Positions 1 through 64,000 of a stretch of DNA of 64,000 bases are shown here, piece after piece. The position numbers were made by a program, and so were the translations under genes. The stretch is from Bernardetia sp. OM2101. Its GTDB lineage: Bacteria > Bacteroidota > Bacteroidia > Cytophagales > Bernardetiaceae. The notes below the pieces were generated by a model, which worked only from the letters and a program-made list of their open reading frames with translations, did no database searches and had not been told where the DNA came from. The stretch covers positions 1,912,604 to 1,976,603 of the forward strand of contig NZ_CP170094.1 of assembly GCF_042180575.1 (NCBI RefSeq), read 5' to 3'. Numbering within the stretch: position 1 is the stretch's first letter; each line of letters begins with the position of its first letter.

Positions 1-1
1 A

Positions 2-159
2 GCTCTTTGTTTCTTGGCTGGTGCAAATTCTATTTTTGCAGGTGATAAACTTCTTACTACTCCAAATCCAGATGCCAAAACAGACAAAGAATTATTCCAA
101 ATCTTGCAAATAAAACCTCGTCAGGCATTTAAGAATGAGGAAAATACAGTTAAGGCATA
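2..159 (+). CDS. bioB: Biotin synthase, C-terminal fragment (5' end lies outside the window)
   Basis: Open frame from the window edge translates to ...[39 protein letters not shown]..., matching the conserved BioB C-terminus; stop at 157-159. Confidence 0.6.
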
Positions 160-171
160 AAATATAAAAAA

Positions 172-215
172 ATTTTGTCAGTAGTTTTTTGGTAATCCAA
201 AATAACTCTGATAAT
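172..215. repeat. REP-like palindromic element (ttgtcagtagtttt..ggtaatccaaaataactctgacaatag); related copies at 12206 and 60822
   Basis: Inverted-repeat arms tgtcagtagtt / aactctgacaa; the same element recurs in inverted orientation at 12206-12245 and as a variant at 60822-60860. Confidence 0.6.
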
Positions 216-516
216 AGTTTAACATTTCAACTATTGACAGCCTTCTGAAAGGACTGTCAAAGTTTTAAATTGTTTTAAAGTCCATTATTTATTAAAAAAT
301 AGATAATGGATTTTTTTATTCTCTTCTAAACTCTTCTTCCTCTGTAGTTAAAATGTATTTGTATTTCATCCCTTTACGTTCTCTGTGAACTCTGTGTTTA
401 AAATGTATTCCCAAATTTAAAAATCGTACCTTTGCACCTTCGTTAAAAAAATACAACACTACACACAATCAAATAAAGAAAATACAGATAAAAACTTTAC
501 AAAATAAATTCAAAAA

Positions 517-2184
517 ATGACTTCGATATTCAAAAACTTTACTCAAAATTTTTCTAAAACCTTTACACAAAACCCCAAAGATGATGTTCTTTCAGGACTT
601 ACAGTTGCTTTAGCACTTGTTCCTGAAGCGATTGCCTTTGCTTTTGTGGCAGGAATTGACCCAATAATTGGACTTTATGGTGCTTTTATGATGGGCATTG
701 TTACAGCAATTTTTGGAGGACGACCAGGGATGATTTCAGGTGCTACGGGTGCGATGGCTGCCGTTGTAGTTAGTACGCATTTGATTATGAAAGGAAATGA
801 AGTAGGTGCAGCTTTAGGAATGGAAGCTGATTATTTAGGTGTGCAATGGCTCTTTATTACGCTTTTGTTAGTTGGTATATTTCAAGTTTTGGCTGGTGTT
901 TTTCGTTTGGGAAAGTTTGTCCGTTTGATTCCTCATCCTGTAATGATGGGTTTTGTAAATGGTCTTGCGATTGTGATTTTTATGGCACAAATAGATTTTT
1001 TTAAAGAAACTGTAACAGTCGCAGGTACTGCTGAAAAAGTATGGTTACAAGGAAATGATATGTATATTATGATTGGTCTGGTAGCTCTTACAATGGGAAT
1101 TATGTTTGGATTGCCAAAACTAACCAAAAAAGTTCCGTCGGCTTTAGTTGCCATTGTTGTAGTAGCTGCTATCACAATTTTAGGAAATATAGAAGTAGGA
1201 ACAGTAAAATCATTTGTAATTGAAGGAAGTGGAGGAAAATCAACAGGAATTGAGGGCTCTTTACCTACTTTTCAAAACCAAGTTTTTACGCTTTTCTATA
1301 CAATGAAAGAGCATTGGACACTTATTTTATCAACAGCTTTTCTTTTAGCTGCCGTAGGCTTGATAGAATCTTTAATGACTCTTAATTTATTGGATGAAAT
1401 GACAGAAAGCCGAGGAAGTGGAAATCGTGAGTGTGTCGCTCAAGGAACTGCAAATATTTTGAATGGTCTTTTTGGTGGAATGGGTGGTTGTGCAATGATT
1501 GGACAATCGATTATCAATGTAGAATCTGGTGGACGTGGTCGCTTGTCAGGTGTTATTGCTGCGATTGCGCTATTATGTTTTGTTCTTTTTGGTGCGCCAC
1601 TTATCGAACAAATTCCTATTGCTGCGCTTGTTGGTGTTATGTTTATGGTGGTTATCGGAACTTTTGCTTGGAGTAGTTTCCGTATTTTACACAAAATTCC
1701 TGTTTCTGATGCTATTGTTTTGATTACTGTTTCGGCTGTTACGGTGTGGCAAGATTTGGCGATTGCTGTTTTTGTTGGTGTAATTATGTCAGCTTTAGTT
1801 TTTGCTTGGGAAAATGCAACTCGTATTCGTGCTAGAAAACACACTAAAGAAAACGGAACAAAAGTATATGAGATTTGGGGACCTTTATTTTTTGGTTCGA
1901 CACAAGCTTTTAGTGCTAAATTTGACCCAAAAACAGACCCAGAAAAAGTAGAAATAGATTTTATAGAATCAAAAGTAAGCGACCATTCAGGCATTGAGGC
2001 ACTAAGAGGAGTTGCAAATCGTTATTTAGATTTAGGAAAAGAAATAAAACTAACCCATTTGAGCGAAGAGTGTATTACGCTTCTATTAAAAGCAAATCCA
2101 AAATTTGAAGAAGTAATTGAGCGTTCTATCGATGACCCTCGTTATTATGTGGTAAGTGATACAATGGACGCAGAAATAAAATAA
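517..2184 (+). CDS. SulP-family sulfate/inorganic anion permease with C-terminal STAS domain
   Basis: 555-aa polytopic membrane protein with SulP-type N-terminus and helices plus a STAS-like C-terminal domain. Confidence 0.85.
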   Translation: MTSIFKNFTQNFSKTFTQNPKDDVLSGLTVALALVPEAIAFAFVAGIDPIIGLYGAFMMGIVTAIFGGRPGMISGATGAMAAVVVSTHLIMKGNEVGAALGMEADYLGVQWLFITLLLVGIFQVLAGVFRLGKFVRLIPHPVMMGFVNGLAIVIFMAQIDFFKETVTVAGTAEKVWLQGNDMYIMIGLVALTMGIMFGLPKLTKKVPSALVAIVVVAAITILGNIEVGTVKSFVIEGSGGKSTGIEGSLPTFQNQVFTLFYTMKEHWTLILSTAFLLAAVGLIESLMTLNLLDEMTESRGSGNRECVAQGTANILNGLFGGMGGCAMIGQSIINVESGGRGRLSGVIAAIALLCFVLFGAPLIEQIPIAALVGVMFMVVIGTFAWSSFRILHKIPVSDAIVLITVSAVTVWQDLAIAVFVGVIMSALVFAWENATRIRARKHTKENGTKVYEIWGPLFFGSTQAFSAKFDPKTDPEKVEIDFIESKVSDHSGIEALRGVANRYLDLGKEIKLTHLSEECITLLLKANPKFEEVIERSIDDPRYYVVSDTMDAEIK

Positions 2185-2300
2185 ATTTAGATTTCAGAAG
2201 GTAAAATTTAGAATTAATTTCAAAATTTCAAATTTATTATGTATTGTATTCTAAATTGGTTTTTAATTCTGACTTCTAAAATCTAACTTCTAAATTTATT

Positions 2301-2864
2301 ATGAAATACATTTCCATTTTGAGAGGAATCAACGTAGGAGGAAAACGAAAAATTTTGATGAAAGATTTGAAAGAATTGTATCAAAACTTAGGTTTTCTGA
2401 ATATAGAAACCTATATCCAAAGTGGAAATGTAGTTTTTGATTCTGAGTTTAATTCAGATTTAGACAGAAGTGAAATTTCTACTAAGATAGAAAAAGCAAT
2501 TTTTGAGAAATATAATTTTGAAGTTCCTGTAATCATACGAACAAAAGAAGAATTAATTAATATTCAATCTTCAAATCCATTTATAAAAAATGAAGAAGAC
2601 AAAAAAGAATTAATCAATAATCTTCATCTGACTTTTTTGGAACATATTCCAACAACTGAAAATATAGAGAAAACAAAAGAAATTGAATCAAAGACAACAG
2701 ATAAATTTGAAATTACAGAAAATAATGTCTTTATTTTTTGTGAAGGAAAGTATCATACCTCAAAACTGACAAATAACTTTTTTGAGAAAAAATTAAAGAC
2801 AAAGGCAACAACAAGAAACTGGAAAACAATAGAAAAATTAACTGAATTAGTGATTAGTGATTAG
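2301..2864 (+). CDS. DUF1697 domain protein
   Basis: N-terminus MKYISILRGINVGGKRKILMKDLKELYQNLGF..YIQSGNVVF matches the DUF1697 signature. Confidence 0.75.
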   Translation: MKYISILRGINVGGKRKILMKDLKELYQNLGFLNIETYIQSGNVVFDSEFNSDLDRSEISTKIEKAIFEKYNFEVPVIIRTKEELINIQSSNPFIKNEEDKKELINNLHLTFLEHIPTTENIEKTKEIESKTTDKFEITENNVFIFCEGKYHTSKLTNNFFEKKLKTKATTRNWKTIEKLTELVISD

Positions 2865-2899
2865 TGATTAGTGATTAGTGATTAGTGATTAGTGATTAG
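2846..2899. repeat. Heptanucleotide microsatellite (TGATTAG)n, about 7 copies, overlapping the stop of the DUF1697 gene
   Basis: Perfect tandem tgattag units read directly; the first unit supplies the ...ISD* stop codon. Confidence 0.9.
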
Positions 2900-3029
2900 T
2901 TTCAAACGAGTAGGTTATTTTTTCGTTTCCATTAAAATCTAGTATTTTTGTGGCATTCTGTTACTTTTTAGATATAGCTGTATTTTTATAGTTGAATGAA
3001 TAGTAATTAAAATAAAATCCGATAATCTT

Positions 3030-3449
3030 ATGTTCAAAAAATCAGCACGCCTTCCCAAACACAAAAAATTTGAGTTTCAACCTCGCTTTTATAATCCAGA
3101 TAAAGAAGACTTAGACAAACGCAAACGCTGGGCAGAAGCCGAAGAACGATTAAAACAACTAGAAAAAGAGGAGGTAAAAGAAGAATTAAATGAACTTAGT
3201 AGCTACAATGAAGAACATTCTGTGTTAAGAGGTTCATTTGGAAGAGCAAAAGAAAAACGCAAAACATTATTTGGTAATATGTCAATCGTTGTTTTGATTG
3301 CTTTATTAGGTGGAGCAGCTTATATTTTTATAAATTTGGGGAGTAAAGGAGCTGATTATGGTTGGGAATTATATCTTGTTCTTTCTTTAATTCCACTTTA
3401 TATTTTATTTAGAATTCATGCTAATTCCAAAATTAAAAAAGAAGACTAA
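3030..3449 (+). CDS. Hypothetical protein with charged coiled-coil N-terminal part and one or two C-terminal TM helices
   Basis: ORF with KR/E-rich N-terminal half and hydrophobic C-terminal segment; no family recognised. Confidence 0.45.
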   Translation: MFKKSARLPKHKKFEFQPRFYNPDKEDLDKRKRWAEAEERLKQLEKEEVKEELNELSSYNEEHSVLRGSFGRAKEKRKTLFGNMSIVVLIALLGGAAYIFINLGSKGADYGWELYLVLSLIPLYILFRIHANSKIKKED

Positions 3450-3450
3450 T

Positions 3451-3800
3451 ACCAAAATAAAATCTATTTTTCCCTTTGGATTTCTCGTTCAAGTATTTTG
3501 CTTGGACGCTCTTTTTTGTCAGCATATGCTGACGAAATAGATAGATACAAGATAGAATCTTGCACCAGTGAAGTTTAATATTTATTTTGGTATAAATTTA
3601 GAAAATTCAAAAATAGTTCAGCAAAAAATGGTTTCAAATGTACATTTGAAACCATTTTTTATGACAAGATTATACCAAAATAAAAGTTATTTTTCCCTTT
3701 ACATATTTCTCGTTCAAGTATTTTGCTTGGACGCTCTTTTTTGTCAGTATATGCTGACGAAATAGATAGATACAAGATAGAATCTTGCACCAGTAAAAGA
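3451..3800. repeat. Two direct copies of a roughly 125-bp element, each containing a perfect 16-bp palindrome GTCAGCATATGCTGAC (second copy GTCAGTATATGCTGAC)
   Basis: 3451-3580 and 3672-3800 are near-identical (ataccaaaataaaa..tttttcccttt..tctcgttcaagtattttgcttggacgctcttttttgtcag.atatgctgacgaaatagatagatacaagatagaatcttgcaccagt). Confidence 0.85.
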
Positions 3801-3825
3801 GAAATGCAATATTTATATTACTTAT

Positions 3826-5571
3826 CTAAAATATATATTTTCCTCCCACCACAGCAGTAATTCCATTATTTGGATAATAAACAAAACGTTGATAATTCTG
3901 TCCAATTAGATTATATCCGTTCACAAAAGCAGAAATTCGGTCGGTAAATTTATACGAAACTGACAAACTCAAATCATGAATTGGTTTCAAATCATAAACT
4001 GTTTCAGAAACAGGATTTTGAGTTTGGATACCAAAAAGCTGCTGTAAAGTAAGTTCTGTTTTGAGCTTTTCTATAAACGTATAACCTACACTCAAACTTG
4101 TTTGAAAATTTGGACGATGATGAGCAATTTCTAAATCTGTAAGCGAGTAACCAAAATAGTTAGCCGACAAACGAGCATTAAAATTATTTTTTTGATAGGA
4201 AGAAGAAACTCCCAAACGGAAGATGTTTACTTTATCGTATAACAAACCAAACTGCGAAGAATCCGAAACAGAAGGAGCAAAAAAGGGCATATTATCATAC
4301 ATTGCAAATCCTACTTCTGCATTTGCTTTTAAATTTTTATTGATTTTGGCTTGAATAGCTAAGTTTGCATCCACTTGTGAAAAAGTATGGCTAAGAGGCT
4401 GCACAGAAGCTAAAAAAGGATTTTGAACGGTTAGCATTCTCAAAAATTGTGGTTTTACGCCTCCTCCAATCTCTCCCAAAATCCAAAATTTATCTTTAGC
4501 GAGTTGATAAGAAAAATCAATAGTTGGATAGAAAAAAAGTTTGTTTCCAGTTGCATTTTCCAAAAGAGAATCCGAACTATATGCCATTCCTGCACCAACA
4601 TTTAGCGTTAAATTTTCAGTAGAGAAGTTATAAGAAGGAACAAAACTAGCTAACATTCTATCATTTTTTAGTTTGATAGTTTGATTATCTATGCTTAAAA
4701 AATCACTTTTTTGTTGTGTTTGATGAAATTCTGCATCTAATTTAATTCTTGATTTCTCAGAAATAGCATACGTAATATTTCCCAAAACAGGAATTTGCCA
4801 TTCACTTACATTATCTCTAGCAGCAAAAAGATTAAATCCAACAGAAACTTCATACGCTAATTTATCAGCACTAGAATCTCCAAATTCATCTTTTTGAGGA
4901 AGCGACGAAAAATCAATTTTAGTTTCTAGTCTGTGATAAGTCTGACGAATATCTTTCTTTTCAGGTATTTCAAAATCCAATATATTTTTTGGATTATAGC
5001 CATAATAATGAACTCGTTCTAAGTTATAATTAATAGAAGATGAGAGAACAAACCTTTCTTTTGTGTGTTCCGAAAAAAGCAAAACATTTGTATTTCCATA
5101 ACCAGAGTTTTGTCCATCAACAACACCATTCATAGAAGAAAAATGACGAGCAAAAACACCGTATTTATTTCTTTCATTAAAATCATGGCTATAAAAACCT
5201 TCAAAATAAGGTGTTATATAATTTCCAAAACCTGCCTTTACATAATTCCCTAACATTTCTTTTGGGATAGATGGAGCAAGTTCATTTGGGATTTCTCTAA
5301 AAGTGAGCCTACTAAAGGTCATTGCCTCACTAAAATCAATCTCTTCATCTTTCGAAATTGTCAAATTCGGAAGTTCATCAATTTGAACGTTTGTTTTGAT
5401 AGGAGGTTTCGAAATTAATTCAAACTCATTGGTTTTATTGACATCAACATTTTCTTGCTCTAATTCGGCTTGCCCTTGAGCAAGGGCTTTTTGTCCAAAA
5501 TCTGGTGAGAAGACAGTCAGTAAATGGATAAAAAGGTAAATGGATAGAATTTTTGTAGCTATTTTTTTCAT
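3826..5571 (-). CDS. Putative outer-membrane beta-barrel protein (signal peptide, C-terminal aromatic residue ...GGKYIF)
   Basis: N-terminal signal sequence, alternating amphipathic beta-strand-like composition, terminal Phe; co-directional with the downstream TPR protein gene. Confidence 0.5.
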   Translation of the reverse strand: MKKIATKILSIYLFIHLLTVFSPDFGQKALAQGQAELEQENVDVNKTNEFELISKPPIKTNVQIDELPNLTISKDEEIDFSEAMTFSRLTFREIPNELAPSIPKEMLGNYVKAGFGNYITPYFEGFYSHDFNERNKYGVFARHFSSMNGVVDGQNSGYGNTNVLLFSEHTKERFVLSSSINYNLERVHYYGYNPKNILDFEIPEKKDIRQTYHRLETKIDFSSLPQKDEFGDSSADKLAYEVSVGFNLFAARDNVSEWQIPVLGNITYAISEKSRIKLDAEFHQTQQKSDFLSIDNQTIKLKNDRMLASFVPSYNFSTENLTLNVGAGMAYSSDSLLENATGNKLFFYPTIDFSYQLAKDKFWILGEIGGGVKPQFLRMLTVQNPFLASVQPLSHTFSQVDANLAIQAKINKNLKANAEVGFAMYDNMPFFAPSVSDSSQFGLLYDKVNIFRLGVSSSYQKNNFNARLSANYFGYSLTDLEIAHHRPNFQTSLSVGYTFIEKLKTELTLQQLFGIQTQNPVSETVYDLKPIHDLSLSVSYKFTDRISAFVNGYNLIGQNYQRFVYYPNNGITAVVGGKYIF

Positions 5572-5667
5572 TTTGGAAGAAAGCTATTGGTATATATTAG
5601 GATAGAATTTCAAATAAAGTAACTTGATAGTAGTCAGGCTACCAAATTACTTTATTTTGTAGGATAT

Positions 5668-8634
5668 TTAATTCAACAGTAAAGCTAATTTATTTGCTTT
5701 TTGTTGTGTTTCTGTTTGTTCTGCAAACTGTTTTTTCAAGTCTTTCAGAATTGATTTTGCACTTGAATCATCTCCGATATTGTGCATCAGTGCTGCCAGT
5801 TCGTAAAGAGCTTCTGAGGCATATTTTGGATTGGCTTGTCTATCATTTCCTAGTTTTGAAAAACCTTCAATGGCTGCATCTACTTGCTGTTGCCCTGCCA
5901 AAATTTTGTTTTCATACAACCGAACAAAGTCATTATTTGAGTATGATTTTTTGTTTCGAATGATAGCCAAATAATCGTTTGCCGTAGCATAATCTTCTTG
6001 CTTACAATAAGTTTTAGTTAGTTTTTCCCACGCTTCTATACGTTTTGCATCATTAGGAGCTGCTTTAGCCAAACTTTTATACTGTGTAATAGCACTATTA
6101 TAATTTTCTCTACCAAATTCAATATCCCCCATATCAGAAAGTGCATCCGTTTGCATTTGTCCTCCTACTCGCTGCAAATTATTTATTGCTTGAGAATTAT
6201 CACCATAATATTGATAACTTTTACCCAAATAATAATAAATACGGTCATAATGAATAGTTCCTGCAATTTCATGAGTAGCAATAATTTTTCTAAAAATAGC
6301 TATTGCACCTGAAAATTCATTGTTTTCATAAAGTTTGAATCCTTTATCAAATTCTTGTTGAATACCATCATTAGTAGTAGGATTTGTAATTGAATTTGAT
6401 GCTGTAGAATTATTGGGGTCATAATTTGAATTATTACGAGCATATATATTTCTAAGTTCATCTATATTTTCTACCACCACACCAAAATCAGGATAATTTT
6501 CTAGTGTATTGAGAGCCATTTTTGCTTTGTCTGTATTCGGATAATTTATAATTAATGCTGTATAGTCATTGATTACATTCTTATTTTCTCCTAATCCATA
6601 CCATGCATTTCCACGACTATATAAGGCTTCTGCTAGTTTTTCACTTTGAGGATAACGCTTAATAAAATCATCCAAAAGAGCTATCACTTGCTTGCGATTG
6701 CCTTGGCTTTCATAAATTTTTGCTTTCATCACTTGCGAATATTGAGCATACAACGAATTTGGCGTTTGCATTACTTTATCAAACTGATGCATGGCTTTTG
6801 AATAATCGTTCTGAACAAAATAAATTTGTCCTAAAGAAAAATTAATATATTCTGTCTCAGAATCTCCCAAAGTCAAGGCTTTCATAAAATTGACTTCGGC
6901 TTCTTTATAATGCTTATTGACAGCATAAATTGTTGCTACACGAGTAAGAGCATCGACAGCTTTTTCTTTTGTAATTCCAGTCGGCGTAGATAAATATTCT
7001 TCCAATAAAACAAGTGCATTTTGTTTGGCAACACTACTATAATTTGCTTTATTAAAATTAATAACTCCCATTCCATATTTTGCATCAGCATAAAAACGAC
7101 TAGAAGTAGGTATTTTTTTATAATAACTTTCAGCTTCTGTTACTTTTTGAGTATGTAAAAATGCTTCTGCTGTATAAAAATTAATAAAGTTTTGAAGTGA
7201 ATCATTGAGTTGCATGTCATTTTTGAGCTGCCCAATGGCTTGATTCATTTCATTGTACGAAGATTGATTAAAAAGTTCTTTGATAGACTGCAAAGCCAAA
7301 TGAACATACATTTTTTTGATTTGGTCTTGATTCTGATTTAGATTCTTCGAATCTCTAACTTTTAAATATGCCATTGCTGTTTGTGCATCTTGGTTAGAAG
7401 CTAGAGCATCAGCAGTAAATAAAATTGCTTCTGACAAATACAGACTTTGAGGAAATTTATTTTCAAACTTTTTACTTTCACTAATCAATACACTATATTC
7501 TTCTGATAAGTACAGATTTTTAAGTTTAGAATAATAGGCTTTTTCAGCTTCTGAAGGATTAAAGGCTGCTAATTCGTCATAAGTAGAAGCAGCTTTTTTG
7601 TAGTTATTTTGTTTTTCATAAATACTTGCCTTCATGAGTAAAATAGGAGAGTAAAATGCTCCACCCGCCAGTGAAGACGTTTCATAATCCAAAAACTCAT
7701 CATAATTTTCTACTGCATAAAGCGTATTGAGATATTGATAAGCAACAGAGTCAGAAAGCTGTTTGCTATTTCGTTTATAACGTCCAAACCATTCATAAGC
7801 CAAATCATATTCTTTGTTGAGGTAAGCACACTGAGCTGCATAATAAAAAAGTTCAACATCGTGTCTTTCATTTGCTATTGAAGACAGAAAATCACTCAAA
7901 CCTTGACATTCTTCCAAATTGTAATAGGCTTTAGCAATCAGTTTGTTTGTACTTTCTGTATATTTTTTGTCTGCCTTTGCTTGATTTAGATTTTCAATAG
8001 CTTGCTCAAAACTTCCTAATTCATAATTGATAAAACCTACATAATAACTAGCTTGAGCATAATATTCATTATTTTTTGATTGCAAAGAGGCAAAAGTACG
8101 TAGAGCTTCTTTTGTTCTTCCAATTTTGAAATACGAATATGCCAAACGAAAATTAATTTCTAATTCATCTTTTTCAGTAGGACGAGATTTTTCTAAAGGT
8201 GAAAAATAATAGGCTGCTCTTCGGTAATTTTCTTCATTGTAGAAAGAGTTGGCTAAAGCAAGTTTGAGATTATCAGCATAGAGCGTTTGTTCATATTTTG
8301 AAATAAATTCAATACTATTTTTTTCTGAGTATGATTTTTTGAGATACAACTCACAAAGTCGTACATAATAAGTCGCTTCTATTTTCTTGTTTAATTCATT
8401 CTGAGGGGAAACAGAAGAGTTTTCATAAGATAAAAAAGATAAAAAAGTTTTTTGAGCGGCCTCATAATGTTGCTGTTCGAAAAGAGTAAGGGCATTTTGG
8501 AAGGTGTTATCTAGTGGAATTGAGCCTGTAAGCGCATGATGTTGGGGAAAAGCATGCGAGAATGGCACAAAAAAAACTAGAAAAAAGTACGCACACATTC
8601 CCACCACATTATTTAGTAGATTTTGGAAAGGCAT
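5668..8634 (-). CDS. Large tetratricopeptide-repeat (TPR) protein
   Basis: 988 aa with many A/Y/L-rich 34-residue TPR-like repeats (e.g. ..AYYNLGEY..A...Y..AL..). Confidence 0.75.
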   Translation of the reverse strand: MPFQNLLNNVVGMCAYFFLVFFVPFSHAFPQHHALTGSIPLDNTFQNALTLFEQQHYEAAQKTFLSFLSYENSSVSPQNELNKKIEATYYVRLCELYLKKSYSEKNSIEFISKYEQTLYADNLKLALANSFYNEENYRRAAYYFSPLEKSRPTEKDELEINFRLAYSYFKIGRTKEALRTFASLQSKNNEYYAQASYYVGFINYELGSFEQAIENLNQAKADKKYTESTNKLIAKAYYNLEECQGLSDFLSSIANERHDVELFYYAAQCAYLNKEYDLAYEWFGRYKRNSKQLSDSVAYQYLNTLYAVENYDEFLDYETSSLAGGAFYSPILLMKASIYEKQNNYKKAASTYDELAAFNPSEAEKAYYSKLKNLYLSEEYSVLISESKKFENKFPQSLYLSEAILFTADALASNQDAQTAMAYLKVRDSKNLNQNQDQIKKMYVHLALQSIKELFNQSSYNEMNQAIGQLKNDMQLNDSLQNFINFYTAEAFLHTQKVTEAESYYKKIPTSSRFYADAKYGMGVINFNKANYSSVAKQNALVLLEEYLSTPTGITKEKAVDALTRVATIYAVNKHYKEAEVNFMKALTLGDSETEYINFSLGQIYFVQNDYSKAMHQFDKVMQTPNSLYAQYSQVMKAKIYESQGNRKQVIALLDDFIKRYPQSEKLAEALYSRGNAWYGLGENKNVINDYTALIINYPNTDKAKMALNTLENYPDFGVVVENIDELRNIYARNNSNYDPNNSTASNSITNPTTNDGIQQEFDKGFKLYENNEFSGAIAIFRKIIATHEIAGTIHYDRIYYYLGKSYQYYGDNSQAINNLQRVGGQMQTDALSDMGDIEFGRENYNSAITQYKSLAKAAPNDAKRIEAWEKLTKTYCKQEDYATANDYLAIIRNKKSYSNNDFVRLYENKILAGQQQVDAAIEGFSKLGNDRQANPKYASEALYELAALMHNIGDDSSAKSILKDLKKQFAEQTETQQKANKLALLLN

Positions 8635-9028
8635 ATTTAAATTAATTATAAAAGTAACAGATAGGATATTTTTAAGAAAGTCACATCTAAGAGAATTCTA
8701 CATAATGCAAATTCGTTTATTTTATTAATTTTTGCAAATCTTGTTTTTTAATTTGATGTGGATAATAGGTTGATTATAAAACTTTTGTTGTTTTACAAGC
8801 CCTCTTGTTTTATTTTATTTTTATACATAAAATAAATTTATCATATAATTATATCATTAATAGCAACTAACTAAACGAAAATAATAAAGGACATTAACTG
8901 TGGTTTTTTTATGTATTCCGTAAAAGTAATTTCAAAAATTAAGATAAAATTAAAATAATTAAGGTAATTAGTTACTTCTTATAGCTAATTTAATAGCTTG
9001 AAAGATGGATATAAACAGGATTTTTGGT

Positions 9029-9637
9029 TTAGCTTAGAAAAGCTATCCATTCTTTATATAGTTTTTGAACAGGTAATCCCATAACATTAAAATAACTTCC
9101 ATTTATTTTTTCCACTCCTATCATTCCGAGCCATTCTTGCGCTCCATACGAACCAGCTTTATCAAAAGGTTTATATTTTTGAATATAATAATCAATTTCA
9201 TTTTGACTTAATTCTTTAAAAAACACTTCTGTTTCATCCGAAAAGCTATGTAACTTTGATTTTGTACAAATACAAACCCCTGTAATAACCAAATGTTTTT
9301 TACCTGAAAGAAGATGTAGCATTTCTCTAGCTTCAAATTTATTTTGAGGTTTGTTGAGTATTTTATCTTCAATGACTACAATCGTATCTGAAGTAATTAA
9401 AACTTCATTCAAAAAGTCTGAATTGTTTTCCTTTAATTCACTTTGTTGTGCTAAGGCTTTTCGTTCTGCTAATTTTTGAGCGACTTCTTTTGTTTGCCAC
9501 TCAGGTAAAATATCTTCCTCTACGTCTTTTACACGCTGCTCAAACTCTATATCCATAGAAGATAAAAGCTGCTTTCTACGTGGAGAACCAGAACCTAAAA
9601 TGACTTTGTAATGATGTAAAAGGTGATTTAAAAGCAT
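9029..9637 (-). CDS. maf: Maf-like nucleoside triphosphate pyrophosphatase (septum formation protein Maf)
   Basis: N-terminal ILGSGSPRRKQLL motif and length typical of Maf/YhdE. Confidence 0.85.
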   Translation of the reverse strand: MLLNHLLHHYKVILGSGSPRRKQLLSSMDIEFEQRVKDVEEDILPEWQTKEVAQKLAERKALAQQSELKENNSDFLNEVLITSDTIVVIEDKILNKPQNKFEAREMLHLLSGKKHLVITGVCICTKSKLHSFSDETEVFFKELSQNEIDYYIQKYKPFDKAGSYGAQEWLGMIGVEKINGSYFNVMGLPVQKLYKEWIAFLS

Positions 9638-9683
9638 GTTTTTTTTGAATTATAAGTAGTAAATAATCAACTCAAAGTTTTTT

Positions 9684-10193
9684 TTATATCCGTGTCAGTT
9701 CTCTAATTAGCTTGCTATGTTTTGGAAATTCTTTTGATAACTCTTCATACTTAGCTAGTTCGAAATCAGCAAAATCAAATGCTGGAGCAACTGTACAACC
9801 CGATAAAGTAAAACCATTAGGATTCTGACAACGTGAAGCAAACCAAAGTCCAGCAGGAATTACAACTTGAGGAAACTGTTTTTTTTCAATATCTAGTCCC
9901 AATACTTTTTCATGAAGATTTCCCAAATCATCAAAAAAGAAAATGGAAAGTGGATCGCCATCATAAAAATGCCACATTTCGTCAGAAGCAATACGATGAA
10001 AAGCCGAAAAAGTATCTCCTGTAAGTAAAAAATAGATAGCAGTACTGTATGCACAATTTCCAAAAAAGTTCTTGGGTAATACACTTTTAGGAATAATTCC
10101 TTCTGCACGATATGTTTCTGCAAAAAAACCTCCTTCAGGATGAGAAGTCAAATTTAGTTTTTCAATCCAATAGTCTTGATTGTGATAACTCAT
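9684..10193 (-). CDS. Cupin-fold DUF985 protein
   Basis: LTSHPEGGFFAETYRA motif near the N-terminus is characteristic of DUF985 cupins. Confidence 0.7.
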   Translation of the reverse strand: MSYHNQDYWIEKLNLTSHPEGGFFAETYRAEGIIPKSVLPKNFFGNCAYSTAIYFLLTGDTFSAFHRIASDEMWHFYDGDPLSIFFFDDLGNLHEKVLGLDIEKKQFPQVVIPAGLWFASRCQNPNGFTLSGCTVAPAFDFADFELAKYEELSKEFPKHSKLIRELTRI

Positions 10194-10217
10194 TGATAAT
10201 AGATTTACTTGTTATAT

Positions 10218-10895
10218 TTATTTTGCCAATTTACCTTCTTTGTTCTCAAAACGATAATCTATTTCAAGAAACTCTATTTTTCCTTTTTCTACTTTTGTAA
10301 TCAGTTTTGGCGCAGATGTAATTCCTTGTAAGAATACAAAACCATTAAAATCAATAATTTTATATTCTGACTCCCATTCGTAATCTCTGTCTAACGTTTT
10401 AGTTTTAACTAATCCATTTTCTTGATAAGTAAATCTATATTCTTTTACTTTTTCAATAGATTGAAATAAAGGTGCTTTTATTAATTCTTTTTTCAATTTA
10501 TTTACAGTTGTATTACTTGGTTTTTCATTCAATTTGACATAAGACAATGTATATCCTTTATAGTTTATTGTCAGTGAATCGTTTGTATGGACGGTCATTG
10601 TTTCTTCTTCATTCAGTTTGTATATTTTGTCATCTAAAGAAGTCAAGTTTAATGTGTCTCTATAAACAAATACATTAGTTTCACCACTTTTCATATTTAT
10701 TCTGTCTTGAGTTTCCATTCTATGAAACTGATTTGACGTTGTGCTATAAAGAAAAATCTGAACTTTTGCTTGTTCCATAAAATTTCCTAAAGAATCATAC
10801 ACTCCTTTTGTTCTCCATAATTTTCCAGTTTCAATATTTTGTCCAAAACTTAGAGTTGAGATAAATAGCATTAGTAATACAAGTAGATTTTTCAT
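10218..10895 (-). CDS. Hypothetical secreted protein (signal peptide)
   Basis: N-terminal MKNLLVLLMLFISTLSFGQ signal; no recognisable domain. Confidence 0.45.
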   Translation of the reverse strand: MKNLLVLLMLFISTLSFGQNIETGKLWRTKGVYDSLGNFMEQAKVQIFLYSTTSNQFHRMETQDRINMKSGETNVFVYRDTLNLTSLDDKIYKLNEEETMTVHTNDSLTINYKGYTLSYVKLNEKPSNTTVNKLKKELIKAPLFQSIEKVKEYRFTYQENGLVKTKTLDRDYEWESEYKIIDFNGFVFLQGITSAPKLITKVEKGKIEFLEIDYRFENKEGKLAK

Positions 10896-11087
10896 GTTTT
10901 TATAGTTAAATTTTTAAATAATATACAAATATAATAAATTAAGTTACGACCTAAGTGAAGTAGGATTATTGAATTTCTTTTCAATAATTTCAACTAGAAA
11001 CAAAATCTTTTTCTAAAGTATAAAACTAAAACCCTAAATTTGCAAGACACAAATTTTAAATAAATAATTTTGTGAAACTTATCCACT

Positions 11088-12170
11088 ATGAAAAACTACG
11101 TAAAATTCAAGCCTAAAGACAAAAGTTTATTCTTTCCGACCTTAAAAAAGAGAGTAGATGATTATTTTATTACCAACAATATTAGTAAAAATGCAAATAC
11201 AGGTATGGTAATCAAGACGATTATTTTACTATCTGCCTATATTTTACCTTTTATTTATATTTTAGCTTACAACCCTAGTTTTATCATTTCTACTGTTTTA
11301 TGGTCAATAATGGGACTAGGTATTGCAGGAATTGGGATGAGTGTGATGCATGATGCAAATCATGGTTCGTATTCTCGTTCGGAATGGATAAACAAACTCT
11401 TAGGCAATACACTTACTTTGGTAGGTGGCTCGGTCGATAATTGGAAAGTACAACATAATTTATTGCACCATACTTTTACAAATGTAGTTCATCAAGACGA
11501 TGATATTTCTGATAAATTTGTTTTGCGTTTTTCTCCCCATACAGAAGTAAAGTGGTTTCACAAATATCAATATATTTATGCTTTCTTTTTTTATGGATTA
11601 CAAACTATTTATTGGGTTTTTGTAAAGGATTTTCTTCAATTTAAGCGTTATGTCATAAAAGGAGAAAAAAAATGGTTTACATTTATCAAATTAATTTTAT
11701 CCAAGATTATATATACTTTTGTAATCATATTACTTCCTATTGTATTTTTTGATATTCCTGTTTTGAATGTAGCCATAGGTTTTTTGGTCATGCAATTTGT
11801 AGCAGGATTAGTCCTAACAGTTATTTTTCAGTTGGCGCATACTGTTGAAGGAACTACACATCCATTGCCTAACGAAAAAAATGAAATTACACAAGATTGG
11901 GCAATCCATCAAATGAACACAACCGTAGATTTTGCACCAAAAAACAAGCTGCTCTCGTGGTATATTGGAGGTCTGAATTTTCAAGTAGAACATCATTTAT
12001 TTACCAAAATTTGTCATATTCATTATCCTGAAATCTCTAAAATAGTACAACAAACGGCTGCTGAATTTGATATTCCTTATTTAATGAATGAAAGTTTTTC
12101 TGATGCACTTATTGCTCATATAAACGCACTCAAAAGATTTGGCAAAGAAGAAAGTGGATTGTTGATTTAA
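11088..12170 (+). CDS. Membrane fatty-acid desaturase (three histidine boxes)
   Basis: HDANHG, HNLLHH and QVEHHLF histidine boxes with hydrophobic segments. Confidence 0.85.
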   Translation: MKNYVKFKPKDKSLFFPTLKKRVDDYFITNNISKNANTGMVIKTIILLSAYILPFIYILAYNPSFIISTVLWSIMGLGIAGIGMSVMHDANHGSYSRSEWINKLLGNTLTLVGGSVDNWKVQHNLLHHTFTNVVHQDDDISDKFVLRFSPHTEVKWFHKYQYIYAFFFYGLQTIYWVFVKDFLQFKRYVIKGEKKWFTFIKLILSKIIYTFVIILLPIVFFDIPVLNVAIGFLVMQFVAGLVLTVIFQLAHTVEGTTHPLPNEKNEITQDWAIHQMNTTVDFAPKNKLLSWYIGGLNFQVEHHLFTKICHIHYPEISKIVQQTAAEFDIPYLMNESFSDALIAHINALKRFGKEESGLLI

Positions 12171-12205
12171 AAAAATAAGTGTGCTGTTGTTTGGTCTAAA
12201 CTATT

Positions 12206-12245
12206 GTCAGAGTTATTTTGGATTACCAAAAACTACTGACAAAGT
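12206..12245. repeat. REP-like palindromic element, inverted copy of the 172-215 element
   Basis: ttgtcagagttattttggattaccaaaaactactgacaa is the reverse complement (with few mismatches) of the element at 172. Confidence 0.6.
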
Positions 12246-12300
12246 TTTCCTGTTGATTTGAATATATTCATCCAATTTTATAAATTCAATACTCATTTTC

Positions 12301-12702
12301 TTATAAAACCTGCTCTTTAAATATCGTTTCTAATGCTTTTTTGGGGTCACTATCTAATCCAGAGTAGGTTTTAGAACTTTGAATGATTGTGCTTCTGCTG
12401 GCTGTTAGCCATCCAAAACGTTCGGATAATTCTAATTGACCTATTTTTCCACTGGCAGAATTTCCTTCACAAACCAGTTTCCAAGCCTTTAAATAATCAT
12501 TCAATAATTCTAATTCTATTTCACATGAAAATGTCTTTAATTTTGTTTCATTAATAGTGTATTTGATGTCTAAAAACTTTTTTCGTTTACAAAAAACGAT
12601 AACACCTACATTAAAGAATTCTTCTCGTTCTACTTTTGGAACAATACGAATGATGGCGTATTTGAAGGTAAATTTGTCTTGTATATTTTGCCTATCTTGC
12701 AT
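12301..12702 (-). CDS. DUF3037 domain protein
   Basis: 133-aa protein with ...YAIIRIVPKVEREEFFNVGVIVFC... typical of DUF3037; overlaps the upstream HipA-like gene by 11 nt, suggesting an operon. Confidence 0.55.
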   Translation of the reverse strand: MQDRQNIQDKFTFKYAIIRIVPKVEREEFFNVGVIVFCKRKKFLDIKYTINETKLKTFSCEIELELLNDYLKAWKLVCEGNSASGKIGQLELSERFGWLTASRSTIIQSSKTYSGLDSDPKKALETIFKEQVL

Positions 12703-13477
12703 AATTAGCTTCTTTAACTAATAAGTCAATATTAGAGAGTTTGGTAGTTATAAATTCGATATAGGCTTCTCTCATTTCTTGTGGACTTAAACTGATAGAT
12801 TCACTCATCAACCAATCTTCTGGAATAGTCGATACAATATCAATAATTACATCTTTACTTAATAACTGCTTAATTTCGGTTGCAGCCTCAGTTAGTTTTT
12901 CGGCTTTACTTAAAAGAACGTGGTCTTTAATGAGTGGGAATGTTCTTGTCAGATGACTTTTCCAATTATCCCAGTTGTGATGAAAATAAAAACTAGCTCC
13001 ATTGTCGATTATCCATAATTCATTATTCCAATGTAATAGGTTTGTATTTTTATCTGTTCGGTCGATATTACTGATAATACTATCCAAAATTACTACTTTA
13101 GAAGCAATCATTTTATCTACATCATTTACTAAAGGGTCGTAGGTAATAGCAGACGATAAAAACTGCAAACCAAGGTTTAGACCAACACTAAATTTGAGTA
13201 AATCTTGAATTTCTTCATCAGGCTGACTCTTACTAAATGATTCATCAAGATTCATAAATACAAGTTCAGGAACTTTCAAGCCTATTGCTCGTGCCATTTC
13301 GCCACCAATAAATTCTGCGATTAAAGCCATTTTTCCTTGTCCTGCACCTCTAAATTTTAGGACATACAAAAAATCATCATCACCTTTGACAATAGCAGGA
13401 AGCGAACCACCTTCTCGTAAAGGTTGCAAATATTGAATAACATCTATGGTTCGAATATCTAATTTTTTCATCAACAA
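12692..13477 (-). CDS. HipA-like kinase-fold protein (DUF3037 partner)
   Basis: Catalytic-loop-like NIDRTDKN and metal-binding IDNG motifs resembling HipA/PI3-4K-like kinases; G-rich loop KFRGAGQGKMA near the N-terminus. Confidence 0.5.
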   Translation of the reverse strand: MLMKKLDIRTIDVIQYLQPLREGGSLPAIVKGDDDFLYVLKFRGAGQGKMALIAEFIGGEMARAIGLKVPELVFMNLDESFSKSQPDEEIQDLLKFSVGLNLGLQFLSSAITYDPLVNDVDKMIASKVVILDSIISNIDRTDKNTNLLHWNNELWIIDNGASFYFHHNWDNWKSHLTRTFPLIKDHVLLSKAEKLTEAATEIKQLLSKDVIIDIVSTIPEDWLMSESISLSPQEMREAYIEFITTKLSNIDLLVKEANYAR

Positions 13478-13629
13478 AAATACTCAAAATATAAATCTTT
13501 TTACAACTATTTTCAAAATCTGATTGCAGTTTTTACTTTATTTCATTTCTAATGATTCCATTTCAGTAAAATTATCAAAATTTTAAACTTCAATTTAGAA
13601 TTTCTAAAAGTCCTAATAATTAATTACAG

Positions 13630-13810
13630 GCAAATGCTAGGGCAAACGCACGAAAATAAAATGTGTGATTTTACACTCTTTTTGACCTATTTTTTTAGTT
13701 TTAAAATTCAAGCGAGGACGCTTGAATTAGACAAAAACTGGTTTAAGCGTCCTCGCTTGAACCAATTCTTAAAAAATAAAATTTCGTGCGTTTGCCTTAG
13801 GCAAATGCTG
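13630..13810. repeat. Nested palindromic element of about 180 bp in a divergent intergenic region
   Basis: Outer arms ggcaaacgcacgaaa / tttcgtgcgtttgcc plus repeated ggcaaatgc; inner hairpins ttcaagcgaggacgcttgaa and ttaagcgtcctcgcttgaa (reverse complements of each other). Confidence 0.8.
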
Positions 13811-13888
13811 TATTTAGACCAAAAACTAAATTTTATCCTTATTTTTGATATTCTGTTTAAATTGTTTTCGTTTTCTTACCTCATTCAC

Positions 13889-15133
13889 ATGTCAAAATTC
13901 TCTTTCATTGTTCCTTATCGCAACCGAGACACAAAAATAGCCAAACGCTGTTTGCTTTCTCTTCAGCATCAAAAACTCATTCAAAGAAATGATACAGACT
14001 ATGAAGTCATTTTTATAGATTATGGAAGTGATATTTCTATTTCGGATGAGTTAGAAGATTTTTGTGAAAATTTGGATAAAGTAAATTATGTTTTTAATGA
14101 AGTAAGAGGAATGTTTTGGTCACGTTCGGCTTCTATCAACAACGGCATTTATTTAGCAAAAGGAGAATATTGTATTATTGCTGATGTAGATATGATTTAT
14201 TCACCTAATTTTTTGGAAGAAGTCGATAAAAACGCAACTCAAAATACACTTTTGCATTATCAATGTTTTTATTTGAATGAAGACTTTGAGTATGATAAAT
14301 ATCAGGAAAATCATAGCTTAAATATTGAAAATCCGAATCAATTTGAAAAGAGTAGTAAAGAATCGGCTATGGGAATTGTCGTTATTCCAACAGAAAAACT
14401 AAAAAAAATAGGAGCTTTTGATGAATATTTTAGGCTTTGGGGAATAGAAGATAAAGATTTGAATAGACGATTATTGAACTATAAGTATGAGAAAAATAAA
14501 GATAAAAAGTTAGAAATGAAATGGCTCAATGCTGAAAAATCGCCTGTTTTTCATCAATGGCATCCAGCAGCAAATAATCCATTAGCACAACCAAAAGGCT
14601 GGGAAAAAATCGTAATTGACCATTATCACAATAAATATGATAAGCCAGAACTTACTATTCACACGAAAACAAATGGAATAGAAATAGGAAAAGTTTATAC
14701 AAAAGAAGAACGTCCTGCATTAAAAGTGTATGAAAGTACTCAATTAGATTCTAACCTCATTATTACTAATTATAGTTTTGAGTTTCCTATCGAAAAAGCC
14801 TATTCTTCTTTTGCAAGTCAGTTTATGAAATTAGAAAAAAACGAACCTCTTATTCTAAACCAATCCTTTTCTTTAATCGATGAAAAAGCAACCAGTAAAG
14901 CTGCAAAAGGAGTAAAGAAAATAAATACGCTTTTAGAAAAAGTAAAGGTTTCATACAGAATGACCGAACTTTTGAAACATACTTACGGAAATATAGATTT
15001 TTATCAAGTTCGTGATTTTCTATTTTATTTTATCGTCGATTTTGAGAATTTTATTGAAGATTATTATTACAAACAAGAAAATGGAAAAAATGGAAAGCCT
15101 GAAAAAATCACATTGATTTTATTCAAAAAGTAG
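13889..15133 (+). CDS. Family 2 glycosyltransferase. The start is placed at MSKFSFIVPYRNRD; the ORF-track start at 13634 runs through the palindromic element and is unlikely
   Basis: FSFIVPYRNRD N-terminus and DVDM (DxD) motif of GT2 enzymes. Confidence 0.65.
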   Translation: MSKFSFIVPYRNRDTKIAKRCLLSLQHQKLIQRNDTDYEVIFIDYGSDISISDELEDFCENLDKVNYVFNEVRGMFWSRSASINNGIYLAKGEYCIIADVDMIYSPNFLEEVDKNATQNTLLHYQCFYLNEDFEYDKYQENHSLNIENPNQFEKSSKESAMGIVVIPTEKLKKIGAFDEYFRLWGIEDKDLNRRLLNYKYEKNKDKKLEMKWLNAEKSPVFHQWHPAANNPLAQPKGWEKIVIDHYHNKYDKPELTIHTKTNGIEIGKVYTKEERPALKVYESTQLDSNLIITNYSFEFPIEKAYSSFASQFMKLEKNEPLILNQSFSLIDEKATSKAAKGVKKINTLLEKVKVSYRMTELLKHTYGNIDFYQVRDFLFYFIVDFENFIEDYYYKQENGKNGKPEKITLILFKK

Positions 15134-15143
15134 TTTATATTAA

Positions 15144-16463
15144 CTATACCAATTCAGAAACAGGCAAAACATTTACAGTTAGATTGGAATTAGACAAATC
15201 AATATCTTTCAATTCTACTTCTTGAAGTGTATTAGGCAAAGAAACATTATAGGCTTGATTTACACGAACATAATTTTCTGTAAATCCAAAGATTTTGTCT
15301 TCTTTGACTTCATTTTCCCACAAAACTATCTTGGCTTTTCCTAATTGAGATTGGTAAAAATAATTTCGTTTTTTATCAGAAAGACTATGTAACATCTTCG
15401 AACGCTCGGCACGAACTTTTTTAGGAACTGCATTTTTCATATCAGCAGCCTTTGTATTTTGGCGTTCTGAATAAGTAAAAACATGCAAATAAGAAATATC
15501 TAAGCTATGCAGAAAATTATATGTTTCCATAAAATGTTCTTCACTTTCGCCTGGAAAACCAACAATTACATCGACACCAATACACGCATCAGGCATTAGA
15601 TTTTTAATTTTTTCTATTCTTTCACTATACAAACTCGTTTTATAACGACGACGCATAAAACGCAAAATCTCATCGCTACCCGACTGTAAAGGAATATGAA
15701 AATGAGGCACAAACCTTTTAGAATTAGCTACAAATTCGATAATTTCATCAGATAATAAATTAGGTTCGATAGACGAAATACGAAAGCGCTCAATTCCTTC
15801 TACTTTATCCAGTTCTTGTACAAGTTCGAAAAAAGTATGAACACGCTCATTGTTTATCAAGCCATAATCACCTGTATTTACACCTGTCAAGACAATTTCT
15901 TTTACTTTTGTAGCTGCAATTTCTCTTGTAGCTTTCAAAATATTTTCTACTGTATCACTTCTGCTATTTCCTCTAGCAAGTGGAATCGTACAAAAAGCAC
16001 AATTATAATCACAACCATCTTGAACTTTCAAAAATGTACGTGTACGGTCGCCGAATGAATAAGCTGTATTAAAATCAGTCGCTTGTGAAATTTCAGAAGC
16101 GCAAAGTTGAACAGTATCTTTTTGCTCAAAATCATTCAAAACTTCAAACAAACGGAATTTTTCGGCTGCTCCCAAAACGGCATCAACACCTTTTATAGTA
16201 GCAATTTCTTGTGGTTTGAGTTGAGCATAACAACCAATAATAATTACAAAAGAATTTGGCGATGTTTTTTTAGCTTGTTTTACAATCTGCTTACACTTTT
16301 TATCTGCGTTTTCTGTAACCGAACAGGTATTGATGACAAAAATATCTGGATTTTCAGCAAATTCGACACGCTCATAACCACGCTCTTCAAACTGACGGGC
16401 AATAGTTGAGGTTTCAGAAAAATTGAGTTTGCAACCCAAGGTGTAAAAAGCTACTTTACGCAT
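15144..16463 (-). CDS. mtaB: Radical-SAM tRNA methylthiotransferase, MtaB-like
   Basis: N-terminal MTTase domain (YTLGCKLNFSE), radical SAM CDYNCAFC (CxxxCxxC) and TRAM-like C-terminus, 439 aa. Confidence 0.7.
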   Translation of the reverse strand: MRKVAFYTLGCKLNFSETSTIARQFEERGYERVEFAENPDIFVINTCSVTENADKKCKQIVKQAKKTSPNSFVIIIGCYAQLKPQEIATIKGVDAVLGAAEKFRLFEVLNDFEQKDTVQLCASEISQATDFNTAYSFGDRTRTFLKVQDGCDYNCAFCTIPLARGNSRSDTVENILKATREIAATKVKEIVLTGVNTGDYGLINNERVHTFFELVQELDKVEGIERFRISSIEPNLLSDEIIEFVANSKRFVPHFHIPLQSGSDEILRFMRRRYKTSLYSERIEKIKNLMPDACIGVDVIVGFPGESEEHFMETYNFLHSLDISYLHVFTYSERQNTKAADMKNAVPKKVRAERSKMLHSLSDKKRNYFYQSQLGKAKIVLWENEVKEDKIFGFTENYVRVNQAYNVSLPNTLQEVELKDIDLSNSNLTVNVLPVSELV

Positions 16464-16492
16464 AAATTAATTACGAATTACGAATTACGAAT
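16464..16492. repeat. Short array of ATTACGA/TTCGTAA-type heptamers
   Basis: attacgaattacgaattacgaatt read directly; same family as 31931-32070, 55048-55198, 55560-55640 and 61620-61656. Confidence 0.8.
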
Positions 16493-16733
16493 TTGATGTA
16501 GTAATTATCTACAGTTCGTGTTCTTATTATTAAATTATTGTTCGTGTTTTAATGATAGCAACACCAACAAGTAAGAAAGTCTGATCTAGTTACAGCAAAG
16601 GTACGAAATAAAATAAAATTTGCATTTATGAAAAAATACACTTTTATTAGCTAGGCTAAACAAAAATGTAAAAACTGAACTTATTTTTCAAAGAATTAGT
16701 TTGATTTTTATAAACCTTTTAAGTCTGTAAAAT

Positions 16734-16781
16734 GGGGATTTAGCTCAGTTGGCTAGAGCACTTCGCTAGCAGTGAAGGGGG
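16734..16781 (+). tRNA. tRNA-like 5' portion (acceptor strand, D-arm, anticodon arm) interrupted by an IS
   Basis: GGGGATT-TA-GCTCAGTTGGCTAGAGC-A-CTTCG-CTAGCAG-TGAAG gives a canonical 5' acceptor strand, D-arm and anticodon arm; followed directly by the IS left inverted repeat. Confidence 0.4.
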
Positions 16782-17957
16782 CAGTGATGTTAAGTTCTAA
16801 TTGATTTTGTATTTTTGTTTTTTTATTGACAGAATAAAATTTGGTTTATGGAATTTAGTGACTTTATCAGAAACATGGAAGATAGCCGTAGAAGTCAAGG
16901 TCAGCGTTACTCTTTTGAATCTATGATGTGGATGATTTTTTTGAGTATTGCTTGTGGCTATGAGAGTAGTCGTAAAATGGCTACTTTTTGTATTTCTTAT
17001 CAAGACGTATTTATAGATTATTTTGATTTAAAACATGGTACTCCTAGTTATGGCACTTTTCATACTTTTTTATCTTATTTAGATAGTTTATCTTTTGCAG
17101 CCTCTTTTAATACTGTTATGCTTTCTCATTCGGAATTAGAAAAAGGAGATTGGATAGCAGGAGATGGACAAACTCTATGTTCTACCGTTAGTTCTTCTCA
17201 TACAAGCAAACAAGATTATGTTAGTGTAGTGAGTTTATTTTGTCAAAAAACAGGTTTGAGTATTTTATTGAAAGATTATATGAATAAAGATAAACAAGAA
17301 TCAGAAGCTAAAATAGTTTTAGAGTTACTACTTAAGAATTTGAAAGACAAAGGCTTAATGTTTACATTGGATGCTCTACATTGCCAAAAAAAACATTAAA
17401 AAGTATTGTCGCTAGTGGAAATGACTTTACAGTTCAAGTAAAAGGAAATACTCCAAAGTTACTAGCTAGTTTAGAAACTACACTACTTACTACTACTCAT
17501 AGAGACACTCACATTATAGAAAAAAAAAGAATGGCATAAAAACAACTTGGCAATGCTACTGCTACGATTATGTGCAAAAAGTGAAAGAATGGCAGTGCAT
17601 TGAAACAATTATCGTAATTTATAAAACAGTTATTGAACCTACTAAAGTAACTCCTACTCGTCGTTATTATGTTTCAAATAAAAAACTAGAAGAGGGATTC
17701 TCAGCCAAGTCATTTAATGTAGGTATTAGAGGGCATTGGGATATTGAAAATAAAGCACACAGAAATAAAGATATTGTATTCAAACAGGATGATAACAAAG
17801 TTAAAAATAGTAAACATGCAGTAAATAGAGCTATTTTCAATACTATAGCACTCAATTTCCTAATAGATAAATATTCTGAAAATGTAATGTATAACCAAAT
17901 TTTATTTCGTACACAGTTTCAAAAAATATGCTTTAAAAAGAGAACTTAACATCACTG
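16782..17957 (+). mobile_element. ISAs1-family insertion sequence (about 1.18 kb) with 16-bp terminal inverted repeats and a 10-bp target duplication GTGAAGGGGG
   Basis: Left IR cagtgatgttaagttc (16782-16797) and right IR gaacttaacatcactg (17942-17957); gtgaaggggg repeated at 16772-16781 and 17958-17967. Confidence 0.8.
16848..17949 (+). pseudogene. ISAs1-family (H-repeat-associated) transposase, disrupted by frameshifts or stops
   Basis: N-terminal DDE_Tnp_1-assoc-like domain (..RRSQGQRYSFESMMWMIF..). The central segment ..SGNDFTVQVKGNTPKLL.. lies in another frame, and the C-terminal ..IRGHWDIENKAHRNKD.. piece in a third ORF. Confidence 0.75.
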
Positions 17958-17967
17958 GTGAAGGGGG

Positions 17968-17993
17968 GCATCGGTTCGAATCCGATATTACCA
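17968..17993 (+). tRNA. tRNA-like T-arm and 3' segment downstream of the IS (GCATCGG-TTCGAAT-CCGAT-ATTACCA)
   Basis: Canonical T-stem/loop GGTTCGAATCC; however the 3' strand ATTACCA does not pair with the 5' GGGGATT, so the two pieces do not reconstitute a clean tRNA. Confidence 0.3.
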
Positions 17994-18194
17994 TAGTTTT
18001 CAAAGGCTAATATCGCCATTTTCGATGTCCCTACTGATGATAACTTACAAAAAAAATAAAACATGATTAAATATCCTACTTTGTGTAACACCATTTAAAA
18101 AAAGAATTAGAAAGTGAGAATTTAAACTATCAAGACAACTTTGAGATATCAGACATAATTTGCTCAGTTACTTATTCTAATAATGACTTGAAAT

Positions 18195-19130
18195 TTATTC
18201 ATCATCTTCATCATCGTCTTCTTGCATAGCTGCAAGTTCTGCTCGTTTGGCAATTACGCCACGTTCTACATATTCGACTATTTTTGTAGCAATATCTACT
18301 TGTGTAGCCGTTTCTATTCCTTGCAAACCAGGAGAAGAATTTACTTCCAAAACCAAAGGTCCTCTATCGGAAATCAAAATATCTACACCAGCAACAGAAA
18401 GTCCCATTACTTTAGCAGCTTTTACGGCTGTTTTGCGTTCTATTTTTGAGAGTTCTATGATATTACTTTGCCCTCCTCTATGAAGGTTTGAACGAAACTC
18501 TCCTTCTTTTCCTTGTCGTTTCATCGAACCAACTACCTTTCCGTCCACTACAAAAGCACGAATATCAGCACCTCCAGCTTCTGCAATAAATTCTTGAATC
18601 AAAATATTAGCTTTCAAACCAGAAAATGCTTCGATAGTTGATTTTGCAGCTTGTGCTGTATCTGCCAAAACAACACCTAATCCTTGTGTTCCTTCTAAAA
18701 GTTTTATCACAACAGGTGTTCCTCCTACTTCACTAATAAGCATGTCGACTTCTTTGTCTTTTGGAAATTTAGCAAAAACCGTTTTAGGAATTCCGACACC
18801 TATTTTTGATAATAATTGAAGGCTACGAAGTTTGTCCCTAGATTGTGAAATACTTTGTGAACTATTGGCACAAAAAGTATCTCGCATTTCAAACTGACGA
18901 ACTACGGCTGTTCCGAAATAAGTAACAGATGCTCCAATTCTTGGAATAATGGCATCGTATTGACCCAGTAATTTTCCTTTGTAATAAATTGTTGGAAGTC
19001 CTTTTTCCATTCCAAAATGACATTTGGTATGGTCAATGACTCTAGCTGTATGCCCTTTTTGTTTGATGGCTTCGATGAGCCTACGTGTAGAATACAAAGT
19101 ATCACTTGTAGAGAGAACTGCAATTTTCAT
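18195..19130 (-). CDS. rimK: RimK-family ATP-grasp alpha-L-glutamate ligase; start placed at MKIAVLST
   Basis: ATP-grasp motifs and an acidic tail ...EDDDEDDE; its ATG overlaps the stop of the upstream gene (ATGA at 19127-19130). Confidence 0.8.
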
Positions 19131-19561
19131 TTCTTTTTCTTGGGTAGAGGCAATAAATAGGTTTGTGAACAATCTACCAAAAAACGTTTGCTTAATAACT
19201 TTCTACCAAGCAAAATTGGGTAGCGCATGTTTTTTCGGTTTGTAAGTGTAAAATAGGTCTTATAATCGCTTCGTCCGATACGTACACGAGTATGGATTTT
19301 GTAACGAGTTTGTGCTACTCCGTTTGAGCTACGCACTTTGGCTTGAGAAAACTCCTCCAATTTATATTCTTTTTCTTGATAATCTTCATGAGTGGGATCT
19401 AAAATCGAAAAACACAAAAACTGTTTTCCTTCTTCTTCTATTACCCTAATATTATGACAATGTAGTGAAGAGGTATAAGCTCCTGTATCTGTTTTGGCAT
19501 CTATTAAAGGAACTCCCAAATCAGTCAGTCCCACTTCTTCTACTCTTCCAATAATTTCCAT
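19127..19561 (-). CDS. RimK-associated putative ATP-dependent zinc protease (retropepsin-like, DUF785/Zn_protease family)
   Basis: 144-aa protein with ..[14 protein letters not shown].. immediately upstream of rimK and translationally coupled to it, the usual partner arrangement. Confidence 0.65.
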
Positions 19562-19694
19562 TTTATGCTCGTTTTTTTGTAAAAATTTTCAAAATTATAA
19601 TCTAAAACTTACTAATTTGTTTAGCTTTACAGAAAATCAATTAGGAATAGAATTAAATACCAACAACTACTATTTTATCAAAAAAGCTCAATGT

Positions 19695-20729
19695 ATGTTT
19701 AGAAAAGCACATTTTAATCTTTTATTTTGGATAGGAATAAGTACTCTTAGCCTCACTATTTTTAGTTGTCAAACAAAGAAAAGCGAAATAAGTCAGAATA
19801 GCGAATCTAGCACTAGAAATTTTGGAACAAAAGACAAAATAATTTTAGATTCAGACCCAAGTAAAGAAATTAACTTAGAAGACGACAAACAAAATTTTGA
19901 CGCTTTTATGAAAATTAGAAGCTCTATTGAAGGTTTGGATAGTTCGAATCAAACAAAAGAAAGTATTTACTATTGGGAAGGAAGTATTTATTCTTTCATT
20001 GATGGTCAGCGTAGTAAAAAGATACTGGGAATGAAAGGTTTTAGTGTATCAAGATGGCTAAAGACAGATTCTTCAAGACAATTATTGACTAGAGAAGTCG
20101 CTTTATATACAGACCCAAAAACAGGAAAGATTTTGGAGAAGATGAACAATCCTCTTTTAGATGAAAAAATTGATTCCGTGGAAATTATTCATGTTTGGAA
20201 TAACCCTGTAAATCAACGATTCCCATATAACATCAAAGAAAACTATGAACAAAACCATAAGGAAAGTACAGTTTATGGCATTCCTTATAGTGAATTAGGC
20301 GAAGATATTGTTTGTTTTTATGCTGATATTTTTCTGACTTATCCGTCACTTATCACTCGCAAAGAATTTCCTCAAAATGTACAAAGTGATTTGTATCAAG
20401 GTGCAGAATTATTTCAGTTTTTTGTAAAAAAATCAGATTTAGAAAATCCAATGCTGACAGATGTTCCTGCTACTATTTCTTGGACACGTATAGGACAATG
20501 GCTTCCTTTTATGAATATGGGTGATAGAAAAGGGTATTTGGTATATCAGTGTAGAGGTTATAAAGTTTTGGAAGGGTTTGAAGGGTTGCCAAAAGATGTA
20601 AAAGACTATGTAAGAGCAAAACAACCTATTTTTGAACACGCTCCGACAGAATATTCTCAACCAAATGAAACGAGTTGGTCATATTTTAAGAAGGTTAAGG
20701 AGAATAAAAAAATAGAGATTGGAGAATAA
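19695..20729 (+). CDS. Hypothetical lipoprotein; start placed at MFRKAHFNLLFWIGISTLSLTIFSCQ
   Basis: Lipoprotein signal peptide with Cys after the h-region; the ORF-track start at 19494 overlaps the divergent gene. Confidence 0.5.
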   Translation: MFRKAHFNLLFWIGISTLSLTIFSCQTKKSEISQNSESSTRNFGTKDKIILDSDPSKEINLEDDKQNFDAFMKIRSSIEGLDSSNQTKESIYYWEGSIYSFIDGQRSKKILGMKGFSVSRWLKTDSSRQLLTREVALYTDPKTGKILEKMNNPLLDEKIDSVEIIHVWNNPVNQRFPYNIKENYEQNHKESTVYGIPYSELGEDIVCFYADIFLTYPSLITRKEFPQNVQSDLYQGAELFQFFVKKSDLENPMLTDVPATISWTRIGQWLPFMNMGDRKGYLVYQCRGYKVLEGFEGLPKDVKDYVRAKQPIFEHAPTEYSQPNETSWSYFKKVKENKKIEIGE

Positions 20730-20766
20730 AAAATTTTATTTCCATGCAGACTGTACCTATACTTAA

Positions 20767-22578
20767 TTATTTCCCCTTCTTTATCGTATTTGGTAACTTC
20801 TTCTTTTTACTTACTTGTGAAAGCAAAATGGCAGGTAAAAGACTTACCAAAATAATTAGTAATGCAGGCAAAGCTGATTGAGCTACAAATTCTTGGTCTG
20901 CAAGTTCGTAGGCTTTTGTAGCAAGTGTATCATAATTAAAAGGGCGTAAAATAAGTGTCAGAGGTAATTCTTTACTCACATCTACAAAAACCAAAAGTAA
21001 AGCTGTCAGCATAGCAGGGCGAAGAAGTGGTAAAGTTATTTTGAAAAATGTCTGTGTCGAATTTTTACCTAACATTTTTGATGCAGACTCTAAAGAACTT
21101 CCTATTTTAATTAATTGACTTTCAACAGGTTGAAAACCAACCGACAAAAAACGAACAGAATACGCATAAATCAAAGAAACGACAGTTCCAGAAACAAACA
21201 AACCGATTTTTATATCAAAATTATTAAGTAAAAAGGAATATAACTTTTTATCAATCCAAAGAAAAACACCCAAAACTCCCACAGCAATCACAGCCCCTGG
21301 AACAGCATAACCCATAGTAGCAATTCGACTGATAGATTTTTGAAAGAATAATGAAAAAGGGTAATTTTTGATGTAACGAATAAAACTGTAATAATTTATT
21401 TTTTTGCCATTGTTGTTATCGTTACCTCTGCCGTTGTCCCCACTGACGAATACACTACCCCTCCTGCCGTTGTTGGTGTCCCCACCAACGACATGTAAAC
21501 TATTAATTCGTTTTTGAAAAAGACCTAATAAAATAGCTACAATCACAACTACAAAAGCACTTAAAAAAGCCAAAGTAATTGTATGAGAAGCCAAATCATA
21601 AATTTCTTGATTCAAAACTTCGCTTATTCCTTTATCTTGAAATTCTTTGACTGTCCAAAAAATAAGCTGCAAAACAGGAAACCCAAAGGCAAAACAAAAA
21701 ATAAAACTACAAAAAATTAAAGCGAGAGTTTGCTGATAAAAACTCAGTTTTTTTCTAGGCATTTGAGCCGTATTTTTATCATCTGAAAAACCCATCCTAC
21801 CACGTTGTTTTTTTTCCAAAATCACTAAGAAAACAATCACTCCCAAAAGACACAAAGCCAGTCGCAGAGCAGCCTTTACATCTCCAAACTTAGCCCACGC
21901 ACTAAAAATACCTGTTGTAAAAGTCTGGATTCCGTAATATTTGAATGTTCCGTATTCATTCAAAACTTCCATCAAGACAAGAAAAAGTCCACCAAAAATA
22001 AACGGACGAGCAAGTGGCAAAACAACCTTAAAAAAAGTATAGAAAGAGGATTTCCCTAGCATCTTTGAAGCCTCCCAAACACTTCCTAATTGATTCGAAA
22101 AAGCTGTTTTGCTTACTGCATAGACATACGGATAAAGAGCCAAAGACAAAATAAAAACACCTCCAAAATCTGACATAATTTGTACAGAAGGTAAATCATT
22201 TTCTCTCAAAAAAATACCAACTCCACCTGTATAAGAAAGTGTAGCAGCGTAAGTATAAGCCAAAATATAAGCAGGAATAGCAAGAGGCAATACCAACGCC
22301 CACTCAAAAAATTTACGTCCAAAAAAATCCGTTGTAGAAACAAGCCAAGCCGTCGGAACACCAAAAAAAAGCACTCCCACACTCACACCAAAAAGCATTT
22401 TGAGAGAGCCTAATGTATAATCCAATAAAAGATTTTTGGCAATATGATTCCAAGCTGTACTACTTTCACCATCAAAAGCTGTAAAAAGATACAAAATTGG
22501 CATACTCCACACCAAAAGAAGCCCAATTACTAAAAAATAAGACAAGAAAGAAGAAAAAATCGATTTTATTTTAGACAT
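20767..22578 (-). CDS. Fused two-domain ABC transporter permease (iron(III)/thiamine-type, FbpB/ThiP-like)
   Basis: Two tandem permease domains with EAA-like loops; contains an unusual G/N/D/R-rich low-complexity insert. Confidence 0.7.
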   Translation of the reverse strand: MSKIKSIFSSFLSYFLVIGLLLVWSMPILYLFTAFDGESSTAWNHIAKNLLLDYTLGSLKMLFGVSVGVLFFGVPTAWLVSTTDFFGRKFFEWALVLPLAIPAYILAYTYAATLSYTGGVGIFLRENDLPSVQIMSDFGGVFILSLALYPYVYAVSKTAFSNQLGSVWEASKMLGKSSFYTFFKVVLPLARPFIFGGLFLVLMEVLNEYGTFKYYGIQTFTTGIFSAWAKFGDVKAALRLALCLLGVIVFLVILEKKQRGRMGFSDDKNTAQMPRKKLSFYQQTLALIFCSFIFCFAFGFPVLQLIFWTVKEFQDKGISEVLNQEIYDLASHTITLAFLSAFVVVIVAILLGLFQKRINSLHVVGGDTNNGRRGSVFVSGDNGRGNDNNNGKKINYYSFIRYIKNYPFSLFFQKSISRIATMGYAVPGAVIAVGVLGVFLWIDKKLYSFLLNNFDIKIGLFVSGTVVSLIYAYSVRFLSVGFQPVESQLIKIGSSLESASKMLGKNSTQTFFKITLPLLRPAMLTALLLVFVDVSKELPLTLILRPFNYDTLATKAYELADQEFVAQSALPALLIILVSLLPAILLSQVSKKKKLPNTIKKGK

Positions 22579-22658
22579 TTAGATAAAATTCAATACTTTT
22601 TGCTAATTTTGTGAGCAGAATAATTTATCTTACAAAGGTAAAAAACTATTGATTATTT

Positions 22659-22691
22659 AAACCTATAAGGTTTTGAAAACCTTATAGGTTT
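22659..22691. promoter_or_regulatory. Perfect 33-bp palindrome AAACCTATAAGGTTTT-GA-AAAACCTTATAGGTTT in the divergent permease/recN promoter region
   Basis: Read directly; lies between the divergent starts at 22578 (-) and 22779 (+), so it is a candidate operator. Confidence 0.5.
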
Positions 22692-22778
22692 GTGTATTTT
22701 TAGTCTATTAAAAAAACATTCTAGTTATCTTTCAACCGTTGCTTGTGTTCCACGAGCGACAGTTTAATAAAAAATACT

Positions 22779-24434
22779 ATGCTCAAACATTTGCTTATCG
22801 ATAATTATGCGCTCATAGAGCATTTAGAAATCCAGCCAGATTCTCATCTCAACGTCATTACAGGCGAAACAGGTGCAGGAAAATCTATCTTGCGTGGTGC
22901 ATTAGGACTTTTGGCAGGAAACCGAGCAGACACAAAAGTGCTTCTCAATCCTGATGGCAAATGTGTCATTGAAGGTACTTTTGATATTGCAAATTATAAC
23001 CTTAAAAAAGTTTTTGAGAAAGAAGATGTAGAATACGACACAACATGTATTATCAGAAGGCAAATTTCGCCAAATGGTCGTTCAAGAGCTTTCATTAATG
23101 ATACACCTGTTCCTTTAGATTCACTCAAAAAAATTGCTGTTCGTTTGATGGATATTCACGCCCAACACGATACTATGCAGCTTTTTTCGAATGATTATCA
23201 GAGAGATGTTTTGGATTTGTATGCCAATACAAAAACACTTTTGGAGATGTATGGACATGAGTTTAAGCAATACAGAAAAATCATAAAGAAATATGAAGAG
23301 CTAAAAAATGAAGAGATACGACTTCGAAAAGAGTACGATTATAACATGCATCTTTTGGAAGAACTAGAAAAAGCAGATTTAGAAAAAATAAATAAAGAAG
23401 AACTAGAACAAGAGTTAGAACGCCTTGAAAATGTAGATTTTATCCGAACTCAAATGTCGATTGCCTTTAATTCTTTGTCTGATGAAGAATATTCGGCTGA
23501 AAATATTTTGAGAGAAGCTGTTCATGCGCTTTCAAAAACGAGTTCTTTTTCACCTTCTTTCAATGCACTTTATGAGCGTTTGAATAGTGCTATGATAGAA
23601 ATTCAAGATATTTCGAAAGAAATTGAAATCGAATCTGGTGAGTTAGTAACAGACGAAGAAACGGCAGGAATTGTAAAACAAATTTTGAGTGCTTTGTATC
23701 ATTTGGAAAACAAACACAATGTTCAGAGCAGTGAAGAATTAATACAAATTCGTGATGAAATTGCTGATAAAGTAAGAAAAGTAGAAAATTTTGATGATGA
23801 TTTGAAAGACTTAAAAGAAGAGATTTTAAGAAGTAAATCCTATTTGACAGATTTAGCAAATCAACTTACCGAACAAAGAAAGTCAGTTGTAGAAGATACA
23901 CAAAATGAAATAAATTACCTTTTGGGAGACTTAGGAATGCCAAATGCTCGTTTTCAAATCGAAATTACGCCTATTTCTCTTAGCCCATCTGGTGCTGATT
24001 TGGTAGAATTTTGGTTTTCAGCAAATAAAGGAATTTCTCCACAGCCATTGAAAGATGTCGCTTCTGGTGGAGAATTTTCTCGTTTGATGTTGTGTATAAA
24101 ATACCGTTTGGCAAAACACATTTCACTTCCTACACTCGTTTTTGATGAAATTGATACAGGTATTTCGGGAGAAATTGCCCTCAAAATGGGTAAAATCATT
24201 CAAGATATGTCCAAAACACACCAAGTTTTGATTATTAGTCATTTACCACAAGTTGCCTCACAGGGAAGTACACATTATTTTATTTACAAAGACAACTCAT
24301 CTGACCGTACTGTTTCAAGAATCAAAAAACTCTCAAACGATGAGCGAGTAAAAGAAATTGCTCAAATGATTGGAGGTTCTACGCCAAGTACGAGTACGTA
24401 TAATAGCGCAAAGGAACTTTTGCAAGTGAAATAA
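22779..24434 (+). CDS. recN: DNA repair protein RecN; start placed at MLKHLLIDNYALIEHLEI
   Basis: Walker A GETGAGKS, long coiled-coil middle region, C-terminal SGGE signature and Walker B. Confidence 0.9.
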   Translation: MLKHLLIDNYALIEHLEIQPDSHLNVITGETGAGKSILRGALGLLAGNRADTKVLLNPDGKCVIEGTFDIANYNLKKVFEKEDVEYDTTCIIRRQISPNGRSRAFINDTPVPLDSLKKIAVRLMDIHAQHDTMQLFSNDYQRDVLDLYANTKTLLEMYGHEFKQYRKIIKKYEELKNEEIRLRKEYDYNMHLLEELEKADLEKINKEELEQELERLENVDFIRTQMSIAFNSLSDEEYSAENILREAVHALSKTSSFSPSFNALYERLNSAMIEIQDISKEIEIESGELVTDEETAGIVKQILSALYHLENKHNVQSSEELIQIRDEIADKVRKVENFDDDLKDLKEEILRSKSYLTDLANQLTEQRKSVVEDTQNEINYLLGDLGMPNARFQIEITPISLSPSGADLVEFWFSANKGISPQPLKDVASGGEFSRLMLCIKYRLAKHISLPTLVFDEIDTGISGEIALKMGKIIQDMSKTHQVLIISHLPQVASQGSTHYFIYKDNSSDRTVSRIKKLSNDERVKEIAQMIGGSTPSTSTYNSAKELLQVK

Positions 24435-24464
24435 AAAGAATCATTTATTTTTACAAAAAAAATC

Positions 24465-25313
24465 ATGAAAATACCTAAGTACGATAAATTTATAATTCCA
24501 ACTTTGAAAGCATTAAAAAAACTTGGTGGTTCAGGTTCTATTGATGAAATTAATGAAACTGTGTATTTACTTGCAGAATTATCAGAAGAAATTTTGGAAG
24601 TTCAACACGATGAAAATGGCGTGCAAAGTGAGGTTGATTATCGTTTAGCTTGGGCAAGAACATACTTAAAGAAATATGGAGTTATAGAAAATTCTTCTCG
24701 TGGTGTTTGGTCATTAATAGATAATGAACTAGCCCCAGAAACTTTCAATTCTGATGAAATTGTAAAAAAAGTAAGAGAACTGACTTATCAAAGTAGAAAA
24801 GAGAAAAATACAAACATAAAAAACGAAGCAAAAGAAGAGGTAGAAGAAAATATAGACTGGAAAGAAAATTTAATATCAACTATCCTACAAATCGAACCCT
24901 CAGCTTTTGAAAGGCTTTGTCAAAGGATTCTTAGAGAAAGTGGTTTTGTGCAAGTGGAAGTAACTGGAAAAAGTGGAGATGGAGGAATTGATGGTAAAGG
25001 TATTGTTAGAATGAATGGTTTCTTGAGTTTTCACGTATTCTTTCAATCTAAGAGATATAAAGGCTCTGTTGGTTCGGGTGATGTGAGAGATTTCAGAGGT
25101 GCAATGCAAGGAAGAGCAGACAAAGGTCTTTTTATAACAACAGGAAATTTCACAAGAGAAGCTGTAAAAGAAGCCACTAGAGATGGTGCGCCTCCTATTG
25201 ATTTAATTGATGGAGATTTATTATGTGATAAATTGAAGGAGCTTTCATTAGGGGTTAAAACAGAACTTATAGAGGAGGTTTCAATTAATACAGAGTGGTT
25301 TAAGAGAATATGA
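24465..25313 (+). CDS. Mrr-like type IV restriction endonuclease (N-terminal winged helix plus Mrr_cat domain)
   Basis: MKIPKYDKFIIPTLKALKKLGGSGSIDEI N-terminus and C-terminal catalytic region FERLCQRILRESGF..GKSGDGGIDG. Confidence 0.75.
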   Translation: MKIPKYDKFIIPTLKALKKLGGSGSIDEINETVYLLAELSEEILEVQHDENGVQSEVDYRLAWARTYLKKYGVIENSSRGVWSLIDNELAPETFNSDEIVKKVRELTYQSRKEKNTNIKNEAKEEVEENIDWKENLISTILQIEPSAFERLCQRILRESGFVQVEVTGKSGDGGIDGKGIVRMNGFLSFHVFFQSKRYKGSVGSGDVRDFRGAMQGRADKGLFITTGNFTREAVKEATRDGAPPIDLIDGDLLCDKLKELSLGVKTELIEEVSINTEWFKRI

Positions 25314-25485
25314 ATATGGTATTTCTGATACAATTAGCTCAGTAAAACATCAAGATATAAAGTGAGTAATTTTTATTTCAACTCTTATTTATTTTCAAAT
25401 AAAACTAACTTTACATAAAAAATAAAATCTAGCATTGTCAGACGCTTTCATAAGTGTCAGACAATTTTAAAATATATAAACTGTA

Positions 25486-26655
25486 ATGATAGATATTTCA
25501 AAAATTCCTTCGCCTTGTTTTGTTTTGGAAGAAAAACTCCTTCGCCGAAATTTAGAAATTTTGGATAGTGTACAAAAGCAAACAGGAGCGCATATTATTT
25601 GTGCTTTAAAAGGCTTTTCGATGTTTAGTACATTTCCTTTGGTGCGCCAGTATTTACATGGTTGTACATCTAGTTCGCTTTATGAAGCTCGTTTGGCTTT
25701 TGAGGAATTTGGACAAGAAGTTCACGCCTACGCACCTGCTTATACAGATAAAGAATTTGACGAAATAATGACGTATGTAAATCATATTAGTTTCAATTCT
25801 CTTTCTCAATATGAACGTTTCAAAGATAAATTAGCCAAAAACGAAGCAAAAACAAGCAAAAAAATATCAGCAGGTTTGCGTATCAATCCCGAATATTCAG
25901 AAGTAGAAACCGATTTATACAATCCTTGTGTGCCAGGTTCCAGGTTCGGACTCACTTTTGATAAAATAGGCGAAAACCTTCCAGAAGGAATTGAAGGATT
26001 ACATTTTCATACACTTTGTGAGCAAGGTTCGGATACATTAGAGCGCACACTTATTCATGTAGAAGAAAAATTTGGACATCTTTTGCATCAAGCAAAATGG
26101 CTTAATATGGGTGGTGGGCATCATATCACTAGAAAAGATTATGATGTAGAGCTTTTAGTAAAACTACTCAATAGAATAAAAGAAAAATATAATGTTCAAA
26201 TTATCCTAGAACCAGGGGAAGCTATCGGTTGGCAAACAGGTTATTTGGTGGCTTCTGTTCAAGATGTGATGGATAGTAGAGGGATTGAGGTCGCTATTTT
26301 AGATGTTTCTTTCACGGCTCACATGCCAGACTGTTTGGAAATGCCCTATAAACCTAAAATTTGGAATGCAGAAGATGCTACTACAAGTTCGAAGAGTGAA
26401 GGAAAATACGTTTATCGTTTTGGTGGCTCTACGTGTTTGGCAGGAGATTTTATCGGAATGGGAGATTATGCCTTTGAAAATGAATTGAAAATTAATGATA
26501 AAATAGTTTTTGATGATATGATTCATTACACAATGGTCAAAACTTCTACTTTTAATGGCGTTCCACATCCAAGTATTGGCATTTGGAAAGAAAGCAATGA
26601 ATTTCAATTAGTTAGAGAAATTGGTTATGAAATGTTTAAGAATAAATTGTCTTAG
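25486..26655 (+). CDS. nspC: Carboxynorspermidine/carboxyspermidine decarboxylase
   Basis: 389-aa PLP-fold decarboxylase with an NspC-type N-terminus (..PSPCFVLEEKLLRRNLEIL..). Confidence 0.7.
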   Translation: MIDISKIPSPCFVLEEKLLRRNLEILDSVQKQTGAHIICALKGFSMFSTFPLVRQYLHGCTSSSLYEARLAFEEFGQEVHAYAPAYTDKEFDEIMTYVNHISFNSLSQYERFKDKLAKNEAKTSKKISAGLRINPEYSEVETDLYNPCVPGSRFGLTFDKIGENLPEGIEGLHFHTLCEQGSDTLERTLIHVEEKFGHLLHQAKWLNMGGGHHITRKDYDVELLVKLLNRIKEKYNVQIILEPGEAIGWQTGYLVASVQDVMDSRGIEVAILDVSFTAHMPDCLEMPYKPKIWNAEDATTSSKSEGKYVYRFGGSTCLAGDFIGMGDYAFENELKINDKIVFDDMIHYTMVKTSTFNGVPHPSIGIWKESNEFQLVREIGYEMFKNKLS

Positions 26656-26717
26656 AACAAAAATAATTAAAGGTACGTTTATTTAAAAAATAAACGTACT
26701 CACAAATCAGAAAAAAT

Positions 26718-26933
26718 ATGAAAGACCAAGAAATATACTCAAAGCTATTTTTACTTAACTCTGACAACTTAAAACAAGAGTTATTAAATTTTATGGATTA
26801 TTTACTCACAAAACAGTTTTCAGAAACTAAGACAAAGAAAACTCCTCAATTTGGTTGTGCAAAAGGAAAATTCAGAATGAGTGATGATTTTGATGAACCT
26901 TTAGACCATTTTGACGAATATATGCCCAATTAA
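26718..26933 (+). CDS. Putative antitoxin (DUF2281-like) of the PIN toxin
   Basis: 71-aa protein immediately upstream of and co-directional with the PIN gene; C-terminal ..DDFDEPLDHFDEYM.. typical of DUF2281 antitoxins. Confidence 0.55.
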   Translation: MKDQEIYSKLFLLNSDNLKQELLNFMDYLLTKQFSETKTKKTPQFGCAKGKFRMSDDFDEPLDHFDEYMPN

Positions 26934-26945
26934 TCAAAAAATTGA

Positions 26946-27341
26946 ATGAATATTTTGCTAGATACACATGCTTTAATTTGGTTTTTTGAAGGCGATAAAA
27001 AATTAAGTAATAAGGCAAGAAAAACTATACAAGAACCGAAGAATACTATATTTGTGAGTGTAGTAAGTTTTTGGGAAATTGTTATTAAAATAAGTATAGA
27101 CAAATTGGAGATGGATTTGTCAATGGAAGAACTACAAAAATTAGTTTGGGAAAATGGAATACAAATCCTTCCTATAAAAATAGAACATACATTTTTGCTG
27201 AGAAATTTACCGTATTTTCATAAAGACCCATTTGATAGATTACTTTTTGTACAAGCATCATCTGAGAACATGAATTTGGTAAGTTGTGATGTTATTTTTG
27301 ATGATTACTTAGATAGCAGTTCAATTAGTAGAATTTGGTAG
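26946..27341 (+). CDS. PIN-domain toxin (VapC-like)
   Basis: MNILLDTHALIWFFEGDKKLS N-terminus with conserved Asp; 131 aa. Confidence 0.8.
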   Translation: MNILLDTHALIWFFEGDKKLSNKARKTIQEPKNTIFVSVVSFWEIVIKISIDKLEMDLSMEELQKLVWENGIQILPIKIEHTFLLRNLPYFHKDPFDRLLFVQASSENMNLVSCDVIFDDYLDSSSISRIW

Positions 27342-27366
27342 AACAAATTAAAAATCAATGATTAAA

Positions 27367-27519
27367 ATCGTTTTTGATGATATGATTCATTATACAATGG
27401 TCAAAACTTCTACTTTTAATGGAGTTTCTCATCCAAGTATCGGAATTTGGAAAGAAAGTAATGAATTTCAATTAGTTCGAGAAATTGGTTATGAAATGTT
27501 TAAGAATAAACTTTCTTAG
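27367..27519 (+). pseudogene. Orphan duplicate of the nspC 3' end (right-hand direct repeat of the cassette)
   Basis: Translates to ..VFDDMIHYTMVKTSTFNGVSHPSIGIWKESNEFQLVREIGYEMFKNKLS*, near-identical to the true nspC C-terminus; no upstream coding context. Confidence 0.8.
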
Positions 27520-27577
27520 AAAGAATCTGAAACACACTCTTTACAAAAAAAACTTTTTTCACAGAGTGTGTTTTTCC

Positions 27578-27859
27578 TTACTCACAGTCCAAATCCCTAA
27601 GTGTTTCTTGAAAAGAAGAAATATCAGCACTACTATAACAACCTGAAATATATGCTTCTAAAGCAGCTTTATAGGCATTACAGTTTGCAACTGAATTTGG
27701 GTCAGAAGAATAAGCTTGGGCAGTAACAGTAATATCATTGGCTAAAGAAATACAATCATTATTATTATCTTCATCTCTTTCACAAGAAGTCAAAGTACTT
27801 GAAAAAACTACTATTGTTACAATAAAGAATATTTTAGAAAAAAATTGAGGTAACTTCAT
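27578..27859 (-). CDS. Small secreted Cys-containing hypothetical protein
   Basis: Signal peptide with lipobox-like LTSC; 93 aa. Confidence 0.4.
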   Translation of the reverse strand: MKLPQFFSKIFFIVTIVVFSSTLTSCERDEDNNNDCISLANDITVTAQAYSSDPNSVANCNAYKAALEAYISGCYSSADISSFQETLRDLDCE

Positions 27860-28138
27860 TTTAATATCAGTTTGTGGTGTATCTAAAGTAAAATTAAACT
27901 TTTAGAGCTTTTATTATTGATTATTTGCTCTCAGTTTAAAGATACAAAATAGTTATCTAAATTTGGAGTACGACGATTTTCCCTTGTCTATAAAATACAA
28001 AATTCTCAATAGTCTTTTACAAAAAAAGCTCTTGATAATAGTTCAACTTGGATAGTTGTTGTTCCTTCTTACCTTTTTAAAAAGATAATTCAAGATTTTC
28101 CCCTTTTTTTATTCATTAAATTTGAGTTTTTTTGTAAG

Positions 28139-30880
28139 TTGTATAAAATTTTACAAAAATCTTTTTTCAGTATGAATAAATCGCTACGTTTCCCTTCTTT
28201 TTTTTCTGCTCAGTTTGTGCCTACATTTTTTGCAGTTCTTTTTTTCGTTTCTACTTCGCTTTTTGTGTCGTCGTGTAAACCTACACAATCTACCACGGAT
28301 AATTCCACTAAAAAAGACACAACAAATACAGCCAATGAATTTCTTGTTCCGATAGAAGAATCTGAAAATCAATTTAAAAAAGATATTCCAGAGCCAATTT
28401 GGAAACCCAAAAAAGGAAGTTATCATGCTACCAAAACAAAAGAATTTGATTTACTTCATACAAAACTTAATATTACTCCAGATTGGGAAAGACAGTGGGT
28501 TTACTCAACAGCTACTCTGACAGTTCAGCCTCATTTTTATGACCAAAATAAAATTGATTTAGATGCAAAAGGACTAGCAATAGAATCTATAAAACTCTTG
28601 GCAGGAAGTTCAAAAAACCAAACTACAAAGCCGTTGCGTTGGGATTATGATGGAAAGTGGCTCACTATTCGTTTGGATAGAGAATATAAAAAAGATGAAA
28701 AAATAACAGTAGAAATAAATTATATAGCCAAACCAAATGAGGCAATTTGGACAAATAGTGTACTTTCAAATATTGAAGAAGAAGGTTTTTTCTTTATCAA
28801 CCCAGAAGGCAAAACAAAAGGAAAACCAAAACAGATTTGGACACAAGGCGAAACGTCAAACAATTCCATGTGGTTTCCAACTTTTGAAGGTTCTAATTTT
28901 AGAGGAACACAAGAAGTTTTAATTACTGTAGCTGATTCTTTACAGACACTTTCAAATGGAAGACTTGTTTCTTCTCAAAAAAATAATGACGGAACACGTA
29001 CCGATTATTGGAAAATGGAAAAGCCTCATGCGCCCTACCTTACAATGGTTGCCGTAGGAGAATTTGCAATTATTGAAGACAAATGGAAAGATGTCCCTTT
29101 GTATTATTACACCGAAAAATGGCACGCTCCGTATGCAAAAGATGTTTTTGGTAAAACGCCTGAAATGATAGAATTTTATTCCAACTACTTAGATTATCCA
29201 TATCCTTGGGAAAAATACGCTCAAATTATCGTTCGTGATTATACTTCGGGTGCAATGGAAAATACAAGTGCTTCCGTTTTTATGGAAGGGCTTTTAGTAG
29301 ATAAGCGTTCGGTTCAAGACCACGACTGGGAAGGAATTATTTCTCATGAACTCTTCCATCAATGGTTTGGAGATTTGATGACAGCAGAATCTTGGGCAAA
29401 TCTTGCCATGAACGAATCTTTTGCTGATTATGGAGAGTATCTTTGGTTAGAGCATAGCAAAGGAAAAAAAGATGCCGACCAAAATATTGCCAATGAAAAA
29501 ACAAGCTATTTTAGAGAATCTCAAGCCAAAAGAGAGCCTATTATTCGTTATTTTTATACAAGTGAGGATGATATGTTTGATTCTCATTCTTATGCAAAAG
29601 GTGCAGTAGTTTTGAATATGTTGCGTTATCATATTGGAGATGAAGCCTTCAAAATTACGCTTCAAAAATACGTAAAAGCAAATGCTTTCAAATCCGTAGA
29701 ATTAGATAATTTGAGATTAATAGCAGAGGAAGTTACAGGAATGGATTTAAAGTGGTTTTTTAATCAATGGTTTATGGAAGCAGGGCATCCAGAACTAAAT
29801 ATTGAACAAAATTACCAAGATGGAACGCTCAAAATGACCATTACGCAGACACAAGATTTGCGTTATTCTCCTATTTATCGCCTACCTTTAGAAGTGGATA
29901 TTTGGGAAAATGGAAAATCTACAAGACATAAATTTACCTTAGATAAAGCAGAACAGATTTTTGAATTTAAAACGGAATCAAAACCAGAGTTAGTTGTCTT
30001 TGATCCTTCTGGTTATCTTTTAGCTCAAAAAAATCAAGAAGAAAAAACACATCAAGAATGGCGTTTGCAAGCAAAGTATTATGAAAATTATATTCCAAAA
30101 ATAGCAGCTTTATATAATTTGGCTGGTTCGGTAGAAAATGATACAACTTTTAATTTATTAATGGAAGTAGCAAAAAATAATGATTTTGCAGCATATAGAA
30201 CACAGGCTATTCGTTCGCTAGGAGAATATAATCTTGCAAATTTAGAAAATCCAGAAGCAGAAGATGTTGAAAAACATATTACAGAAGTCGTAACTTTACT
30301 CAAAGAAATGGCTCTTAATGATAAAGATAACCTAACTCGTGCCTCTGCTATTGATATTGTTTCACAGTATGGAGCTTTTCCTCAACTTTGGGAACAAACT
30401 CTAAAAGATTCTTCTTATTTTGTGATCAGTAATACAATTTATTCATTGATAAATGTATATGGTGCAGAGGCGTTGGATAAAGTTGAGCCTTTCGAAAATA
30501 TTGAAGAGCGTCATGTCGTTTATGCTTTAGGAGAATATTATTCTGTTTATGGAATTGAAGGAAAATATGATTGGTTTGTGAAAAATATGAATAGAATTTC
30601 GGGTTCAGAAATGAGTTATTTTCTCAATCATTTTACGCAATATCTTATCAATCAACCTAAAGATATTCAAAAAAAAGGAATTGATTATTTAGTTTATCAA
30701 GCCAAAACAAATTCGTTTGTTCAAACTCGTAAAGATGCTTATCAATCACTTATTGTACTCAAAAATGCTCTTGATGAAGAAACAAAACTTGAACTAGAAA
30801 TCGAACAAAAAATGGATGAAATCAGAAACGAAGAAAAAGACCGTAGAGTAGCCGAATTTCAACAAGCTCTTGGTTTTTAA
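28139..30880 (+). CDS. M1-family zinc aminopeptidase (aminopeptidase N-like) lipoprotein with C-terminal HEAT-like repeats; alternative start at 28172
   Basis: GAMEN exopeptidase motif, HELFHQWFGDLMT (HEXXH) and downstream NESFADY Glu ligand; N-terminal signal and Cys. Confidence 0.85.
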   Translation: MYKILQKSFFSMNKSLRFPSFFSAQFVPTFFAVLFFVSTSLFVSSCKPTQSTTDNSTKKDTTNTANEFLVPIEESENQFKKDIPEPIWKPKKGSYHATKTKEFDLLHTKLNITPDWERQWVYSTATLTVQPHFYDQNKIDLDAKGLAIESIKLLAGSSKNQTTKPLRWDYDGKWLTIRLDREYKKDEKITVEINYIAKPNEAIWTNSVLSNIEEEGFFFINPEGKTKGKPKQIWTQGETSNNSMWFPTFEGSNFRGTQEVLITVADSLQTLSNGRLVSSQKNNDGTRTDYWKMEKPHAPYLTMVAVGEFAIIEDKWKDVPLYYYTEKWHAPYAKDVFGKTPEMIEFYSNYLDYPYPWEKYAQIIVRDYTSGAMENTSASVFMEGLLVDKRSVQDHDWEGIISHELFHQWFGDLMTAESWANLAMNESFADYGEYLWLEHSKGKKDADQNIANEKTSYFRESQAKREPIIRYFYTSEDDMFDSHSYAKGAVVLNMLRYHIGDEAFKITLQKYVKANAFKSVELDNLRLIAEEVTGMDLKWFFNQWFMEAGHPELNIEQNYQDGTLKMTITQTQDLRYSPIYRLPLEVDIWENGKSTRHKFTLDKAEQIFEFKTESKPELVVFDPSGYLLAQKNQEEKTHQEWRLQAKYYENYIPKIAALYNLAGSVENDTTFNLLMEVAKNNDFAAYRTQAIRSLGEYNLANLENPEAEDVEKHITEVVTLLKEMALNDKDNLTRASAIDIVSQYGAFPQLWEQTLKDSSYFVISNTIYSLINVYGAEALDKVEPFENIEERHVVYALGEYYSVYGIEGKYDWFVKNMNRISGSEMSYFLNHFTQYLINQPKDIQKKGIDYLVYQAKTNSFVQTRKDAYQSLIVLKNALDEETKLELEIEQKMDEIRNEEKDRRVAEFQQALGF

Positions 30881-30948
30881 TTTCTATCCTCAACGACGGT
30901 CTTGACCTCGTTGACGGTTTCTAGTTCACTTATTTAATCTAAAACACT

Positions 30949-31437
30949 ATGAAATTTATTATTCCTATATTTATATTATTTCTTTGCTTTTCTTGTGATT
31001 CGCCTTCAAAAAGTCACGCAAGTACAGACGAATCTGATAAAAAAGTAGAAGAAAAAAATGAAGAACAAAAGAAAGTCAAAAAAGCCCCTATCCAAATAGG
31101 AACAGATGAAGTTTTATTTAAAAGTTTTGGAACTGAACCTTTTTGGAGTGCAGAAGTTCGTAAAAGTGGTATTTTGTTTTCAAAATATGGATTAGATTCT
31201 ATAACTTTCGAATATGTAGAACCGAAAGCAGCAGAAAGCAGACCCATAGAATATTTTATGACTTATTTTTTGGAAGACCAAGACGGAAAACAAGCGCAAT
31301 TAGTCGTCAAAAAAGGAGAAGAGTGTGCTTGTTCAGACGGAATGTCGGACAAAGATTATGGTTATCACACTTTCTTTTTATATGACAATCAAATGTTTGA
31401 AGGATGTGGAGAGAAATCAGTTACCAGTGAGGAGTAA
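30949..31437 (+). CDS. Hypothetical lipoprotein
   Basis: Signal peptide with FLCFSCDS lipobox; no confident domain. Confidence 0.45.
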   Translation: MKFIIPIFILFLCFSCDSPSKSHASTDESDKKVEEKNEEQKKVKKAPIQIGTDEVLFKSFGTEPFWSAEVRKSGILFSKYGLDSITFEYVEPKAAESRPIEYFMTYFLEDQDGKQAQLVVKKGEECACSDGMSDKDYGYHTFFLYDNQMFEGCGEKSVTSEE

Positions 31438-31558
31438 TTAGTTACCAGTTAATTTCAAATGAAATTTCAAAAATGTATTGGTATTTATCTTCATTTTATC
31501 ATAAAAATCATATTAATCACTCGCTAATAAGTTACGGTATTTTAATAATTTAAGAAAA

Positions 31559-31930
31559 ATGGCAAAAATTCAAAACACATTCAAACATATTGAGGAAGAA
31601 AAAGAAATCAAAATTCCTACAAAAAGAGGCTTTTGGAGAAATCTAGCTGAGTGGGATTTTACCATTGACCAAGATTTTTTATTCCGAATAATGCCTTATG
31701 TTTTGTATGTTTCTTTTTTTGGAATTATCTATATTGCAAATCGTCATTATACAGAACGAGTAGTTAGAGAAGTTACTCAGCTTCGTCAAGAAGTAGAAGA
31801 ATATCAAATCGATTATCATGCTTTACAAACTCGTTATGTATATGATAGCAGAAGACAAGTAGTAGCTAAAAAAGCTGAACAATTAGGCTTAAAAGAAAGA
31901 GAAAAACCATTAGTAAGAATATCGGAATAG
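31559..31930 (+). CDS. ftsL: Putative cell-division protein FtsL (single TM, immediately upstream of ftsI)
   Basis: Small bitopic protein with one TM helix and coiled-coil region in the expected dcw-cluster position. Confidence 0.45.
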   Translation: MAKIQNTFKHIEEEKEIKIPTKRGFWRNLAEWDFTIDQDFLFRIMPYVLYVSFFGIIYIANRHYTERVVREVTQLRQEVEEYQIDYHALQTRYVYDSRRQVVAKKAEQLGLKEREKPLVRISE

Positions 31931-32070
31931 CCAATTACGAATTGTCAATTACGAATTACGATAAACTACTATTTCTATGCTAAATTTAGTAGTCGTAATT
32001 TTTAATTCATAGTTCGTAATTCGTAATCCGTAATTCGTAATTCGTAATCCGTAATTCGTAATTCGTAATT
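31931..32070. repeat. Array of TTCGTAA/TCCGTAA heptamer repeats with internal dyad symmetry between ftsL and ftsI
   Basis: ..caattacgaattacgataaactacta..tagtagtcgtaatttttaattc..gttcgtaattcgtaatccgtaattcgtaattcgtaatccgtaattcgtaattcgtaattg. Confidence 0.85.
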
Positions 32071-32075
32071 GATTT

Positions 32076-34202
32076 ATGGCAAAAACAGGAATAAGAAAAT
32101 ACATACTCGCTCGTGTCCGAATCGCTTTTTTGGTGGTTTCACTGATTGCCTTAGTGATTGTTTATAAAATGATGAACATTCAGATTGTAGAAGGCGAGCG
32201 TTGGAGCAGTAAAGCTAGAGGTGTAGAAATGCGTGATGTACAACCGACTAGAGGAAGCATTTTGGCAGATGATGGCAGTCTTTTGGCTACTTCTTTGCCT
32301 TTTTATCGTGTTGCTATTGACCCAACAGTGGCAGATAGCAGCATTTTTGAAGGTGGAATTGATTCTTTAGGAATGCTCTTATCTAAGTTTTATAAGGAAG
32401 AAGAGCCTAGTTATTATGTAAATATTTTAAGAGACTATCGTAAAAACAAAAAGAAATATTACGTAATTAGTAAAGAATTAATTGACCACGAAAACTATAA
32501 AAAACTATCTAAATTTCCCATTTTTAGAGAAGGTAGAAATAAAGGAGGCGTAATTTACGAACAAACCGACAGACGTTTTTTACCTTTTGGAGAACTTGCA
32601 AGACGTACTATTGGCTTTGTAACCGAAGAAGATACCACTCAATCCTTGAACGGTAGAGGATTGGAGTATAGTTTTAATAGTGAGTTGCAAGGTGTGGCAG
32701 GTGAGGCATTGTACGAACTTATTGCAGGTGGTTTTTGGAAGCCTGTTGATGATATGTCGCAAGTCAGACCCAAACCAGGGATTGATATTCAGACTACGAT
32801 TGATATAAATCTGCAAGATACAGTCCATCAGATTCTACAAAATGCACTTCGTCAGTATAAAGCAGAATATGGTTCAGTTATTTTAATGGAAGTAGCAACA
32901 GGAGAAATAAAGGCTCTTGTAAACTTGGGAATAAACTCAAACGGTTCGTATGTAGAAAACAATAATTATGCTGTCGGAGATATGGGACTTGCCGAACCTG
33001 GATCTACATTTAAGTTGATGTCTATGGCTGCACTTTTTGAAGATGAAGAAATTCCCATTTCATTATCAGATAGTGTCCAAACAGGTGATGGAGTTCATAA
33101 GTATTACGATGATGCAATTATGCGTGATGTGGCTGCGCTTGGAAAATTAAGTGTACAAGAAGTTTTTGAAAAGTCATCTAATGTTGGAATGTCGCTTTTG
33201 GTGTGGAAGTATTTCCGTAAAAATCCTGAAAAGTATTACGAATATCTCAAAAAATTTGGGCTTTCTCGTCCGTTAGGTTTTCAAATGGCAGGAGAAGCAC
33301 AGCCTTATATCAAATCTCCTTCTGACTCTTCGTGGAGTGGAAGTACACTTCCTTGGATGTCTATTGGTTATGAGCTTAAATTATCTCCTCTTCAAACACT
33401 TTCATTTTATAATACGGTTGCTAATAATGGAGTAATGGTTGAGCCAATTATTGTAAGCCAGACAAGACAAGCAGGAAAAACACTAAAAAGTTTTGATTCT
33501 AAAGTATTAAACAAACAAACACTTTCAGAAAAAACAGTCAAAATATTACAAACAATGCTTCGTGGTGCAGTAGAAAATGGAACTGCCAAAAAAATTGACA
33601 CAAAAATCTATCAAATTGCAGGAAAAACAGGAACTGCCGAAAAGGTCAGAAATGGAGAATATACCGAAGACCACTATACTTCTTTTGCTGGTTATTTTCC
33701 TGCTGACAATCCAAAATACTCGTGTATTGTAGTCATTGACGACCCAAAAACAGATAAGCGTTATGCTTCTGAAGTAGCTGCACCTATTTTTCGTAAGGTT
33801 TCTGATGTAGTTTATCAACGTTATTTGCACAAGCCTCTTTCAGAAGTTGAGCCAACAGCAACTGATAGTTTACACATGCGTTTGCCTTTTATTCGTGCTG
33901 GTTATCGTCCAGATTTGGATTTGGTATGTTCTCAATTAGGAATCAAAACAGAAAACCAAACGGTTCAGCAATGGGTAAAAACGAAAGTTGCAACCGATAC
34001 AGTTATGTGGATAGACAATCAAGCTGCTGCAAGTCTTGTTCCTGATGTGCGTGGAATGCGCCTTCGTGATGCACTTTATTTGTTGGAAAACTTAGGAATG
34101 AAAGTCGCCTTTGAAGGAAAAGGAAGAATTGTATCACAATCTTTAAATCCTAATGTAGCCATTCCAAAAGGAAAAACTATTTATTTGAAATTGAAGGAAT
34201 AG
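32076..34202 (+). CDS. ftsI: Penicillin-binding protein (FtsI/PBP3-like class B transpeptidase) with C-terminal PASTA-like domain
   Basis: STFK (SxxK), SSN and KTGTA active-site motifs; N-terminal TM anchor. Confidence 0.85.
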   Translation: MAKTGIRKYILARVRIAFLVVSLIALVIVYKMMNIQIVEGERWSSKARGVEMRDVQPTRGSILADDGSLLATSLPFYRVAIDPTVADSSIFEGGIDSLGMLLSKFYKEEEPSYYVNILRDYRKNKKKYYVISKELIDHENYKKLSKFPIFREGRNKGGVIYEQTDRRFLPFGELARRTIGFVTEEDTTQSLNGRGLEYSFNSELQGVAGEALYELIAGGFWKPVDDMSQVRPKPGIDIQTTIDINLQDTVHQILQNALRQYKAEYGSVILMEVATGEIKALVNLGINSNGSYVENNNYAVGDMGLAEPGSTFKLMSMAALFEDEEIPISLSDSVQTGDGVHKYYDDAIMRDVAALGKLSVQEVFEKSSNVGMSLLVWKYFRKNPEKYYEYLKKFGLSRPLGFQMAGEAQPYIKSPSDSSWSGSTLPWMSIGYELKLSPLQTLSFYNTVANNGVMVEPIIVSQTRQAGKTLKSFDSKVLNKQTLSEKTVKILQTMLRGAVENGTAKKIDTKIYQIAGKTGTAEKVRNGEYTEDHYTSFAGYFPADNPKYSCIVVIDDPKTDKRYASEVAAPIFRKVSDVVYQRYLHKPLSEVEPTATDSLHMRLPFIRAGYRPDLDLVCSQLGIKTENQTVQQWVKTKVATDTVMWIDNQAAASLVPDVRGMRLRDALYLLENLGMKVAFEGKGRIVSQSLNPNVAIPKGKTIYLKLKE

Positions 34203-34241
34203 ATTGTAGGGAATAGTATTATAGTTTTAAAATAAAATTTT

Positions 34242-35234
34242 ATGAAAAAATTAAAGACAATAGATTTATTTGCAGGAATTGGAGGATTACGTTTAGCTTT
34301 TAAAAAATATAATTGTCAAAATGTATTTACTTCAGAATGGGATAAAGATGCTCAAAAAATGTATGAAGCAAATTTTGATGAAAAACCCTTTGGAGATATT
34401 ACTCAAATTCTGCCACAAGAAATACCAAATCATGATATTTTATTAGCAGGGTTTCCTTGTCAGCCTTTTTCAGTAATTGGAAATAGAGAAGGTTTTTCGG
34501 ATACTAGAGGAACTCTTTTTTTTAATATTGAAGAAATTCTCAAAGAAAAAAAACCTTATTCATTTGTCTTAGAAAATGTAAAACAGTTACGTTCACATGA
34601 TAAAGGGCGAACTTTTAAAGTTATTTTACAAAAACTAGAAGAGTTAGGATATTTTGTACATCATACAGTTTTAAATGCTTTAGATTTTGGACTTCCACAA
34701 AAAAGAGAGCGTACAATTATTGTAGGTTTTAGAGAAAACATAAACTTCCAGTTTCCCAAGCCTTTAGGAGAATACCCACCACTTTCTGAATTTTTGACAC
34801 CTGAAAATGAAGTAGATAAAAAACTTTTTGCTTCTCAAAAAATTTTAGATAAAAGACAAGCAAGATTAAAAAAAGAACCCTTTTTTCCCTCTATTTGGCA
34901 CGAAAACAAAGGTGGAAATATTTCAGTTTTGCCTTATTCTTGTGCTTTACGTGCAGGAGGTTCTTACAATTATTTATTAGTAAATGGAAATAGAAGACTT
35001 TCAGAAAGAGAACTTTTACGTTTACAAGGCTTTCCAGAAGATTTTAAAGTTGTGGTTAGTTATACAGCAATGCGAAAACTGACAGGAAATAGTGTCGCCA
35101 TTCCAGTTTTTGAAGCTGTTGCAGAAAAAATGATGGAGGCAATGGAAAGCAAAAAAATTCTTCCAATTACAAGACAACTTACTATTTTAGAATCTAATTA
35201 TGAATATTCAAATAGCAATACAGGCACTAGATAA
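34242..35234 (+). CDS. DNA cytosine-5 methyltransferase
   Basis: Motif I DLFAGIGG, motif IV GFPCQPFS, motif VI ENV, motif VIII QKRER. Confidence 0.9.
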   Translation: MKKLKTIDLFAGIGGLRLAFKKYNCQNVFTSEWDKDAQKMYEANFDEKPFGDITQILPQEIPNHDILLAGFPCQPFSVIGNREGFSDTRGTLFFNIEEILKEKKPYSFVLENVKQLRSHDKGRTFKVILQKLEELGYFVHHTVLNALDFGLPQKRERTIIVGFRENINFQFPKPLGEYPPLSEFLTPENEVDKKLFASQKILDKRQARLKKEPFFPSIWHENKGGNISVLPYSCALRAGGSYNYLLVNGNRRLSERELLRLQGFPEDFKVVVSYTAMRKLTGNSVAIPVFEAVAEKMMEAMESKKILPITRQLTILESNYEYSNSNTGTR

Positions 35235-35642
35235 AGTTATCCAAAAATCAAGAGTTCATTTGTATAAACCTATACAAATTGCTGAAATTCTTTATAGGGA
35301 TAGAGTAGAAAGAGATATTGACCTTTCTAATTTAGAAACTTATCGCAATCCTTCTAAAAAATGGCGAGACATAATTTGTATGCAGTTTCTGGGTAGAGTC
35401 AGTACTTCATCAGCTCGTTATCAAGATGATATTTTCAATCAAAATGCTATTCCTCCTGCTTTATTAGAGATATTGGGAAAAGAAAACAGAGCGAAAAATG
35501 GAATTATAGAAGCACATATTTACACACAATTTTCAAAGCGTTTTACTCAAATGAATAGTGCTTTAGATTATTGCAAATTACATGATAGAAGCAATTTTCA
35601 GCTCACAGAGTTTTTAGATTTATTTTGGAAGGAAAAAGGTTT
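35200..35642 (+). pseudogene. 5' portion of a putative cognate restriction endonuclease gene, truncated by IS insertion (the last residues of the ORF are encoded by the IS inverted repeat)
   Basis: Overlaps the methyltransferase stop by 35 nt (typical R-M coupling); the ORF runs into the IS left inverted repeat at 35643. Confidence 0.4.
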
Positions 35643-36556
35643 AGAGCCTGTTCGAGTTTAGTTTAAAAAAAAAGAACATCAGATTTTTTTATTAGTTAAG
35701 TAATTGATTTTCAGTTACTAATTAAAATATCAATTTCTATGTTTACTAATGAATATTTATCTGATGCTCTTTGGCAATATATGAAAAAATTTATACCTTC
35801 TTCGTATTTGAAAAGAAAACGCAAACACAGTTTGTATAATTTATTTTCTGGTCTATTCTATCTTACTCGTTCAGGTAGCAGTTGGCGTTTGCTTCCTAGT
35901 AGTTATGGTGTTCCTTGGAGTAGCTTGTATGATTATTTCAGTAAGTGGCAGCAGACAGGTTGGTATAAAAAGCTGTTAGATAAGCTTGTTAGAAGGGAAC
36001 GTATAGCACAAGGTAGAAATCCAAGACCTTCTTTGGGTTGTATAGACTCTCAAAGTGTTCAGAGTGTTTATGGAGGAGAGGCGATAGGAGTGGACGGCTA
36101 TAAGCTCAAAAAAGGACGGAAACGGCATATTTTAGTAGATACGCAAGGAAATTTACTAGAATTAGAGATTAGTCCAGCCAATCAAGCCGATGTAAATCAA
36201 CTTGCTTATTTGTCGTATTTAGCTCAGTTTAGAGGCAGACCATTTTTCAAAATTCTTGCTGATGCAGGGTATAGAAGTGGGGCTTTGGCTACTGAAATAT
36301 TTAGTCAAACAGGAGTGCAAGTGGAAATTGTCAATAGTCCAAGAAGAGAAAAAAAAGATGATAAAGCATTTGTTCCACAACCCAAAAGATGGGTTGTAGA
36401 AAGAACATTTGCGTGGCTCAATCAGAACCGAAGACTAAAAGTAGATTATGAAAAAACAAGAAAATCTGCAAAGGCATTTGTGTATTTAGCTATGATTTTG
36501 AATCTCATAAACAAAGGAGCTAAAAGAAATAAAAAATAAAAACTCGAACAGGCTCT
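35643..36556 (+). mobile_element. IS5-family (ISL2/IS1031-like) insertion sequence, about 914 bp, with 17-bp terminal inverted repeats
   Basis: agagcctgttcgagttt (35643-35659) and aaactcgaacaggctct (36540-36556) are perfect inverted repeats flanking the transposase ORF. Confidence 0.8.
35739..36539 (+). CDS. IS5-family DDE transposase
   Basis: DDE_Tnp_1-type motifs including ..WVVERTFAWLNQNRRL.. near the C-terminus. Confidence 0.85.
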   Translation: MFTNEYLSDALWQYMKKFIPSSYLKRKRKHSLYNLFSGLFYLTRSGSSWRLLPSSYGVPWSSLYDYFSKWQQTGWYKKLLDKLVRRERIAQGRNPRPSLGCIDSQSVQSVYGGEAIGVDGYKLKKGRKRHILVDTQGNLLELEISPANQADVNQLAYLSYLAQFRGRPFFKILADAGYRSGALATEIFSQTGVQVEIVNSPRREKKDDKAFVPQPKRWVVERTFAWLNQNRRLKVDYEKTRKSAKAFVYLAMILNLINKGAKRNKK

Positions 36557-36621
36557 TAAAAAGAAGTCTCGATAAAATTTATGAAATAATCGTTTTTGCC
36601 CTTTTTTCTTCACTCGTTGAA

Positions 36622-37161
36622 GTGCTAGAAATTGATATTGAAGTTTCTTACAGCCCCTCTAAAAAGCCTATTTTAGAAGAGTTTTCTGATTTTACTTCTC
36701 GCATTTTAAATCTATCCACAGACAAAAATAACTTTAAAACTAAAGCAAAAATTCATAGAGTTGGAGTTACTAATGCAGCAGATAGAGGGTTGGATATGTG
36801 GTCTAGTTTTGGTTTAGCAATTCAAATAAAACATCTTTCATTAAATGAAGAAATGGCTGAAAATATTGTCAATTCTATTACAGCAGATAGAATAGTAATT
36901 GTATGTAAAAAAGCTGAACAAAAAATAATTCTTTCTCTTCTTAATCAAATTGGTTGGAAGTCAAAAATTCAGACTATTGTAACAGAAGTAGATTTAATAA
37001 ATTGGTATGAAAAGGCTTTAAGAGGAGAAAACAACAATTTGATAGGACATAAAGTAATAGAAATTTTGAATAGCGAAATTGAAACAGAATTTCCTGCAAC
37101 GAAAAATACAGAGTTTGAAGACTTTGTTAAATCAAGAAATTATCAACTGCTTTATACATAA
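36622..37161 (+). CDS. Hypothetical protein; possibly the 3' portion of the IS-disrupted restriction endonuclease
   Basis: ORF begins just downstream of the IS right end, co-directional with the methyltransferase and the upstream fragment; no family recognised. Confidence 0.35.
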   Translation: MLEIDIEVSYSPSKKPILEEFSDFTSRILNLSTDKNNFKTKAKIHRVGVTNAADRGLDMWSSFGLAIQIKHLSLNEEMAENIVNSITADRIVIVCKKAEQKIILSLLNQIGWKSKIQTIVTEVDLINWYEKALRGENNNLIGHKVIEILNSEIETEFPATKNTEFEDFVKSRNYQLLYT

Positions 37162-37757
37162 AACTCTATAAAAAAACCTCCCCAAAAGAAAGATAAACAT
37201 TCTTTTGAGGAGGTTTCAATTAAAGTTAAATTAGAAAATGCACAATTATCTAGCAACCTTCAAAATTTGATGAGTTTGCTTAAATTAAAAGATAAAGAGT
37301 AATAAACTTAGAGTAGAGTTTTTGCGTTAATTATGAAGAACATTAAAAAATATAATTATATGAATACTACCTATTTAGTTGATACAGAAGGAAATAAAAT
37401 AGCTGTGCAAATTCCAATAGCTGAATGGAATTTGATTGAAAAAGAAATGCAAAAACTACGTAAAAAATTGAAATTAGTGAGAATTTTAAAAAAAATTAGA
37501 ACCTGAAAGTTTAAACTGTCAAGCCACTTTTAAAATTTCAGACAGATTGTAATAACCTATAAATAATTTTGCCCAGTTACTTAACCCAAAACTTTCTATC
37601 TATTTGTATAAAGCCTATTCAAAGTGTTAAAATTGAATAGGTTTTTTGTTTGTGCTTATAAATTCTATTAAAAATCAAAATTAGAGAATTACTTTAGAGA
37701 GTTTTATCAAACTCTTTGTTACTTTTGTGGCTACAAATTTTATTTAAAACTTGATTT

Positions 37758-38285
37758 ATGCCAAATCTTCATTCTAAATACGTGTTAAGACTTTTATACT
37801 CTTCTCTTATTTGTTTTCCTTTTTTACTCTCTAGTTGTGAAAACTGCACTTTTATTAGTGATAATGTACAATTTGCAGCTATTTCCTTTTATGCAAACGA
37901 AGATAGTGAAGTAGCTATAGACACAGCATTTAATAAAATTGTAGGGGTTTTTACTCGTACTAATGAAGTAATGCCTACTGCGCTATACGATTCTACAAAT
38001 AAATTGAAGACTTTCGAACTGCCTATTTTCACTCGTGTAGATACAACAATGTTTGTTTTTTATAAATATAGAACTCTAAATTCGGTTCGTGATACTATTC
38101 AAGATACTTTGACAATGAAATATAGAGTCAATGTAGAAATTTTACCTCCTGATTGTGGGTATGATGAAGCCATTAATAACGTAGAAATTCTTTACAGTAC
38201 TTTTACTAGTGCGAAGGTAATAAGAGAAGAATTGAAAGAAATCAATGCAGATAATCCTTTACCTCATATCAGAATTATTCGATAA
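37758..38285 (+). CDS. Hypothetical lipoprotein
   Basis: Signal peptide with LLSSCEN lipobox. Confidence 0.45.
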   Translation: MPNLHSKYVLRLLYSSLICFPFLLSSCENCTFISDNVQFAAISFYANEDSEVAIDTAFNKIVGVFTRTNEVMPTALYDSTNKLKTFELPIFTRVDTTMFVFYKYRTLNSVRDTIQDTLTMKYRVNVEILPPDCGYDEAINNVEILYSTFTSAKVIREELKEINADNPLPHIRIIR

Positions 38286-38312
38286 GTTAAAATAGATTTA
38301 ATTGTAACTATA

Positions 38313-39083
38313 ATGAAAAAAAAATATTTTAATTTTTTTACACCATTTTTTTTGACAACTCTATTATTTATTTCATTTTTTGGAATGAATACTGTTTTGG
38401 CACAATTTACAACAAATGATACTACACAAGTAGTTGTAAAAAAGAAAAAAGAACCAAAGTCTCCAGCCGTTTATACACCTATTTCTTTTCGTTTGGGATT
38501 AGATATGTGGTCTATGATTAATAATGCTCGTAATCCAAATATTTTGCGTTTTAATGGTAATGCAGAAATTACCTTGAACAATATTTGGTTTGCTGTTTTG
38601 GAAGGTGGTTATGGTGATGCACTTTCCTTCAAAGATATTCCAAATTCTTTTGAGTATCAAAATGTAGGTTATTTTGGTACAATAGGTGTGGAATATAATG
38701 TAATACACCGTCTTTTGGATAGAGAAGCTATTGTTTTGGGAGCAAAATATGGTTTTGCTAACTTTTCTCACAAAGTAAATTATAATATTGATGATCGTTA
38801 TTGGGATTTAGAAGCTGTCGAAAATCCACGTACCCGTTTTTCAAGACAATTAAATGAAGATAATATAACTTTTAGTTGGGCAGAAATTAATGCTGGATTA
38901 AAAGTAAATCTAGCTAGAAAAGGATTTTTATCGCATATCTACATGAGTTATTTGTTCAGAATTCGTATGCGAATCAATCAACCAGATGATGTACTTGCTA
39001 AACCCACAACGATTGCAGGTTTTGGGCAAAATGATAAGCCTGTAAACCTTGGTTTTAGTTACTTTCTGAGTTATGAATTTTAA
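38313..39083 (+). CDS. Putative outer-membrane beta-barrel protein (ends in aromatic ..YEF)
   Basis: Signal peptide, alternating beta-strand-like segments, C-terminal Phe. Confidence 0.5.
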   Translation: MKKKYFNFFTPFFLTTLLFISFFGMNTVLAQFTTNDTTQVVVKKKKEPKSPAVYTPISFRLGLDMWSMINNARNPNILRFNGNAEITLNNIWFAVLEGGYGDALSFKDIPNSFEYQNVGYFGTIGVEYNVIHRLLDREAIVLGAKYGFANFSHKVNYNIDDRYWDLEAVENPRTRFSRQLNEDNITFSWAEINAGLKVNLARKGFLSHIYMSYLFRIRMRINQPDDVLAKPTTIAGFGQNDKPVNLGFSYFLSYEF

Positions 39084-39172
39084 GTGTATAATATGTTGCT
39101 TGTATAGACATAAACAAAAAAAAGTATTCAATTAAAGCTAAAGAAAATACGTCCTCAGAAGCAAACATATAA

Positions 39173-40093
39173 TTATGCCTTGAAATTCAATTTTAATTGC
39201 TCGCAATATTCCATAAAATCACATTTATAAGGAGAAAGACAATACTCTCCCATTTCTATTTTTGGCTCTTCGCTCGCAAGTACAGTTTTGAATTTTTGTA
39301 TTAATGAATCTATATCTTTTATTCTTTCCTCTAATTCATTTTTTACATCAATTATATTTCCTTCGTTATTTTCATCTCTCAAAACGACATTGAATGTATT
39401 GATGGCTGTTTCTCCAAACTTTTGTTTACAGATGAAATATTGAATTGCCAAATCATTCCAAATTACGTCCTGCATATAAATATGAGATTTGATTTCATAA
39501 AAATCATACAAGTTTTCACTTATTTTATCCACCACATCACACATGACCAAAATATCACTTTCTATAAAAGTAGCTTCAAAAAGAGTGATTTTTTCGTTTT
39601 TTTTCAATAAAAAGTCTGTATAAGAAGGAAAATAACCAAAATTGAAACCTAGGTTTTCTTTTACATTGATTCCATTTTCAAAATTTTGTTCTCTAAAAAG
39701 GTCTTCAAATTGATGTCCTTTTTTGAAAAGTGCTAGTGTTTTTGCGCTTGGTGGAGTGCGTTCTTTTTTCTTGTGTTTGTCCAAATACAGATATTTTACA
39801 CATTGTTTTCCCTTGACAAATGAAGATTTAGAGAGATTCCAGTTTTGAAACTCTAAGGCAGACTGAGATTTATTTTCGTTTTTTTCTTGCTTTTCTTCTT
39901 CTTTAACTTCATTGATTTTCTCTTCCAAAAGACTAATCAAATGCAATGGATATTTTTCATTTCCTTTATATTGCTTGAGTTTTTTTATTGCTTTTTTATA
40001 ATTCGTAAAGCTAAGGTTGTAGTCTTTCATTTCGAAAGCTATTTTGCCTAGTTTTATCGAATTGCTGTCTATGAATTTTATGTAGTCATTCAT
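39173..40093 (-). CDS. Cas4-like PD-(D/E)XK nuclease-fold protein with four-Cys (Fe-S) signature
   Basis: One N-terminal Cys (..KGKQCVKYLYL..), core D..D...EIK (CDVVDK...DFYEIKS) and C-terminal C-x5-C-x5-C (CLSPYKCDFMEYC), the RecB/Cas4 arrangement. Confidence 0.45.
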   Translation of the reverse strand: MNDYIKFIDSNSIKLGKIAFEMKDYNLSFTNYKKAIKKLKQYKGNEKYPLHLISLLEEKINEVKEEEKQEKNENKSQSALEFQNWNLSKSSFVKGKQCVKYLYLDKHKKKERTPPSAKTLALFKKGHQFEDLFREQNFENGINVKENLGFNFGYFPSYTDFLLKKNEKITLFEATFIESDILVMCDVVDKISENLYDFYEIKSHIYMQDVIWNDLAIQYFICKQKFGETAINTFNVVLRDENNEGNIIDVKNELEERIKDIDSLIQKFKTVLASEEPKIEMGEYCLSPYKCDFMEYCEQLKLNFKA

Positions 40094-40108
40094 GAGAAAT
40101 GAGTAGTT

Positions 40109-40576
40109 TTAAAATTTAGGTGTTGGCATAACAGAATTCCACATAAAAATCATTGCTATTACTCCTCCCAAAAGCATAAAAGGAATCGTTATTTTGATAT
40201 ACTTTGCACTAGGATTATTTCTTAAAAGTCCTGGATGATTTGCCATAAACTCTGCTCCACCTTTGAAATAAACCCACCAAGCCATTAGGATATATAATCC
40301 TATAAGTGAAAAATGAAAAAATAATACTATCGGATTCATCATTCTAGGAGCAAAAAACTCAAAAATATTATTTGTCATTCCTGTCAAATCTCCTATTCCC
40401 ATTATAACCCAAGGAATATTTCCAAAGAAAACCCAGCCTTTGAAGTAGTTATCATACCCTTCTTTTAGTTCAGGATTCTGTTCTATGTACTTATTAGCTC
40501 TAAATTTTAGGATAACACCGTTGAGCAGTGTTACTAAAATGAATAGTATCCAGCCATGTTTGAATATAAGTTCCAT
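40109..40576 (-). CDS. Hypothetical integral membrane protein (four predicted TM helices)
   Basis: Hydrophobic 155-aa ORF. Confidence 0.45.
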   Translation of the reverse strand: MELIFKHGWILFILVTLLNGVILKFRANKYIEQNPELKEGYDNYFKGWVFFGNIPWVIMGIGDLTGMTNNIFEFFAPRMMNPIVLFFHFSLIGLYILMAWWVYFKGGAEFMANHPGLLRNNPSAKYIKITIPFMLLGGVIAMIFMWNSVMPTPKF

Positions 40577-40599
40577 TTTTTAAGTGATTAGTTTTTGTA

Positions 40600-41607
40600 G
40601 ATAATAGACTTTATTACGATAATTTTTGATAGGTTATTCTTGTCTTTACCCTTAAATTATGAATACCACACGCAATTTCCATGACTTGGTCTCTTACCTC
40701 TTCTCCCCACAATCGGATTTCATCTAAGACAATTCTAAGTCTTTTTACTCCTGCTATGCTGTGTTCTGCACGTACTCTACGACTAGACTTTTTACTATTT
40801 TCAGCCTTGTCCTGCTCCGATAATTCTTTTCCTCTAGGCTTTTTTTTGGGTTGCTCAATAAGGACACCTTTAGGTCTATGACCTTGATAACCAGTATCTT
40901 GATGAAGAATAGTTCCCTCAGGAAAGGTAATATCATCTTCTTCTAATAAACGTTTATCGTGTACTTTTCCTGTTTCTGTATCTCCTAAAAAAACTACCTC
41001 TTGATGTTTATCTGTAACTAAAGTATTTTTTATAGTGTGCTTTTTTTTTTCCACTATATACTTCTTTTTGAGCTTTGTAATCGGAGGGACGAGGAATTTC
41101 ACGTTCGCTTCCATCTACCCATAACTCTAAGGCTTTACCTGCTTCTTCAACACGATCTGCAAGTTTTATTGTCCATTCCGATTCATTTCTTGCAGGCAAT
41201 ACATTAATTTTTCTTAAACTTTCTTTTAAAATGGGAAGAAGGCTGTTAATCCATTGATTAACTTTTCCTTGAGAAACATCAAAAGTAAGAGCTAAAGATT
41301 CCTGTAAAGGGTTGTTTTTCAAGTAGTAAAGGATAAAAAAAAGTTTCATTTCACTACCTTTTAGTTGTATTTTTGCGTGTTCTCGGAAGGTGGGCTTATT
41401 TCTAGCCTTTCCTTTGAGGTCATAATACATATAATGTTTTTCCCAAAGTGGAGAAAAAGTAGCTAATAACTCATCAAACTCTTTGATAGTCAAGCTAGTA
41501 AGAGCCATAAAAGGCTTTTCTTTTTTACGTAAGTTAGGTAAATCAATCATAAAGTAAGGATAAAATGACCGCTAATATAATAAAATTTACGTTTTAAAGT
41601 CTAATAA
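40600..41607 (-). mobile_element. IS element of about 1 kb encoding an HTH_Tnp_4 plus DDE_Tnp_4 (IS5-family/Harbinger-type) transposase with imperfect terminal inverted repeats
   Basis: Ends ATAGACTTTATTACGATAATTTT (40602-40625) and, in reverse complement, ATTAGACTTTAAAACGTAAATTTT (41582-41605). Confidence 0.65.
40614..41550 (-). pseudogene. DDE_Tnp_4 transposase split into two overlapping frames at an A10 run (frameshifted, or expressed by programmed frameshift)
   Basis: N-terminal part (41008-41550) and C-terminal part (40614-41114) overlap around the homopolymer at 41040-41052; together about 310 aa with GKKKAHY.. and C-terminal DDE motifs. Confidence 0.6.
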
Positions 41608-41626
41608 TAAAACAAGATTTTTTTTA

Positions 41627-42091
41627 TCAAAAATCCCAACGCCAAAACTTCCATTTACCCTCACATTTTACGCCCCATTTATTGGCTTTTTTATCTAAAT
41701 CCATGTACCAATAATTGAAACCTTCTTCAAAACCAGCTCCTATTGTAAGAGAATTCCAAGCTATACTTAAACTACTAAAGATAATTAATATTCCAATACA
41801 AATCCTGTATAAAACCTTGATTACCTTACTTTCGTTGTAGAATTTTATGAATTTTGAAATGACTAACTGAAGTATAATTAGTATAATACTCCAAACAAGT
41901 GTATTCCAAATTACACCAAAAACACTATAATAACGTTCTAACGAAGTTCCTAAAGATTGTTCTGCAAAAACGAAAGGACTAGCATAATAAGTAGGAAACA
42001 TGTCTTGCCCTGTACTACAATTATATTCAATCCTTATAATTAATGATAAAACAAGTCCTAGGGCAATAAATGGAATTAGTATGTATTTCAT
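41627..42091 (-). CDS. Hypothetical membrane protein
   Basis: Multiple hydrophobic segments; Trp-rich C-terminus. Confidence 0.4.
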   Translation of the reverse strand: MKYILIPFIALGLVLSLIIRIEYNCSTGQDMFPTYYASPFVFAEQSLGTSLERYYSVFGVIWNTLVWSIILIILQLVISKFIKFYNESKVIKVLYRICIGILIIFSSLSIAWNSLTIGAGFEEGFNYWYMDLDKKANKWGVKCEGKWKFWRWDF

Positions 42092-42103
42092 TTTTTTTTA
42101 AGA

Positions 42104-44152
42104 TTAATAACTCAAAATCTTAAATTCCACTCTACGATTAAGTTTTTTACTTTCCTCATCTCTTTGTCGTGTAATGGGTTGTGTACTTCCATACGGACGA
42201 GTTTCGATTCTTAATTTATCAATTTTTTTCTTGACTAAATAATCTTGAATTGCTTTTACACGCAGTGCAGAAAGTTTCATATTCATAGTAGGTATTCCTT
42301 CAAGGTCGGTGTGTCCTTCTACTTCTATTTTTATGGTCGGATTCTCTAGCATAAAAATAACTAAACGGTCAAGCTCTGGATAAGATTCTACTAAAAGTTC
42401 ATTTGTTCCTCGTTTGAAAAAGACATTATTCAGCCTTATTTTTTGTCCAACTTCTATTGGAGTAAGGTATAAATCTCGTTTTATTTCTTTATAGACTTCA
42501 TTTCCTCTAGCATCAATATTTTCACTTACCGACACAAAACCTCTTGACTTTGCCAAGAAACCATAATTTGAATTTGGTGGTAAAGCTATTTTATAACTCC
42601 CTGTTTGTGGGTCGGCTTGAGCTGTTCCTGCATTGTCTCCTGATGGCAACATTTCATAAAAAATTTCTGCACCGATTGGTTCTTTTGTTTTGGAATTATA
42701 GACTGTTCCTGAAATAAGTAAAATTGGGTCTGGACGAACTTCTACGTGGAGTTTTGCACGATAAATATCTAGCTCAGAAACTGTCGTTTTGTTTGAATGT
42801 TTGGAAGAAGAAAAATAAGCATATTCTCCACTAGCATCAATAGAATAACCTGCATCCCAACCTGCTGAATTCAGAACATTTCCCAAATTCAACGGCTCAC
42901 TCCAATTTGTCCATGTATCATCTAACCTACGACTAACATACATATCAAAACTTCCATAACCACTACGTCCATCCGAAGCAAAATAAAGCGTTTTGTTATC
43001 CGATGAAAGTGTAGGCGTAATTTCAGAAGCTGCCGAATTGAGCATATTGCCCATATTTTTTGGGGCAGACCAAGAGTTATCTTTTTGTAAAAAACTAACA
43101 TACAAATCTCGTGAACCGAACGTGTCTTCTCTACGAATAGCCATAATCAAAACTTTGCGATTGGGAGCAAGACAAATCTCTGCATATCTATCAGTATTAT
43201 AAAAATCCTTGATTTTCAAAGGTTCTGGGTACGACCAAGAACCATCAATAGTTTTGTATGAGATTGATGCACCTTGATCCATTTTTCCATTAGGTAAATA
43301 AGCATTAGCAAGCAAAATAACATTCCCATCAGGTGTTACCGAACACACATAATTGTGTTGATTATTATTTACAGGTTCACCTAATCGCTGTGCTTCACTC
43401 CAAACTGTGTCTGAAAGGTGACGAGAAAACCAAACATCATCATTTTCTTTTCCTGCTGAAATAGAAGGTGTGTTTTGTGGATGGTCTTTTCTATCAAAAA
43501 AAAGTGTTTTTCCATCAGGAGAAATAATGGGTAAAATTTCGCTATACGAAGAATTTACTGTTCTTGGAAGGCGTTCTACTTCATTGAAAGGAATAACTGG
43601 TGTGATATTTATTTCTGCCTTTATTTGTATATCGCTTTCCGAAATTCCGATGGCATCAATACTATTCCATCCTCCTACATCAATGGTATTGAGTTTTATT
43701 TTTACAGCTTTTACTCTATAAGTTGTTTTTTGTTTTAGATAAACATTGAGCATTCTACCTTGTGTAGAAATTGGTTCTGTTCGCTGATTTTTATAAATCA
43801 AATGTCCTTTATCTTCTGTATCGTAGAGAATAATCGCCGAAACTGCACCAGCACCAAAACTCTCTGCAATAGCAATTTGCTTCACAAAAATAGCTTTTTC
43901 AAAACCCACTTTTATCCATTCATCTTGACGAGCTTCTGGACGTGCTGGCGACCAAGCACACGGACTTTGCCAAATAGCAGGCAAAACATTTGGTTTTCCT
44001 AAAACTTGTGTTGCTGTATGTTGGGTAGGGTTATTTTCATCAAAATATTCAGAAGAAAAATCAATGAGTTTGCTTGCCCAAAAAACATTTGTATTTGTTT
44101 GTGCCTTTGATAGGGAGGAGAAAAAAAATATCCCAAAAAAAATGATAAACAT
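42104..44152 (-). CDS. OmpA-family protein with TolB-like beta-propeller repeats and C-terminal OmpA/MotB peptidoglycan-binding domain; start placed at the signal peptide MFIIFFGIFFFSSLSKA
   Basis: Repeated WD40-like/TolB motifs (..S.DGK.L.F..) and C-terminal OmpA-like ..NRRVEFKI... The C-terminal domain family is certain; the exact architecture is less so. Confidence 0.7.
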   Translation of the reverse strand: MFIIFFGIFFFSSLSKAQTNTNVFWASKLIDFSSEYFDENNPTQHTATQVLGKPNVLPAIWQSPCAWSPARPEARQDEWIKVGFEKAIFVKQIAIAESFGAGAVSAIILYDTEDKGHLIYKNQRTEPISTQGRMLNVYLKQKTTYRVKAVKIKLNTIDVGGWNSIDAIGISESDIQIKAEINITPVIPFNEVERLPRTVNSSYSEILPIISPDGKTLFFDRKDHPQNTPSISAGKENDDVWFSRHLSDTVWSEAQRLGEPVNNNQHNYVCSVTPDGNVILLANAYLPNGKMDQGASISYKTIDGSWSYPEPLKIKDFYNTDRYAEICLAPNRKVLIMAIRREDTFGSRDLYVSFLQKDNSWSAPKNMGNMLNSAASEITPTLSSDNKTLYFASDGRSGYGSFDMYVSRRLDDTWTNWSEPLNLGNVLNSAGWDAGYSIDASGEYAYFSSSKHSNKTTVSELDIYRAKLHVEVRPDPILLISGTVYNSKTKEPIGAEIFYEMLPSGDNAGTAQADPQTGSYKIALPPNSNYGFLAKSRGFVSVSENIDARGNEVYKEIKRDLYLTPIEVGQKIRLNNVFFKRGTNELLVESYPELDRLVIFMLENPTIKIEVEGHTDLEGIPTMNMKLSALRVKAIQDYLVKKKIDKLRIETRPYGSTQPITRQRDEESKKLNRRVEFKILSY

Positions 44153-44293
44153 AGAAAAGCTGACTTTTCTTGAATAAGAAAAAAAATCAGCTAAAGAATT
44201 GTCCAATAAGTAAAAGTTTTGTAGCATAAACACAAAGATACATAGAGAATGGAAATAAGATAGTTAAAATTTACTTCCTTTTTTTCTATTTGT

Positions 44294-44803
44294 TTAGTCC
44301 CAATCTTGAGCCACAAATTTCATTCTTTTTCCGTCTTCTGAAGAAAGTGTTAGAAAATGTCCTTCTAATTTGTAAGTTATCATATCAGCAAGGTTTTTTC
44401 CAAAACTGGTTTCTAGTTCCATATTTTGCTGACAAGCTTTTCTTGTCATTCCTATTTGAGAGAACGTTATATTATTACTTAAATTAGTTTTTTCGTTGGT
44501 CGAAATTGAAAAAAAGATATTGTTACACCCCATAAATGCACTTCCTTGTGCAAGTCGCTTACCTTCTAAGTCAGTTGTAATTTCTTTTAGTTTGGTAAGG
44601 TCTAGTTTAGCTCCTACTTTTATGAAGTCTTCTTTTGAAAAATTATTTCCTTCATTTACATTCATATCTGTTAGCATCCAAACTCTAGCTAATTTTTGAT
44701 TTTCGGTAAGGTTTGTTGTTTTTTTATTGCTTTTGCAGCTTGAAAATAAAATGGCAGTTGAAAAAATTATAAGTAAAGATAAAAAAAATGGCTTGATATG
44801 CAT
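44294..44803 (-). CDS. META-domain (HslJ-like) lipoprotein
   Basis: Lipoprotein signal ..LFSSCKS and META-like ..LEGHFLTLSSEDGKRMKFVAQ.. segments. Confidence 0.55.
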   Translation of the reverse strand: MHIKPFFLSLLIIFSTAILFSSCKSNKKTTNLTENQKLARVWMLTDMNVNEGNNFSKEDFIKVGAKLDLTKLKEITTDLEGKRLAQGSAFMGCNNIFFSISTNEKTNLSNNITFSQIGMTRKACQQNMELETSFGKNLADMITYKLEGHFLTLSSEDGKRMKFVAQDWD

Positions 44804-46592
44804 CTTTGGTTTTAGTTTTAATGAATAATAATAATGTAGTTCATAAACTAACTTTTTGTGAATAATGTTTTTATAAAAAAACTAATCCTTACCATTCTAA
44901 AAATAGTAAGGATTAGGCTATATAAGATGCTTTCATAACGAAGGAACAAATTTTAAATAAAAATACAATAAATAAAACTGACTTTGTTCGCTGTTTTTTT
45001 GTACTAAATTGATTCTAACTCAAACTATCAAAAGATACATAACTACTAAGTTCGAATAAAATTGATTTTGTAGGATTAGACAGGATAAAATACAACTAGA
45101 TAAATTTCATTTTATCTGAAAAGTAAGCGAAAATGATGAATTATCGTGAAATAGATTTTGTAAAAGATATGAAAACAGATTTTACTTGTTTTCTTAATTA
45201 CTAATTACATTATCTGGTTTCCTGTGGGCTTACTATATTAGTTGAGACCTGAATTTAGAACAAGAGAAATACATCTTGAATTAAAATTAACATAAGTGTT
45301 GAGCAAATTTGTATGGTTTATTTGAAGCTCTAGGTGAAACATTAGTAAAGATACAAGTGAAGTTATTATTATCAATATTGAATAAATAATAACTGATTGA
45401 AATGTTTTTTGAATAAATGGCTTATCTTTTTAATTGTTTATAATAAGTATGAAAAAATAAGAATTACAAATTACTAGACTTCAAAATTAAAACTAATGTG
45501 GTTACTTTGATGCGAAAGGTTAAAAGCAAAGTATTTAGCTTTCATTACTCTCCAAAGGAATATATTTACATTACCATTTTGAATGTTTCATAAGAGTTCT
45601 GTTATCATATTTATACGTTTTCTTATTCGTACAAAATTTGAAACTGAAAATTGTTTTTAAAAGATTCTCACTATTTTTGTAGAGAGAATTTATAAATAGT
45701 TCTTTACCCTATTCATAACTACTATTTACTTAGATTTTACTTAAGCCTTTCCATCACTAATTTTCAAACAAAACATCAAGTGATTCACTATTTTTCACAG
45801 ATAAACGTTTTCTAAAAAACAAATCTGAATATTTTTTATACCATATAATTAAAATTAAATTAACAATACGAGTAAAAATGAAGTAGCTTTTCTTCCAAAA
45901 CCTAAAAAATCCCGATTGAATAATTTAGATGATTAATAGTAGAAATAACTACATTAAACTGCGAGTTACAGTAAATTTACTTTTATGCATATAACAAAAT
46001 TGTTTTTGTACTATTACCTTTTCAAACAAATTTGAAGGTCTCAAAAGTAATACTACTTTTTGTAGATGAGGTAAAACTTATCAAAAATTCAGTATAAAAA
46101 TTTCTAAAAAAGTATTGACGATTTCAATAAAAATTAGAAATAAAACATCAAAAGCAAATTGTTAAATATTCTTTCAAAAACACCTTTTGTGTCTTTTAAT
46201 TCTGTAACTTGATTCAATATAGAAATTAAATTCCGATTATGCAAGTTTTTATAGAATTATTTTTCAAAAACATCTCTAACTATTACTTCCAATTTACTTA
46301 CTTTGCAACGTAGTTTATTTTTCATTCGTAATGAATAAATTATTTTATTAAAATAAACTTTAACTAAAAATTATGTTCTATTATTAAAAAAGAAAAAGTC
46401 TAACTTTTCTGTTTTTTGCTTTTATTTTTTTGTCTGCTTCTTCTGCCACAGCCCAAATAAATGATTCTATCAATGATATTATTACTTCACGACTTCGCAG
46501 AAATGTAGAAATTCTTGCACTTGGAGTTCCTACTCACAACAGAAAAGGAACAATAAATACGCATAGAATTGATATAATCAAAAAAAGGTTTC

Positions 46593-46625
46593 GAAAAACT
46601 TGTTGCTTTTCGAAACCCTTTTAGT
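46593..46625 (-). terminator. Rho-independent terminator of the acyl-CoA ligase gene
   Basis: On the minus strand gggtttcgaaaagcaacaagtttttcgaaacc forms a hairpin followed by a T7 run. Confidence 0.7.
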
Positions 46626-46653
46626 TGTGAAATCATTTGTTTATTCTAAATAA

Positions 46654-48333
46654 CTAGACTTTTTCAGTTCCTAGTTCTTGTTCTTTCAAGACACGTCTAA
46701 GAATTTTACCTACATTAGATTTTGGTAATTCATCTTTAAAAACAACGTGTTTTGGCACTTTATAACCTGTCAAATGTTCTTTACAAAAAGCCCTTATTTC
46801 TTCTTTTGTAAGGCTATCATCTTTCTTAACGATACAAGCCATAATTGCTTCGTGTGATTTTTCATCTGGAATTCCGATTACACCTACTTCCAAAACTTTG
46901 TCATTGAGTGCAATTACACCCTCAATTTCGTTTGGATAAACATTGAAACCTGAAACCAAAATCATTTCTTTCTTTCTATCCACAATTTTGAAATACCCTT
47001 CTTCATCCATTACACCAATATCTCCTGTTTTGAAATAATCACCTATCATCACATTTGCAGTTTCTTCTGGACGCTCCCAATAGCCTTTCATAATTTGAGG
47101 TCCTTTTCCACAAATTTCACCTGGTTGTCCAAGTTCTACATCGTTTCCTGCATCATCCAAAATACGTACTTCTGTACTTGGGAGAGGCAATCCAATCCAA
47201 CCAATACGCACATCTCCAGCTAGAGGATTTACGATAAGTCCTGGTGAAGTTTCGGTAAGTCCATACGCTTCTGCAATAGGTTGTCCTGTAACAGCTTTCC
47301 AACGATTATTTACAGCTTCTTGCACTGCCATTCCACCACCTAAAGCAACTTTAAGATGAGAAAAATCTACATTTTTAAATTCTGGTTGATTCAAAAGACC
47401 ATTAAAAAGTGTATTTACACCACTAATAAGTCCCATTTTATGTTTTTTGAGTTCTTCTACAAATCCTTCCATATCTCTAGGATTTGTAATCAAAACATTC
47501 TTAACTCCATAACGCAAAAATCCAAAACAGTTGAAGGTAAGTGCAAAGATATGATACAATGGAAGCGCAGTAATACCTGTTTCGACTCCTTCTTTAATTG
47601 GACTAGCATTTATCCAAGCAACCAACTGTTGCATATTGGCTAAAATATTTCGGTGTGTTAGCATTGCACCCTTCGAAACTCCTGTTGTTCCTCCTGTATA
47701 TTGTAAGAAAGCAACATCTCCAGAATCAAATTTTGGCTTACTATAATTATACTTCTTGCCTTCATAAATTGCATCTGTAAAAGAAACAGCTTGAGGAAGA
47801 GAATAAGAAGGAACCATTTTCTTCAAATACTTGATTGCCATATTCATAGCCCAACCTTTTATACCACCTACCATATCAGCTACTTCTGTAACAAAAACAT
47901 GTTCTATACTTGTATGCTTGATTACCTTTTCAAGGTTAGAAGCAAAATTTGCTAAAATCAAAATCCCTTTTGCACCCGAATCTGTAAACTGATGTTCCAT
48001 TTCCTTGGGAGTGTAGAGTGGATTTGTATTTACCACAATCAATCCTGCACGCAAAATGCCAAAAATAGCGATTGGATATTGAATAAGATTAGGTGATTGA
48101 ATAACAAAACGATCGCCTTTCTGTAACCCTTTTCTTTGTAGATAAGCTGCAAAGGCTGCACTTTTTTCATCTAATTCATTAAATGTAAGTGTTGCTCCCA
48201 TGTTTTCATAAGCAACTTTATTACCATATTTTGCAACACTTTCTTCGAATAATCCTAATAAAGAAGAATATTCATCAGGATTTATTTCTGCTGGAATGCC
48301 TTCTGGGTATGATTTGAGCCAAATTTTGTCCAT
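46654..48333 (-). CDS. fadD: Long-chain fatty acid-CoA ligase (AMP-binding enzyme family)
   Basis: AMP-binding signature region ..LQYTGGTTGVSKGAMLTH.. and C-terminal ..GKILRR.. lysine motif. Confidence 0.85.
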   Translation of the reverse strand: MDKIWLKSYPEGIPAEINPDEYSSLLGLFEESVAKYGNKVAYENMGATLTFNELDEKSAAFAAYLQRKGLQKGDRFVIQSPNLIQYPIAIFGILRAGLIVVNTNPLYTPKEMEHQFTDSGAKGILILANFASNLEKVIKHTSIEHVFVTEVADMVGGIKGWAMNMAIKYLKKMVPSYSLPQAVSFTDAIYEGKKYNYSKPKFDSGDVAFLQYTGGTTGVSKGAMLTHRNILANMQQLVAWINASPIKEGVETGITALPLYHIFALTFNCFGFLRYGVKNVLITNPRDMEGFVEELKKHKMGLISGVNTLFNGLLNQPEFKNVDFSHLKVALGGGMAVQEAVNNRWKAVTGQPIAEAYGLTETSPGLIVNPLAGDVRIGWIGLPLPSTEVRILDDAGNDVELGQPGEICGKGPQIMKGYWERPEETANVMIGDYFKTGDIGVMDEEGYFKIVDRKKEMILVSGFNVYPNEIEGVIALNDKVLEVGVIGIPDEKSHEAIMACIVKKDDSLTKEEIRAFCKEHLTGYKVPKHVVFKDELPKSNVGKILRRVLKEQELGTEKV

Positions 48334-48574
48334 AATATAAATTGAGGAGATAAGAGTGAGTTAGGTTTTTTTATGTAAAAATAGACTTTAGGGTCTATTG
48401 TCAGAATCTTTGATTGAAGTAAAATAATTATACAAAAACTAGAATGTATATGCTATAATTATAGTAATGCTATTATTGATACAAGATATTACTTTTACAG
48501 GTAATTTTCAAACTAATTAAGAATCAAAGTAGTGTTTATTTTGAAATATCCTTTAAAATCCGAATTTTTTTAGG

Positions 48575-49108
48575 TTAATGCAAGTAAACACCATATTTTT
48601 TTTCATCATCTAAGATAACTTCGATTCGTTCTTGTAAAGTGGTTGATAACCGAAAACCTGCAAAATCTGCTGCAATAGGAAAAGAATGATGCCCTCTATC
48701 TATCAAAACTGCTGTATGAAGTTCTTTAATTCTTACTTTTAAAAATGGGCGAAGGCTATAAGCGAGTGTTCTGCCTGTATTCAAAACATCGTCTATCAAA
48801 ACAATAGATTTATTTTCAAAAACAGAAGTTTCACAATCCAAAACTACCTCACTTTGAGTAGGTTGAAGTTTATCCAAACGTACACAGATTTGAGTAATTT
48901 CTAAAGGCGAAATTTGTTTTAGTTCTTCAGCAAGTAGTTTTGTAAGAATCATTCCCATTCCTTCAATTCCTGCCAAAATAAGCGTTTTTTCTTCAAAATT
49001 TTCTTCATAAATCTCAAAGGCTAATCTGCGTATTTTTTGTTTGGTTTGTTCAGCGTTGAGAATTTGCCCTGTTTCTTGATTTGGATTTGATATAGTTGAG
49101 GATTGCAA
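48575..49108 (-). CDS. pyrR: Bifunctional pyrimidine operon regulator/uracil phosphoribosyltransferase PyrR
   Basis: Close similarity in order and spacing to PyrR: ..LAGIEGMGMILTKLLAEELKQI.., PRPP motif VLIDDVLNTGRT, ..AVLIDRGHHSFPIAADF... Confidence 0.8.
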   Translation of the reverse strand: MQSSTISNPNQETGQILNAEQTKQKIRRLAFEIYEENFEEKTLILAGIEGMGMILTKLLAEELKQISPLEITQICVRLDKLQPTQSEVVLDCETSVFENKSIVLIDDVLNTGRTLAYSLRPFLKVRIKELHTAVLIDRGHHSFPIAADFAGFRLSTTLQERIEVILDDEKKYGVYLH

Positions 49109-49169
49109 AATGAGTCGTGTTTTAAATTTAAAAAGTATTTTGATAGACTAAGATACCAATTTTTTTATT

Positions 49170-49433
49170 TTATTTAGGGAAATTAAATGATAACCAAACA
49201 ACAAATGAAATAAGACCAATCAAAAAAAATAATGAGCCATAAAAAAATCCCCAAAGAGTATTTTTTGAAGCTCTATCTGTATTTTTAGAAAAATGAAAAG
49301 CTCCAATTACTGTGACTTTAAAAAAAAGTAATGAAAGAATTAAGCAAAAATTATCTAGAAGTTTTAGAAAATAAACGAGTAAAAAATCTATAACAAATAC
49401 TAAAATTAAAAACAAATATTTCATTTTCTGCAT
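49170..49433 (-). CDS. Small hypothetical membrane protein
   Basis: 87 aa, three hydrophobic segments. Confidence 0.35.
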   Translation of the reverse strand: MQKMKYLFLILVFVIDFLLVYFLKLLDNFCLILSLLFFKVTVIGAFHFSKNTDRASKNTLWGFFYGSLFFLIGLISFVVWLSFNFPK

Positions 49434-49765
49434 CTTTAAATGGAAATTACTGATTGATTAAAAACTAAATATAATAGGAAATGATTACAAACTAGGATTA
49501 TGTCACTTTTTAACAAAGTCGGTTTTTAAAAGTAAAATACTTTATTTAATGATTTTTAACACCTAAATTAGAATTATTAAAAGTCAGTTTTTAGCAAATA
49601 ACCTTCTTCATTGTGCATACTTTTTTCTGCTTTTGTCGTATTAGAAAGTAAATCATCTTAATTGTCTTGTTTTCATAGTAACCATCAATGAAATTCAAAT
49701 GAAACCGTCATTGAGGTATTAAATAAAAACTCTAATTCCATTTTACCCATCAAATTTCTACTACA

Positions 49766-50575
49766 ATGAATTACCTTAAAATTAACTCAAAACTTATTTT
49801 ATCTCTTTTATTAATTACTATTCTTTCATTTTCTATTTCTTCATGTGGCATCGTCCGACCAGGAGAAGTAGGCGTAAAACAGCGTTTAGGAAAAATAAAA
49901 GGAGGAGTAAGACAACCTGGAATGTATTTGCACAATCCTTTTTTTACTAAAATTGTCAAAGTACCAACACGCACAATAAATATGTATGCTTCTCTCAGTT
50001 CTCTTCCTACCAAAGAAGGACTGGCGATTAGTTGTGATTTGTCTGTTTTATTTCATATCCAAGAAGAATATGCTATAAAAGTAGTTCAGACAGTTGGTGT
50101 GAAAAATGGTCAGGATATAATTATGAATGTTTTGCGCTCTTCTGTGGCTGATGTTACAGCTAACTTTTTTGCTAAGGATTTATACAACTCTGAACGTAAG
50201 GAGATAGAACTTGCCATTGCTAAAAAAATGGCTGAACGCTTAGGAGATAGAGGTTTTGTTGTAGAATCTATTCTTTTGAAAAGTATTAACTTACCTGCCA
50301 ATCTTTCAAGAACAATAGAAGAAAAGTTACAAGCCGAACAACGAGCGCAAACCATGCAATTCGTTTTGGAACGTGAAAGACAAGAAGCTGAAAGAATGAA
50401 AATTGAAGCTGAAGCCATTCGTGATGCCCAAAAAATCATTAATGAATCACTCAATGAAATTACACTAAAATATTTAAGCATACAAGCATTCAAAGAGCTT
50501 TCAAAATCGAATAATGCAAAAGTAATTATCACAAATGGAAAAACTCCTTTTTTGATAGATGAAGATGGAAAGTAG
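49766..50575 (+). CDS. SPFH/Band-7 (prohibitin/HflC-like) domain lipoprotein
   Basis: ..IVRPGEVGVKQRLGKIKGGVRQPGMYLHNPFFTKIVKVPTRT.. SPFH N-terminal region plus coiled-coil tail. Confidence 0.7.
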   Translation: MNYLKINSKLILSLLLITILSFSISSCGIVRPGEVGVKQRLGKIKGGVRQPGMYLHNPFFTKIVKVPTRTINMYASLSSLPTKEGLAISCDLSVLFHIQEEYAIKVVQTVGVKNGQDIIMNVLRSSVADVTANFFAKDLYNSERKEIELAIAKKMAERLGDRGFVVESILLKSINLPANLSRTIEEKLQAEQRAQTMQFVLERERQEAERMKIEAEAIRDAQKIINESLNEITLKYLSIQAFKELSKSNNAKVIITNGKTPFLIDEDGK

Positions 50576-50752
50576 GAGTTTGAGATTTCATAGTGTAGAA
50601 ACTTTAAATTTTACACTATGAATTATCTAATTTTTAATTGAAAAGCCCTAAAACAAACAGTATTTTTTCTAATCAATAAATAAAGAGTATATTTACAATA
50701 GTTAATTTAACTAACTATTTTACAGATACGCTACTTTTAATAAAAAACGATT

Positions 50753-51958
50753 ATGAAAAAGTTATTTTTTGGGAAGACAAATTTTGTTATTATTTTACTA
50801 TGCTTTGCTATTTTTTCTTGTAAAAAAGATGAGGAAACAAAACTAAACGAGAGTCCAACAATTCAAATAAATTCGCCACAAGACCAAGCAGATTTTAATC
50901 TAGGAGAAGTTATTACTTTCAAAGCAACAGCAAATGATGCAGAAGATGGTGCTTTGACAAACATAACTTGGAACTCTGATAAAGACGGACAAATCGGAAC
51001 AGGAAGTGAAATTTCTGTAAGTAACTTAACTGAAAATACGCATATTATTACTGCAACAGTAGAAGATAGTAAAGGAATTTCGGTTACAGCAAGTGTTACT
51101 ATTTTTGTAAGTGTGCCTAATACTGCGCCTCAAATTAGTTTAGTAGAAACACCCATCGCCAAAACCTATCAAAATCGTTCTTTTTCAGCCAGTGTAACAG
51201 CCACTGATGTAGAAGACGGAAATCTGACAACTATAACATGGGTTTCGGATAAAGATGGAGAAATTGGAACAGGAACAACAGTTACTTTTTCAGATCTTTC
51301 GCCAGCTACGCATCAAATTACAGCTACTACAACTGATTCGAAGGGACTTAGTGCAGAAGTTAGTTTTAATGTGGAAGTATTGGCTATCAATCCAGAACTT
51401 TTTAAGTTAGCAAATTGGATGGTAGGTTCATTTAGTAGTCAAAATCAAGCTGACTCTAGTAGTGATGTTTATCATGTAGATGTGCGTGTTCAGTTGGTTC
51501 AGATTTGGGATGAGCGTACAGATGGATATTGGCTCTATATCGAACAGGCGTATGCAGATGATTTGGGCAGTCCGTACCGTAAGCGTATTTATCATTTGTT
51601 TGAACAAAACGGAGTGTTGAAAGACTTAATTTATGAACTTCCTAGAGGTTTGAATTTTAATGGACAATGGGCAAACCCTGATTTTTTTGATGTAGCAACA
51701 CCAGCAGATTTGACCGAAAAAGTGGGTTGTGGATTAGACTTTGAATTTATTGAAGACAAAAACTGGTTTTTTACCGAAACAATAGGAAAAGACTGTACGG
51801 CTTCTATTCCAGGGGTAGCGTACTTAAAAACTACTGCTACCATTGCAGAAGACCATTTTACGAGTTGGGATTTGGGATATAATTCGTCTGACGTAATTGT
51901 TTTAGGACCTTATTCTCCTTATTATTTTGATAAAATTGAAACTTACACAGTAAAGTAA
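50753..51958 (+). CDS. Lipoprotein with two tandem Ig-like repeats and a C-terminal CpcT/CpeT-like (DUF1001) domain
   Basis: Internal duplication of about 90 aa (..ATANDAEDGALTNITWNSDKDGQIGTG.. and ..ATDVEDGNLTTITWVSDKDGEIGTG..); the C-terminal ..YHVDVRVQLVQIWDERTDGYWLYIEQA.. resembles CpcT/CpeT-family domains. Confidence 0.5.
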   Translation: MKKLFFGKTNFVIILLCFAIFSCKKDEETKLNESPTIQINSPQDQADFNLGEVITFKATANDAEDGALTNITWNSDKDGQIGTGSEISVSNLTENTHIITATVEDSKGISVTASVTIFVSVPNTAPQISLVETPIAKTYQNRSFSASVTATDVEDGNLTTITWVSDKDGEIGTGTTVTFSDLSPATHQITATTTDSKGLSAEVSFNVEVLAINPELFKLANWMVGSFSSQNQADSSSDVYHVDVRVQLVQIWDERTDGYWLYIEQAYADDLGSPYRKRIYHLFEQNGVLKDLIYELPRGLNFNGQWANPDFFDVATPADLTEKVGCGLDFEFIEDKNWFFTETIGKDCTASIPGVAYLKTTATIAEDHFTSWDLGYNSSDVIVLGPYSPYYFDKIETYTVK

Positions 51959-51994
51959 TTTGAATTTATAAAAAAACAATTCTATTCTTATCCT

Positions 51995-52072
51995 TTATAA
52001 AACTCTCTACAAAATCAAAAAAAATTATGTAGAGAGTTTATTTTTGAGTAAATTTTGGAGAAAAATAAAATC
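51995..52072. repeat. Hairpin-containing element (ctctctacaaaatcaaaaaaaattatgtagagag plus T-rich tail), left direct repeat of the 52-kb cassette
   Basis: Near-identical second copy at 52578-52652; looks like the terminator of the upstream lipoprotein gene. Confidence 0.8.
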
Positions 52073-52074
52073 TT

Positions 52075-52464
52075 ATGAGTAATCAATGGAAAATAGACGA
52101 AAAATTAGCTAAAAAAGTCTATGCAAGAATAGAAAATTATACTGACGAAGAAAAACAAATTCTTTGGGATAAAATTAAAAATGAACTTCAAGAATATGAT
52201 TCTTTTACAGGAACTATTTTTGTAAAAGCTCCCTTTGGTGTTTTTTTGGATATTGGGAAAGAATTTCCTGCTTTGTTAAGAGTTGTAGCTATGAAGAATC
52301 TTAATGGTAGAAATTATCCCAATTACATGAATGATGAAATATGTAATCTAGGAGCAAAAATAAAAGTCTATTTTGTGGGGATGAGTGATGATGTAAAAGA
52401 TTTTATTGTTACAGAATATACAAAAGAACATATAGAATCTAATAAAGACCGTATTTTTACCTAA
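52075..52464 (+). CDS. Hypothetical 129-aa protein carried on a cassette flanked by duplicated terminator repeats
   Basis: ORF between the two repeat copies; no family recognised. Confidence 0.5.
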   Translation: MSNQWKIDEKLAKKVYARIENYTDEEKQILWDKIKNELQEYDSFTGTIFVKAPFGVFLDIGKEFPALLRVVAMKNLNGRNYPNYMNDEICNLGAKIKVYFVGMSDDVKDFIVTEYTKEHIESNKDRIFT

Positions 52465-52577
52465 AAAATAAAAATATTTTCTTCAAAAAATCGTATTTCT
52501 ACATTGAGAAATAACCCAAAACGTTTCGAATGTTTTAGCAAGGGGCATCGTCTATATGAGCATTTGGCGTTGGGTTT

Positions 52578-52652
52578 TATTCAAAACTCTCTACAAAATC
52601 AAAAAATTATGTAGAGAGTTTATTTTTGAGTAAATTTTGGGGAAAATAAATC
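52578..52652. repeat. Second copy of the hairpin/terminator element (right direct repeat), abutting the IS1 left inverted repeat
   Basis: aaactctctacaaaatcaaaaaattatgtagagagtttatttttgagtaaattttgg matches 52000-52058; followed directly by the IS1 inverted repeat at 52653. Confidence 0.8.
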
Positions 52653-53513
52653 GGTAGTGTTCTAAATATAAGGATGTTTTTTTTGAAAAAATGGCAATGA
52701 GTTGTGATATTTGTAAAATGCAAACTAAACAAACTCACATTTGCCCTCATTGCCAAGGCAAATATACCGTAAAAAACGGTCAAACTTATTACAATAAGCA
52801 AAATTACAAGTGTAAAACTTGTAAACGCCAATTTGTAGAACGTCCTTTACCTGAAAGTAAGGAAGCTATTATTAGTTCTTACCAAGATGAGTTAGTAGCT
52901 CAACTTCTATTAGAACGTATTGCTTTAAGAGGCATTAGTCGCCTTTTTAAAAAAAGTGTCAGTTGGGTTACTTCTCGTATGAAACTCTGCTATGAGCGAA
53001 TAAAAGAAGATTTGCCTATTGGTCGTTTAGCTTCAGCAGATATAGATTTATATCTGGTAGAAGCCGACGAGTTATGGAGTTTAGCTACGCTGAGCTCGCA
53101 AGCTCGGTTTGTAGGTGCTAAAGATTGTCCAGAATGGATCTGGTTAGCTATCGAAAGACGTACAGGATTGGTAGTTGGATTTCATAGTGGAGGTAGAGAT
53201 CAAGAGGGTGCATTAGGACTTTATTTGAGTATAGATAAGAAATTAAGAGAAAAAGCCATTGTTTATGCTGATGATTTTGCTTCTTATGGAACTGTATTTC
53301 CTAAAAAACAACTCCGACAAGAAGGTAAAAAAGAAACTACTAAAATTGAGCGTTTTAATAACACAATCAGACAGAGAAATAGCCCATTAGTTAGGCTTTC
53401 TTTATCCTTTTCTAAAAAATGGGAGAATCATTATAATTCAATCAAATATTTTATAGTAAATTACAACAATGAAATTATTGCATAGAATCCATCCTTATAA
53501 AAAGAACACCACC
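52653..53513 (+). mobile_element. IS1-family insertion sequence (about 861 bp) with 24-bp inverted repeats
   Basis: Left IR GGTAGTGTTCTAAATATAAGGATG; right end CATCCTTATAAAAAGAACACCACC (reverse complement GGTGGTGTTCTTTTTATAAGGATG); IS1-type GGT(A/G)GTG termini. Confidence 0.8.
52691..53485 (+). CDS. IS1-family transposase (single-ORF InsA zinc-finger fused to InsB-like)
   Basis: N-terminal C4 zinc finger (CDIC..CPHC, CKTC) and C-terminal ..ERFNNTIRQRNSPLVRLSLSFSKKWENH.. matching the IS1 InsB tail ([24 protein letters not shown]..). Confidence 0.8.
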   Translation: MAMSCDICKMQTKQTHICPHCQGKYTVKNGQTYYNKQNYKCKTCKRQFVERPLPESKEAIISSYQDELVAQLLLERIALRGISRLFKKSVSWVTSRMKLCYERIKEDLPIGRLASADIDLYLVEADELWSLATLSSQARFVGAKDCPEWIWLAIERRTGLVVGFHSGGRDQEGALGLYLSIDKKLREKAIVYADDFASYGTVFPKKQLRQEGKKETTKIERFNNTIRQRNSPLVRLSLSFSKKWENHYNSIKYFIVNYNNEIIA

Positions 53514-54001
53514 TAAAAATATCAATGTTGTACACAAAGAAATATTTTTTTTTATCCCTACATTACTATAATGGGAGAGTAAATCTGAAATGTAATCTTC
53601 AATAGCCATCTGTTTTTTTAAAACAAAGATAAGGTTTTTTGCATTACTAATGAACTTGTCCGTAGTTGTCAGTATTCTATAAATTTCCATTTCTTGAAAA
53701 AAACACAAAAGGAATAAAATGGCAAGATGGAAGATGGAGAGAGTACGTGTACATGGCTGAAAGTGGTGAAGTCATCTATCAAGAATAAAACCATCTACAA
53801 AAATTGCCTGCCCCAAATATTCTAAAACATAACCATTTCACAAAAGTTCTTTAGACTGGACAAAAAACTATTTCATTTTTTGTTCGTAAATTTGCATTTT
53901 ATTTAAACACAGAGTTCCTAGATAAAATATATTTAAAATTCACTACTGTACAGGAAAAGGCATGCCTTTTCCCTACAATTCTTAAATCTAACTTTATTAT
54001 C

Positions 54002-54316
54002 ATGGCAGTTATAGACATAGACGACTCAAACGTAAAAGAAAACTTGAACCAAAACGAAAAAGTAATTGTAAAATATTATGCGTCTTGGTGTGGCTCATGC
54101 AGACTAATCAAACCAAAATACAAGCGTCTTTCTAATGATGAGCGTTTTGAAGCAATTACTTTTTTAGATACTGATGCAGAACACAACCCAGAAGCTAGAG
54201 GTTTAGCAGGTGTTCAGAGCCTTCCTTATTTTGCTATTTTCAAAAATGGAGAATTGGTAGAAGGTCTTTCTACAAGCAAAGAAGAGAGTTTAATTGAGCT
54301 TTTAGAGAAATTATAA
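54002..54316 (+). CDS. trxA: Thioredoxin
   Basis: WCGSC active-site motif, 104 aa. Confidence 0.8.
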   Translation: MAVIDIDDSNVKENLNQNEKVIVKYYASWCGSCRLIKPKYKRLSNDERFEAITFLDTDAEHNPEARGLAGVQSLPYFAIFKNGELVEGLSTSKEESLIELLEKL

Positions 54317-54330
54317 TATTTTGTATAGTT

Positions 54331-54786
54331 ATGAATATTACAAAAAACTTAGAAAAAGCTAATATAACTCTTCCTTCTGTTTCAACTCCTGGAGGAACTT
54401 ATGTATCTGTAAATGTAAGAGCAAACATTGCCTACGTTGCTATTCAATTTCCAATCTTAGATGGAGAATATAAGTTTCAAGGTAGATTAGGAGATGAAAT
54501 TTCCACAGAAGAAGGATATGAAGCAATGAAATTATGTGCTTTAAATATTTTAGCTCAAATTGATTCAAAAATAGGTTTTGAAAATATTATGGGTCTAAAT
54601 CATATAGATGCTTACTTTCAATCCAATGAAACATGGGATGATTCTCCAAAAGTTGTCAATGGAGCTTCTGATTTATTTGTGCAAATATTAGAAGATAAAG
54701 GCATTCATTCAAGAGCTATTTTTGGAGTTCACAAATTACCTAGAAATTTCTCTGTTGGATTAACAGCTACTTTTACTATCAAATAA
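54331..54786 (+). CDS. RidA/YjgF-family (Rid) protein
   Basis: C-terminal ..RAIFGVHKLPRNFSVGLTATFTI.. resembles the RidA signature R.A..V..LP....VE..A.A. Confidence 0.5.
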   Translation: MNITKNLEKANITLPSVSTPGGTYVSVNVRANIAYVAIQFPILDGEYKFQGRLGDEISTEEGYEAMKLCALNILAQIDSKIGFENIMGLNHIDAYFQSNETWDDSPKVVNGASDLFVQILEDKGIHSRAIFGVHKLPRNFSVGLTATFTIK

Positions 54787-54804
54787 AATTATTGAACTAA
54801 TATC

Positions 54805-55047
54805 ATGAAATTACCAGTTATAAAACAATTAGTAGAAACTCATTCGTTAGAAGACCTCAAAAAAGCTGAAATGGCTATGGAAGAAGGAGAAAACCCTACT
54901 TTTGAAGTAAAAGGCGAAGACGAAGGCGAACAATTTACACACGTAATTGCAGCCGTTTGGGTAAAAGAAAAAATGGAAAAAGATGGCGTTGATGCTCGTG
55001 CTGCAATGCGTGAATATACACAGAAAGTAAGAAATTCAATAAGTTAA
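54805..55047 (+). CDS. Small hypothetical protein (80 aa, acidic)
   Basis: ORF with reasonable codon usage; no family recognised. Confidence 0.4.
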   Translation: MKLPVIKQLVETHSLEDLKKAEMAMEEGENPTFEVKGEDEGEQFTHVIAAVWVKEKMEKDGVDARAAMREYTQKVRNSIS

Positions 55048-55198
55048 ATTACGAATTTTCAATTACGACCTGCTAAAGCAGCGCAGCTAATTACGAATTG
55101 AAATACAAAAATAAACCTAGTATATTTATCATATATAAAAACAAAAGCTTATTGAGTATTCATTATTTTACTCTCGTAATTTTTAATTCGTAATTGAT
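55048..55198. repeat. TTCGTAA-family repeat region ending in the conserved motif cgtaatttttaattcgtaattga directly before the start codon
   Basis: aattacgaattttcaattacgacctgctaaagcagcgcagctaattacgaattg ... ctcgtaatttttaattcgtaattgatATG. Confidence 0.8.
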
Positions 55199-55552
55199 AT
55201 GAAAGAAGACAACATTATTCAGAAAAAGAGCTTTGATTTTGCTATCCGAATAGTGAATGCTTATAAGTTTTTGATTTCTAAACAAGAATATGTTTTGTCA
55301 AAACAATTATTACGTAGTGGAACTTCAATAGGTGCAAACGTAGAAGAGGCTATAGGTGGATATTCTAGGACAGATTTTGGTTTTAAATTATCCATTGCAT
55401 ACAAAGAAGCTAGAGAAACACTTTATTGGATTAAACTCTTAGAAGCAACTGACTATCTTTCAGAAGAAATGAGTAAAAGTCTGATTCAAGATGCAGAAGA
55501 AATCTGCAAAATAATTGGTAAAATACAAACTTCTTTAAAGAAAAATCAGTAA
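55199..55552 (+). CDS. Four-helix-bundle protein (23S rRNA intervening-sequence protein / Avd-like family)
   Basis: ..KKSFDFAIRIVNAYKFL...LLRSGTSIGANVEEA.. is the hallmark of the TIGR02436-type four-helix-bundle family. Confidence 0.75.
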   Translation: MKEDNIIQKKSFDFAIRIVNAYKFLISKQEYVLSKQLLRSGTSIGANVEEAIGGYSRTDFGFKLSIAYKEARETLYWIKLLEATDYLSEEMSKSLIQDAEEICKIIGKIQTSLKKNQ

Positions 55553-55559
55553 TAAATAA

Positions 55560-55640
55560 AACAGCGAAGCTAGTTAAGCTATAGAATTTCGTAATTAAAA
55601 ATTCGTAATCCGTAATTGACCAATTCGTAATTAAATTAAG
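55560..55640. repeat. TTCGTAA-family repeat region (cgtaattaaaaattcgtaatccgtaattgaccaattcgtaatt)
   Basis: Read directly; variant of the conserved roughly 30-nt motif. Confidence 0.8.
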
Positions 55641-55653
55641 TTTTTAACGGACT

Positions 55654-56883
55654 TTGAATCCGTTTCAAAAAAACAATACTATGAATATAACTACAAAAAA
55701 TCCAGAAAACCCTAATTCGAAAGGAAGAGTTTTGGTCGCCATGAGTGGTGGAATTGATAGTTCGTTGGCAGCCGTTTTGTTGCACGAACAAGGTTATGAA
55801 GTCATCGGAATGACGATGAAAACGTGGGATTATGCTGCTTCGGGTGGCAATATGAAAAAAGAAACGGGCTGTTGTAGCTTGGATTCTATCAATGATGCCC
55901 GTTCTATTTCGGTTGATTTGGGTTTCCCTCATTATATTTTGGACATTCGTTCCGAATTTGGCGATTACGTCATCGATTATTTTACAGAAGAATATATGGA
56001 AGGCAGAACGCCAAATCCATGTGTACTTTGCAATACGCATATCAAATGGGACGCACTTTTAAGACGTGCTGATAATTTGGGTTGTCAGTATATTGCGACA
56101 GGTCATTATGCCAATATTAGAGAGGAAAACGGACGTTTTGTAGTTTCGAAAGGTGTCGATACCAAAAAAGACCAATCGTATGTTTTGTGGGGTGTTTCGC
56201 AAGAAAGTTTGAGCCGTACTATGCTTCCTTTGGGAAATCTTACCAAAGCACAAATTCGTCAAATGGCATTGGATAGAGGTTTTGATGAGCTTGTCAAAAA
56301 ATCAGAATCGTATGAAATCTGTTTTATTCCTGATAATGATTACCGTAGTTTCTTGAAAAGAAGAGTTCCAGATATGGACGAAAAAGTAGGAAAAGGAAAC
56401 TTCATAATGACAACTGGAGAAGTAGTCGGACAACATGAAGGTTATCCGTTTTATACGGTCGGACAGCGCAAAGGATTAGGAATTGCACTCGGCGAACCTG
56501 CTTATGTAGTAGAAATTAAAAAAGATACCAATGAAGTTATTTTAGGTTTCAAAGATGATTTGTATAGAGATGGAATGATTGTCAAAAAATTAAATCTTCA
56601 AAAATATGCAAACATTGAAGGCGATTTACTGACCACTACAAAAGTTCGTGTACACCACGCAGGCGCACCAGCAACCATCACACAAAGCGAAGACGGACAA
56701 GAACTTACTGTTCTTTTTCACGAGCCTGTCGATGCCATTGCCCCTGGACAATCTGCCGTTTTTTATGATGGCGATGATGTCATTGGTGGAGGTTGGATAG
56801 TTTCTTCCTTCCAACAAATTGGAAACGAACGAATAGAGAAAAACTTGTTTCCTACGGAAGTTTATAAGCCGAAGACGGTTTAA
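55654..56883 (+). CDS. mnmA: tRNA-specific 2-thiouridylase MnmA; alternative start at 55681
   Basis: PP-loop VLVAMSGGIDSS, catalytic Cys region, C-terminal beta-barrel; about 400 aa. Confidence 0.9.
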   Translation: MNPFQKNNTMNITTKNPENPNSKGRVLVAMSGGIDSSLAAVLLHEQGYEVIGMTMKTWDYAASGGNMKKETGCCSLDSINDARSISVDLGFPHYILDIRSEFGDYVIDYFTEEYMEGRTPNPCVLCNTHIKWDALLRRADNLGCQYIATGHYANIREENGRFVVSKGVDTKKDQSYVLWGVSQESLSRTMLPLGNLTKAQIRQMALDRGFDELVKKSESYEICFIPDNDYRSFLKRRVPDMDEKVGKGNFIMTTGEVVGQHEGYPFYTVGQRKGLGIALGEPAYVVEIKKDTNEVILGFKDDLYRDGMIVKKLNLQKYANIEGDLLTTTKVRVHHAGAPATITQSEDGQELTVLFHEPVDAIAPGQSAVFYDGDDVIGGGWIVSSFQQIGNERIEKNLFPTEVYKPKTV

Positions 56884-56974
56884 TATATTTACCGAACGGT
56901 TCGCTTTGAGTGAACTGTTCGGTATTTTTTTGTATCTTAGATAAAGAGTTTTATAACTTAAAAGATAAAATAAA

Positions 56975-57229
56975 TTGATTATGGCAAAAATAGAACTACT
57001 ATTAAAAGACCTTGAAAACCTAAATCGTGATGAAATTTGGGTTGTCTGGGAATTTCTACAACAAAAAATAAAATCTTATACTCTAAATCCTGCTCAATCC
57101 GTAGAAAAAGAAGAAACAAAAAGACTACAATTTGATGATTTTTCGTTTGGACGTACTAGAGAAATTTTGAAAGGAAAAAATCTGAATTTGAGTGATGCTG
57201 TTATTGAAGAAAGGAGAAGTTACGAATGA
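56975..57229 (+). CDS. Putative antitoxin of the PIN toxin
   Basis: 84-aa ORF overlapping the PIN gene start by 4 nt (ATGA coupling). Confidence 0.5.
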   Translation: MIMAKIELLLKDLENLNRDEIWVVWEFLQQKIKSYTLNPAQSVEKEETKRLQFDDFSFGRTREILKGKNLNLSDAVIEERRSYE

Positions 57230-57651
57230 ATTTATTTTTAGATACTTCTGCATTATTGAAATTATACGATAATGAAATAGGCAGTGATGAAATGGAACTT
57301 TTATTCACTACCAATAAAATTGAAAAAATCTATCTCTCTTCTCTTACGATTTTAGAATTAGAATCTGCTATCAGAAAAAAACAACGTATGAAATTACTTA
57401 CAGAAAGTGAAACTGAAGAAATTTCAAGGCTTTTTACTGAAGATTCTAGCAAATTTACTTGGATAGAGATTGATGATAAAATTTTACAAAGAGCATTTCT
57501 ATTATTAAAAAAATACGGAATAGAAGGTTTGAGAACTTTAGATGCTATTCAATTATCAAGTGCCATTGAAGTAAAAAATGATGTTGCTTTGAATATTACT
57601 TATGATAAATTGCTAAAAAGTTTATTTGAAAAAGAAGATTTGAATAACTAA
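57226..57651 (+). CDS. PIN-domain toxin (VapC-like)
   Basis: MNLFLDTSALLKLYDNEIGSDEME.. N-terminal PIN motif with conserved Asp. Confidence 0.75.
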   Translation: MNLFLDTSALLKLYDNEIGSDEMELLFTTNKIEKIYLSSLTILELESAIRKKQRMKLLTESETEEISRLFTEDSSKFTWIEIDDKILQRAFLLLKKYGIEGLRTLDAIQLSSAIEVKNDVALNITYDKLLKSLFEKEDLNN

Positions 57652-57660
57652 AAAAATGAC

Positions 57661-57735
57661 TTCCAACAAATTGGAAACGAACGAATAGAGAAAAATTTGT
57701 TTCCTACGGAAGTTTATAAGCCTAAAACGGTTTAG
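57661..57735 (+). repeat. Orphan duplicate of the last 75 bp of mnmA (right direct repeat of the cassette)
   Basis: ttccaacaaattggaaacgaacgaatagagaaaaatttgtttcctacggaagtttataagcctaaaacggtttag compared with 56809-56883. Confidence 0.85.
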
Positions 57736-57760
57736 AGTTTCTTTTTAGGTAAAAAAAAGT

Positions 57761-59015
57761 GGTTCTTCCGACAATTTAGCGATAATTTCTTAATTTAGCC
57801 TTTCTATGGATACTAACACAATAGCAATTTTATTAGGTTTTTCAGATTTTTCAGTAACGAAAATAGAATCTTCTCCACTTCGCTTAACTATTTATGGAGA
57901 AAGTAATTTAGCCGATTCTATTTGTCCTAATTGCTTGAAAAAGTGCAATAAAGTGACTTCTACTTCAGAACGTATTGTTCGTGACCGAAATATTTTAGAC
58001 AAAGAGGTTTATTTACACTTAACTTCTCGTCAATTTCATTGTCAAGATTGTACTCGTTACTTTCAAGAAGTTTTTAGTTTTGTTTCTAAGCAAAAAAATC
58101 AAACTCATCGTTTGGAAAAATATCTTTATTTATGTTTGAAAGATAGCAGTTTCAAAGAAGTAGCTATCCGAGAAAACATACTTTGGGATGTTTTAGATGG
58201 TATTTTTAAAACCTATAGTAAACGTGAGATAAAAAAACACCTAGATTATTTTCCTCGACGTTTAGGTATTGATGAATTTGCTTACAAAAAAGGAAAAAAG
58301 GAATATGCTGTTGTTTTAGTAGATTTAGATACAGGTCAAGTTTGGGATATTTTAGAATACCGTAATAAAGAGTATTTAAAAGCCTATTTTTTATCCAAAG
58401 GCGAAGTTTTTTGTACTAGTATAGAAGTATTTTCTTGTGATATGTGGGAGGGATTTTCAAATACAGCAAAAGAAGTATTTCCTAACGCTGATGTAGTAAT
58501 AGATCGCTTTCATTTTTTTCAGCATTGTAATAAAGTGCTAGATAGCATTCGTAAAGAATTACGACGAAAAGATGATAAAAACGTTCATTTCAAGCAAATA
58601 AAATGGCTTTTATACAAGGCATGGAAAGACCTTACTTATAAAGAAAGACGAGTTTTACTTAAAGCGTTTAGGTTTAGCTCAACGCTTAGACAGGTGTATT
58701 TTATGAAAGTGGAATTACAAAATATATTTAATACTGATTTGAGTAAACAAGAAGCTAAAAAACTACTAGACCAATGGATAGAAGAAGCTCAAAAAATAAA
58801 TCATAAGGCTCTAAATAGATTTATAAATACGTTTAATTCTTGGAAAAATGATATTATTAATTTCTTCAAAGATAGATATTCTAACGGAATAGTAGAGGGA
58901 ATTAATAATAAAATTAAGACCCTCAAAAGGAGTGGGTATGGGTTTAGAAACTTTCAAAATTTTAGATTGAGAATGATAGTCAAATTCATATAATCGCTAA
59001 AAAGTCGGAAGAGCC
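57761..59015 (+). mobile_element. ISL3-family insertion sequence (about 1255 bp) with 23-bp inverted repeats and a perfect 8-bp target duplication AAAAAAGT
   Basis: Left IR GGTTCTTCCGACAATTTAGCGAT, right ATCGCTAAAAAGTCGGAAGAGCC; aaaaaagt at 57753-57760 and 59016-59023. Confidence 0.85.
57806..58993 (+). CDS. ISL3-family transposase
   Basis: N-terminal zinc-finger region (CPNC..C..; HCQDC) and DDE_Tnp_ISL3-like core, 395 aa. Confidence 0.8.
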   Translation: MDTNTIAILLGFSDFSVTKIESSPLRLTIYGESNLADSICPNCLKKCNKVTSTSERIVRDRNILDKEVYLHLTSRQFHCQDCTRYFQEVFSFVSKQKNQTHRLEKYLYLCLKDSSFKEVAIRENILWDVLDGIFKTYSKREIKKHLDYFPRRLGIDEFAYKKGKKEYAVVLVDLDTGQVWDILEYRNKEYLKAYFLSKGEVFCTSIEVFSCDMWEGFSNTAKEVFPNADVVIDRFHFFQHCNKVLDSIRKELRRKDDKNVHFKQIKWLLYKAWKDLTYKERRVLLKAFRFSSTLRQVYFMKVELQNIFNTDLSKQEAKKLLDQWIEEAQKINHKALNRFINTFNSWKNDIINFFKDRYSNGIVEGINNKIKTLKRSGYGFRNFQNFRLRMIVKFI

Positions 59016-59224
59016 AAAAAAGTTATATTTGAGCTATAAAATATTAAAGAAAATGTCCTATGGGGGCTAACGGAAGCTACAACCTCCAAATTGAAACATT
59101 TGGAATTGGGTTCAGGTTTTTTTCAAGAAATCCTGTAAAATGAAAACTTATTTTTATTTGTACTTGCCGTGTCAAAAGTATTCGCTGTTTACAGTGAATA
59201 CTTTTTTTATAAAAAAAAATAATT

Positions 59225-60730
59225 ATGGAAAAAATAATTCTAGGTGACATACAGAAAGAAGCTGAACAGAAAGCTGCTCAATATAATTTGTATCATAATT
59301 ATTTACATCTTGAGCACAAAAGAAATTGTCGTAGGTTGAAAAATCCTCCTGCAAAAGATGTTAGAACACCTGAAGAGTGGGGAGAAGACCGTAAATTTAA
59401 TCCATTTTATGTGTTAAAACACAAAAAGCAGATAGCAAGATCAATATCTAAGAAACTTTTAGACAAAAATTATAAGCCTAATCCTCCATATATAAAAATA
59501 ATACCTAAGAAAGGAGGAGGTACAAGAACAATAAGTATTTATCAAATCCCTGATTCTGCCGTATCTGATAGGTTTTATTATAACCTTTTAGGAAAAAATA
59601 GACATCGGTTTAGCTCATTGTCTTATGCTTATCGTAATGATAGAAATATACATTTTGCAATTCAAGATATAGCACAAGAGCTAACAAGTATTCCACGCAT
59701 TTATGTAGCTGAATTTGATTTTAGCAACTTTTTTGGGTCTATAGATCATAATTATTTGTTTCATCAATTAAAACAAAACTCTTTTTTAGTTAGTGAGCTA
59801 GAAATACATGTTATTGAATCTTTCTTAGAACCCTATAAAGAAGATAAGAAGGGAATCCCACTTGGTACTTCTATTTCACTATTTCTTGCTAATATAGTTT
59901 GTTGGGAACTAGATAGAAAGTTTGAAGATGCTGGGATTCGTTTTGCAAGATATGCTGATGACACGATAATATGGTCAAGAGATTATTCAAAAATCTCTAA
60001 AGCATTTGATATAATTGCAGATTTTTCTAAAGAAACAGGTATTTCACTAAACTATAAAAAATCTGATGGTATAAGTCTACTACAAAAGACAGGGTTAAAA
60101 TCGGAGTTTCACAATTCAAAAGAATTCATAGAATTCTTAGGATATAAAATATCATGTGAGAATGTGGGAATTAAAGATGCTTCTATATACAAAATAAAAA
60201 AGCAAATTTCTTATCTTTTGTATCGTAATTTAATTCAACCTATTAGAACTAAATCATTCAAAGCAATGAATCTTCCTGCAAATAATATGGATAAAGACTT
60301 TATAACTGCTATTATGCAGATAAGAAGATATTTGTATGGTAACCTAACTGAAATTACTCTCAAAAAGTATTTGAATGGTACATATAAACGATTTTCTTTT
60401 AAAGGAATTATGAGCTTTTATCCGTTAATAACGGATGAAAATCAGATGATTGAAATGGATAAATGGCTTTTGAGTACAGTAATGAACGTTTTAAATAAAC
60501 GTAAAAAGCTATTAAAAAGTCATATACCTACTTTTAACGAAGATCAATTTCCTTTTAATTGTAATAAAGATGATTTGATAAATGAATGTAGAAATAAATT
60601 GGTTTATCGTAAAAAAGGATTAATTGAATTACCCTCTTTCTTAAGAATATACAAGGCTATAAAAAAAGGTGTAGTAAATGAAGGAATAGAAAAAGTTATG
60701 CATCCGAATTCAAACTCATATTATGAATAA
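59225..60730 (+). CDS. Stand-alone reverse transcriptase (retron/Abi/defence-associated-type RT domain with N- and C-terminal extensions)
   Basis: RT motifs: 1-2 IIPKKGGGTRTISIYQIPDSAVSDRFYYNLL; 2a SYAYRNDRNIHFA; 3 YVAEFDFSNFFGSIDH; 4 GIPLGTSISLFLANIVC; 5 ARYADDTIIW; 6 LNYKKSDGI; 7 FLGYKIS; no endonuclease or maturase-like domain recognised. Confidence 0.8.
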   Translation: MEKIILGDIQKEAEQKAAQYNLYHNYLHLEHKRNCRRLKNPPAKDVRTPEEWGEDRKFNPFYVLKHKKQIARSISKKLLDKNYKPNPPYIKIIPKKGGGTRTISIYQIPDSAVSDRFYYNLLGKNRHRFSSLSYAYRNDRNIHFAIQDIAQELTSIPRIYVAEFDFSNFFGSIDHNYLFHQLKQNSFLVSELEIHVIESFLEPYKEDKKGIPLGTSISLFLANIVCWELDRKFEDAGIRFARYADDTIIWSRDYSKISKAFDIIADFSKETGISLNYKKSDGISLLQKTGLKSEFHNSKEFIEFLGYKISCENVGIKDASIYKIKKQISYLLYRNLIQPIRTKSFKAMNLPANNMDKDFITAIMQIRRYLYGNLTEITLKKYLNGTYKRFSFKGIMSFYPLITDENQMIEMDKWLLSTVMNVLNKRKKLLKSHIPTFNEDQFPFNCNKDDLINECRNKLVYRKKGLIELPSFLRIYKAIKKGVVNEGIEKVMHPNSNSYYE

Positions 60731-60821
60731 TATTTCCTTGCGCTTATTAGTGTTTTAGCATAGTGACATTTTTTTTCACGAAGCTATTTTAACTTTCATT
60801 TTTTCCTCAAAAAAAACTTTG

Positions 60822-60905
60822 TCAGTAGTTTGCCTAAGCAAACTCTGACAATAGTTAAAAGCAGTATAATCTAAACTATTGTCAAAGTCTGATTACAGAC
60901 TATTG
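60822..60905. repeat. Two adjacent REP-like hairpins of the ttgtcag...ctgacaa family
   Basis: ctttgtcagtagtttgcctaagcaaactctgacaatag and ctattgtcaaagtctgattacagactattgacaaag. Confidence 0.6.
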
Positions 60906-60945
60906 ACAAAGTTCAAATAATTTTTACATAAAAACACACACAACT

Positions 60946-61305
60946 ATGGCACTAACAGAACAAGAAATTAAAGAAATCATTGAAAATGAAATCATTGTAG
61001 ATGCTTATACTGATGAAGAAGCAGAAACAGGCTGGGCAACATACATGGAAGACAATATCAATTTTCCATTTGAAGCAGAATATTTAGTAAGGAGAGCATC
61101 TAAACCAAACGAATGGAAAAAAGTCAAAATTATAGAGAATTATACAAACTCTTCAAATTATGAAGGAGGAGAGTTTTATTTATCAGCTCTACTTGAAGAT
61201 GTGGATATGGTTATTCCAGTAGAAATAAGTGAACTAAGAAATGTAGAAGCAGATGAAGATACATTAGATACTTTTCAAATATGGGAATACAGAAATAAAT
61301 ATTAA
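60946..61305 (+). CDS. Small strongly acidic hypothetical protein (119 aa)
   Basis: 29 D/E against 10 K/R counted in the translation; downstream of and co-directional with the RT. Confidence 0.5.
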   Translation: MALTEQEIKEIIENEIIVDAYTDEEAETGWATYMEDNINFPFEAEYLVRRASKPNEWKKVKIIENYTNSSNYEGGEFYLSALLEDVDMVIPVEISELRNVEADEDTLDTFQIWEYRNKY

Positions 61306-61349
61306 TTTAACGACAAACTAAAAACTCTCACTCAAAAAACAAAAAAACA

Positions 61350-61550
61350 ATGTTTTCAGAAAAATATCCGAATTTAGAATATTGGGTTGATGCACAAGGT
61401 TGGATTGAACTCGGTTCAGATGAAAATAGCGACTCTTGGATTAGAATCATGGACACAGGAGGATTATGCTATGAAGATGAAGATTCAAGTTCATTAGATG
61501 AAGCCTTAGAAAAAGCTGAACGCTGGGCTGCTGAAGAAAATGAAGAGTAA
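61350..61550 (+). CDS. Small strongly acidic hypothetical protein (66 aa)
   Basis: 20 D/E against 4 K/R; follows the 119-aa ORF after 44 bp. Confidence 0.45.
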   Translation: MFSEKYPNLEYWVDAQGWIELGSDENSDSWIRIMDTGGLCYEDEDSSSLDEALEKAERWAAEENEE

Positions 61551-61619
61551 TTTTAAACTTATTTTATCTAAAAAATATGACGAAGAAAAATAAAAAACGA
61601 ACGGTTCACACAAAAGCAA

Positions 61620-61656
61620 ACCGTTCGTAATTTTTAATTCGTAATCCGTAATTGTA
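61620..61656. repeat. TTCGTAA-family motif copy (cgtaatttttaattcgtaatccgtaattg)
   Basis: Fourth occurrence of the conserved roughly 30-nt motif. Confidence 0.8.
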
Positions 61657-61658
61657 TC

Positions 61659-63995
61659 TTATTCTCTCAATAAAGAAACCCAACCTTTCAAAATCAAAAC
61701 TTCATCAGTTGGATTCAAACGATTAAAAGTAACTTTGACTTGGAAATAATACATTCCAGAAGGCATTTCTTTTCCGTTGTTATTTTCTCCATTCCAATCA
61801 ATAAAGACATTATTATCTTCATCGCTTGTAGTTTCAAAAACCAAATCTTCCCAACGGCTATAAATTTTGGTTTCTACATTTTTGACAAAAGCAGGACAGT
61901 CTAATGCTCTAAATGTATCATTTATTCCGTCGCCATTTGGTGTAAATACATTTGGTAGCGCATAATTTGGACAGTTATCATTACATACTTGATTACTAAA
62001 TGTACTCTCATTTCCAGACGCATCAAGAGCTGTAACAACATAACAACCTGCCACAGAACGAACTTGTTCGTGTGTATAAGTCGTGTCAGTAGTATTTATC
62101 AAAAGCTGCAATGAATCATTAATTTGGGCTTTGAAGTATAAATTATAACTACTCACTTCCAAATCACAATCAGGCGAATAATCATTTTGCCATCTCAATT
62201 CATTTCTAAAAAGAGAATCACTACAATAAATTGGATCTTCAAAATTAATGGTTTCACAAATCAAAGAGTCTAAAAACAAGGTTGTAGGCGAACAAGGAGG
62301 CGTTTCGTCAAGTGGAACAATACATACTTTTTGAGACTTGTTCAAAAGTGGTTCTGGCAAACCTTCTTTATTGTAACTTCCTTGTGTTGTAACAAAATAA
62401 CAATATTCTACCTTGTCTAAAAGCTCTGTATCAGTATAAGAAAACGAGCCACTAAAGACATTTATACTATCCAAAAGAACAAAATCAGTTCCATCAGCAT
62501 CCGTTTGACGATAAATATAATGTTGTGGAAAACGTGAATCAGTATTGTTCCAAGGCACTTCTGCACGCCAACTTAAAGTAGCTGCATTTACTAAAGGAGT
62601 TGCATTCAAACGAACAGAACTTGCCACAGCCGAAGAATCTACCAAATTATCATTTGAATAAAAAAGAACTCTATAATTATAAACTTCTTCTTCAGTATTC
62701 AGATTTGTGTCTCTAAAAGTAGTGTCATTTTCAGCAAAACGTTCTCCTAATTGCGTATAATTCTGAGTTCCAGAGAAACCATCTGCACGGAAAAGTTCAT
62801 ATTCATAAGGTCTTGGAAAATCTTCTTCTATGAGGTCTTGGGGTTTTGTCCATTCCACTTGCATTTCTCCATTTTCGGTGTCTGTTTCTTCTACACTTAC
62901 TTTTGTAATATACGGTGCATTGGTTGGAATAATTACACAAACTTCGTCAGAAACATAACTTTCTCCTCCTGCTGGATTTGGGAATCTTGCAAAAATACGG
63001 TAGCAATATGTTTTTCCTCGTTCTAATCCTTCTCCATTATTATCATCTAAATAGAATAGATTACCAATTTCATTTGTTCCAATTTGTGTATAACCTGTAT
63101 AAGCAGGCAAACCTGTTTCACATGTATCAGGGTTAAACTCAAAAGAGCCTACTCTTCGCCAAATAGTCATTTCACTAGCATTCGGACACTGATAAGAAAA
63201 CCAACTCAATGAAATGCTATTATCAACTGTATTGACATCAGCAATGAGCGTATCAGGTTTTGGACCTACAACTCGGATTTGCCACGTTTTTAAATCTACT
63301 AATTTGTTGCTGCTGGGTTGAGGTTGGTCTTCTGCTTTAAAAGTAACAGCATAAGGTTGCAAACGTACATCTTCACAGACTGTTTGCCAATCAAAAACAC
63401 CCTTTTCTTCTCCATTTGGAGGCTGAATATTCAAAACATTAAAATTCGCATAATTTCTTGGTGGAACAGATTGTAATACATTTGCATCTCTAAATAATGC
63501 ACTATAAGCAAAAAGTTTAACAAAATCTTCATCAGGGTCTGTTCCTGTAATTGTATCTCTTAAAAATGCTCCTGCCGTAACACAGGTATCTCTAGGAATT
63601 TCTAAAATAGGACGTTTATTTGGATTATCTCTTACAATAATCTGCATATCACGGTTTACTTGTCCAATCAAAATACCTTCTCGCCATTCTTGAACAATAA
63701 AAGCTACATTAAACTGCCCTGTTCGCCCAGGTGTATTCCAAACCAAATCTCCTGTAATGGGGTCAAGAGTAGCAATAGTTGCTCCTCCCTCTTCACGTTC
63801 TCCCCCAAATGAAGGGTCATCTAACAGACTAAAACCCTCAACTGGCGTATTTATATCACGTTTGGGAGTAACAAAAATATATGCTAAACTATCACCATCA
63901 GCATCATACGCCCCTGGATTATGAATAAATTTTTCACCTACACGAGCAAAGTCAATCGGTGGAACAAGCAAAATAGGTGACCTATTTAATCCCAA
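61659..63995 (-). CDS. Large cell-surface protein with T9SS/gliding-motility-type C-terminal sorting domain; the 5' end lies beyond the window
   Basis: C-terminal ..YALPNVFTPNGDGINDTF.. plus repeated beta-rich modules; the ORF is open to the window edge. Confidence 0.7.
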   Translation of the reverse strand: MGLNRSPILLVPPIDFARVGEKFIHNPGAYDADGDSLAYIFVTPKRDINTPVEGFSLLDDPSFGGEREEGGATIATLDPITGDLVWNTPGRTGQFNVAFIVQEWREGILIGQVNRDMQIIVRDNPNKRPILEIPRDTCVTAGAFLRDTITGTDPDEDFVKLFAYSALFRDANVLQSVPPRNYANFNVLNIQPPNGEEKGVFDWQTVCEDVRLQPYAVTFKAEDQPQPSSNKLVDLKTWQIRVVGPKPDTLIADVNTVDNSISLSWFSYQCPNASEMTIWRRVGSFEFNPDTCETGLPAYTGYTQIGTNEIGNLFYLDDNNGEGLERGKTYCYRIFARFPNPAGGESYVSDEVCVIIPTNAPYITKVSVEETDTENGEMQVEWTKPQDLIEEDFPRPYEYELFRADGFSGTQNYTQLGERFAENDTTFRDTNLNTEEEVYNYRVLFYSNDNLVDSSAVASSVRLNATPLVNAATLSWRAEVPWNNTDSRFPQHYIYRQTDADGTDFVLLDSINVFSGSFSYTDTELLDKVEYCYFVTTQGSYNKEGLPEPLLNKSQKVCIVPLDETPPCSPTTLFLDSLICETINFEDPIYCSDSLFRNELRWQNDYSPDCDLEVSSYNLYFKAQINDSLQLLINTTDTTYTHEQVRSVAGCYVVTALDASGNESTFSNQVCNDNCPNYALPNVFTPNGDGINDTFRALDCPAFVKNVETKIYSRWEDLVFETTSDEDNNVFIDWNGENNNGKEMPSGMYYFQVKVTFNRLNPTDEVLILKGWVSLLRE

Positions 63996-64000
63996 AAAAG

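What the first reader, a model, noticed from the sequence alone, without database searches (positions are those of the whole stretch)
26503..27519. DUF2281/PIN toxin-antitoxin cassette inserted at the 3' end of nspC, flanked by a roughly 153-bp direct duplication of the gene end
The last 153 bp of nspC, including the stop, are present twice (26503-26655 and 27367-27519) with scattered substitutions, bracketing a 0.7-kb toxin-antitoxin module. This is the signature of insertion by single-crossover recombination of a circular cassette carrying a copy of the target gene terminus, or of an integrase-free site-directed mechanism that preserves the host ORF. The sequence divergence between the two copies suggests the cassette brought its own copy from another lineage.
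Basis: seen in the sequence. Interest (0 to 1): 0.8.

Follow-up and report, generated by a model that had tools for sequence, protein, structure and literature searches.

The report
Toxin-antitoxin cassette bracketed by duplicated gene end
A two-gene toxin-antitoxin module sits just after the polyamine gene nspC of Bernardetia sp. OM2101, between two non-identical copies of the gene's last ~175 bases; related genomes lack the insert, the same layout recurs at other genes, and no integrase is present, so small selfish modules seem to enter chromosomes here by recombination through a borrowed gene end.

Summary
The last 51 codons plus stop of nspC occur twice (refined coordinates 26483-26657 and 27346-27521, 92-93% identical, one 1-bp indel). 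They bracket a hairpin, a VapB/DUF2281 antitoxin and a PIN/VapC toxin. At least six other Bernardetia lineages have an empty site: one nspC end followed directly by the hairpin and convergent ORF that follow copy 2 here. One metagenome relative (L108) shares the nspC-hairpin-vapB junction.

The two copies differ as much as orthologues from different species, and 10 of 11 differences are silent. That rejects in-situ duplication followed by decay (P about 3e-4). One copy therefore came from another lineage's working gene.

The layout recurs. In the same window, mnmA has a 75-nt end duplication around another antitoxin/PIN pair. Bernardetia Wsw4-3y2 has an eroded, toxin-less version of that cassette. 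A related MAG has a 176-nt duplication around a TumE module.

I found no integrase, attC site or plasmid/phage vehicle. The best reading is homology-anchored, integrase-free insertion with duplication. The closest described phenomenon is "insertion with long target duplication", reported for restriction-modification systems. Which copy was imported, and the exact mechanism, remain unresolved. I rate it a new variant of a known kind, of moderate to high interest.

The parts
25486..26655 (+). nspC (carboxynorspermidine decarboxylase), intact, 389 aa
   Evidence: TIGR01047 540.6 bits against a cut-off of 409. Identical to the Bernardetia sp. OM2101 protein P0247.
26483..26657 (+). Repeat copy 1: the functional 3' end of nspC (last ~57 codons, stop, plus 2 nt)
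   Evidence: Its nearest allele is L108, which also carries the cassette (9/173 differences). The two share an otherwise unique T at 26493.
26672..26700 (+). 13-bp perfect hairpin between the nspC stop and vapB. It has no U-tract, so it may be a TA operator or a terminator.
   Evidence: dG -12.7 kcal/mol, z -7.75. Conserved in L108 with a G-U-compatible change.
26718..26933 (+). vapB-type antitoxin (DUF2281), 71 aa
   Evidence: PF10047 2.8e-17. NF050009 TA_VapB 73.7 bits against a cut-off of 60.
26946..27341 (+). vapC-type PIN toxin, 131 aa
   Evidence: PF01850 1.2e-15. 100% identical to WP_375562500.1, annotated VapC, Bernardetia sp. OM2101. Acidic residues D6, E44, D97 and D115 read directly from the sequence.
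27346..27521 (+). Repeat copy 2: displaced nspC 3' fragment. It has a 1-bp insertion near 27362 and a unique Pro->Ser change, and it contains a 53-aa ORF (27358..27519).
   Evidence: All 15 NspC orthologues examined have Pro at this position. It lies in the vapC reading frame.
27529..27574 (.). Native bidirectional terminator hairpin of nspC and the convergent ORF
   Evidence: dG -15.3 kcal/mol, z -3.85. Homologous to the hairpin directly after nspC in the empty site L100.
27578..27859 (-). Convergent 93-aa ORF, the native right-hand neighbour of nspC
   Evidence: Syntenic 92-99-aa ORFs follow nspC in L084, L087, L088, L090, L100 and L101.
55681..56883 (+). Second instance: mnmA (tRNA 2-thiouridylase), intact
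   Evidence: PF03054/PF20259/PF20258. 98% identical to the Bernardetia MnmA cluster.
56808..56882 (+). mnmA repeat copy 1 (last 25 codons), followed by the native terminator at 56890-56924
   Evidence: Hairpin dG -24.1 kcal/mol plus a U7 tract. The hairpin is conserved in L097 and L099.
56981..57651 (+). Antitoxin-like ORF (56981..57229) overlapping a 141-aa PIN toxin (57226..57651)
   Evidence: PIN PF01850 3.2e-11. The antitoxin homologue is retained alone in L099.
57660..57734 (+). mnmA repeat copy 2 (96% identical; 3 synonymous changes plus TAA/TAG). It starts 8 nt after the PIN stop and is in the PIN frame.
51994..52650 (+). Possible third instance: a 129-aa ORF (52075..52464) bracketed by ~76-nt repeats of the upstream gene's terminator region
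   Evidence: No empty site was examined.

Best explanation
A VapBC toxin-antitoxin cassette became fixed downstream of nspC by an integrase-free recombination anchored in the 3' end of nspC itself. DNA from another Bernardetia lineage recombined with the OM2101 chromosome through nspC homology on one side and a non-homologous or microhomology joint on the other. Equivalently, a circular molecule carrying one nspC-end segment integrated by a Campbell-type single crossover. The product has an intact nspC, the cassette, and a second, heteroallelic copy of the gene end, which is now a decaying relic. Shown: the insertion polymorphism, the heteroallelic origin of the two copies, the absence of a recombinase in the insert and its surroundings, recurrence at other genes with other TA families, and recombination breakpoints inside nspC in relatives. 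Inferred: the topology of the incoming DNA (circle or linear), which copy was imported, and the idea that toxin-antitoxin addiction protects the cassette against deletion by recombination between the flanking repeats, which would explain why TA modules are what persists in this layout.
For: Empty sites with a single nspC end and the same right flank occur in L084, L087, L088, L090, L100 and L101-L107. L108 is a second occupied site that shares the nspC-stop/hairpin/vapB junction. Copy 1 and copy 2 differ by 11/153, within the between-species range for this segment (7-18 differences), and they are not sisters. Ten of the 11 changes are silent, with 27.7 synonymous against 125.3 nonsynonymous sites. 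In-situ duplication with a neutral distal copy is rejected at P=2.9e-4, or 6.7e-6 with the mnmA locus included; a conservative null gives 0.042 and 0.0084. Later allelic replacement of one copy is implausible, because the differences reach to within 6-8 nt of the right edge of the repeat and about 10 nt of its left edge. Cassette identity to L108 is only 90.3%, while copy 2 carries just two unique substitutions and one indel, so the cassette/gene-end linkage is much older than the relic. L108 and L081 are 96.5% identical upstream and differ by 1 base in the first 134 nt of nspC, then by about 8% up to the stop, and have unrelated downstream content. This is a recombination breakpoint inside nspC, showing that nspC serves as a homology arm for exchange of downstream cargo. 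Recurrence: mnmA in the window, mnmA in L099 with an antitoxin-only cassette and a 132-nt repeat, and a DUF4348 gene with a TumE module in L091-L093. Such short-range repeats number 4 in this 64 kb against 3 in 907 kb of other Bacteroidota loci. The scanned ORFs include no integrase. No plasmid or phage carries the unit.
Against: No circular form or donor allele has been seen. The phylogenetic signal over 173 nt cannot say which copy is foreign: L081 favours copy 2 as native (8 vs 11 differences), while L100 favours copy 1 (12 vs 15). Simple homologous recombination does not predict three features. The distal copy starts 0-8 nt after the toxin stop codon. It is in the toxin's reading frame in 3 of 3 loci (chance 0.037). 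A short (C)AACAAA(TT) motif recurs at the junctions. These hint at a more specific process. Natural competence and end-joining capacity of Bernardetia are unknown. Only part of the window's ORFs, and none of the rest of the genome, were screened for recombinases.
Confidence: 0.55

Rival explanations
1. Site-specific integration by a recombinase acting in trans. The cassette would be a non-autonomous integrative element (CIME-like or satellite-like) whose attachment site lies inside the 3' end of the target gene and which supplies a replacement gene end, as prophages do when they integrate into protein-coding genes.
For: The two junctions map to the same point of the target gene, so the insert begins exactly where homology begins. 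The ORF is restored. The distal copy abuts the toxin stop codon in three loci and is in frame. A short AACAAATT / CAACAAA motif occurs at the junctions: 3 of the 9 plus-strand AACAAATT sites in the window are there. L099 and the window share the same left repeat boundary at mnmA.
Against: There is no integrase in the insert or among the scanned window ORFs. The repeats are gene-specific and have no convincing common core. Repeat lengths vary (50-176 nt), and the cargo comes from unrelated TA families and also includes non-TA ORFs. The motif was chosen post hoc, with p of about 0.01 per locus.
Confidence: 0.2
2. Remnant of a larger integrative element (prophage, ICE or island) that once integrated into the nspC 3' end and was later deleted down to its stabilising TA module, leaving attL and attR.
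For: TA modules are typical stabilisers of integrative elements (established knowledge; Belot et al. 2026, PMC13617665, propose streamlining of TA-linked loci into TA-only islets). The gene-end duplication resembles attL/attR of elements that integrate into coding genes.
Against: Three independent loci would each have had to decay to exactly antitoxin plus toxin, with the distal repeat 0-8 nt after the toxin stop. No relic of other element genes is present. The 82%-identical vapBC in L091 shares only the TA operon, and homology ends at the toxin stop. No related locus shows a larger element at nspC.
Confidence: 0.1
3. Scar of a failed allelic replacement. The lineage already had nspC-vapBC. 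Incoming DNA from a cassette-free relative recombined on the right flank, but only recombinants that kept the antitoxin survived, so the incoming gene end was joined just downstream of the TA genes. Under this reading copy 2 is the import and copy 1 is native.
For: The cassette/nspC linkage is old (90.3% identity to L108) while copy 2 is young. L100 and L108 are closer to copy 1 than to copy 2. In L099 the distal copy starts 16 nt after the antitoxin stop and the toxin is gone, which fits retention of the antitoxin being what matters.
Against: It still needs an unexplained illegitimate joint. It predicts joints scattered within the toxin gene, not placed at stop codons. Copy 2 is least like L100, whose downstream flank best matches the window's. 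This is a sub-variant of the best explanation (one homologous side, one illegitimate side) rather than a separate class.
Confidence: 0.12
4. True in-situ long target duplication at insertion, followed by divergence, possibly with copy 2 kept under selection as an expressed 53-aa peptide.
For: This is the model proposed for restriction-modification insertions (PMC2853133). Copy 2 does retain an ATG-initiated ORF in the NspC frame (27358..27519).
Against: The silent-site bias rejects neutral divergence. The copies are not sister sequences. mnmA copy 2 has no in-frame start codon yet also shows only silent changes. The Pro->Ser change in copy 2 hits a residue invariant in 15 orthologues.
Confidence: 0.03

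Closest known systems
Insertion with long target duplication of restriction-modification systems (Nobusato et al. 2000 Gene 259:99; Furuta, Abe and Kobayashi 2010, PMC2853133)
   Same: A small selfish (addictive) gene unit with no mobility gene. It is flanked by direct repeats of tens to hundreds of bp (45-420 bp reported) that are single-copy in the empty site of a related genome. Some reported repeats overlap the 3' end of the upstream gene. Left-right identities as low as about 93% are tabulated.
   Different: The cargo here is a type II toxin-antitoxin module, not an RM system. I found no paper extending the phenomenon to TA modules. Here the two repeats are demonstrably heteroallelic (interspecies-level, silent-site-biased divergence), so this is not a simple duplication of the target. 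The host is a Bacteroidota (Bernardetiaceae).
Prophage integration into the 3' end of a protein-coding gene with an element-supplied replacement end (e14 and phage 21 in E. coli icd; recalled from my own knowledge, Hill et al. 1989 J Bacteriol, not checked here)
   Same: The gene stays intact because the inserted DNA carries an alternative copy of its last ~50 codons that differs mostly at silent sites. The displaced native end remains as a pseudogene fragment on the far side.
   Different: Those elements are many kilobases long and encode their own integrase. This insert is 0.7 kb of unique DNA with only vapBC.
Campbell-type insertion-duplication, and homology-facilitated illegitimate recombination during natural transformation (own knowledge: Prudhomme et al. 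2002 PNAS; de Vries and Wackernagel 2002 PNAS; not checked here)
   Same: One homologous segment suffices to integrate linked foreign DNA. A circular donor gives a duplication of the homologous segment flanking the insert.
   Different: These are laboratory observations in Streptococcus and Acinetobacter. Competence of Bernardetia is unknown. They do not predict the stop-codon-adjacent, in-frame junctions.
C-terminal displacement in Rhs/CdiA polymorphic toxin loci (own knowledge: Jackson et al. 2009 BMC Genomics; not checked here)
   Same: Incoming DNA carrying a fragment of the resident gene plus new cargo recombines in the shared part. The old gene end is pushed downstream as an orphan preceded by a partial repeat of the gene.
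   Different: There the new end encodes a different toxin domain. Here the new end encodes the same protein, and the cargo is a separate operon.
TA islets integrated by homologous recombination at flanking core genes (model of Belot et al. 2026, PMC13617665)
   Same: TA-only loci without mobile-element genes, polymorphic among close relatives, with frequent toxin loss (compare L099 and possibly L108).
   Different: That model uses two flanking homology arms and leaves no duplication. Here a one-sided event left a heteroallelic gene-end duplication as a scar.

Membership tests
Type II toxin-antitoxin system, VapBC class | PIN-domain toxin | tested here: met
   PF01850 1.2e-15 over residues 3-120. 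Annotated VapC in the source genome.
Type II toxin-antitoxin system, VapBC class | Small antitoxin gene immediately upstream in the same orientation | tested here: met
   DUF2281 / NF050009 VapB equivalog above its cut-off. There is a 12-nt gap between the two genes.
Type II toxin-antitoxin system, VapBC class | Conserved acidic PIN active-site residues | tested here: met
   D6, E44, D97 (in the DPFDR motif) and D115 read from the translation. No structural check was done.
Type II toxin-antitoxin system, VapBC class | Toxicity of VapC and neutralisation by VapB | not testable with these tools
   Requires expression experiments.
Insertion with long target duplication (Kobayashi group) | Direct repeats longer than 30 bp flank the insert, and a related genome has one copy and no insert | tested here: met
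   175/176-nt repeats. Empty sites in L084, L087, L088, L090, L100 and L101-L107.
Insertion with long target duplication (Kobayashi group) | No mobility gene in or next to the insert | tested here: met
   The nearest transposase gene is about 8 kb from the nspC locus.
Insertion with long target duplication (Kobayashi group) | Cargo is a restriction-modification system | tested here: not met
   The cargo is VapBC.
Insertion with long target duplication (Kobayashi group) | The repeats arise by duplication of the recipient's own target sequence | tested here: not met
   Interspecies-level, silent-biased divergence, and the copies are not sisters.
Integrase-mediated integrative element or CIME | Tyrosine or serine recombinase in the element, or demonstrably acting on it | tested here: not met
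   None in the insert or in the scanned window ORFs. The rest of the genome was not searched.
Integrase-mediated integrative element or CIME | A conserved core sequence shared by the attachment sites | tested here: inconclusive
   Only a short (C)AACAAA(TT) motif at the junctions, chosen post hoc.
Integron gene cassette | attC recombination sites shared between cassettes, plus an IntI integrase | tested here: not met
   The flanking repeats are specific to each host gene (nspC, mnmA, DUF4348), and no IntI was found.
Diversity-generating retroelement (template/variable repeat at a gene's 3' end) | Adenine-specific mismatches between the repeats and an adjacent reverse transcriptase | tested here: not met
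   Only 2-3 of the 11 mismatches involve A in either copy. The only RT in the window is a DRT9 defence enzyme about 32 kb away.

The most novel reading that the evidence does not exclude
Bernardetiaceae may possess a dedicated, so far undescribed, integrase-free route that places small cassettes (TA modules above all) at the 3' ends of genes. Its rules would be a cassette co-oriented with the host gene, a distal gene-end copy joined 0-8 nt after the last cassette stop codon and in its reading frame, and possibly a (C)AACAAA junction motif. That would be a new class of mobile unit defined by a borrowed gene end rather than by a recombinase site.
Probability: 0.15. Interest if true: 0.85.

Novelty: new variant of a known kind. 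Interest (0 to 1): 0.6.

Why it matters
How toxin-antitoxin modules enter and persist in chromosomes without mobile-element genes is an acknowledged open question. A 2026 study states that the mechanisms "have remained poorly characterized" (PMC13617665). This locus and its recurrences give a concrete molecular scar: a heteroallelic duplication of the upstream gene's end. The scar shows recombination anchored in a housekeeping gene, with DNA from another lineage, and it preserves the host gene. It extends to TA systems a phenomenon known only for restriction-modification systems. It suggests a testable role for addiction, namely protection of the cassette against deletion between its own flanking repeats. 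It also gives a simple genome-wide search rule: short-range direct repeats whose first copy overlaps a gene's stop codon.

Tried and rejected
- **Reference-genome scan with NspC.** The best hits were only about 65% identical. None of the 80 loci has a second nspC end. They were useful only as a background set.
- **Exact look-up of the window's NspC.** It is not on record. Close relatives were reached instead through cluster members.
- **Metagenome DNA scan with a 23-nt invariant stretch.** It gave a single contig, L100, which fortunately is a clean empty site.
- **Plasmid and phage collections.** No vehicle was found. The only hit is a 68-nt match to a cyanobacterial DUF2281 gene.
- **Assigning the native copy by distance to relatives.** I first read copy 2 as native. 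Adding L100, L101 and L108 made the signal contradictory, so I withdrew that claim.
- **L108/L081 test for a divergence jump in the last 176 nt of nspC.** There is no jump there (10/176 vs 74/994 differences, P=0.53). The breakpoint is at gene position ~134 instead.
- **DGR reading.** Rejected: the mismatches are not adenine-specific and no RT is adjacent.
- **Integron reading.** Rejected: no shared attC site.
- **Assembly artefact.** Rejected: the copies differ by 7%, and the same layout occurs in independent assemblies (L099; L091, L092 and L093).
- **The reverse transcriptase near the mnmA cassette.** It is a full-length DRT9 defence RT, so it is cargo and not integration machinery.
Full report
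**1. The observation**

The window (31.5% G+C) comes from Bernardetia sp. OM2101. Its 131-aa PIN protein is 100% identical to WP_375562500.1 of that genome, and its NspC equals P0247.

The repeat finder gives a 159-nt direct repeat, 26499-26657 / 27363-27521, at 93% identity. A gapped alignment extends it to 26483-26657 / 27346-27521 with one extra T in the second copy. No further copy exists in the 64 kb.

Copy 1 is the end of a 389-aa ORF that is nspC by NCBIfam TIGR01047. Four features lie between the copies:
- a strong 13-bp hairpin at 26672-26700;
- a 71-aa DUF2281/VapB antitoxin;
- a 131-aa PIN toxin;
- nothing else.

Copy 2 begins 0-4 nt after the PIN stop codon. It is followed by another hairpin (27529-27574) and a convergent 93-aa ORF. 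The finding's coordinates and description are correct.

**2. It is an insertion, and occupancy is polymorphic**

Reference genomes reached through the NspC 90% cluster share the synteny recN, a variable gene, nspC, a small convergent ORF, then an M1 peptidase. These are B. litoralis DSM 6794 (L084), CP147017 (L087), CP147012 (L088) and CP147020 (L090). Each has one nspC end followed within about 10-15 nt by a bidirectional terminator, except L084, where a longer spacer precedes it.

A metagenome contig, L100, is the cleanest empty site. Its nspC stop is followed by the same AAACACACTCT...AGAGTGTGTTT hairpin and convergent ORF that follow copy 2 in the window (78.7% identity over 371 nt). Another lineage, L101-L107, is also empty.

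One contig, L108, carries the closest NspC (12 aa differences) and is occupied. After its stop codon come the same spacer, the same hairpin and a DUF2281 gene (90.3% nt identity to the window). It diverges where the window's PIN gene starts, and the contig ends 56 nt later.

None of 80 more distant Bacteroidota nspC loci has a second gene end.

**3. The two copies are alleles from different lineages**

Over the 153 coding bases the copies differ at 11 positions. This is the same order as between Bernardetia species (7-18 differences). Neither copy is the other's nearest relative.

Ten of the 11 changes are silent, although only 27.7 of the 153 sites are synonymous. If the duplication had arisen in place and the distal copy had drifted neutrally, about 64% of changes should be non-silent. 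Observing at most 1 of 11 then has P=2.9e-4. Including the mnmA locus (0 of 4) gives P=6.7e-6. A deliberately conservative null gives 0.042 and 0.0084.

Later replacement of one copy by ordinary allelic recombination is implausible, because the differences run to within a few bases of both ends of the repeat.

Copy 2 carries the marks of a recent relic: a Pro->Ser change at a residue invariant in 15 orthologues, and a 1-bp insertion. The cassette itself, however, is about 10% diverged from its L108 counterpart. The linkage between nspC end and cassette is therefore much older than the relic.

At least one of the two copies must have arrived recently from a lineage in which it was part of a working nspC.

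**4. Which copy is foreign is not settled**

Copy 1 is physically joined to the cassette. Its nearest allele is the cassette-bearing L108 (9/173 differences), and they share an otherwise unique base at 26493. Copy 2 is physically joined to the native right flank.

Distances to relatives conflict:
- L081 is closer to copy 2 (8 vs 11 differences).
- L100, L101 and L108 are closer to copy 1.

I first read copy 2 as native and withdrew that claim once more alleles were added.

**5. nspC is demonstrably used as a recombination arm**

L108 and L081 are 96.5% identical over 711 nt upstream and differ at 1 base in the first 134 nt of nspC. From there to the stop they differ by about 8%, and their downstream content is unrelated. 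This is a crossover inside nspC that exchanged the rest of the gene together with whatever lies downstream. The window's own nspC is mosaic with respect to its relatives.

**6. The layout recurs**

The last 75 nt of mnmA (56808-56882) are repeated at 57660-57734 around an antitoxin-like ORF and a second, unrelated PIN toxin. The four differences are three synonymous changes plus TAA/TAG.

In Bernardetia Wsw4-3y2 (L099) the same left boundary is used. There the repeat is 132 nt (gene end plus native terminator) and only the antitoxin remains, so it is an eroded cassette. The closest relative, L098, and B. litoralis, L097, have other content after mnmA.

In a Flexibacter/Bernardetiaceae MAG, assembled independently three times (L091-L093), a 176-nt repeat of the 3' end of a DUF4348 gene brackets a 104-aa ORF plus a TumE-family toxin. 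The 82%-identical relative of the window's vapBC sits next to that locus, in a context without nspC. Its homology to the window is confined to the TA operon and ends at the toxin stop.

Shorter repeats (about 50-76 nt) of terminator regions bracket single non-TA ORFs in three places:
- window 51994-52650;
- L090 after the M1 peptidase, with an empty site in L084;
- L087.

Short-range repeats of at least 60 nt number 4 in this 64 kb against 3 in 907 kb of other Bacteroidota loci.

**7. No recombinase and no vehicle**

Pfam, NCBIfam and PADLOC scans of about 45 window ORFs show IS1, ISL3 and IS4/5 transposases but no integrase or resolvase. The repeats are specific to each host gene, so they are not attC-like. 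No plasmid or phage in the collections carries the unit.

**8. Mechanism**

The shown facts fit an event with one homologous side (the gene end) and one non-homologous joint (toxin stop to gene-end fragment). It could be either a Campbell-type single crossover of a circular molecule carrying one gene-end segment, or a one-sided homologous plus illegitimate event on linear DNA. The joint at nspC shows an imperfect 8/11 match (TAGAACAAATT against GAAAA(C/T)GAATT), which is compatible with microhomology (read).

I put 0.55 on this class of explanation, including its "failed allelic replacement" sub-variant.

A trans-acting site-specific recombinase (0.2) is kept alive by three observations:
- both joints map to one point of the target;
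- the distal copy lies 0-8 nt after the toxin stop and in the toxin's frame in 3 of 3 loci (chance 0.037);
- an AACAAATT / CAACAAA motif occurs at the junctions.

Decay of a larger element (0.1) and true in-situ duplication (0.03) are disfavoured.

That TA addiction protects the cassette from deletion between its own repeats is an inference. The longest perfect identity runs between copies are 32 and 36 nt, and toxin-less derivatives exist (L099).

**9. Relation to what is known**

The closest described phenomenon is "insertion with long target duplication" of restriction-modification systems. Its features are 45-420-bp repeats, no mobility genes, an unknown mechanism, and occurrence mostly in competent species (PMC2853133). 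Literature searches found no extension to TA modules. A 2026 study calls TA integration mechanisms poorly characterised and proposes two-armed homologous recombination for TA islets (PMC13617665).

From my own knowledge, and not checked here, four further systems are functional analogues: prophage e14 in icd, Rhs C-terminal displacement, pneumococcal insertion-duplication, and homology-facilitated illegitimate recombination.

The present case differs from all of these in combining a TA cargo, no recombinase, and heteroallelic repeats.

**10. Verdict**

It is a new variant of a known kind. Interest is 0.6: the recurrence and the junction regularities make a long-standing question about TA mobility directly testable, but the mechanism is not yet established.

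Noticed in passing
window 27339-27380; 57649-57700; L091 6180-6250 (minus strand): In all three TA cassettes bracketed by gene-end repeats, the distal gene-end fragment starts 0-8 nt after the toxin stop codon and lies in the toxin's reading frame (3/3; chance 0.037). In nspC copy 2 the 1-bp insertion creates a TAA in that frame and also puts an ATG in frame with the remaining NspC codons. I have no explanation for this.
   Followed up: partly
window 26653-26661 and 27339-27347; 56813, 57665; L091 repeat left edge: There is a 9-nt identity, TAGAACAAA, at both the nspC stop and the vapC stop. AACAAATT occurs at the nspC distal junction and at both mnmA repeat left edges, which is 3 of its 9 plus-strand occurrences in the window. 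CAACAAA occurs at the L091 repeat edge. It could be a junction motif or chance.
   Followed up: partly
window 56884-61305: The region downstream of mnmA is a variable hotspot. In the window it holds the antitoxin/PIN cassette, an ISL3 element (57806..58993) and a full-length DRT9 anti-phage reverse transcriptase (59225..60730, PADLOC 2.7e-210), followed by the conserved CcbP-like gene. L097, L098 and L099 each have different content there.
   Followed up: partly
window 51994-52650: A 129-aa ORF with no family match (52075..52464) is bracketed by ~76-nt direct repeats that contain the terminator hairpin of the upstream CpeT/PKD gene. An IS1 transposase gene follows at 52691..53485.
   Followed up: partly
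window 3442-3819: A near-tandem duplication (~147 nt, 94-98% identical, spacing 223) starts at the stop codon of the 139-aa ORF 3030..3449. No ORF of 50 aa or more lies wholly between the copies; the 65-aa ORF 3568..3765 spans the spacer and runs into copy 2.
   Followed up: no
window 24465-25313: A Mrr-type (type IV) restriction endonuclease gene lies between recN and nspC. It is present here and in B. litoralis (L084) but is replaced by unrelated small ORFs in L087, L088, L090, L081 and L108. This is another variable slot next to nspC.
   Followed up: partly
window 34242-36539: A C-5 cytosine methylase (34242..35234) is followed by a 153-aa ORF that matches only the first 151 of 350 positions of a type II restriction enzyme profile, and then by an IS4/5 transposase (35739..36539). 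The restriction gene looks truncated by the IS, leaving an orphan methylase.
   Followed up: no
window 55160-55616; also 31993-32069 and 61625-61659: The 23S-rRNA-IVP (four-helix-bundle) gene 55199..55552 is flanked by TCGTAAT-heptamer-rich repeats. The same repeats recur at two other intergenic sites. The gene is present in L098 but absent in L097 and L099.
   Followed up: no
window 12301-13477 (minus strand): A HipA_2-like kinase (261 aa) and an adjacent 133-aa ORF match the PADLOC candidate defence pair PDC-M66A/B.
   Followed up: no
L108 and L081 (nspC gene positions 1-1170): The two metagenome lineages are 96.5% identical upstream and differ by 1 base in the first 134 nt of nspC. From there on they differ by about 8%, and their downstream content is unrelated. 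This is a recombination breakpoint inside nspC.
   Followed up: yes
L099 7129-7690: An antitoxin-only derivative of the mnmA cassette. The 132-nt repeats differ at 7 of 75 coding positions (2 of them missense) but at only 1 of 57 terminator positions, which suggests a mosaic origin or gene conversion of the hairpin part.
   Followed up: partly
L090 10736-11367; L084 ~11417-11530; window 30881-31560: A 162-aa ORF inserted between the M1 peptidase and ftsL is bracketed by 50-nt repeats in L090. L084 is an empty site with one copy. The window has the ORF but only the right-hand repeat copy.
   Followed up: partly

What the first reader, a model, noticed from the sequence alone, without database searches (positions are those of the whole stretch)
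31931..32070. Species-specific TTCGTAA/TCCGTAA heptamer repeat family with a conserved roughly 30-nt motif recurring at five or more intergenic sites
Arrays of the heptamer occur at 16464-16492, 31931-32070, 55048-55198, 55560-55640 and 61620-61656. Four sites share the longer motif cgtaatttttaattcgtaat(c)cgtaattg, in two cases ending directly at a start codon (ftsI at 32076; four-helix-bundle gene at 55199). The 31.9-kb copy has internal dyad symmetry. Placement immediately 5' of start codons suggests a promoter, leader or regulatory element, or a repeat-mediated recombination hotspot.
Basis: seen in the sequence. Interest (0 to 1): 0.5.

Follow-up and report, generated by a model that had tools for sequence, protein, structure and literature searches.

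The report
Heptamer arms of four-helix-bundle gene cassettes
The TTCGTAA repeats are real but not species-specific: they are the inverted-repeat arms of a widespread small element, related to the intervening sequences of ribosomal RNA genes, whose complete form carries one four-helix-bundle protein gene, and this link may explain where many puzzling bacterial heptamer repeats come from.

Summary
TTCGTAA occurs 30 times against 11 expected, and 19 copies lie in five intergenic clusters at the stated coordinates. The long motif is itself four heptamers in register (CGTAATT|TTTAATT|CGTAATC|CGTAATT).

"Species-specific" is wrong. The same motif occurs in many Bacteroidota, in Nostoc, and in contigs labelled Patescibacteria, Planctomycetota, Acidobacteriota and Desulfobulbia, and in viral contigs.

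The arrays have a fixed architecture. An AATTACG arm follows a host stop codon, then a variable inner segment, then a CGTAATT arm ending just before the next gene. That inner segment is short (9-125 nt) or holds a four-helix-bundle gene (PF05635, "23S rRNA intervening-sequence protein"), as at 55199-55552.

In a sample chosen by protein alone, 79% of such genes had flanking inverted heptamer arms, against 2.7% of control genes. Arm copy number varies in 7-nt steps between strains. Bernardetia litoralis lacks the cassette at the orthologous site.

Best reading: selfish, IVS-like stem-loop elements in mRNA spacers, not a conserved promoter or regulator. RNase III cleavage of the stem is inferred from Coxiella and untested here. 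How the element moves is unknown.

The parts
16469..16493 (-). Solo arm. On the minus strand it reads TTCGTAA x3.6 (CGTAATT orientation), with its outer end 5 nt upstream of the mtaB start codon (16461-16463).
   Evidence: mtaB is identified by TIGR01579. No inverted partner arm was found nearby.
31933..31960 (+). Left arm of a gene-less palindromic element: AATTACG|AATTGTC|AATTACG|AATTACG. It starts 2 nt after the ftsL stop codon (31928-31930).
   Evidence: It pairs with the right arm in the predicted fold. ftsL = PF19579.
31961..31993 (+). Inner loop of the ftsL-ftsI element, containing a small hairpin (ACTACTA...TAGTAGT).
   Evidence: The loop sequence is unrelated to that of the same element in relative L210.
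31994..32070 (+). Right arm: 11 heptamer units (CGTAATT, TTTAATT, CATAGTT, then CGTAATT/CGTAATC x8). It ends 5 nt before the ftsI ATG at 32076. TAA occurs in all three frames.
   Evidence: (11.1 copies, score 114).
55047..55099 (+). Left-arm region of the full-length element: AATTACG units at 55047, 55061 and 55089. The first unit overlaps the DUF6952 stop codon (55045-55047).
   Evidence: The same left arm at the same stop codon occurs in relatives L120 and L250 and is absent in B. litoralis L251.
55100..55173 (+). Variable inner spacer between the left arm and the forward arm. It is unalignable with the corresponding spacer of close relatives.
   Evidence: window, L120 and L250 share the arms and a 93-97% identical protein but have different spacers.
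55174..55195 (+). Forward arm CGTAATT|TTTAATT|CGTAATT, ending 3 nt before the four-helix-bundle ATG.
   Evidence: It pairs with 55047-55067 in the fold (z = -2.6).
55199..55552 (+). Cargo gene: a four-helix-bundle protein of 117 aa (PF05635 23S_rRNA_IVP / TIGR02436).
   Evidence: Pfam E = 5e-28 and NCBIfam E = 9e-30. PDB 2RLD E = 4e-32. At least 7995 homologues. dN/dS about 0.11.
55590..55632 (+). Right arm downstream of the cargo gene: CGTAATT|AAAAATT|CGTAATC|CGTAATT, then gaccaatt, then CGTAATT. It stops at the conserved mnmA leader (gtttttaacggactttgaatccgttt).
   Evidence: The boundary is defined by comparison with the empty site in B. litoralis.
61626..61653 (+). Solo arm CGTAATT|TTTAATT|CGTAATC|CGTAATT. 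Its outer end lies 5 nt from the stop codon (61659-61661) of the convergent T9SS-sorted gene, so in that gene's sense the stop is followed by AATTACG units.
   Evidence: This is the commonest arrangement elsewhere (42 of 61 arrays within 10 nt of an opposite-strand stop).
61597..61628 (.). G+C-rich hairpin adjoining the inner end of the 61.6-kb arm. It is terminator-like on the minus strand and is followed by TAATTTTTAATT on the plus strand.
   Evidence: z = -3.3; 13-bp stem followed by TTTTTATTTT.

Best explanation
The heptamer arrays are the two inverted arms of a small palindromic insertion element. It is related to the intervening sequences (IVS) of 23S rRNA genes. Its full-length form carries one gene for a four-helix-bundle protein (PF05635/TIGR02436, the 'IVS protein', Avd-like).

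Architecture (shown). A host gene's stop codon is followed by [AATTACG]n, then an inner segment, then [CGTAATT]n, then the next gene's start (or a convergent gene's stop). The inner segment is either short and variable or is the 4HB gene.

Copies in the window:
- One full-length copy (55047-55632).
- One gene-less hairpin copy between ftsL and ftsI (31933-32070).
- Two solo arms (16469-16493 and 61626-61653).

Other points that are shown:
- The arms grow and shrink by replication slippage in 7-nt steps.
- The elements come and go between sister species.
- The cassette occurs with near-identical arms in distant phyla.

Inferred steps:
- The element is transcribed as part of the host operon, and the arms pair into a long stem. 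RNase III probably cuts this stem, as mapped for the heptamer-repeat stem of the Coxiella IVS. That would separate the flanking cistrons.
- The polarity makes the element tolerable in tight operon spacers. The entering arm has no stop codon in any frame, and the leaving arm has TAA in all three frames within 21 nt, a few nt before the downstream ATG. Any translation inside the element ends just before the next start.
- The arrays extend until they meet constrained sequence, which would explain why they abut start and stop codons.

Unknown: the mechanism of movement. Recombination between arrays is the simplest candidate.
For: 1. Ten of 119 motif-selected loci from other genomes carry a close 4HB homologue (E 1e-33 to 1e-51) directly bracketed by AATTACGAATTAAAAATTACGAATTACG ... 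CGTAATTCGTAATTTTTAATTCGTAATT.
2. In 80 loci selected by protein only, 50 of 63 4HB genes have a flanking inverted repeat scoring at least 12. The control figures are 0 of 19 and 12 of 447 genes. Flank self-identity at period 7 is 0.71, against about 0.44 for periods 4-11.
3. Polarity is fixed.
   - The upstream arm is AATTACG in 23 loci and AATTCGT in 4.
   - The downstream arm is the CGTAATT orientation in 22 loci and the reverse in 1.
   - Paired arms are AATTACG..CGTAATT in 33 cases and the reverse order in 2.
   - Inner lengths are bimodal: 9-125 nt, or 346-397 nt where the gene is present.
4. Other 4HB genes carry other units whose left and right arms are complementary (AAGAATT/AATTCTT, AATTAGG/CCTAATT, GATAACT/CAGTTAT). 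Arm type follows protein phylogeny: the nearest neighbour has the same type in 35 of 44 cases, p = 0.0005.
5. 25 of 77 4HB ORFs end AAT-TCN-TAA inside the first unit of the right arm.
6. Outer ends abut host genes: 42 of 61 lie within 10 nt of a stop and 22 of 51 within 10 nt of a start. Inner ends do not. About 95% of copies are intergenic.
7. Insertion polymorphism: B. litoralis has an empty DUF6952-mnmA site. The ftsL-ftsI spacer differs between relatives.
8. Copy-number differences of 7 and 28 nt occur between strains.
9. Predicted stems: -39.1 kcal/mol with z = -5.1, and z = -2.6.
10. Published precedent: in the Coxiella 23S rRNA IVS, the S23p (= PF05635) ORF is preceded by strain-variable tandem heptamers (GACAGAT). 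The RNase III 5' cut maps to the first repeat (PMC4990558).
11. dN/dS of about 0.11 shows the cargo is a working gene.
Against: - Only about 8% of motif-selected arrays have a 4HB gene beside them, and 87 of 120 scored as solo arms by a strict criterion. Most copies may therefore have arisen without the gene.
- Inner segments of gene-less copies share no sequence. They are not copies of one master element as in a MITE.
- The arms show no sign of selection on sense-strand RNA pairing. G.U-type and A.C-type mismatches are 48 against 48. The data cannot distinguish a DNA-level role for the arms from an RNA-level one.
- No RNA data or RNase III data exist for this organism.
- Viral contigs carry the arrays without 4HB genes and in the AATTACG->ATG orientation.
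- Enrichment over composition-matched control patterns in viral contigs is only 2.5- to 6-fold.
- The raw genome hit count (at least 119, truncated) is not far above a generous chance estimate for AT-rich genomes.
- Some phylum labels come from metagenome bins that may be contaminated. However, isolate genomes of Chitinophaga, Ferruginibacter and Nostoc, and loci with G+C of at least 0.55, are included.
- The protein-selected sample covers only relatives with 44-75% identity to the window protein.
Confidence: 0.7

Rival explanations
1. The arrays are ordinary simple-sequence repeats made by replication slippage at AT-rich spacers. The link with the four-helix-bundle gene is secondary: the gene merely lands in, or survives in, such arrays.
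For: - Copy number changes in 7-nt steps.
- Different units occupy the same spacer in sister strains.
- Composition-matched control heptamer patterns also occur in viral contigs (4 and 10 hits).
- Most arrays have no gene beside them.
- Heptamers are the commonest long repeat unit in bacteria (Mrazek 2007, cited in PMC4679880).
Against: - Slippage alone predicts no fixed inside/outside polarity, yet the arrangement is 33 against 2.
- It predicts no inverted partner arms.
- It predicts no reuse of the same 20-28 nt sequence in genomes with 55-64% G+C.
- It predicts no co-variation of arm type with protein phylogeny.
- It predicts no ORF ends built into the first arm unit.
Confidence: 0.12
2. 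The arrays are cis-acting translation or leader elements. In Shine-Dalgarno-poor phyla, heptamer repeats directly upstream of start codons would bind a factor such as ribosomal protein S1, a cold-shock protein or a CsrA-like protein. This was proposed for TAACTGA repeats.
For: - Three of the five window copies end 3-5 nt before an ATG.
- 22 of 51 arrays elsewhere end within 10 nt of a start.
- In viral contigs the arrays again lie directly before ATGs.
- The same pattern and the same taxa, including Flexibacter (= Bernardetia) litoralis, are described in PMC4679880.
Against: - Both orientations occur before start codons, so the RNA sequence offered to a binding factor differs.
- The same end abuts stop codons of convergent genes even more often (42 of 61).
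- The element is absent from the orthologous leader in B. litoralis and is replaced by another unit in a 97%-identical relative.
- In paired copies, part of the arm is sequestered in a stem.
Confidence: 0.1
3. The arrays are recombination linkers. Identical arms at many gene boundaries would let cassettes (the 4HB gene or other inner segments) be swapped by homologous or slipped-strand recombination. This is compatible with the best explanation and may be its mobility mechanism.
For: - Window, L120 and L250 share the arms and a 93-97% identical 4HB gene but have unrelated inner spacers.
- In L121-L128, about 70 nt including arrays and the 3' end of the upstream gene is duplicated on both sides of the 4HB gene.
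- Direct forward arrays flank the window gene on both sides.
Against: - No recombinant junction or excised circle has been observed.
- The arms are only 20-77 nt long, which is short for RecA-dependent exchange.
- This does not explain entry into genomes that lack the arrays.
Confidence: 0.06
4. The arrays are promoters or transcription-factor binding sites for the downstream genes.
For: They sit upstream of genes, and three heptamers span two helical turns. Heptamer direct repeats bind regulators in other systems, such as the TTTTGAT repeats of the ctxAB promoter (listed).
Against: - No TTTG-N17-21-TAnnTTTG match overlaps an array.
- ftsI and the 4HB gene lie inside co-directional gene strings with 3-5 nt between array and ATG, which leaves no room for a transcription start and leader.
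- The arrays also lie after stop codons between convergent genes.
- They are not conserved in sister species.
Confidence: 0.02

Closest known systems
23S rRNA intervening sequences (IVS) carrying an S23p / PF05635 ORF (Leptospira, Coxiella burnetii, Xanthomonas-type). For Coxiella: PMC4990558.
   Same: - The cargo belongs to the same protein family.
- The ORF sits in the loop of a stem made by terminal inverted repeats.
- Tandem heptameric repeats lie next to the ORF start, with strain-variable copy number.
- Distribution is sporadic and looks horizontally transferred.
- ORF-less versions exist.
   Different: - The element here is not in an rRNA helix. It lies in spacers between protein-coding genes (ftsL-ftsI, DUF6952-mnmA).
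- The arms are made entirely of heptamer arrays with a different unit (CGTAATT rather than GACAGAT).
- The ORF is under strong purifying selection (dN/dS about 0.11), whereas the Coxiella ORF is decaying.
- RNase III cleavage is untested here.
TAACTGA heptamer direct repeats upstream of start codons in Beggiatoaceae, Cyanobacteria and five Bacteroidetes including Flexibacter litoralis (MacGregor 2015, PMC4679880), and the cyanobacterial STRR heptamers.
   Same: - Tandem 7-nt units, usually 2-6 copies.
- Intergenic, within a few nt of start codons.
- Indels in 7-nt increments between strains.
- The same patchy set of phyla, and horizontal transfer suspected.
- One divergent 4HB gene (L108, 6680-7048) is flanked by GATAACT/CAGTTAT arms, which is the TAACTGA unit.
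   Different: - The unit sequence differs.
- That paper reports almost only direct repeats (one indirect) and proposes a translational regulator.
- The passages I read (abstract and sections 3 and 10) make no link to PF05635 genes or to inverted arms.
REP / REPIN sequences with their RAYT transposase.
   Same: Short palindromic repeats are dispersed in intergenic spacers. A single associated gene is itself bracketed by inverted copies of the repeat. Gene-less doublets greatly outnumber gene-bearing copies.
   Different: The associated gene encodes a four-helix bundle with no HUH/Y1 motif. The repeats are tandem heptamer arrays rather than one imperfect palindrome. No transposition chemistry is known for PF05635.
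Avd, the accessory variability determinant of diversity-generating retroelements.
   Same: Same Pfam family (PF05635). It is a pentameric, basic four-helix-bundle barrel that binds nucleic acid (from memory of Alayyoubi 2013; PF05635 is mentioned in the DGR review PMC10053308).
   Different: I saw no reverse-transcriptase gene, template repeat or variable repeat next to the window copy or in the loci I inspected. This was not searched for systematically.

Membership tests
IVS-type element (S23p/PF05635 ORF inside an RNase III-cleaved stem) | Encodes a PF05635 / TIGR02436 protein. | tested here: met
   55199-55552: Pfam E = 5e-28, NCBIfam E = 9e-30, PDB 2RLD E = 4e-32. The gene-less copies correspond to ORF-less IVSs.
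IVS-type element (S23p/PF05635 ORF inside an RNase III-cleaved stem) | Terminal inverted repeats able to form a stem that encloses the ORF or loop. | tested here: met
   Folds of -39.1 kcal/mol (z = -5.1) and z = -2.6. 50 of 63 4HB genes against 12 of 447 controls have flanking inverted repeats.
IVS-type element (S23p/PF05635 ORF inside an RNase III-cleaved stem) | Inserted at the tip of a 23S (or 16S) rRNA helix. | tested here: not met
   All window copies lie between protein-coding genes. There are no Rfam hits, rRNA included, anywhere in the window.
IVS-type element (S23p/PF05635 ORF inside an RNase III-cleaved stem) | Excised from the transcript by RNase III without religation. | not testable with these tools
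   This needs RNA 5'/3' end mapping in wild type and an rnc mutant. The only support is analogy with Coxiella (PMC4990558). The mismatch pattern gave no RNA-strand signal (48:48).
IVS-type element (S23p/PF05635 ORF inside an RNase III-cleaved stem) | Tandem heptamer repeats beside the ORF, with strain-variable number. | tested here: met
   L121-L128 differ by 7 and 28 nt. Flank periodicity peaks at 7 nt.
Start-codon-proximal heptamer direct repeats (TAACTGA type, MacGregor 2015) | Tandem 7-nt units, intergenic, in forward orientation within several nt of a start codon. | tested here: met
   This holds for three copies, ending 5 nt before the mtaB ATG, 5 nt before the ftsI ATG and 3 nt before the 4HB ATG. 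The arm at 55590-55632 is 48 nt from the mnmA ATG. The arm at 61626-61653 faces a stop codon.
Start-codon-proximal heptamer direct repeats (TAACTGA type, MacGregor 2015) | The unit is TAACTGA. | tested here: not met
   The unit here is CGTAATT/TTCGTAA. TAACTGA-like units were seen only in other loci (L108, L209).
REP/REPIN-RAYT | The associated gene encodes an HUH/Y1 (RAYT) transposase. | tested here: not met
   The associated gene matches only PF05635.
MITE (non-autonomous transposon) | Many near-identical copies with a conserved internal sequence between the terminal inverted repeats. | tested here: not met
   Inner segments are unrelated between window copies, and even between orthologous copies in sister strains.
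MITE (non-autonomous transposon) | Target-site duplication. | tested here: inconclusive
   The base after the outer AATT is G in 36% of arrays, giving CAATT...AATTG. The repetitive arms hide any short duplication.
Contingency locus (phase-variable simple-sequence repeat) | A change in repeat number switches a reading frame or promoter spacing. | not tested
   Copy number does vary. The arrays are outside host ORFs, and no promoter was found. The effect on expression is unknown.
Intrinsic terminator | A G+C-rich hairpin followed by a U-run. | tested here: inconclusive
   The hairpin at 61597-61628 qualifies on the minus strand. Over 127 arrays, however, the inner flank is not significantly more structured than the outer flank.

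The most novel reading that the evidence does not exclude
Four-helix-bundle (PF05635) proteins and heptamer-repeat arrays form one system. Each protein subfamily would travel with, and perhaps recognise, its own heptamer unit, as RAYTs do with REPs. The long-unexplained intergenic heptamer repeats would then be the arms and relics of these cassettes. That includes the cyanobacterial STRRs, the TAACTGA repeats of Beggiatoaceae, and the arrays described here in Bacteroidota and in contigs labelled Patescibacteria. This would give the uncharacterised 'IVS protein' family a role, and give IVSs outside rRNA a definition.
Probability: 0.25. Interest if true: 0.8.

Novelty: new variant of a known kind. 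Interest (0 to 1): 0.6.

Why it matters
Two puzzles have sat apart in the literature. The first is why some bacterial phyla are full of tandem heptamer repeats placed right at gene boundaries. The second is what the very abundant four-helix-bundle 'IVS protein' genes are and how they spread.

The evidence here ties them together. In a protein-selected sample, four in five of these genes sit between inverted heptamer arrays of fixed polarity. The arrays in this window are such arms, with or without the gene.

If the link is general, three things follow:
- It gives a concrete, testable origin for heptamer repeats.
- It extends the IVS concept from rRNA to mRNA spacers inside essential operons such as ftsL-ftsI.
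- It points to experiments on RNase III processing, on 4HB binding to the repeats, and on cassette exchange.

For annotation, it warns against reading these arrays as species-specific regulatory motifs.

Tried and rejected
1. Exact-protein look-ups for the window's FtsL, 4HB and DUF6952 proteins found nothing. The source genome is not indexed. I identified the organism through a 100%-identical DUF6952 from Bernardetia sp. OM2101.
2. Rfam gave no hit in the window.
3. The promoter idea failed. No Bacteroidetes consensus lies at any array. The sigma-70 scan is uninformative in this AT-rich DNA (49 found against 36 expected).
4. I tested whether a variable hairpin always precedes the long motif. 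It does in the window. It is not significant over 127 arrays elsewhere: median MFE -3.7 against -3.8, and z <= -2 in 16 against 9, p = 0.07. I dropped it as a defining feature.
5. RNA-level versus DNA-level selection on the arms: G.U against A.C mismatches are 48:48, so there is no discrimination.
6. The MITE model is rejected because inner segments are unrelated.
7. Defence-system or phage-family membership of the 4HB protein: no hit in PADLOC or PHROGs.
8. Phage carriage as the vector of the cassette: arrays are present in 25 viral contigs, but none lies next to a 4HB gene. Enrichment over control patterns is modest.
9. Literature searches for the unit sequence, and for a published link between heptamers and PF05635, found nothing apart from the Coxiella IVS description.
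10. The raw hit count alone is not decisive evidence. The chance expectation reaches about 0.1-0.3 per Gb in AT-rich genomes, so the argument rests on structure, not on counts.
Full report
**1. The observation**

The heptamer TTCGTAA (reverse complement TTACGAA) occurs 30 times in the 64-kb window. Dinucleotide-preserving shuffles give 11.2 +/- 3.4, and none of 100 reaches 30. The remaining 11 are isolated, which is the chance level. TCCGTAA alone is not enriched (8 against 4.2).

Tandem Repeats Finder reports period-7 arrays at these positions:
- 16469-16493
- 31933-31961
- 31993-32070 (11.1 copies)
- 55174-55195
- 55588-55617
- 61624-61653

The looser pattern AATTNNNAATTNNNAATT occurs 7 times against 0.25 expected, only at these sites. 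All clusters are intergenic.

Flanking genes are ftsL and ftsI, mtaB, a DUF6952 gene, mnmA, a T9SS-sorted protein and a CcbP-like gene. The window is 31.5% G+C. Its DUF6952 protein is 100% identical to one from Bernardetia sp. OM2101.

**2. Not species-specific**

I scanned one genome per bacterial species for CGTAATTWWWAATTCGTAAT. They include:
- Many orders of Bacteroidota, with isolates of Chitinophaga and Ferruginibacter.
- Nostoc and Stigonema.
- Metagenome-assembled genomes labelled Saccharibacteria/Patescibacteria, Planctomycetota, Acidobacteriota, Desulfobulbia and Gammaproteobacteria.

The hit loci span 25-64% G+C, and 13 are at least 50% G+C. At 50% G+C the chance expectation is about 0.015 per Gb.

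Raw counts alone are not decisive. In AT-rich genomes the expectation rises to 0.1-0.3 per Gb, and some bin labels may be wrong. In viral contigs the pattern has 25 hits against 4 and 10 for two composition-matched controls. The argument therefore rests on structure.

**3. Anatomy across genomes**

Of 133 motif instances in those loci, about 95% are intergenic. Of the 132 distinct arrays, most have 4-5 units.

The 3' end of the CGTAATT-oriented array is an outer end. It lies within 10 nt of a same-strand start codon in 22 of 51 cases. It lies within 10 nt of an opposite-strand stop codon in 42 of 61 cases (median 5 nt). The 5' end faces inward, at a median of 67-87 nt from the next gene.

A partner arm of AATTACG units lies upstream in 33 arrays. 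The reverse order (CGTAATT...AATTACG) occurs only twice. Inner distances are bimodal: 9-125 nt in 24 cases, and 346-397 nt in 8 cases.

The element is therefore: stop | [AATTACG]n - inner segment - [CGTAATT]n | start, or a convergent stop. The window copies fit this exactly:
- **ftsL-ftsI.** TAG, cc, four left units, a 33-nt loop with a hairpin, eleven right units, gattt, ATG. The predicted stem is -39.1 kcal/mol with z = -5.1.
- **DUF6952-mnmA.** The left arm overlaps the stop codon, and the right arms flank the inserted gene (fold z = -2.6).
- **61.6 kb.** This arm lies 5 nt from the stop of the convergent gene, next to a terminator-like hairpin.
- **16.5 kb.** This arm ends 5 nt before the mtaB ATG on the minus strand.

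One consequence follows from the sequence itself. (CGTAATT)n has TAA in all three frames every 21 nt, and (AATTACG)n has no stop codon in any frame.

**4. The cargo gene**

The longer class of inner segment (346-397 nt) is a gene.

[quoted passage not shown] Its closest solved structure is 2RLD, deposited with five chains.
- Ten of the 119 motif-selected loci hold a close homologue directly between AATTACGAATTAAAAATTACGAATTACG and CGTAATTCGTAATTTTTAATTCGTAATT.
- I took the reverse direction with a protein-pattern scan of metagenomes. It returned 80 loci chosen without regard to DNA repeats, at 44-75% identity to the window protein.
- Of 63 genes with full flanks, 50 (79%) have a flanking inverted repeat scoring at least 12. 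The figures for neighbouring genes are 0 of 19, and for a larger control 12 of 447 (2.7%).
- Flank self-similarity peaks sharply at period 7: 0.71 against about 0.44.
- Polarity relative to the gene is fixed. The upstream arm is AATTACG 23:4, and the downstream arm is the CGTAATT orientation 22:1.
- Other members carry other units, complementary between left and right:
  - AAGAATT/AATTCTT
  - AATTAGG/CCTAATT
  - AATTATG/CATAATT
  - GATAACT/CAGTTAT, which is the TAACTGA unit
- Arm type follows protein phylogeny. The nearest neighbour has the same type in 35 of 44 cases, permutation p = 0.0005.
- In 25 of 77 genes the ORF ends AAT-TCN-TAA, so its last codons are the first unit of the right arm. 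The unit variants CGT/CTT/CCT/CAT differ at the synonymous site of that serine codon.
- The protein is under purifying selection, with dN/dS about 0.11. The family is very large: at least 7995 homologues, and the top 120 are all at least 69% identical.

**5. Dynamics**

- Eight strain-level contigs carrying an identical 4HB protein differ in their arrays by exactly 7 and 28 nt.
- Bernardetia sp. ABR2-2B, a metagenomic relative (L120) and the window share the cassette at the same place. Their proteins are 93-97% identical, with dS 0.16-0.31. The spacer between the arms is unalignable.
- B. litoralis DSM 6794 has an empty site. About 100 nt of unrelated hairpins lie between DUF6952 and the conserved mnmA leader, and the window's right arm stops exactly at that leader.
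- Between ftsL and ftsI, a relative with 85% identical FtsL has the same kind of element with another loop and other copy numbers. A relative with 97% identical FtsL has four TTCTAAA/C units instead.

These are fast-turnover insertions, not conserved regulatory sequence.

**6. What is known**

Warrier et al. (PMC4990558) describe the Coxiella 23S rRNA IVS. It holds an S23p (PF05635) ORF in the loop of an inverted-repeat stem. Strain-variable tandem heptamers (GACAGAT) precede the ORF, and the RNase III 5' cut maps to the first repeat. The authors cite the older suggestions that IVSs are transposition remnants or mobile elements.

MacGregor (PMC4679880) describes TAACTGA direct repeats just upstream of start codons. 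They occur in Beggiatoaceae, Cyanobacteria and five Bacteroidetes, including Flexibacter (= Bernardetia) litoralis. Horizontal transfer was suspected and no mechanism was found.

Zhang et al. (PMC3936711) note PF05635 genes wedged inside cas operons.

My searches found no paper connecting PF05635 genes with heptamer arrays outside rRNA, and none mentioning this unit. The library covers only open-access papers and bioRxiv.

**7. Mechanism**

Shown:
- The architecture and its polarity.
- The cargo gene.
- 7-nt copy-number change.
- Presence/absence polymorphism.
- Cross-phylum distribution.
- The predicted stems.

Inferred:
- The arms pair in the operon transcript and are cut by RNase III, as in rRNA IVSs.
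- The triple-frame stops a few nt before the next ATG keep downstream translation intact.
- Arrays expand until they meet constrained sequence.
- Movement is by recombination between arrays.

Against an RNA-only view, arm mismatches show no G.U excess on the sense strand (48:48). Stem formation alone also does not explain the 33:2 arrangement bias. That bias fits an element with defined ends.

The hairpin next to the motif is a local feature of the window, not a general one.

**8. Verdict**

The repeats are real. The 'species-specific regulatory motif' reading is not supported.

They are best described as the arms of IVS-like four-helix-bundle gene cassettes and their gene-less derivatives, sitting in mRNA spacers. 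This is a new variant of known kinds: rRNA IVSs and start-proximal heptamer repeats.

The general link between the two is the interesting part, and it needs a genome-wide census and RNA and protein experiments. Confidence in the identity of the element is about 0.7. Confidence in RNase III processing is lower, about 0.35. The mobility mechanism is open.

Noticed in passing
window 2846-2900: A perfect ATTAGTG x7.9 tandem array (score 110) overlaps the last codons and stop of ORF 2301-2864. It is a second heptamer family in this genome, with no inverted partner nearby.
   Followed up: no
window 56890-56924 and 61597-61628: Two terminator-like hairpins share the core CGAACGGTT...AACCGTTCG. One lies after mnmA and one beside the 61.6-kb heptamer arm. 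They may form a small hairpin repeat family.
   Followed up: no
window 60946-61305: This gene matches PF11535 (CcbP), a calcium-binding protein family that I associate with cyanobacteria (from memory), yet here it is in a Bernardetia genome. This fits earlier suggestions of gene exchange between these groups (PMC4679880).
   Followed up: no
L209 70-700 (relative with 97% identical FtsL): ACTGGTA/ACTGATA/ACTGTTT heptamers lie directly before the ftsL ATG, and TTCTAAA/TTCTAAC x4 before the ftsI ATG. Neither is present in the window. Arrays of different unit occupy the same spacers in sister strains.
   Followed up: partly
L121-L128, about 2400-3180: About 70 nt is duplicated on both sides of the 4HB gene. 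The duplicated stretch includes the 3' end of the upstream N6_Mtase/Methylase_S gene and the heptamer arrays. This suggests insertion by duplication or recombination within an array.
   Followed up: partly
L211-L235 (viral contigs): The same arrays occur in 25 viral contigs, mostly as AATTACG units ending 0-10 nt before the ATG of genes that are not 4HB. This is the opposite orientation from that seen before ftsI and mtaB.
   Followed up: partly
L250 3171-3300: In Bernardetia sp. ABR2-2B the right arm of the orthologous cassette has decayed to TGTAATT units (CG changed to TG). This shows point-mutation decay of the arms as well as slippage.
   Followed up: no

What the first reader, a model, noticed from the sequence alone, without database searches (positions are those of the whole stretch)
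39173..40093. Solitary Cas4-like PD-(D/E)XK / four-Cys nuclease-fold gene next to a transposon, with no CRISPR-Cas context
The 306-aa protein shows the Cas4/AddB nuclease-domain arrangement (one N-terminal Cys, catalytic D...EIK, C-terminal C-x5-C-x5-C). It has a K/E-rich N-terminal region, lies beside a DDE_Tnp_4 IS, and no cas genes or CRISPR array are in the window. Stand-alone Cas4-like nucleases occur in defence islands and in phage or mobile-element genomes.
Basis: partly seen in the sequence, partly recalled or inferred. Interest (0 to 1): 0.5.

Follow-up and report, generated by a model that had tools for sequence, protein, structure and literature searches.

The report
Solo Cas4-like iron-sulfur nuclease gene
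This is an intact, conserved gene for a stand-alone DNA-cutting enzyme of the Cas4 type, closest to the little-studied "DUF2779" branch, with an extra small helical domain at its front; it has nothing to do with CRISPR or with the transposon next to it, and is an unannotated but fairly ordinary member of a known enzyme class.

Summary
The 306-aa ORF at 39173-40093 (-) is real and identical to a hypothetical protein of Bernardetia sp. OM2101. It is under purifying selection (dN/dS 0.12-0.14).

This family lacks the DUF2779 DEDD exonuclease. It carries instead an N-terminal three-helix TPR/MIT-like bundle and a K/E-rich linker. It is rare and essentially confined to Bacteroidota.

The window has no CRISPR array or cas gene. 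The adjacent IS is incidental: it inserted into a spacer between syntenic genes. No partner gene is conserved across 35 lineages, though neighbours are often restriction-modification or conflict systems. Four lineages have a TOTE system directly adjacent.

This is a new member of a known kind, of modest interest.

The parts
39173..40093 (-). Complete gene for the 306-aa stand-alone Cas4-like nuclease, stop codon included
   Evidence: ORF listed. Identical to the hypothetical protein ACE193_08180 of Bernardetia sp. OM2101. dN/dS is 0.12-0.14 against four orthologues.
39878..40093 (-). N-terminal three-helix TPR/MIT-like bundle, residues 1-72
39848..39910 (-). K/E-rich end of helix 3 plus flexible linker, residues about 62-82
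   Evidence: Lowest model confidence in the protein (pLDDT 65 for residues 71-80). 39% K+E over residues 40-85. Length varies in alignment A1.
39176..39847 (-). Cas4-like PD-(D/E)XK nuclease domain of the DUF2779 N-terminal type, residues 83-306
   Evidence: Profile positions 77-294 match 3211 cluster representatives, including DUF2779 proteins. tblastn of residues 84-304 against annotated DUF2779 genes gives E down to 2e-22. Fold matches.
39800..39802 (-). Codon of C98, the predicted first Fe-S ligand, at the break between the first two helices of the nuclease domain
   Evidence: TGT read directly. 100% conserved in 202 representatives.
39488..39538 (-). Catalytic motifs II-III: D186 on strand 2 through E200-I-K202 on strand 3
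   Evidence: Invariant. Strand positions. D and E are 14 residues apart (186 to 200), the same as Asp99 and residue 113 (followed by Lys115) in Cas4 SSO0001 as quoted in PMC13621843.
39437..39454 (-). D214-x3-Q218-Y219 motif on the helix that follows strand 3 (RecB-family QxxxY-like motif IV region)
   Evidence: D214 and Q218 are 100% conserved; Y219 is conserved in most.
39203..39241 (-). C-terminal Cys cluster C285-x5-C291-x5-C297 (clade consensus HCxxPYxCxFxxYC), the predicted three further Fe-S ligands
   Evidence: All three Cys are 100% conserved. The 5/5 spacing occurs in 195 of 202 representatives.
40109..40576 (-). Context, not part of the family: a 155-aa predicted membrane-protein ORF ending 15 bp upstream of the gene
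   Evidence: No Pfam, NCBIfam, PADLOC or PHROG hit. No homologue next to any other family member.
40602..41606 (-). Context, not part of the feature: an IS with a DDE_Tnp_4 transposase split into two overlapping frames
   Evidence: Pfam hits. 25-nt inverted repeats. Absent from the same position in five related genomes.
42104..44233 (-). Context: the OmpA/PD40 gene, the conserved upstream syntenic neighbour in Bernardetia-like genomes
   Evidence: Pfam hits. 85-89% aa identity and the same order and strand in L001, L010, L011, L012 and L030.

Best explanation
**What it is.** The gene encodes a functional, stand-alone DNA nuclease of the Cas4/AddB/Dna2/Exo5 class. This is a PD-(D/E)XK catalytic core whose N-terminal helix and C-terminal tail are stapled together by a four-cysteine, presumably [4Fe-4S], cluster.

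**Shown here.**
- The ORF is intact and under purifying selection.
- The fold is Cas4-like.
- The catalytic residues E173, D186, E200, K202, D214 and Q218, and the four Cys, are invariant across the clade.
- Its closest sequence relatives are the N-terminal nuclease halves of DUF2779 proteins, short nuclease-only proteins, and fusions to SF1 helicases (Pif1, UvrD and AAA_11/12 types).

**Inferred by homology.**
- The enzyme binds Mg2+ or Mn2+ through D186, E200 and the main chain at K202.
- It cuts DNA, most likely single-stranded 5' ends or flaps, or nicked and linear duplex DNA, as biochemically studied Cas4 and solo-Cas4 enzymes do.
- The Fe-S cluster is structural.

**The N-terminal domain.** The family-specific three-helix TPR/MIT-like domain and K/E-rich linker are most likely a protein-protein interaction or oligomerisation module. 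They would tether or regulate the nuclease. This step is inference only.

**Biological role.** The most likely role (about 45%) is an accessory or defence-type DNA-degrading function against foreign or damaged DNA. The family is rare, patchily distributed in Bacteroidota, and outside Bernardetia usually lies among restriction-modification and conflict-system genes.

**In Bernardetia.** The gene is a vertically inherited chromosomal gene. It is independent of CRISPR-Cas and of the IS that happens to sit upstream.
For: - **ORF and identity:**
- **Selection:** dN/dS 0.12-0.14.
- **Structure model:** pLDDT 92.8, pTM 0.88, canonical alpha-beta-beta-beta-alpha-beta core.
- **Clade size and architectures:** the profile search finds 3211 representatives, sorted into four architectures. 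The 470-500 aa members carry PF11074 DUF2779 plus RNase_H_2, and some also hit PF01930. tblastn to annotated DUF2779 genes reaches E 2e-22.
- **Residue conservation:**
- **Weak direct Cas4 signals:** PHROG 1990, a Cas4-domain exonuclease, at E 0.002. PF01930 is hit by 3 of 30 members, best E 4.6e-6.
- **Literature:** the DUF2779 N-domain is described as a Cas4-like clade (PMC13621843; PMC3985635). Solo-Cas4 is a [4Fe-4S], Mn/Mg-dependent DNase (PMC12501428).
- **Context:** restriction-modification, TOTE, AAA_15/21 and reverse-transcriptase neighbours. A HaeII restriction-modification system lies 2 kb away in the window.
- **Synteny and IS insertion:**
Against: - No direct biochemical evidence exists for any member of this family.
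- The Cys spacing (C-x5-C-x5-C) differs from characterised Fe-S nucleases. The spatial clustering of the four Cys could not be measured, because no coordinates are returned.
- The protein itself fails every curated family model.
- No partner gene is conserved across 35 lineages; the best neighbour family occurs in only 4.
- In Bernardetia the stable neighbour is an OmpA/PD40 outer-membrane gene, not a defence gene.
- Enrichment of defence neighbours was not tested against a background.
- Vertical inheritance with ordinary purifying selection is equally compatible with a housekeeping repair role.
Confidence: 0.62

Rival explanations
1. It is an orphaned effector, or helicase-coupled nuclease, of a TOTE-type (TPR, OB, TBP, Effector) conflict system. 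The three-helix TPR-like N-domain would dock the nuclease onto the TPR-S1/CSD or helicase-TBP component. The nuclease would degrade nucleic acid unwound by the SF1 helicase. In Bernardetia the partner genes would lie elsewhere or have been lost.
For: - The gene lies directly next to, or inside, TOTE operons in L014/L043, L031, L036 and L026, in three different gene orders. In L014, L043 and L031 the nuclease gene sits about 100 bp upstream of the helicase-TBP gene. In L036 it sits between the helicase-TBP gene and the TPR-DUF7017-S1CSD gene. In L026 it lies downstream of both.
- Those nuclease proteins are only 43-47% identical to each other, and the TOTE proteins only 44-53%.
- The same nuclease domain is fused to Pif1, UvrD and SF1 helicases in other proteins.
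- The definition of TOTE is taken from bioRxiv 10.1101/2025.09.15.676423.
Against: - Only about 4 of 35 or more lineages show this arrangement.
- No TOTE gene lies in the 64-kb window, nor next to the gene in five Bernardetia-like genomes.
- Co-location could simply reflect shared residence in defence islands. The L008/L026 cassette sits next to TOTE in one genome and next to an AAA_15/21 system in the other.
- The primary TOTE paper could not be read.
Confidence: 0.17
2. It is a housekeeping DNA-repair or recombination nuclease. It would process 5' ends or flaps in the manner of Exo5, the AddB nuclease or Dna2, with no role in defence.
For: - It is vertically inherited at a fixed chromosomal position in five Bernardetia-like genomes, with nucleotide divergence similar to the neighbouring OmpA gene (84% vs 85%).
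- dN/dS is about 0.13.
- The best fold matches include the repair enzymes Dna2, AdnAB, Exo5 and MGME1.
- The literature finds that solo-Cas4 genes evolve like ordinary cellular genes (PMC5704561).
Against: - The family is very rare and patchy. There were 28 full-length loci among 185,579 species genomes, nearly all Bacteroidota (a lower bound, because the scan is pattern-based).
- Two MAGs (metagenome-assembled genomes) carry two diverged copies.
- Outside Bernardetia the flanks are variable and rich in restriction-modification and mobile-element genes.
- A 1.5-kb cassette carrying the gene is 87.5% identical between two different islands.
Confidence: 0.17
3. It is a genuine CRISPR adaptation Cas4 that works in trans with a Cas1-Cas2 module encoded elsewhere in the genome.
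For: The fold is the same as CRISPR Cas4. Only 64 kb of a genome of about 5.9 Mb is visible.
Against: - No PF01930 hit.
- It is far closer to DUF2779-type proteins than to CRISPR-associated Cas4.
- None of the 66 related loci showed a cas1 or cas2 neighbour among the recurrent families.
- No CRISPR array or cas gene lies in the window.
- The extra N-domain is absent from CRISPR-associated Cas4.
Confidence: 0.02
4. It is a passenger or accessory gene of the adjacent transposon.
For: An IS with a DDE_Tnp_4 transposase lies about 500 bp upstream.
Against: - The IS has its own inverted repeats at 40602-41606, and the gene lies outside them.
- Orthologues in five genomes sit at the same place, after the OmpA/PD40 gene, without the IS. 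Homology to them resumes exactly at the ATG.
- The window holds three other unrelated IS elements, so IS proximity is expected by chance.
Confidence: 0.02

Closest known systems
N-terminal Cas4-like nuclease domain of DUF2779 (PF11074) proteins, e.g. MMSYN1_0389 of JCVI-syn3.0
   Same: This is the closest sequence relative. The A1 profile hits DUF2779 proteins at E about 1e-33 to 1e-39. tblastn gives 28-34% identity over residues 84-304. The signature is shared: one N-terminal Cys, E...D...ExK...DxxxQ, and HCxxPYxCxFxxYC.
   Different: It lacks the C-terminal DEDD/RNase H-like exonuclease domain that defines PF11074. It has instead an N-terminal three-helix TPR/MIT-like domain. MMSYN1_0389 itself retains only two of the four Cys (PMC13621843).
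Solo-Cas4 (Cas4 family, PF01930/COG1468, encoded outside CRISPR-cas loci), e.g. the M. mazei Solo-Cas4
   Same: It is a stand-alone gene with the same fold, the same catalytic D...ExK, four conserved Cys (1 + 3), vertical inheritance and moderate purifying selection (PMC5704561; PMC12501428).
   Different: It does not reach the PF01930 model. The Cys spacing is C-x5-C-x5-C rather than C-x2-C-x5-C. It carries an extra N-terminal domain. It is restricted to Bacteroidota, whereas solo-Cas4 is mostly found in archaea, CPR bacteria and Chloroflexi.
CRISPR-associated Cas4 (type I-C Cas4, PDB 8d3l; Cas4-Cas1 fusion, PDB 7mi4; SSO0001, PDB 4ic1)
   Different: It has no Cas1/Cas2 or CRISPR context. Sequence identity is only 13-15%. 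It has an added N-domain.
Fe-S helicase-nuclease enzymes: Dna2, AddB/AdnAB nuclease domains, Exo5
   Different: The window protein has no helicase domain, and no helicase gene is adjacent in the window.

Membership tests
PD-(D/E)XK (restriction-endonuclease-like) nuclease superfamily | An alpha-beta-beta-beta-alpha-beta core, with the acidic residue on strand 2 and (D/E)xK on strand 3 | tested here: met
   The model has helix 152-165, strands 169-178, 181-192 (D186) and 195-202 (E200, K202), helix 209-226 and strand 231-238. All fold hits are PD-(D/E)XK nucleases.
Cas4 family in the broad sense (Cas4/AddB/Dna2/Exo5-type Fe-S nucleases) | Four conserved Cys: one before the catalytic core and three at the C-terminus | tested here: met
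   C98, C285, C291 and C297 are 100% conserved in 202 representatives. The spacing is x5/x5 rather than the canonical x2/x5.
Cas4 family in the broad sense (Cas4/AddB/Dna2/Exo5-type Fe-S nucleases) | The four Cys cluster in space and bind a [4Fe-4S] cluster | not testable with these tools
   Structure prediction returns no coordinates. Support is indirect only: the Cys are invariant, and the best fold matches are Fe-S nucleases.
Cas4 family in the broad sense (Cas4/AddB/Dna2/Exo5-type Fe-S nucleases) | Three-dimensional similarity to solved Cas4 structures | tested here: met
Cas4 in the strict sense (Pfam PF01930 Cas_Cas4 / DUF83) | The sequence scores above the PF01930 gathering threshold | tested here: not met
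   No hit even at E<=1 for the window protein. Only 3 of 30 relatives match, best E 4.6e-6. Profile searches against PDB sequences do not reach Cas4.
CRISPR-associated Cas4 (adaptation module) | Encoded next to cas1/cas2 or a CRISPR array | tested here: not met
   No array. No cas gene among 38 ORFs. No recurrent cas neighbour in 66 related loci.
DUF2779 family (PF11074) | An N-terminal Cas4-like nuclease domain with the HCxxPYxCxFxxYC signature | tested here: met
DUF2779 family (PF11074) | A C-terminal DUF2779 / DEDD-type RNase H-like exonuclease domain | tested here: not met
   The protein ends 9 residues after the last Cys. It has no PF11074 or PF13482 hit. True DUF2779 relatives of 470-500 aa do hit both.
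TOTE conflict systems (effector component) | Encoded in an operon with TBP-TOTE and TPR-S1/CSD-TOTE genes | tested here: not met
   Not met for the window gene or the Bernardetia orthologues. Met for relatives in L014/L043, L026, L031 and L036.
TPR / MIT-like helical domains (N-terminal domain) | A helical-hairpin or three-helix bundle with the TPR sequence pattern | tested here: inconclusive

The most novel reading that the evidence does not exclude
The [three-helix TPR-like domain + DUF2779-type Cas4-like nuclease] family is a dedicated effector nuclease of TOTE-type, or other helicase-driven, conflict systems in Bacteroidota. Its N-domain would dock onto the system's TPR or helicase component. 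Solitary copies such as this one would act in trans with, or be relics of, such systems. If so, the whole DUF2779-type Cas4-like clade would be linked to helicase-coupled anti-invader nucleic-acid degradation.
Probability: 0.17. Interest if true: 0.55.

Novelty: new member of a known kind. Interest (0 to 1): 0.3.

Why it matters
The gene gives a name and a testable activity to a protein that every public source lists as hypothetical. It also delimits a small Bacteroidota-specific family within the barely studied DUF2779-type branch of Cas4-like nucleases.

That branch is large (more than 3000 representatives at 50% identity). It includes a quasi-essential gene of the minimal cell JCVI-syn3.0, yet no member has been characterised biochemically. 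A 306-aa single-nuclease member with all four Cys would be a convenient model for three things: the clade's unusual C-x5-C-x5-C cluster site, its substrate preference, and the possible link to TOTE and helicase-based conflict systems.

For annotation of this window, the result removes any suggestion of a cryptic CRISPR-Cas or transposon-borne function.

Tried and rejected
**Searches that found nothing for the protein itself**
- Direct scans against Pfam, NCBIfam and PADLOC found nothing significant.
- phmmer and profile hmmsearch against PDB sequences found only TPR-like designed proteins, or nothing. They could not give a residue-level alignment to Cas4.
- Two tblastn searches of phage genomes were run, one with the full protein at E<=1e-3 and one with the nuclease domain at E<=10. 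They gave no usable hit, so no annotated phage Cas4 sequence could be fetched for an HH alignment.

- The afdb50 fold library was unavailable.
- The exact protein is not in the contig index.
- The primary TOTE paper (Aravind et al. 2022) is not held.
- The promoter and terminator scan around the gene gave counts at chance level.

**Hypotheses rejected**
- IS passenger gene: rejected on the IS inverted repeats and on synteny.
- CRISPR Cas4: rejected on context and sequence distance.
- Operon partnership with the upstream 155-aa membrane ORF: that ORF has no homologue near any other family member.
- A conserved two-gene module with the 192-aa ORF of L008/L026/L070: it is confined to one lineage.

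Full report
**1. Observation**

The ORF at 39173-40093 on the minus strand is real. It encodes 306 aa and starts with ATG. Its product is identical to a protein annotated only as hypothetical (ACE193_08180) in Bernardetia sp. OM2101, on a 5.9-Mb contig.

C98 is the only Cys before the core. D186 and E200-I-K202 are there, and so is C285-x5-C291-x5-C297. The K/E-rich stretch is also real: residues 40-85 are 39% K+E.

The gene is under purifying selection, with dN/dS of 0.12-0.14 against four orthologues.

The window contains no CRISPR array. None of the 38 larger ORFs scanned against Pfam is a cas gene.

**2. What the protein is**

Curated profile libraries do not recognise it. Pfam, NCBIfam and PADLOC give nothing significant, and there is only a partial PHROG "Cas4-domain exonuclease" match at E 0.002.

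It has 69 homologues in the 5.8-billion-protein set. Those from Bernardetia-like genomes are about 80% identical. Those from metagenomes are 42-51% identical. Almost all are unnamed.

An AlphaFold2 model built on a 30-sequence alignment is confident, with pLDDT 92.8 and pTM 0.88. It shows two parts:
- Residues 1-72 form a three-helix bundle. A low-confidence K/E-rich linker follows.
- Residues ~83-306 form a nuclease domain with the canonical PD-(D/E)XK alpha-beta-beta-beta-alpha-beta core. E173 lies on strand 1, D186 on strand 2, E200 and K202 on strand 3, and D214, Q218 and Y219 on the following helix.

C98 sits at the break between the first two helices of the nuclease domain. C285, C291 and C297 lie in the C-terminal tail.

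Fold searches agree on the class:
- Foldseek against the PDB puts type I-C Cas4 first (E 1.5e-4). Next come the Cas4-Cas1 fusion, Pcal_0546 Cas4, the Argonaute-associated Cas4-family protein ACE1, AdnAB and Exo5.
- The best viral match is a phage Cas4.

**3. Family placement**

A profile of the family was searched against 1.84 billion cluster representatives. It finds 3211 proteins at E<=1e-3, almost all through the nuclease domain (profile positions ~77-294).

- three-helix domain plus nuclease, which is this family (67 proteins);
- nuclease only, about 220-245 aa (59);
- nuclease plus a long C-terminal extension (65);
- other N-terminal extensions (4).

A further 22 hits were partial or did not fit these classes.

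The members of 470-500 aa are DUF2779 proteins. They carry PF11074 plus RNase_H_2, and some also touch PF01930 Cas_Cas4. Others in the long-extension group are fusions to Pif1, UvrD-RNase T or SF1 helicases.

tblastn against plasmids independently aligns residues 84-304 to genes annotated "DUF2779 domain-containing protein". Identity is 28-34% and E reaches 2e-22.

Across 202 representatives with a full nuclease domain, the residues C98, E173, D186, E200, K202, D214, Q218, P277, C285, P288, C291 and C297 are 100% conserved. The C-terminal signature is HCxxPYxCxFxxYC, with x5/x5 spacing in 195 of 202.

The canonical Cas4, AddB and Dna2 spacing is C-x2-C-x5-C. That figure is from my own knowledge of SSO0001, AddB and Dna2. 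The x5/x5 spacing is therefore a hallmark of this clade.

The literature already links the DUF2779 N-terminal region to DUF83/Cas4 (PMC3985635). [quoted passage not shown]

The window protein is thus a DUF2779-type Cas4-like nuclease that lacks the DEDD exonuclease half and has acquired a TPR/MIT-like N-domain.

**4. Genomic context**

In Bernardetia litoralis and four related genomes or MAGs (metagenome-assembled genomes), the order META-domain gene, OmpA/PD40 gene, nuclease gene is conserved on one strand.

DNA homology to the window stops at the end of the OmpA gene, or one small ORF later in L011. It resumes exactly at the nuclease ATG and ends at its stop codon.

The 2 kb in between is specific to this strain. 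It holds a 154-aa ORF, the IS (inverted repeats at 40602-40626 and 41582-41606; frameshifted DDE_Tnp_4 transposase) and a 155-aa membrane ORF. The IS association is therefore incidental. The window carries three other IS elements as well.

Across species genomes the full-length family was found in only 28 loci among 185,579 species. All are Bacteroidota except one Ignavibacteriaceae, and two MAGs hold two diverged copies. This is a lower bound because the scan is pattern-based.

There is no homologue in 50,697 phage records. Only one distant hit appears in IMG/VR.

**5. Neighbours**

Neighbours were clustered in two rounds: 32 loci first, then 66 loci falling into 35 lineages. No partner is conserved. 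The most recurrent neighbour family occurs in 4 lineages.

The neighbourhoods are nevertheless rich in conflict genes:
- MmeI-type restriction-modification genes, one of them 20 bp upstream in L007;
- Eco57I-type and C5 methylases;
- an integrase-bearing element carrying MmeI;
- an AAA_15/AAA_21/DUF3696 array;
- type I HsdM in 3 lineages;
- reverse transcriptases, a YobI ATPase and HisKin-conflict domains;
- in the window itself, a HaeII-type restriction-modification system 2 kb away.

A 1.5-kb cassette (a 192-aa ORF plus the nuclease gene) is 87.5% identical between L008 and L026. It is embedded in different defence surroundings in each.

The most specific association is with TOTE conflict systems, which comprise an SF1 helicase-TBP gene and a TPR-DUF7017-S1/CSD gene. 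The nuclease gene lies about 100 bp upstream of the helicase gene in L014, L043 and L031. It lies between the two TOTE genes in L036, and downstream of both in L026. Those nuclease proteins are only 43-47% identical to each other.

This pattern holds for about 4 of 35 lineages. It does not hold for Bernardetia.

Enrichment of defence neighbours against a genomic background was not computed.

**6. Mechanism**

*Shown:* an intact gene under selection, a Cas4-type fold, a complete catalytic constellation, and four invariant Cys.

*Inferred from characterised relatives:* SSO0001 and M. mazei Solo-Cas4 are [4Fe-4S]-containing, Mn2+/Mg2+-dependent DNases (PMC12501428; PMC13621843). D and E are 14 residues apart here (186 to 200), matching Asp99 and residue 113 of SSO0001. 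I therefore infer a metal-dependent DNA nuclease whose Fe-S cluster ties the N-terminal helix to the C-terminal tail.

The same domain is repeatedly fused or juxtaposed with SF1 helicases. This suggests it prefers unwound single strands or DNA ends, as AddB and Dna2 do.

The N-domain is most plausibly a protein-interaction or oligomerisation module. This is inference only.

*My estimates:*

| Claim | Probability |
|---|---|
| Nuclease of this class | ~0.85 |
| Fe-S cluster present | ~0.75 |
| Defence or foreign-DNA role | ~0.45 |
| Housekeeping repair role | ~0.17 |
| TOTE or helicase-system effector | ~0.17 |

**7. Novelty and verdict**

The protein is a solitary Cas4-like Fe-S nuclease. It is not a strict Cas4 (PF01930 not met) and not a DUF2779 protein (DEDD domain absent). 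It is an unannotated small family within the DUF2779-type Cas4-like clade.

Solo Cas4-like nucleases are a known kind, and the clade has been noted in the literature. I therefore rate it a new member of a known kind, with modest interest (0.3). The TOTE and helicase link is the one lead that could raise it.

Noticed in passing
window 34242-37161: A HaeII-type restriction-modification system whose endonuclease gene is split by an IS. The C5 methylase is at 34242-35234. The RE_HaeII N-half (profile 3-143) is at 35200-35661, an IS4/5 transposase at 35739-36539, and the RE_HaeII C-half (profile 166-338) at 36622-37161. This looks like an IS knockout of the endonuclease that leaves an orphan methylase.
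   Followed up: partly
window 26483-27521 and 56808-57734: Two gene 3' ends are duplicated as direct repeats. One pair is 175-176 bp at 92% identity, after the gene at 25486-26655. The other is 75 bp at 96% identity, after mnmA at 55654-56883. The repeats flank inserts of about 690-780 bp, and each insert encodes a PIN/VapC-like ORF. These look like small toxin-antitoxin cassettes inserted at gene ends with duplication of the target 3' end.
   Followed up: partly
window 40602-41606: The IS next to the finding has 25-nt imperfect inverted repeats. Its transposase is in two overlapping frames (HTH_Tnp_4 at 41008-41550; DDE_Tnp_4 at 40614-41114). This is either a programmed frameshift or a pseudogene.
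   Followed up: partly
window 2846-2900, 16469-16493, 31933-32070, 55047-55194, 55582-55616, 61625-61659: Short arrays of heptamers recur in several intergenic regions: TCGTAAT / AATTACG, and ATTAGTG x8. Function unknown.
   Followed up: no
window 22743-25313, 12692-13477, 52691-53485, 57806-58993: Other conflict or mobile genes lie in the window. An Mrr-type restriction endonuclease (24465-25313) directly follows a RecN/SMC-like ATPase (22743-24434). There is also a HipA_2 kinase, an IS1-family transposase and an ISL3 transposase.
   Followed up: no
L008 7376-8897 and L026 7376-8903 (also L070): A 1.5-kb two-gene cassette (a 192-aa Cys-rich ORF with no family match, plus the Cas4-like gene) is 87.5% identical between two contigs. 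Its upstream cargo differs: an AAA_15/AAA_21/DUF3696 array in one, a TOTE system in the other.
   Followed up: partly
L036 809-1703; L014 540-2637; L031 40-942; L043 136-1451: In these loci the Cas4-like gene is embedded in, or abuts, TOTE conflict-system genes. In L036 it lies between the helicase-TBP gene and the TPR-DUF7017-S1/CSD gene, and it carries an apparent frameshift near residue 70. That frameshift could be a MAG (metagenome-assembled genome) sequencing error or a pseudogene.
   Followed up: partly
L001 1-1343 (Bernardetia litoralis): In B. litoralis a GmrSD_N protein and a HEPN (MAE_28990/RiboL-PSP) protein lie about 7 kb upstream of the orthologous nuclease gene. The region is a variable defence-rich stretch in that genome too.
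   Followed up: no
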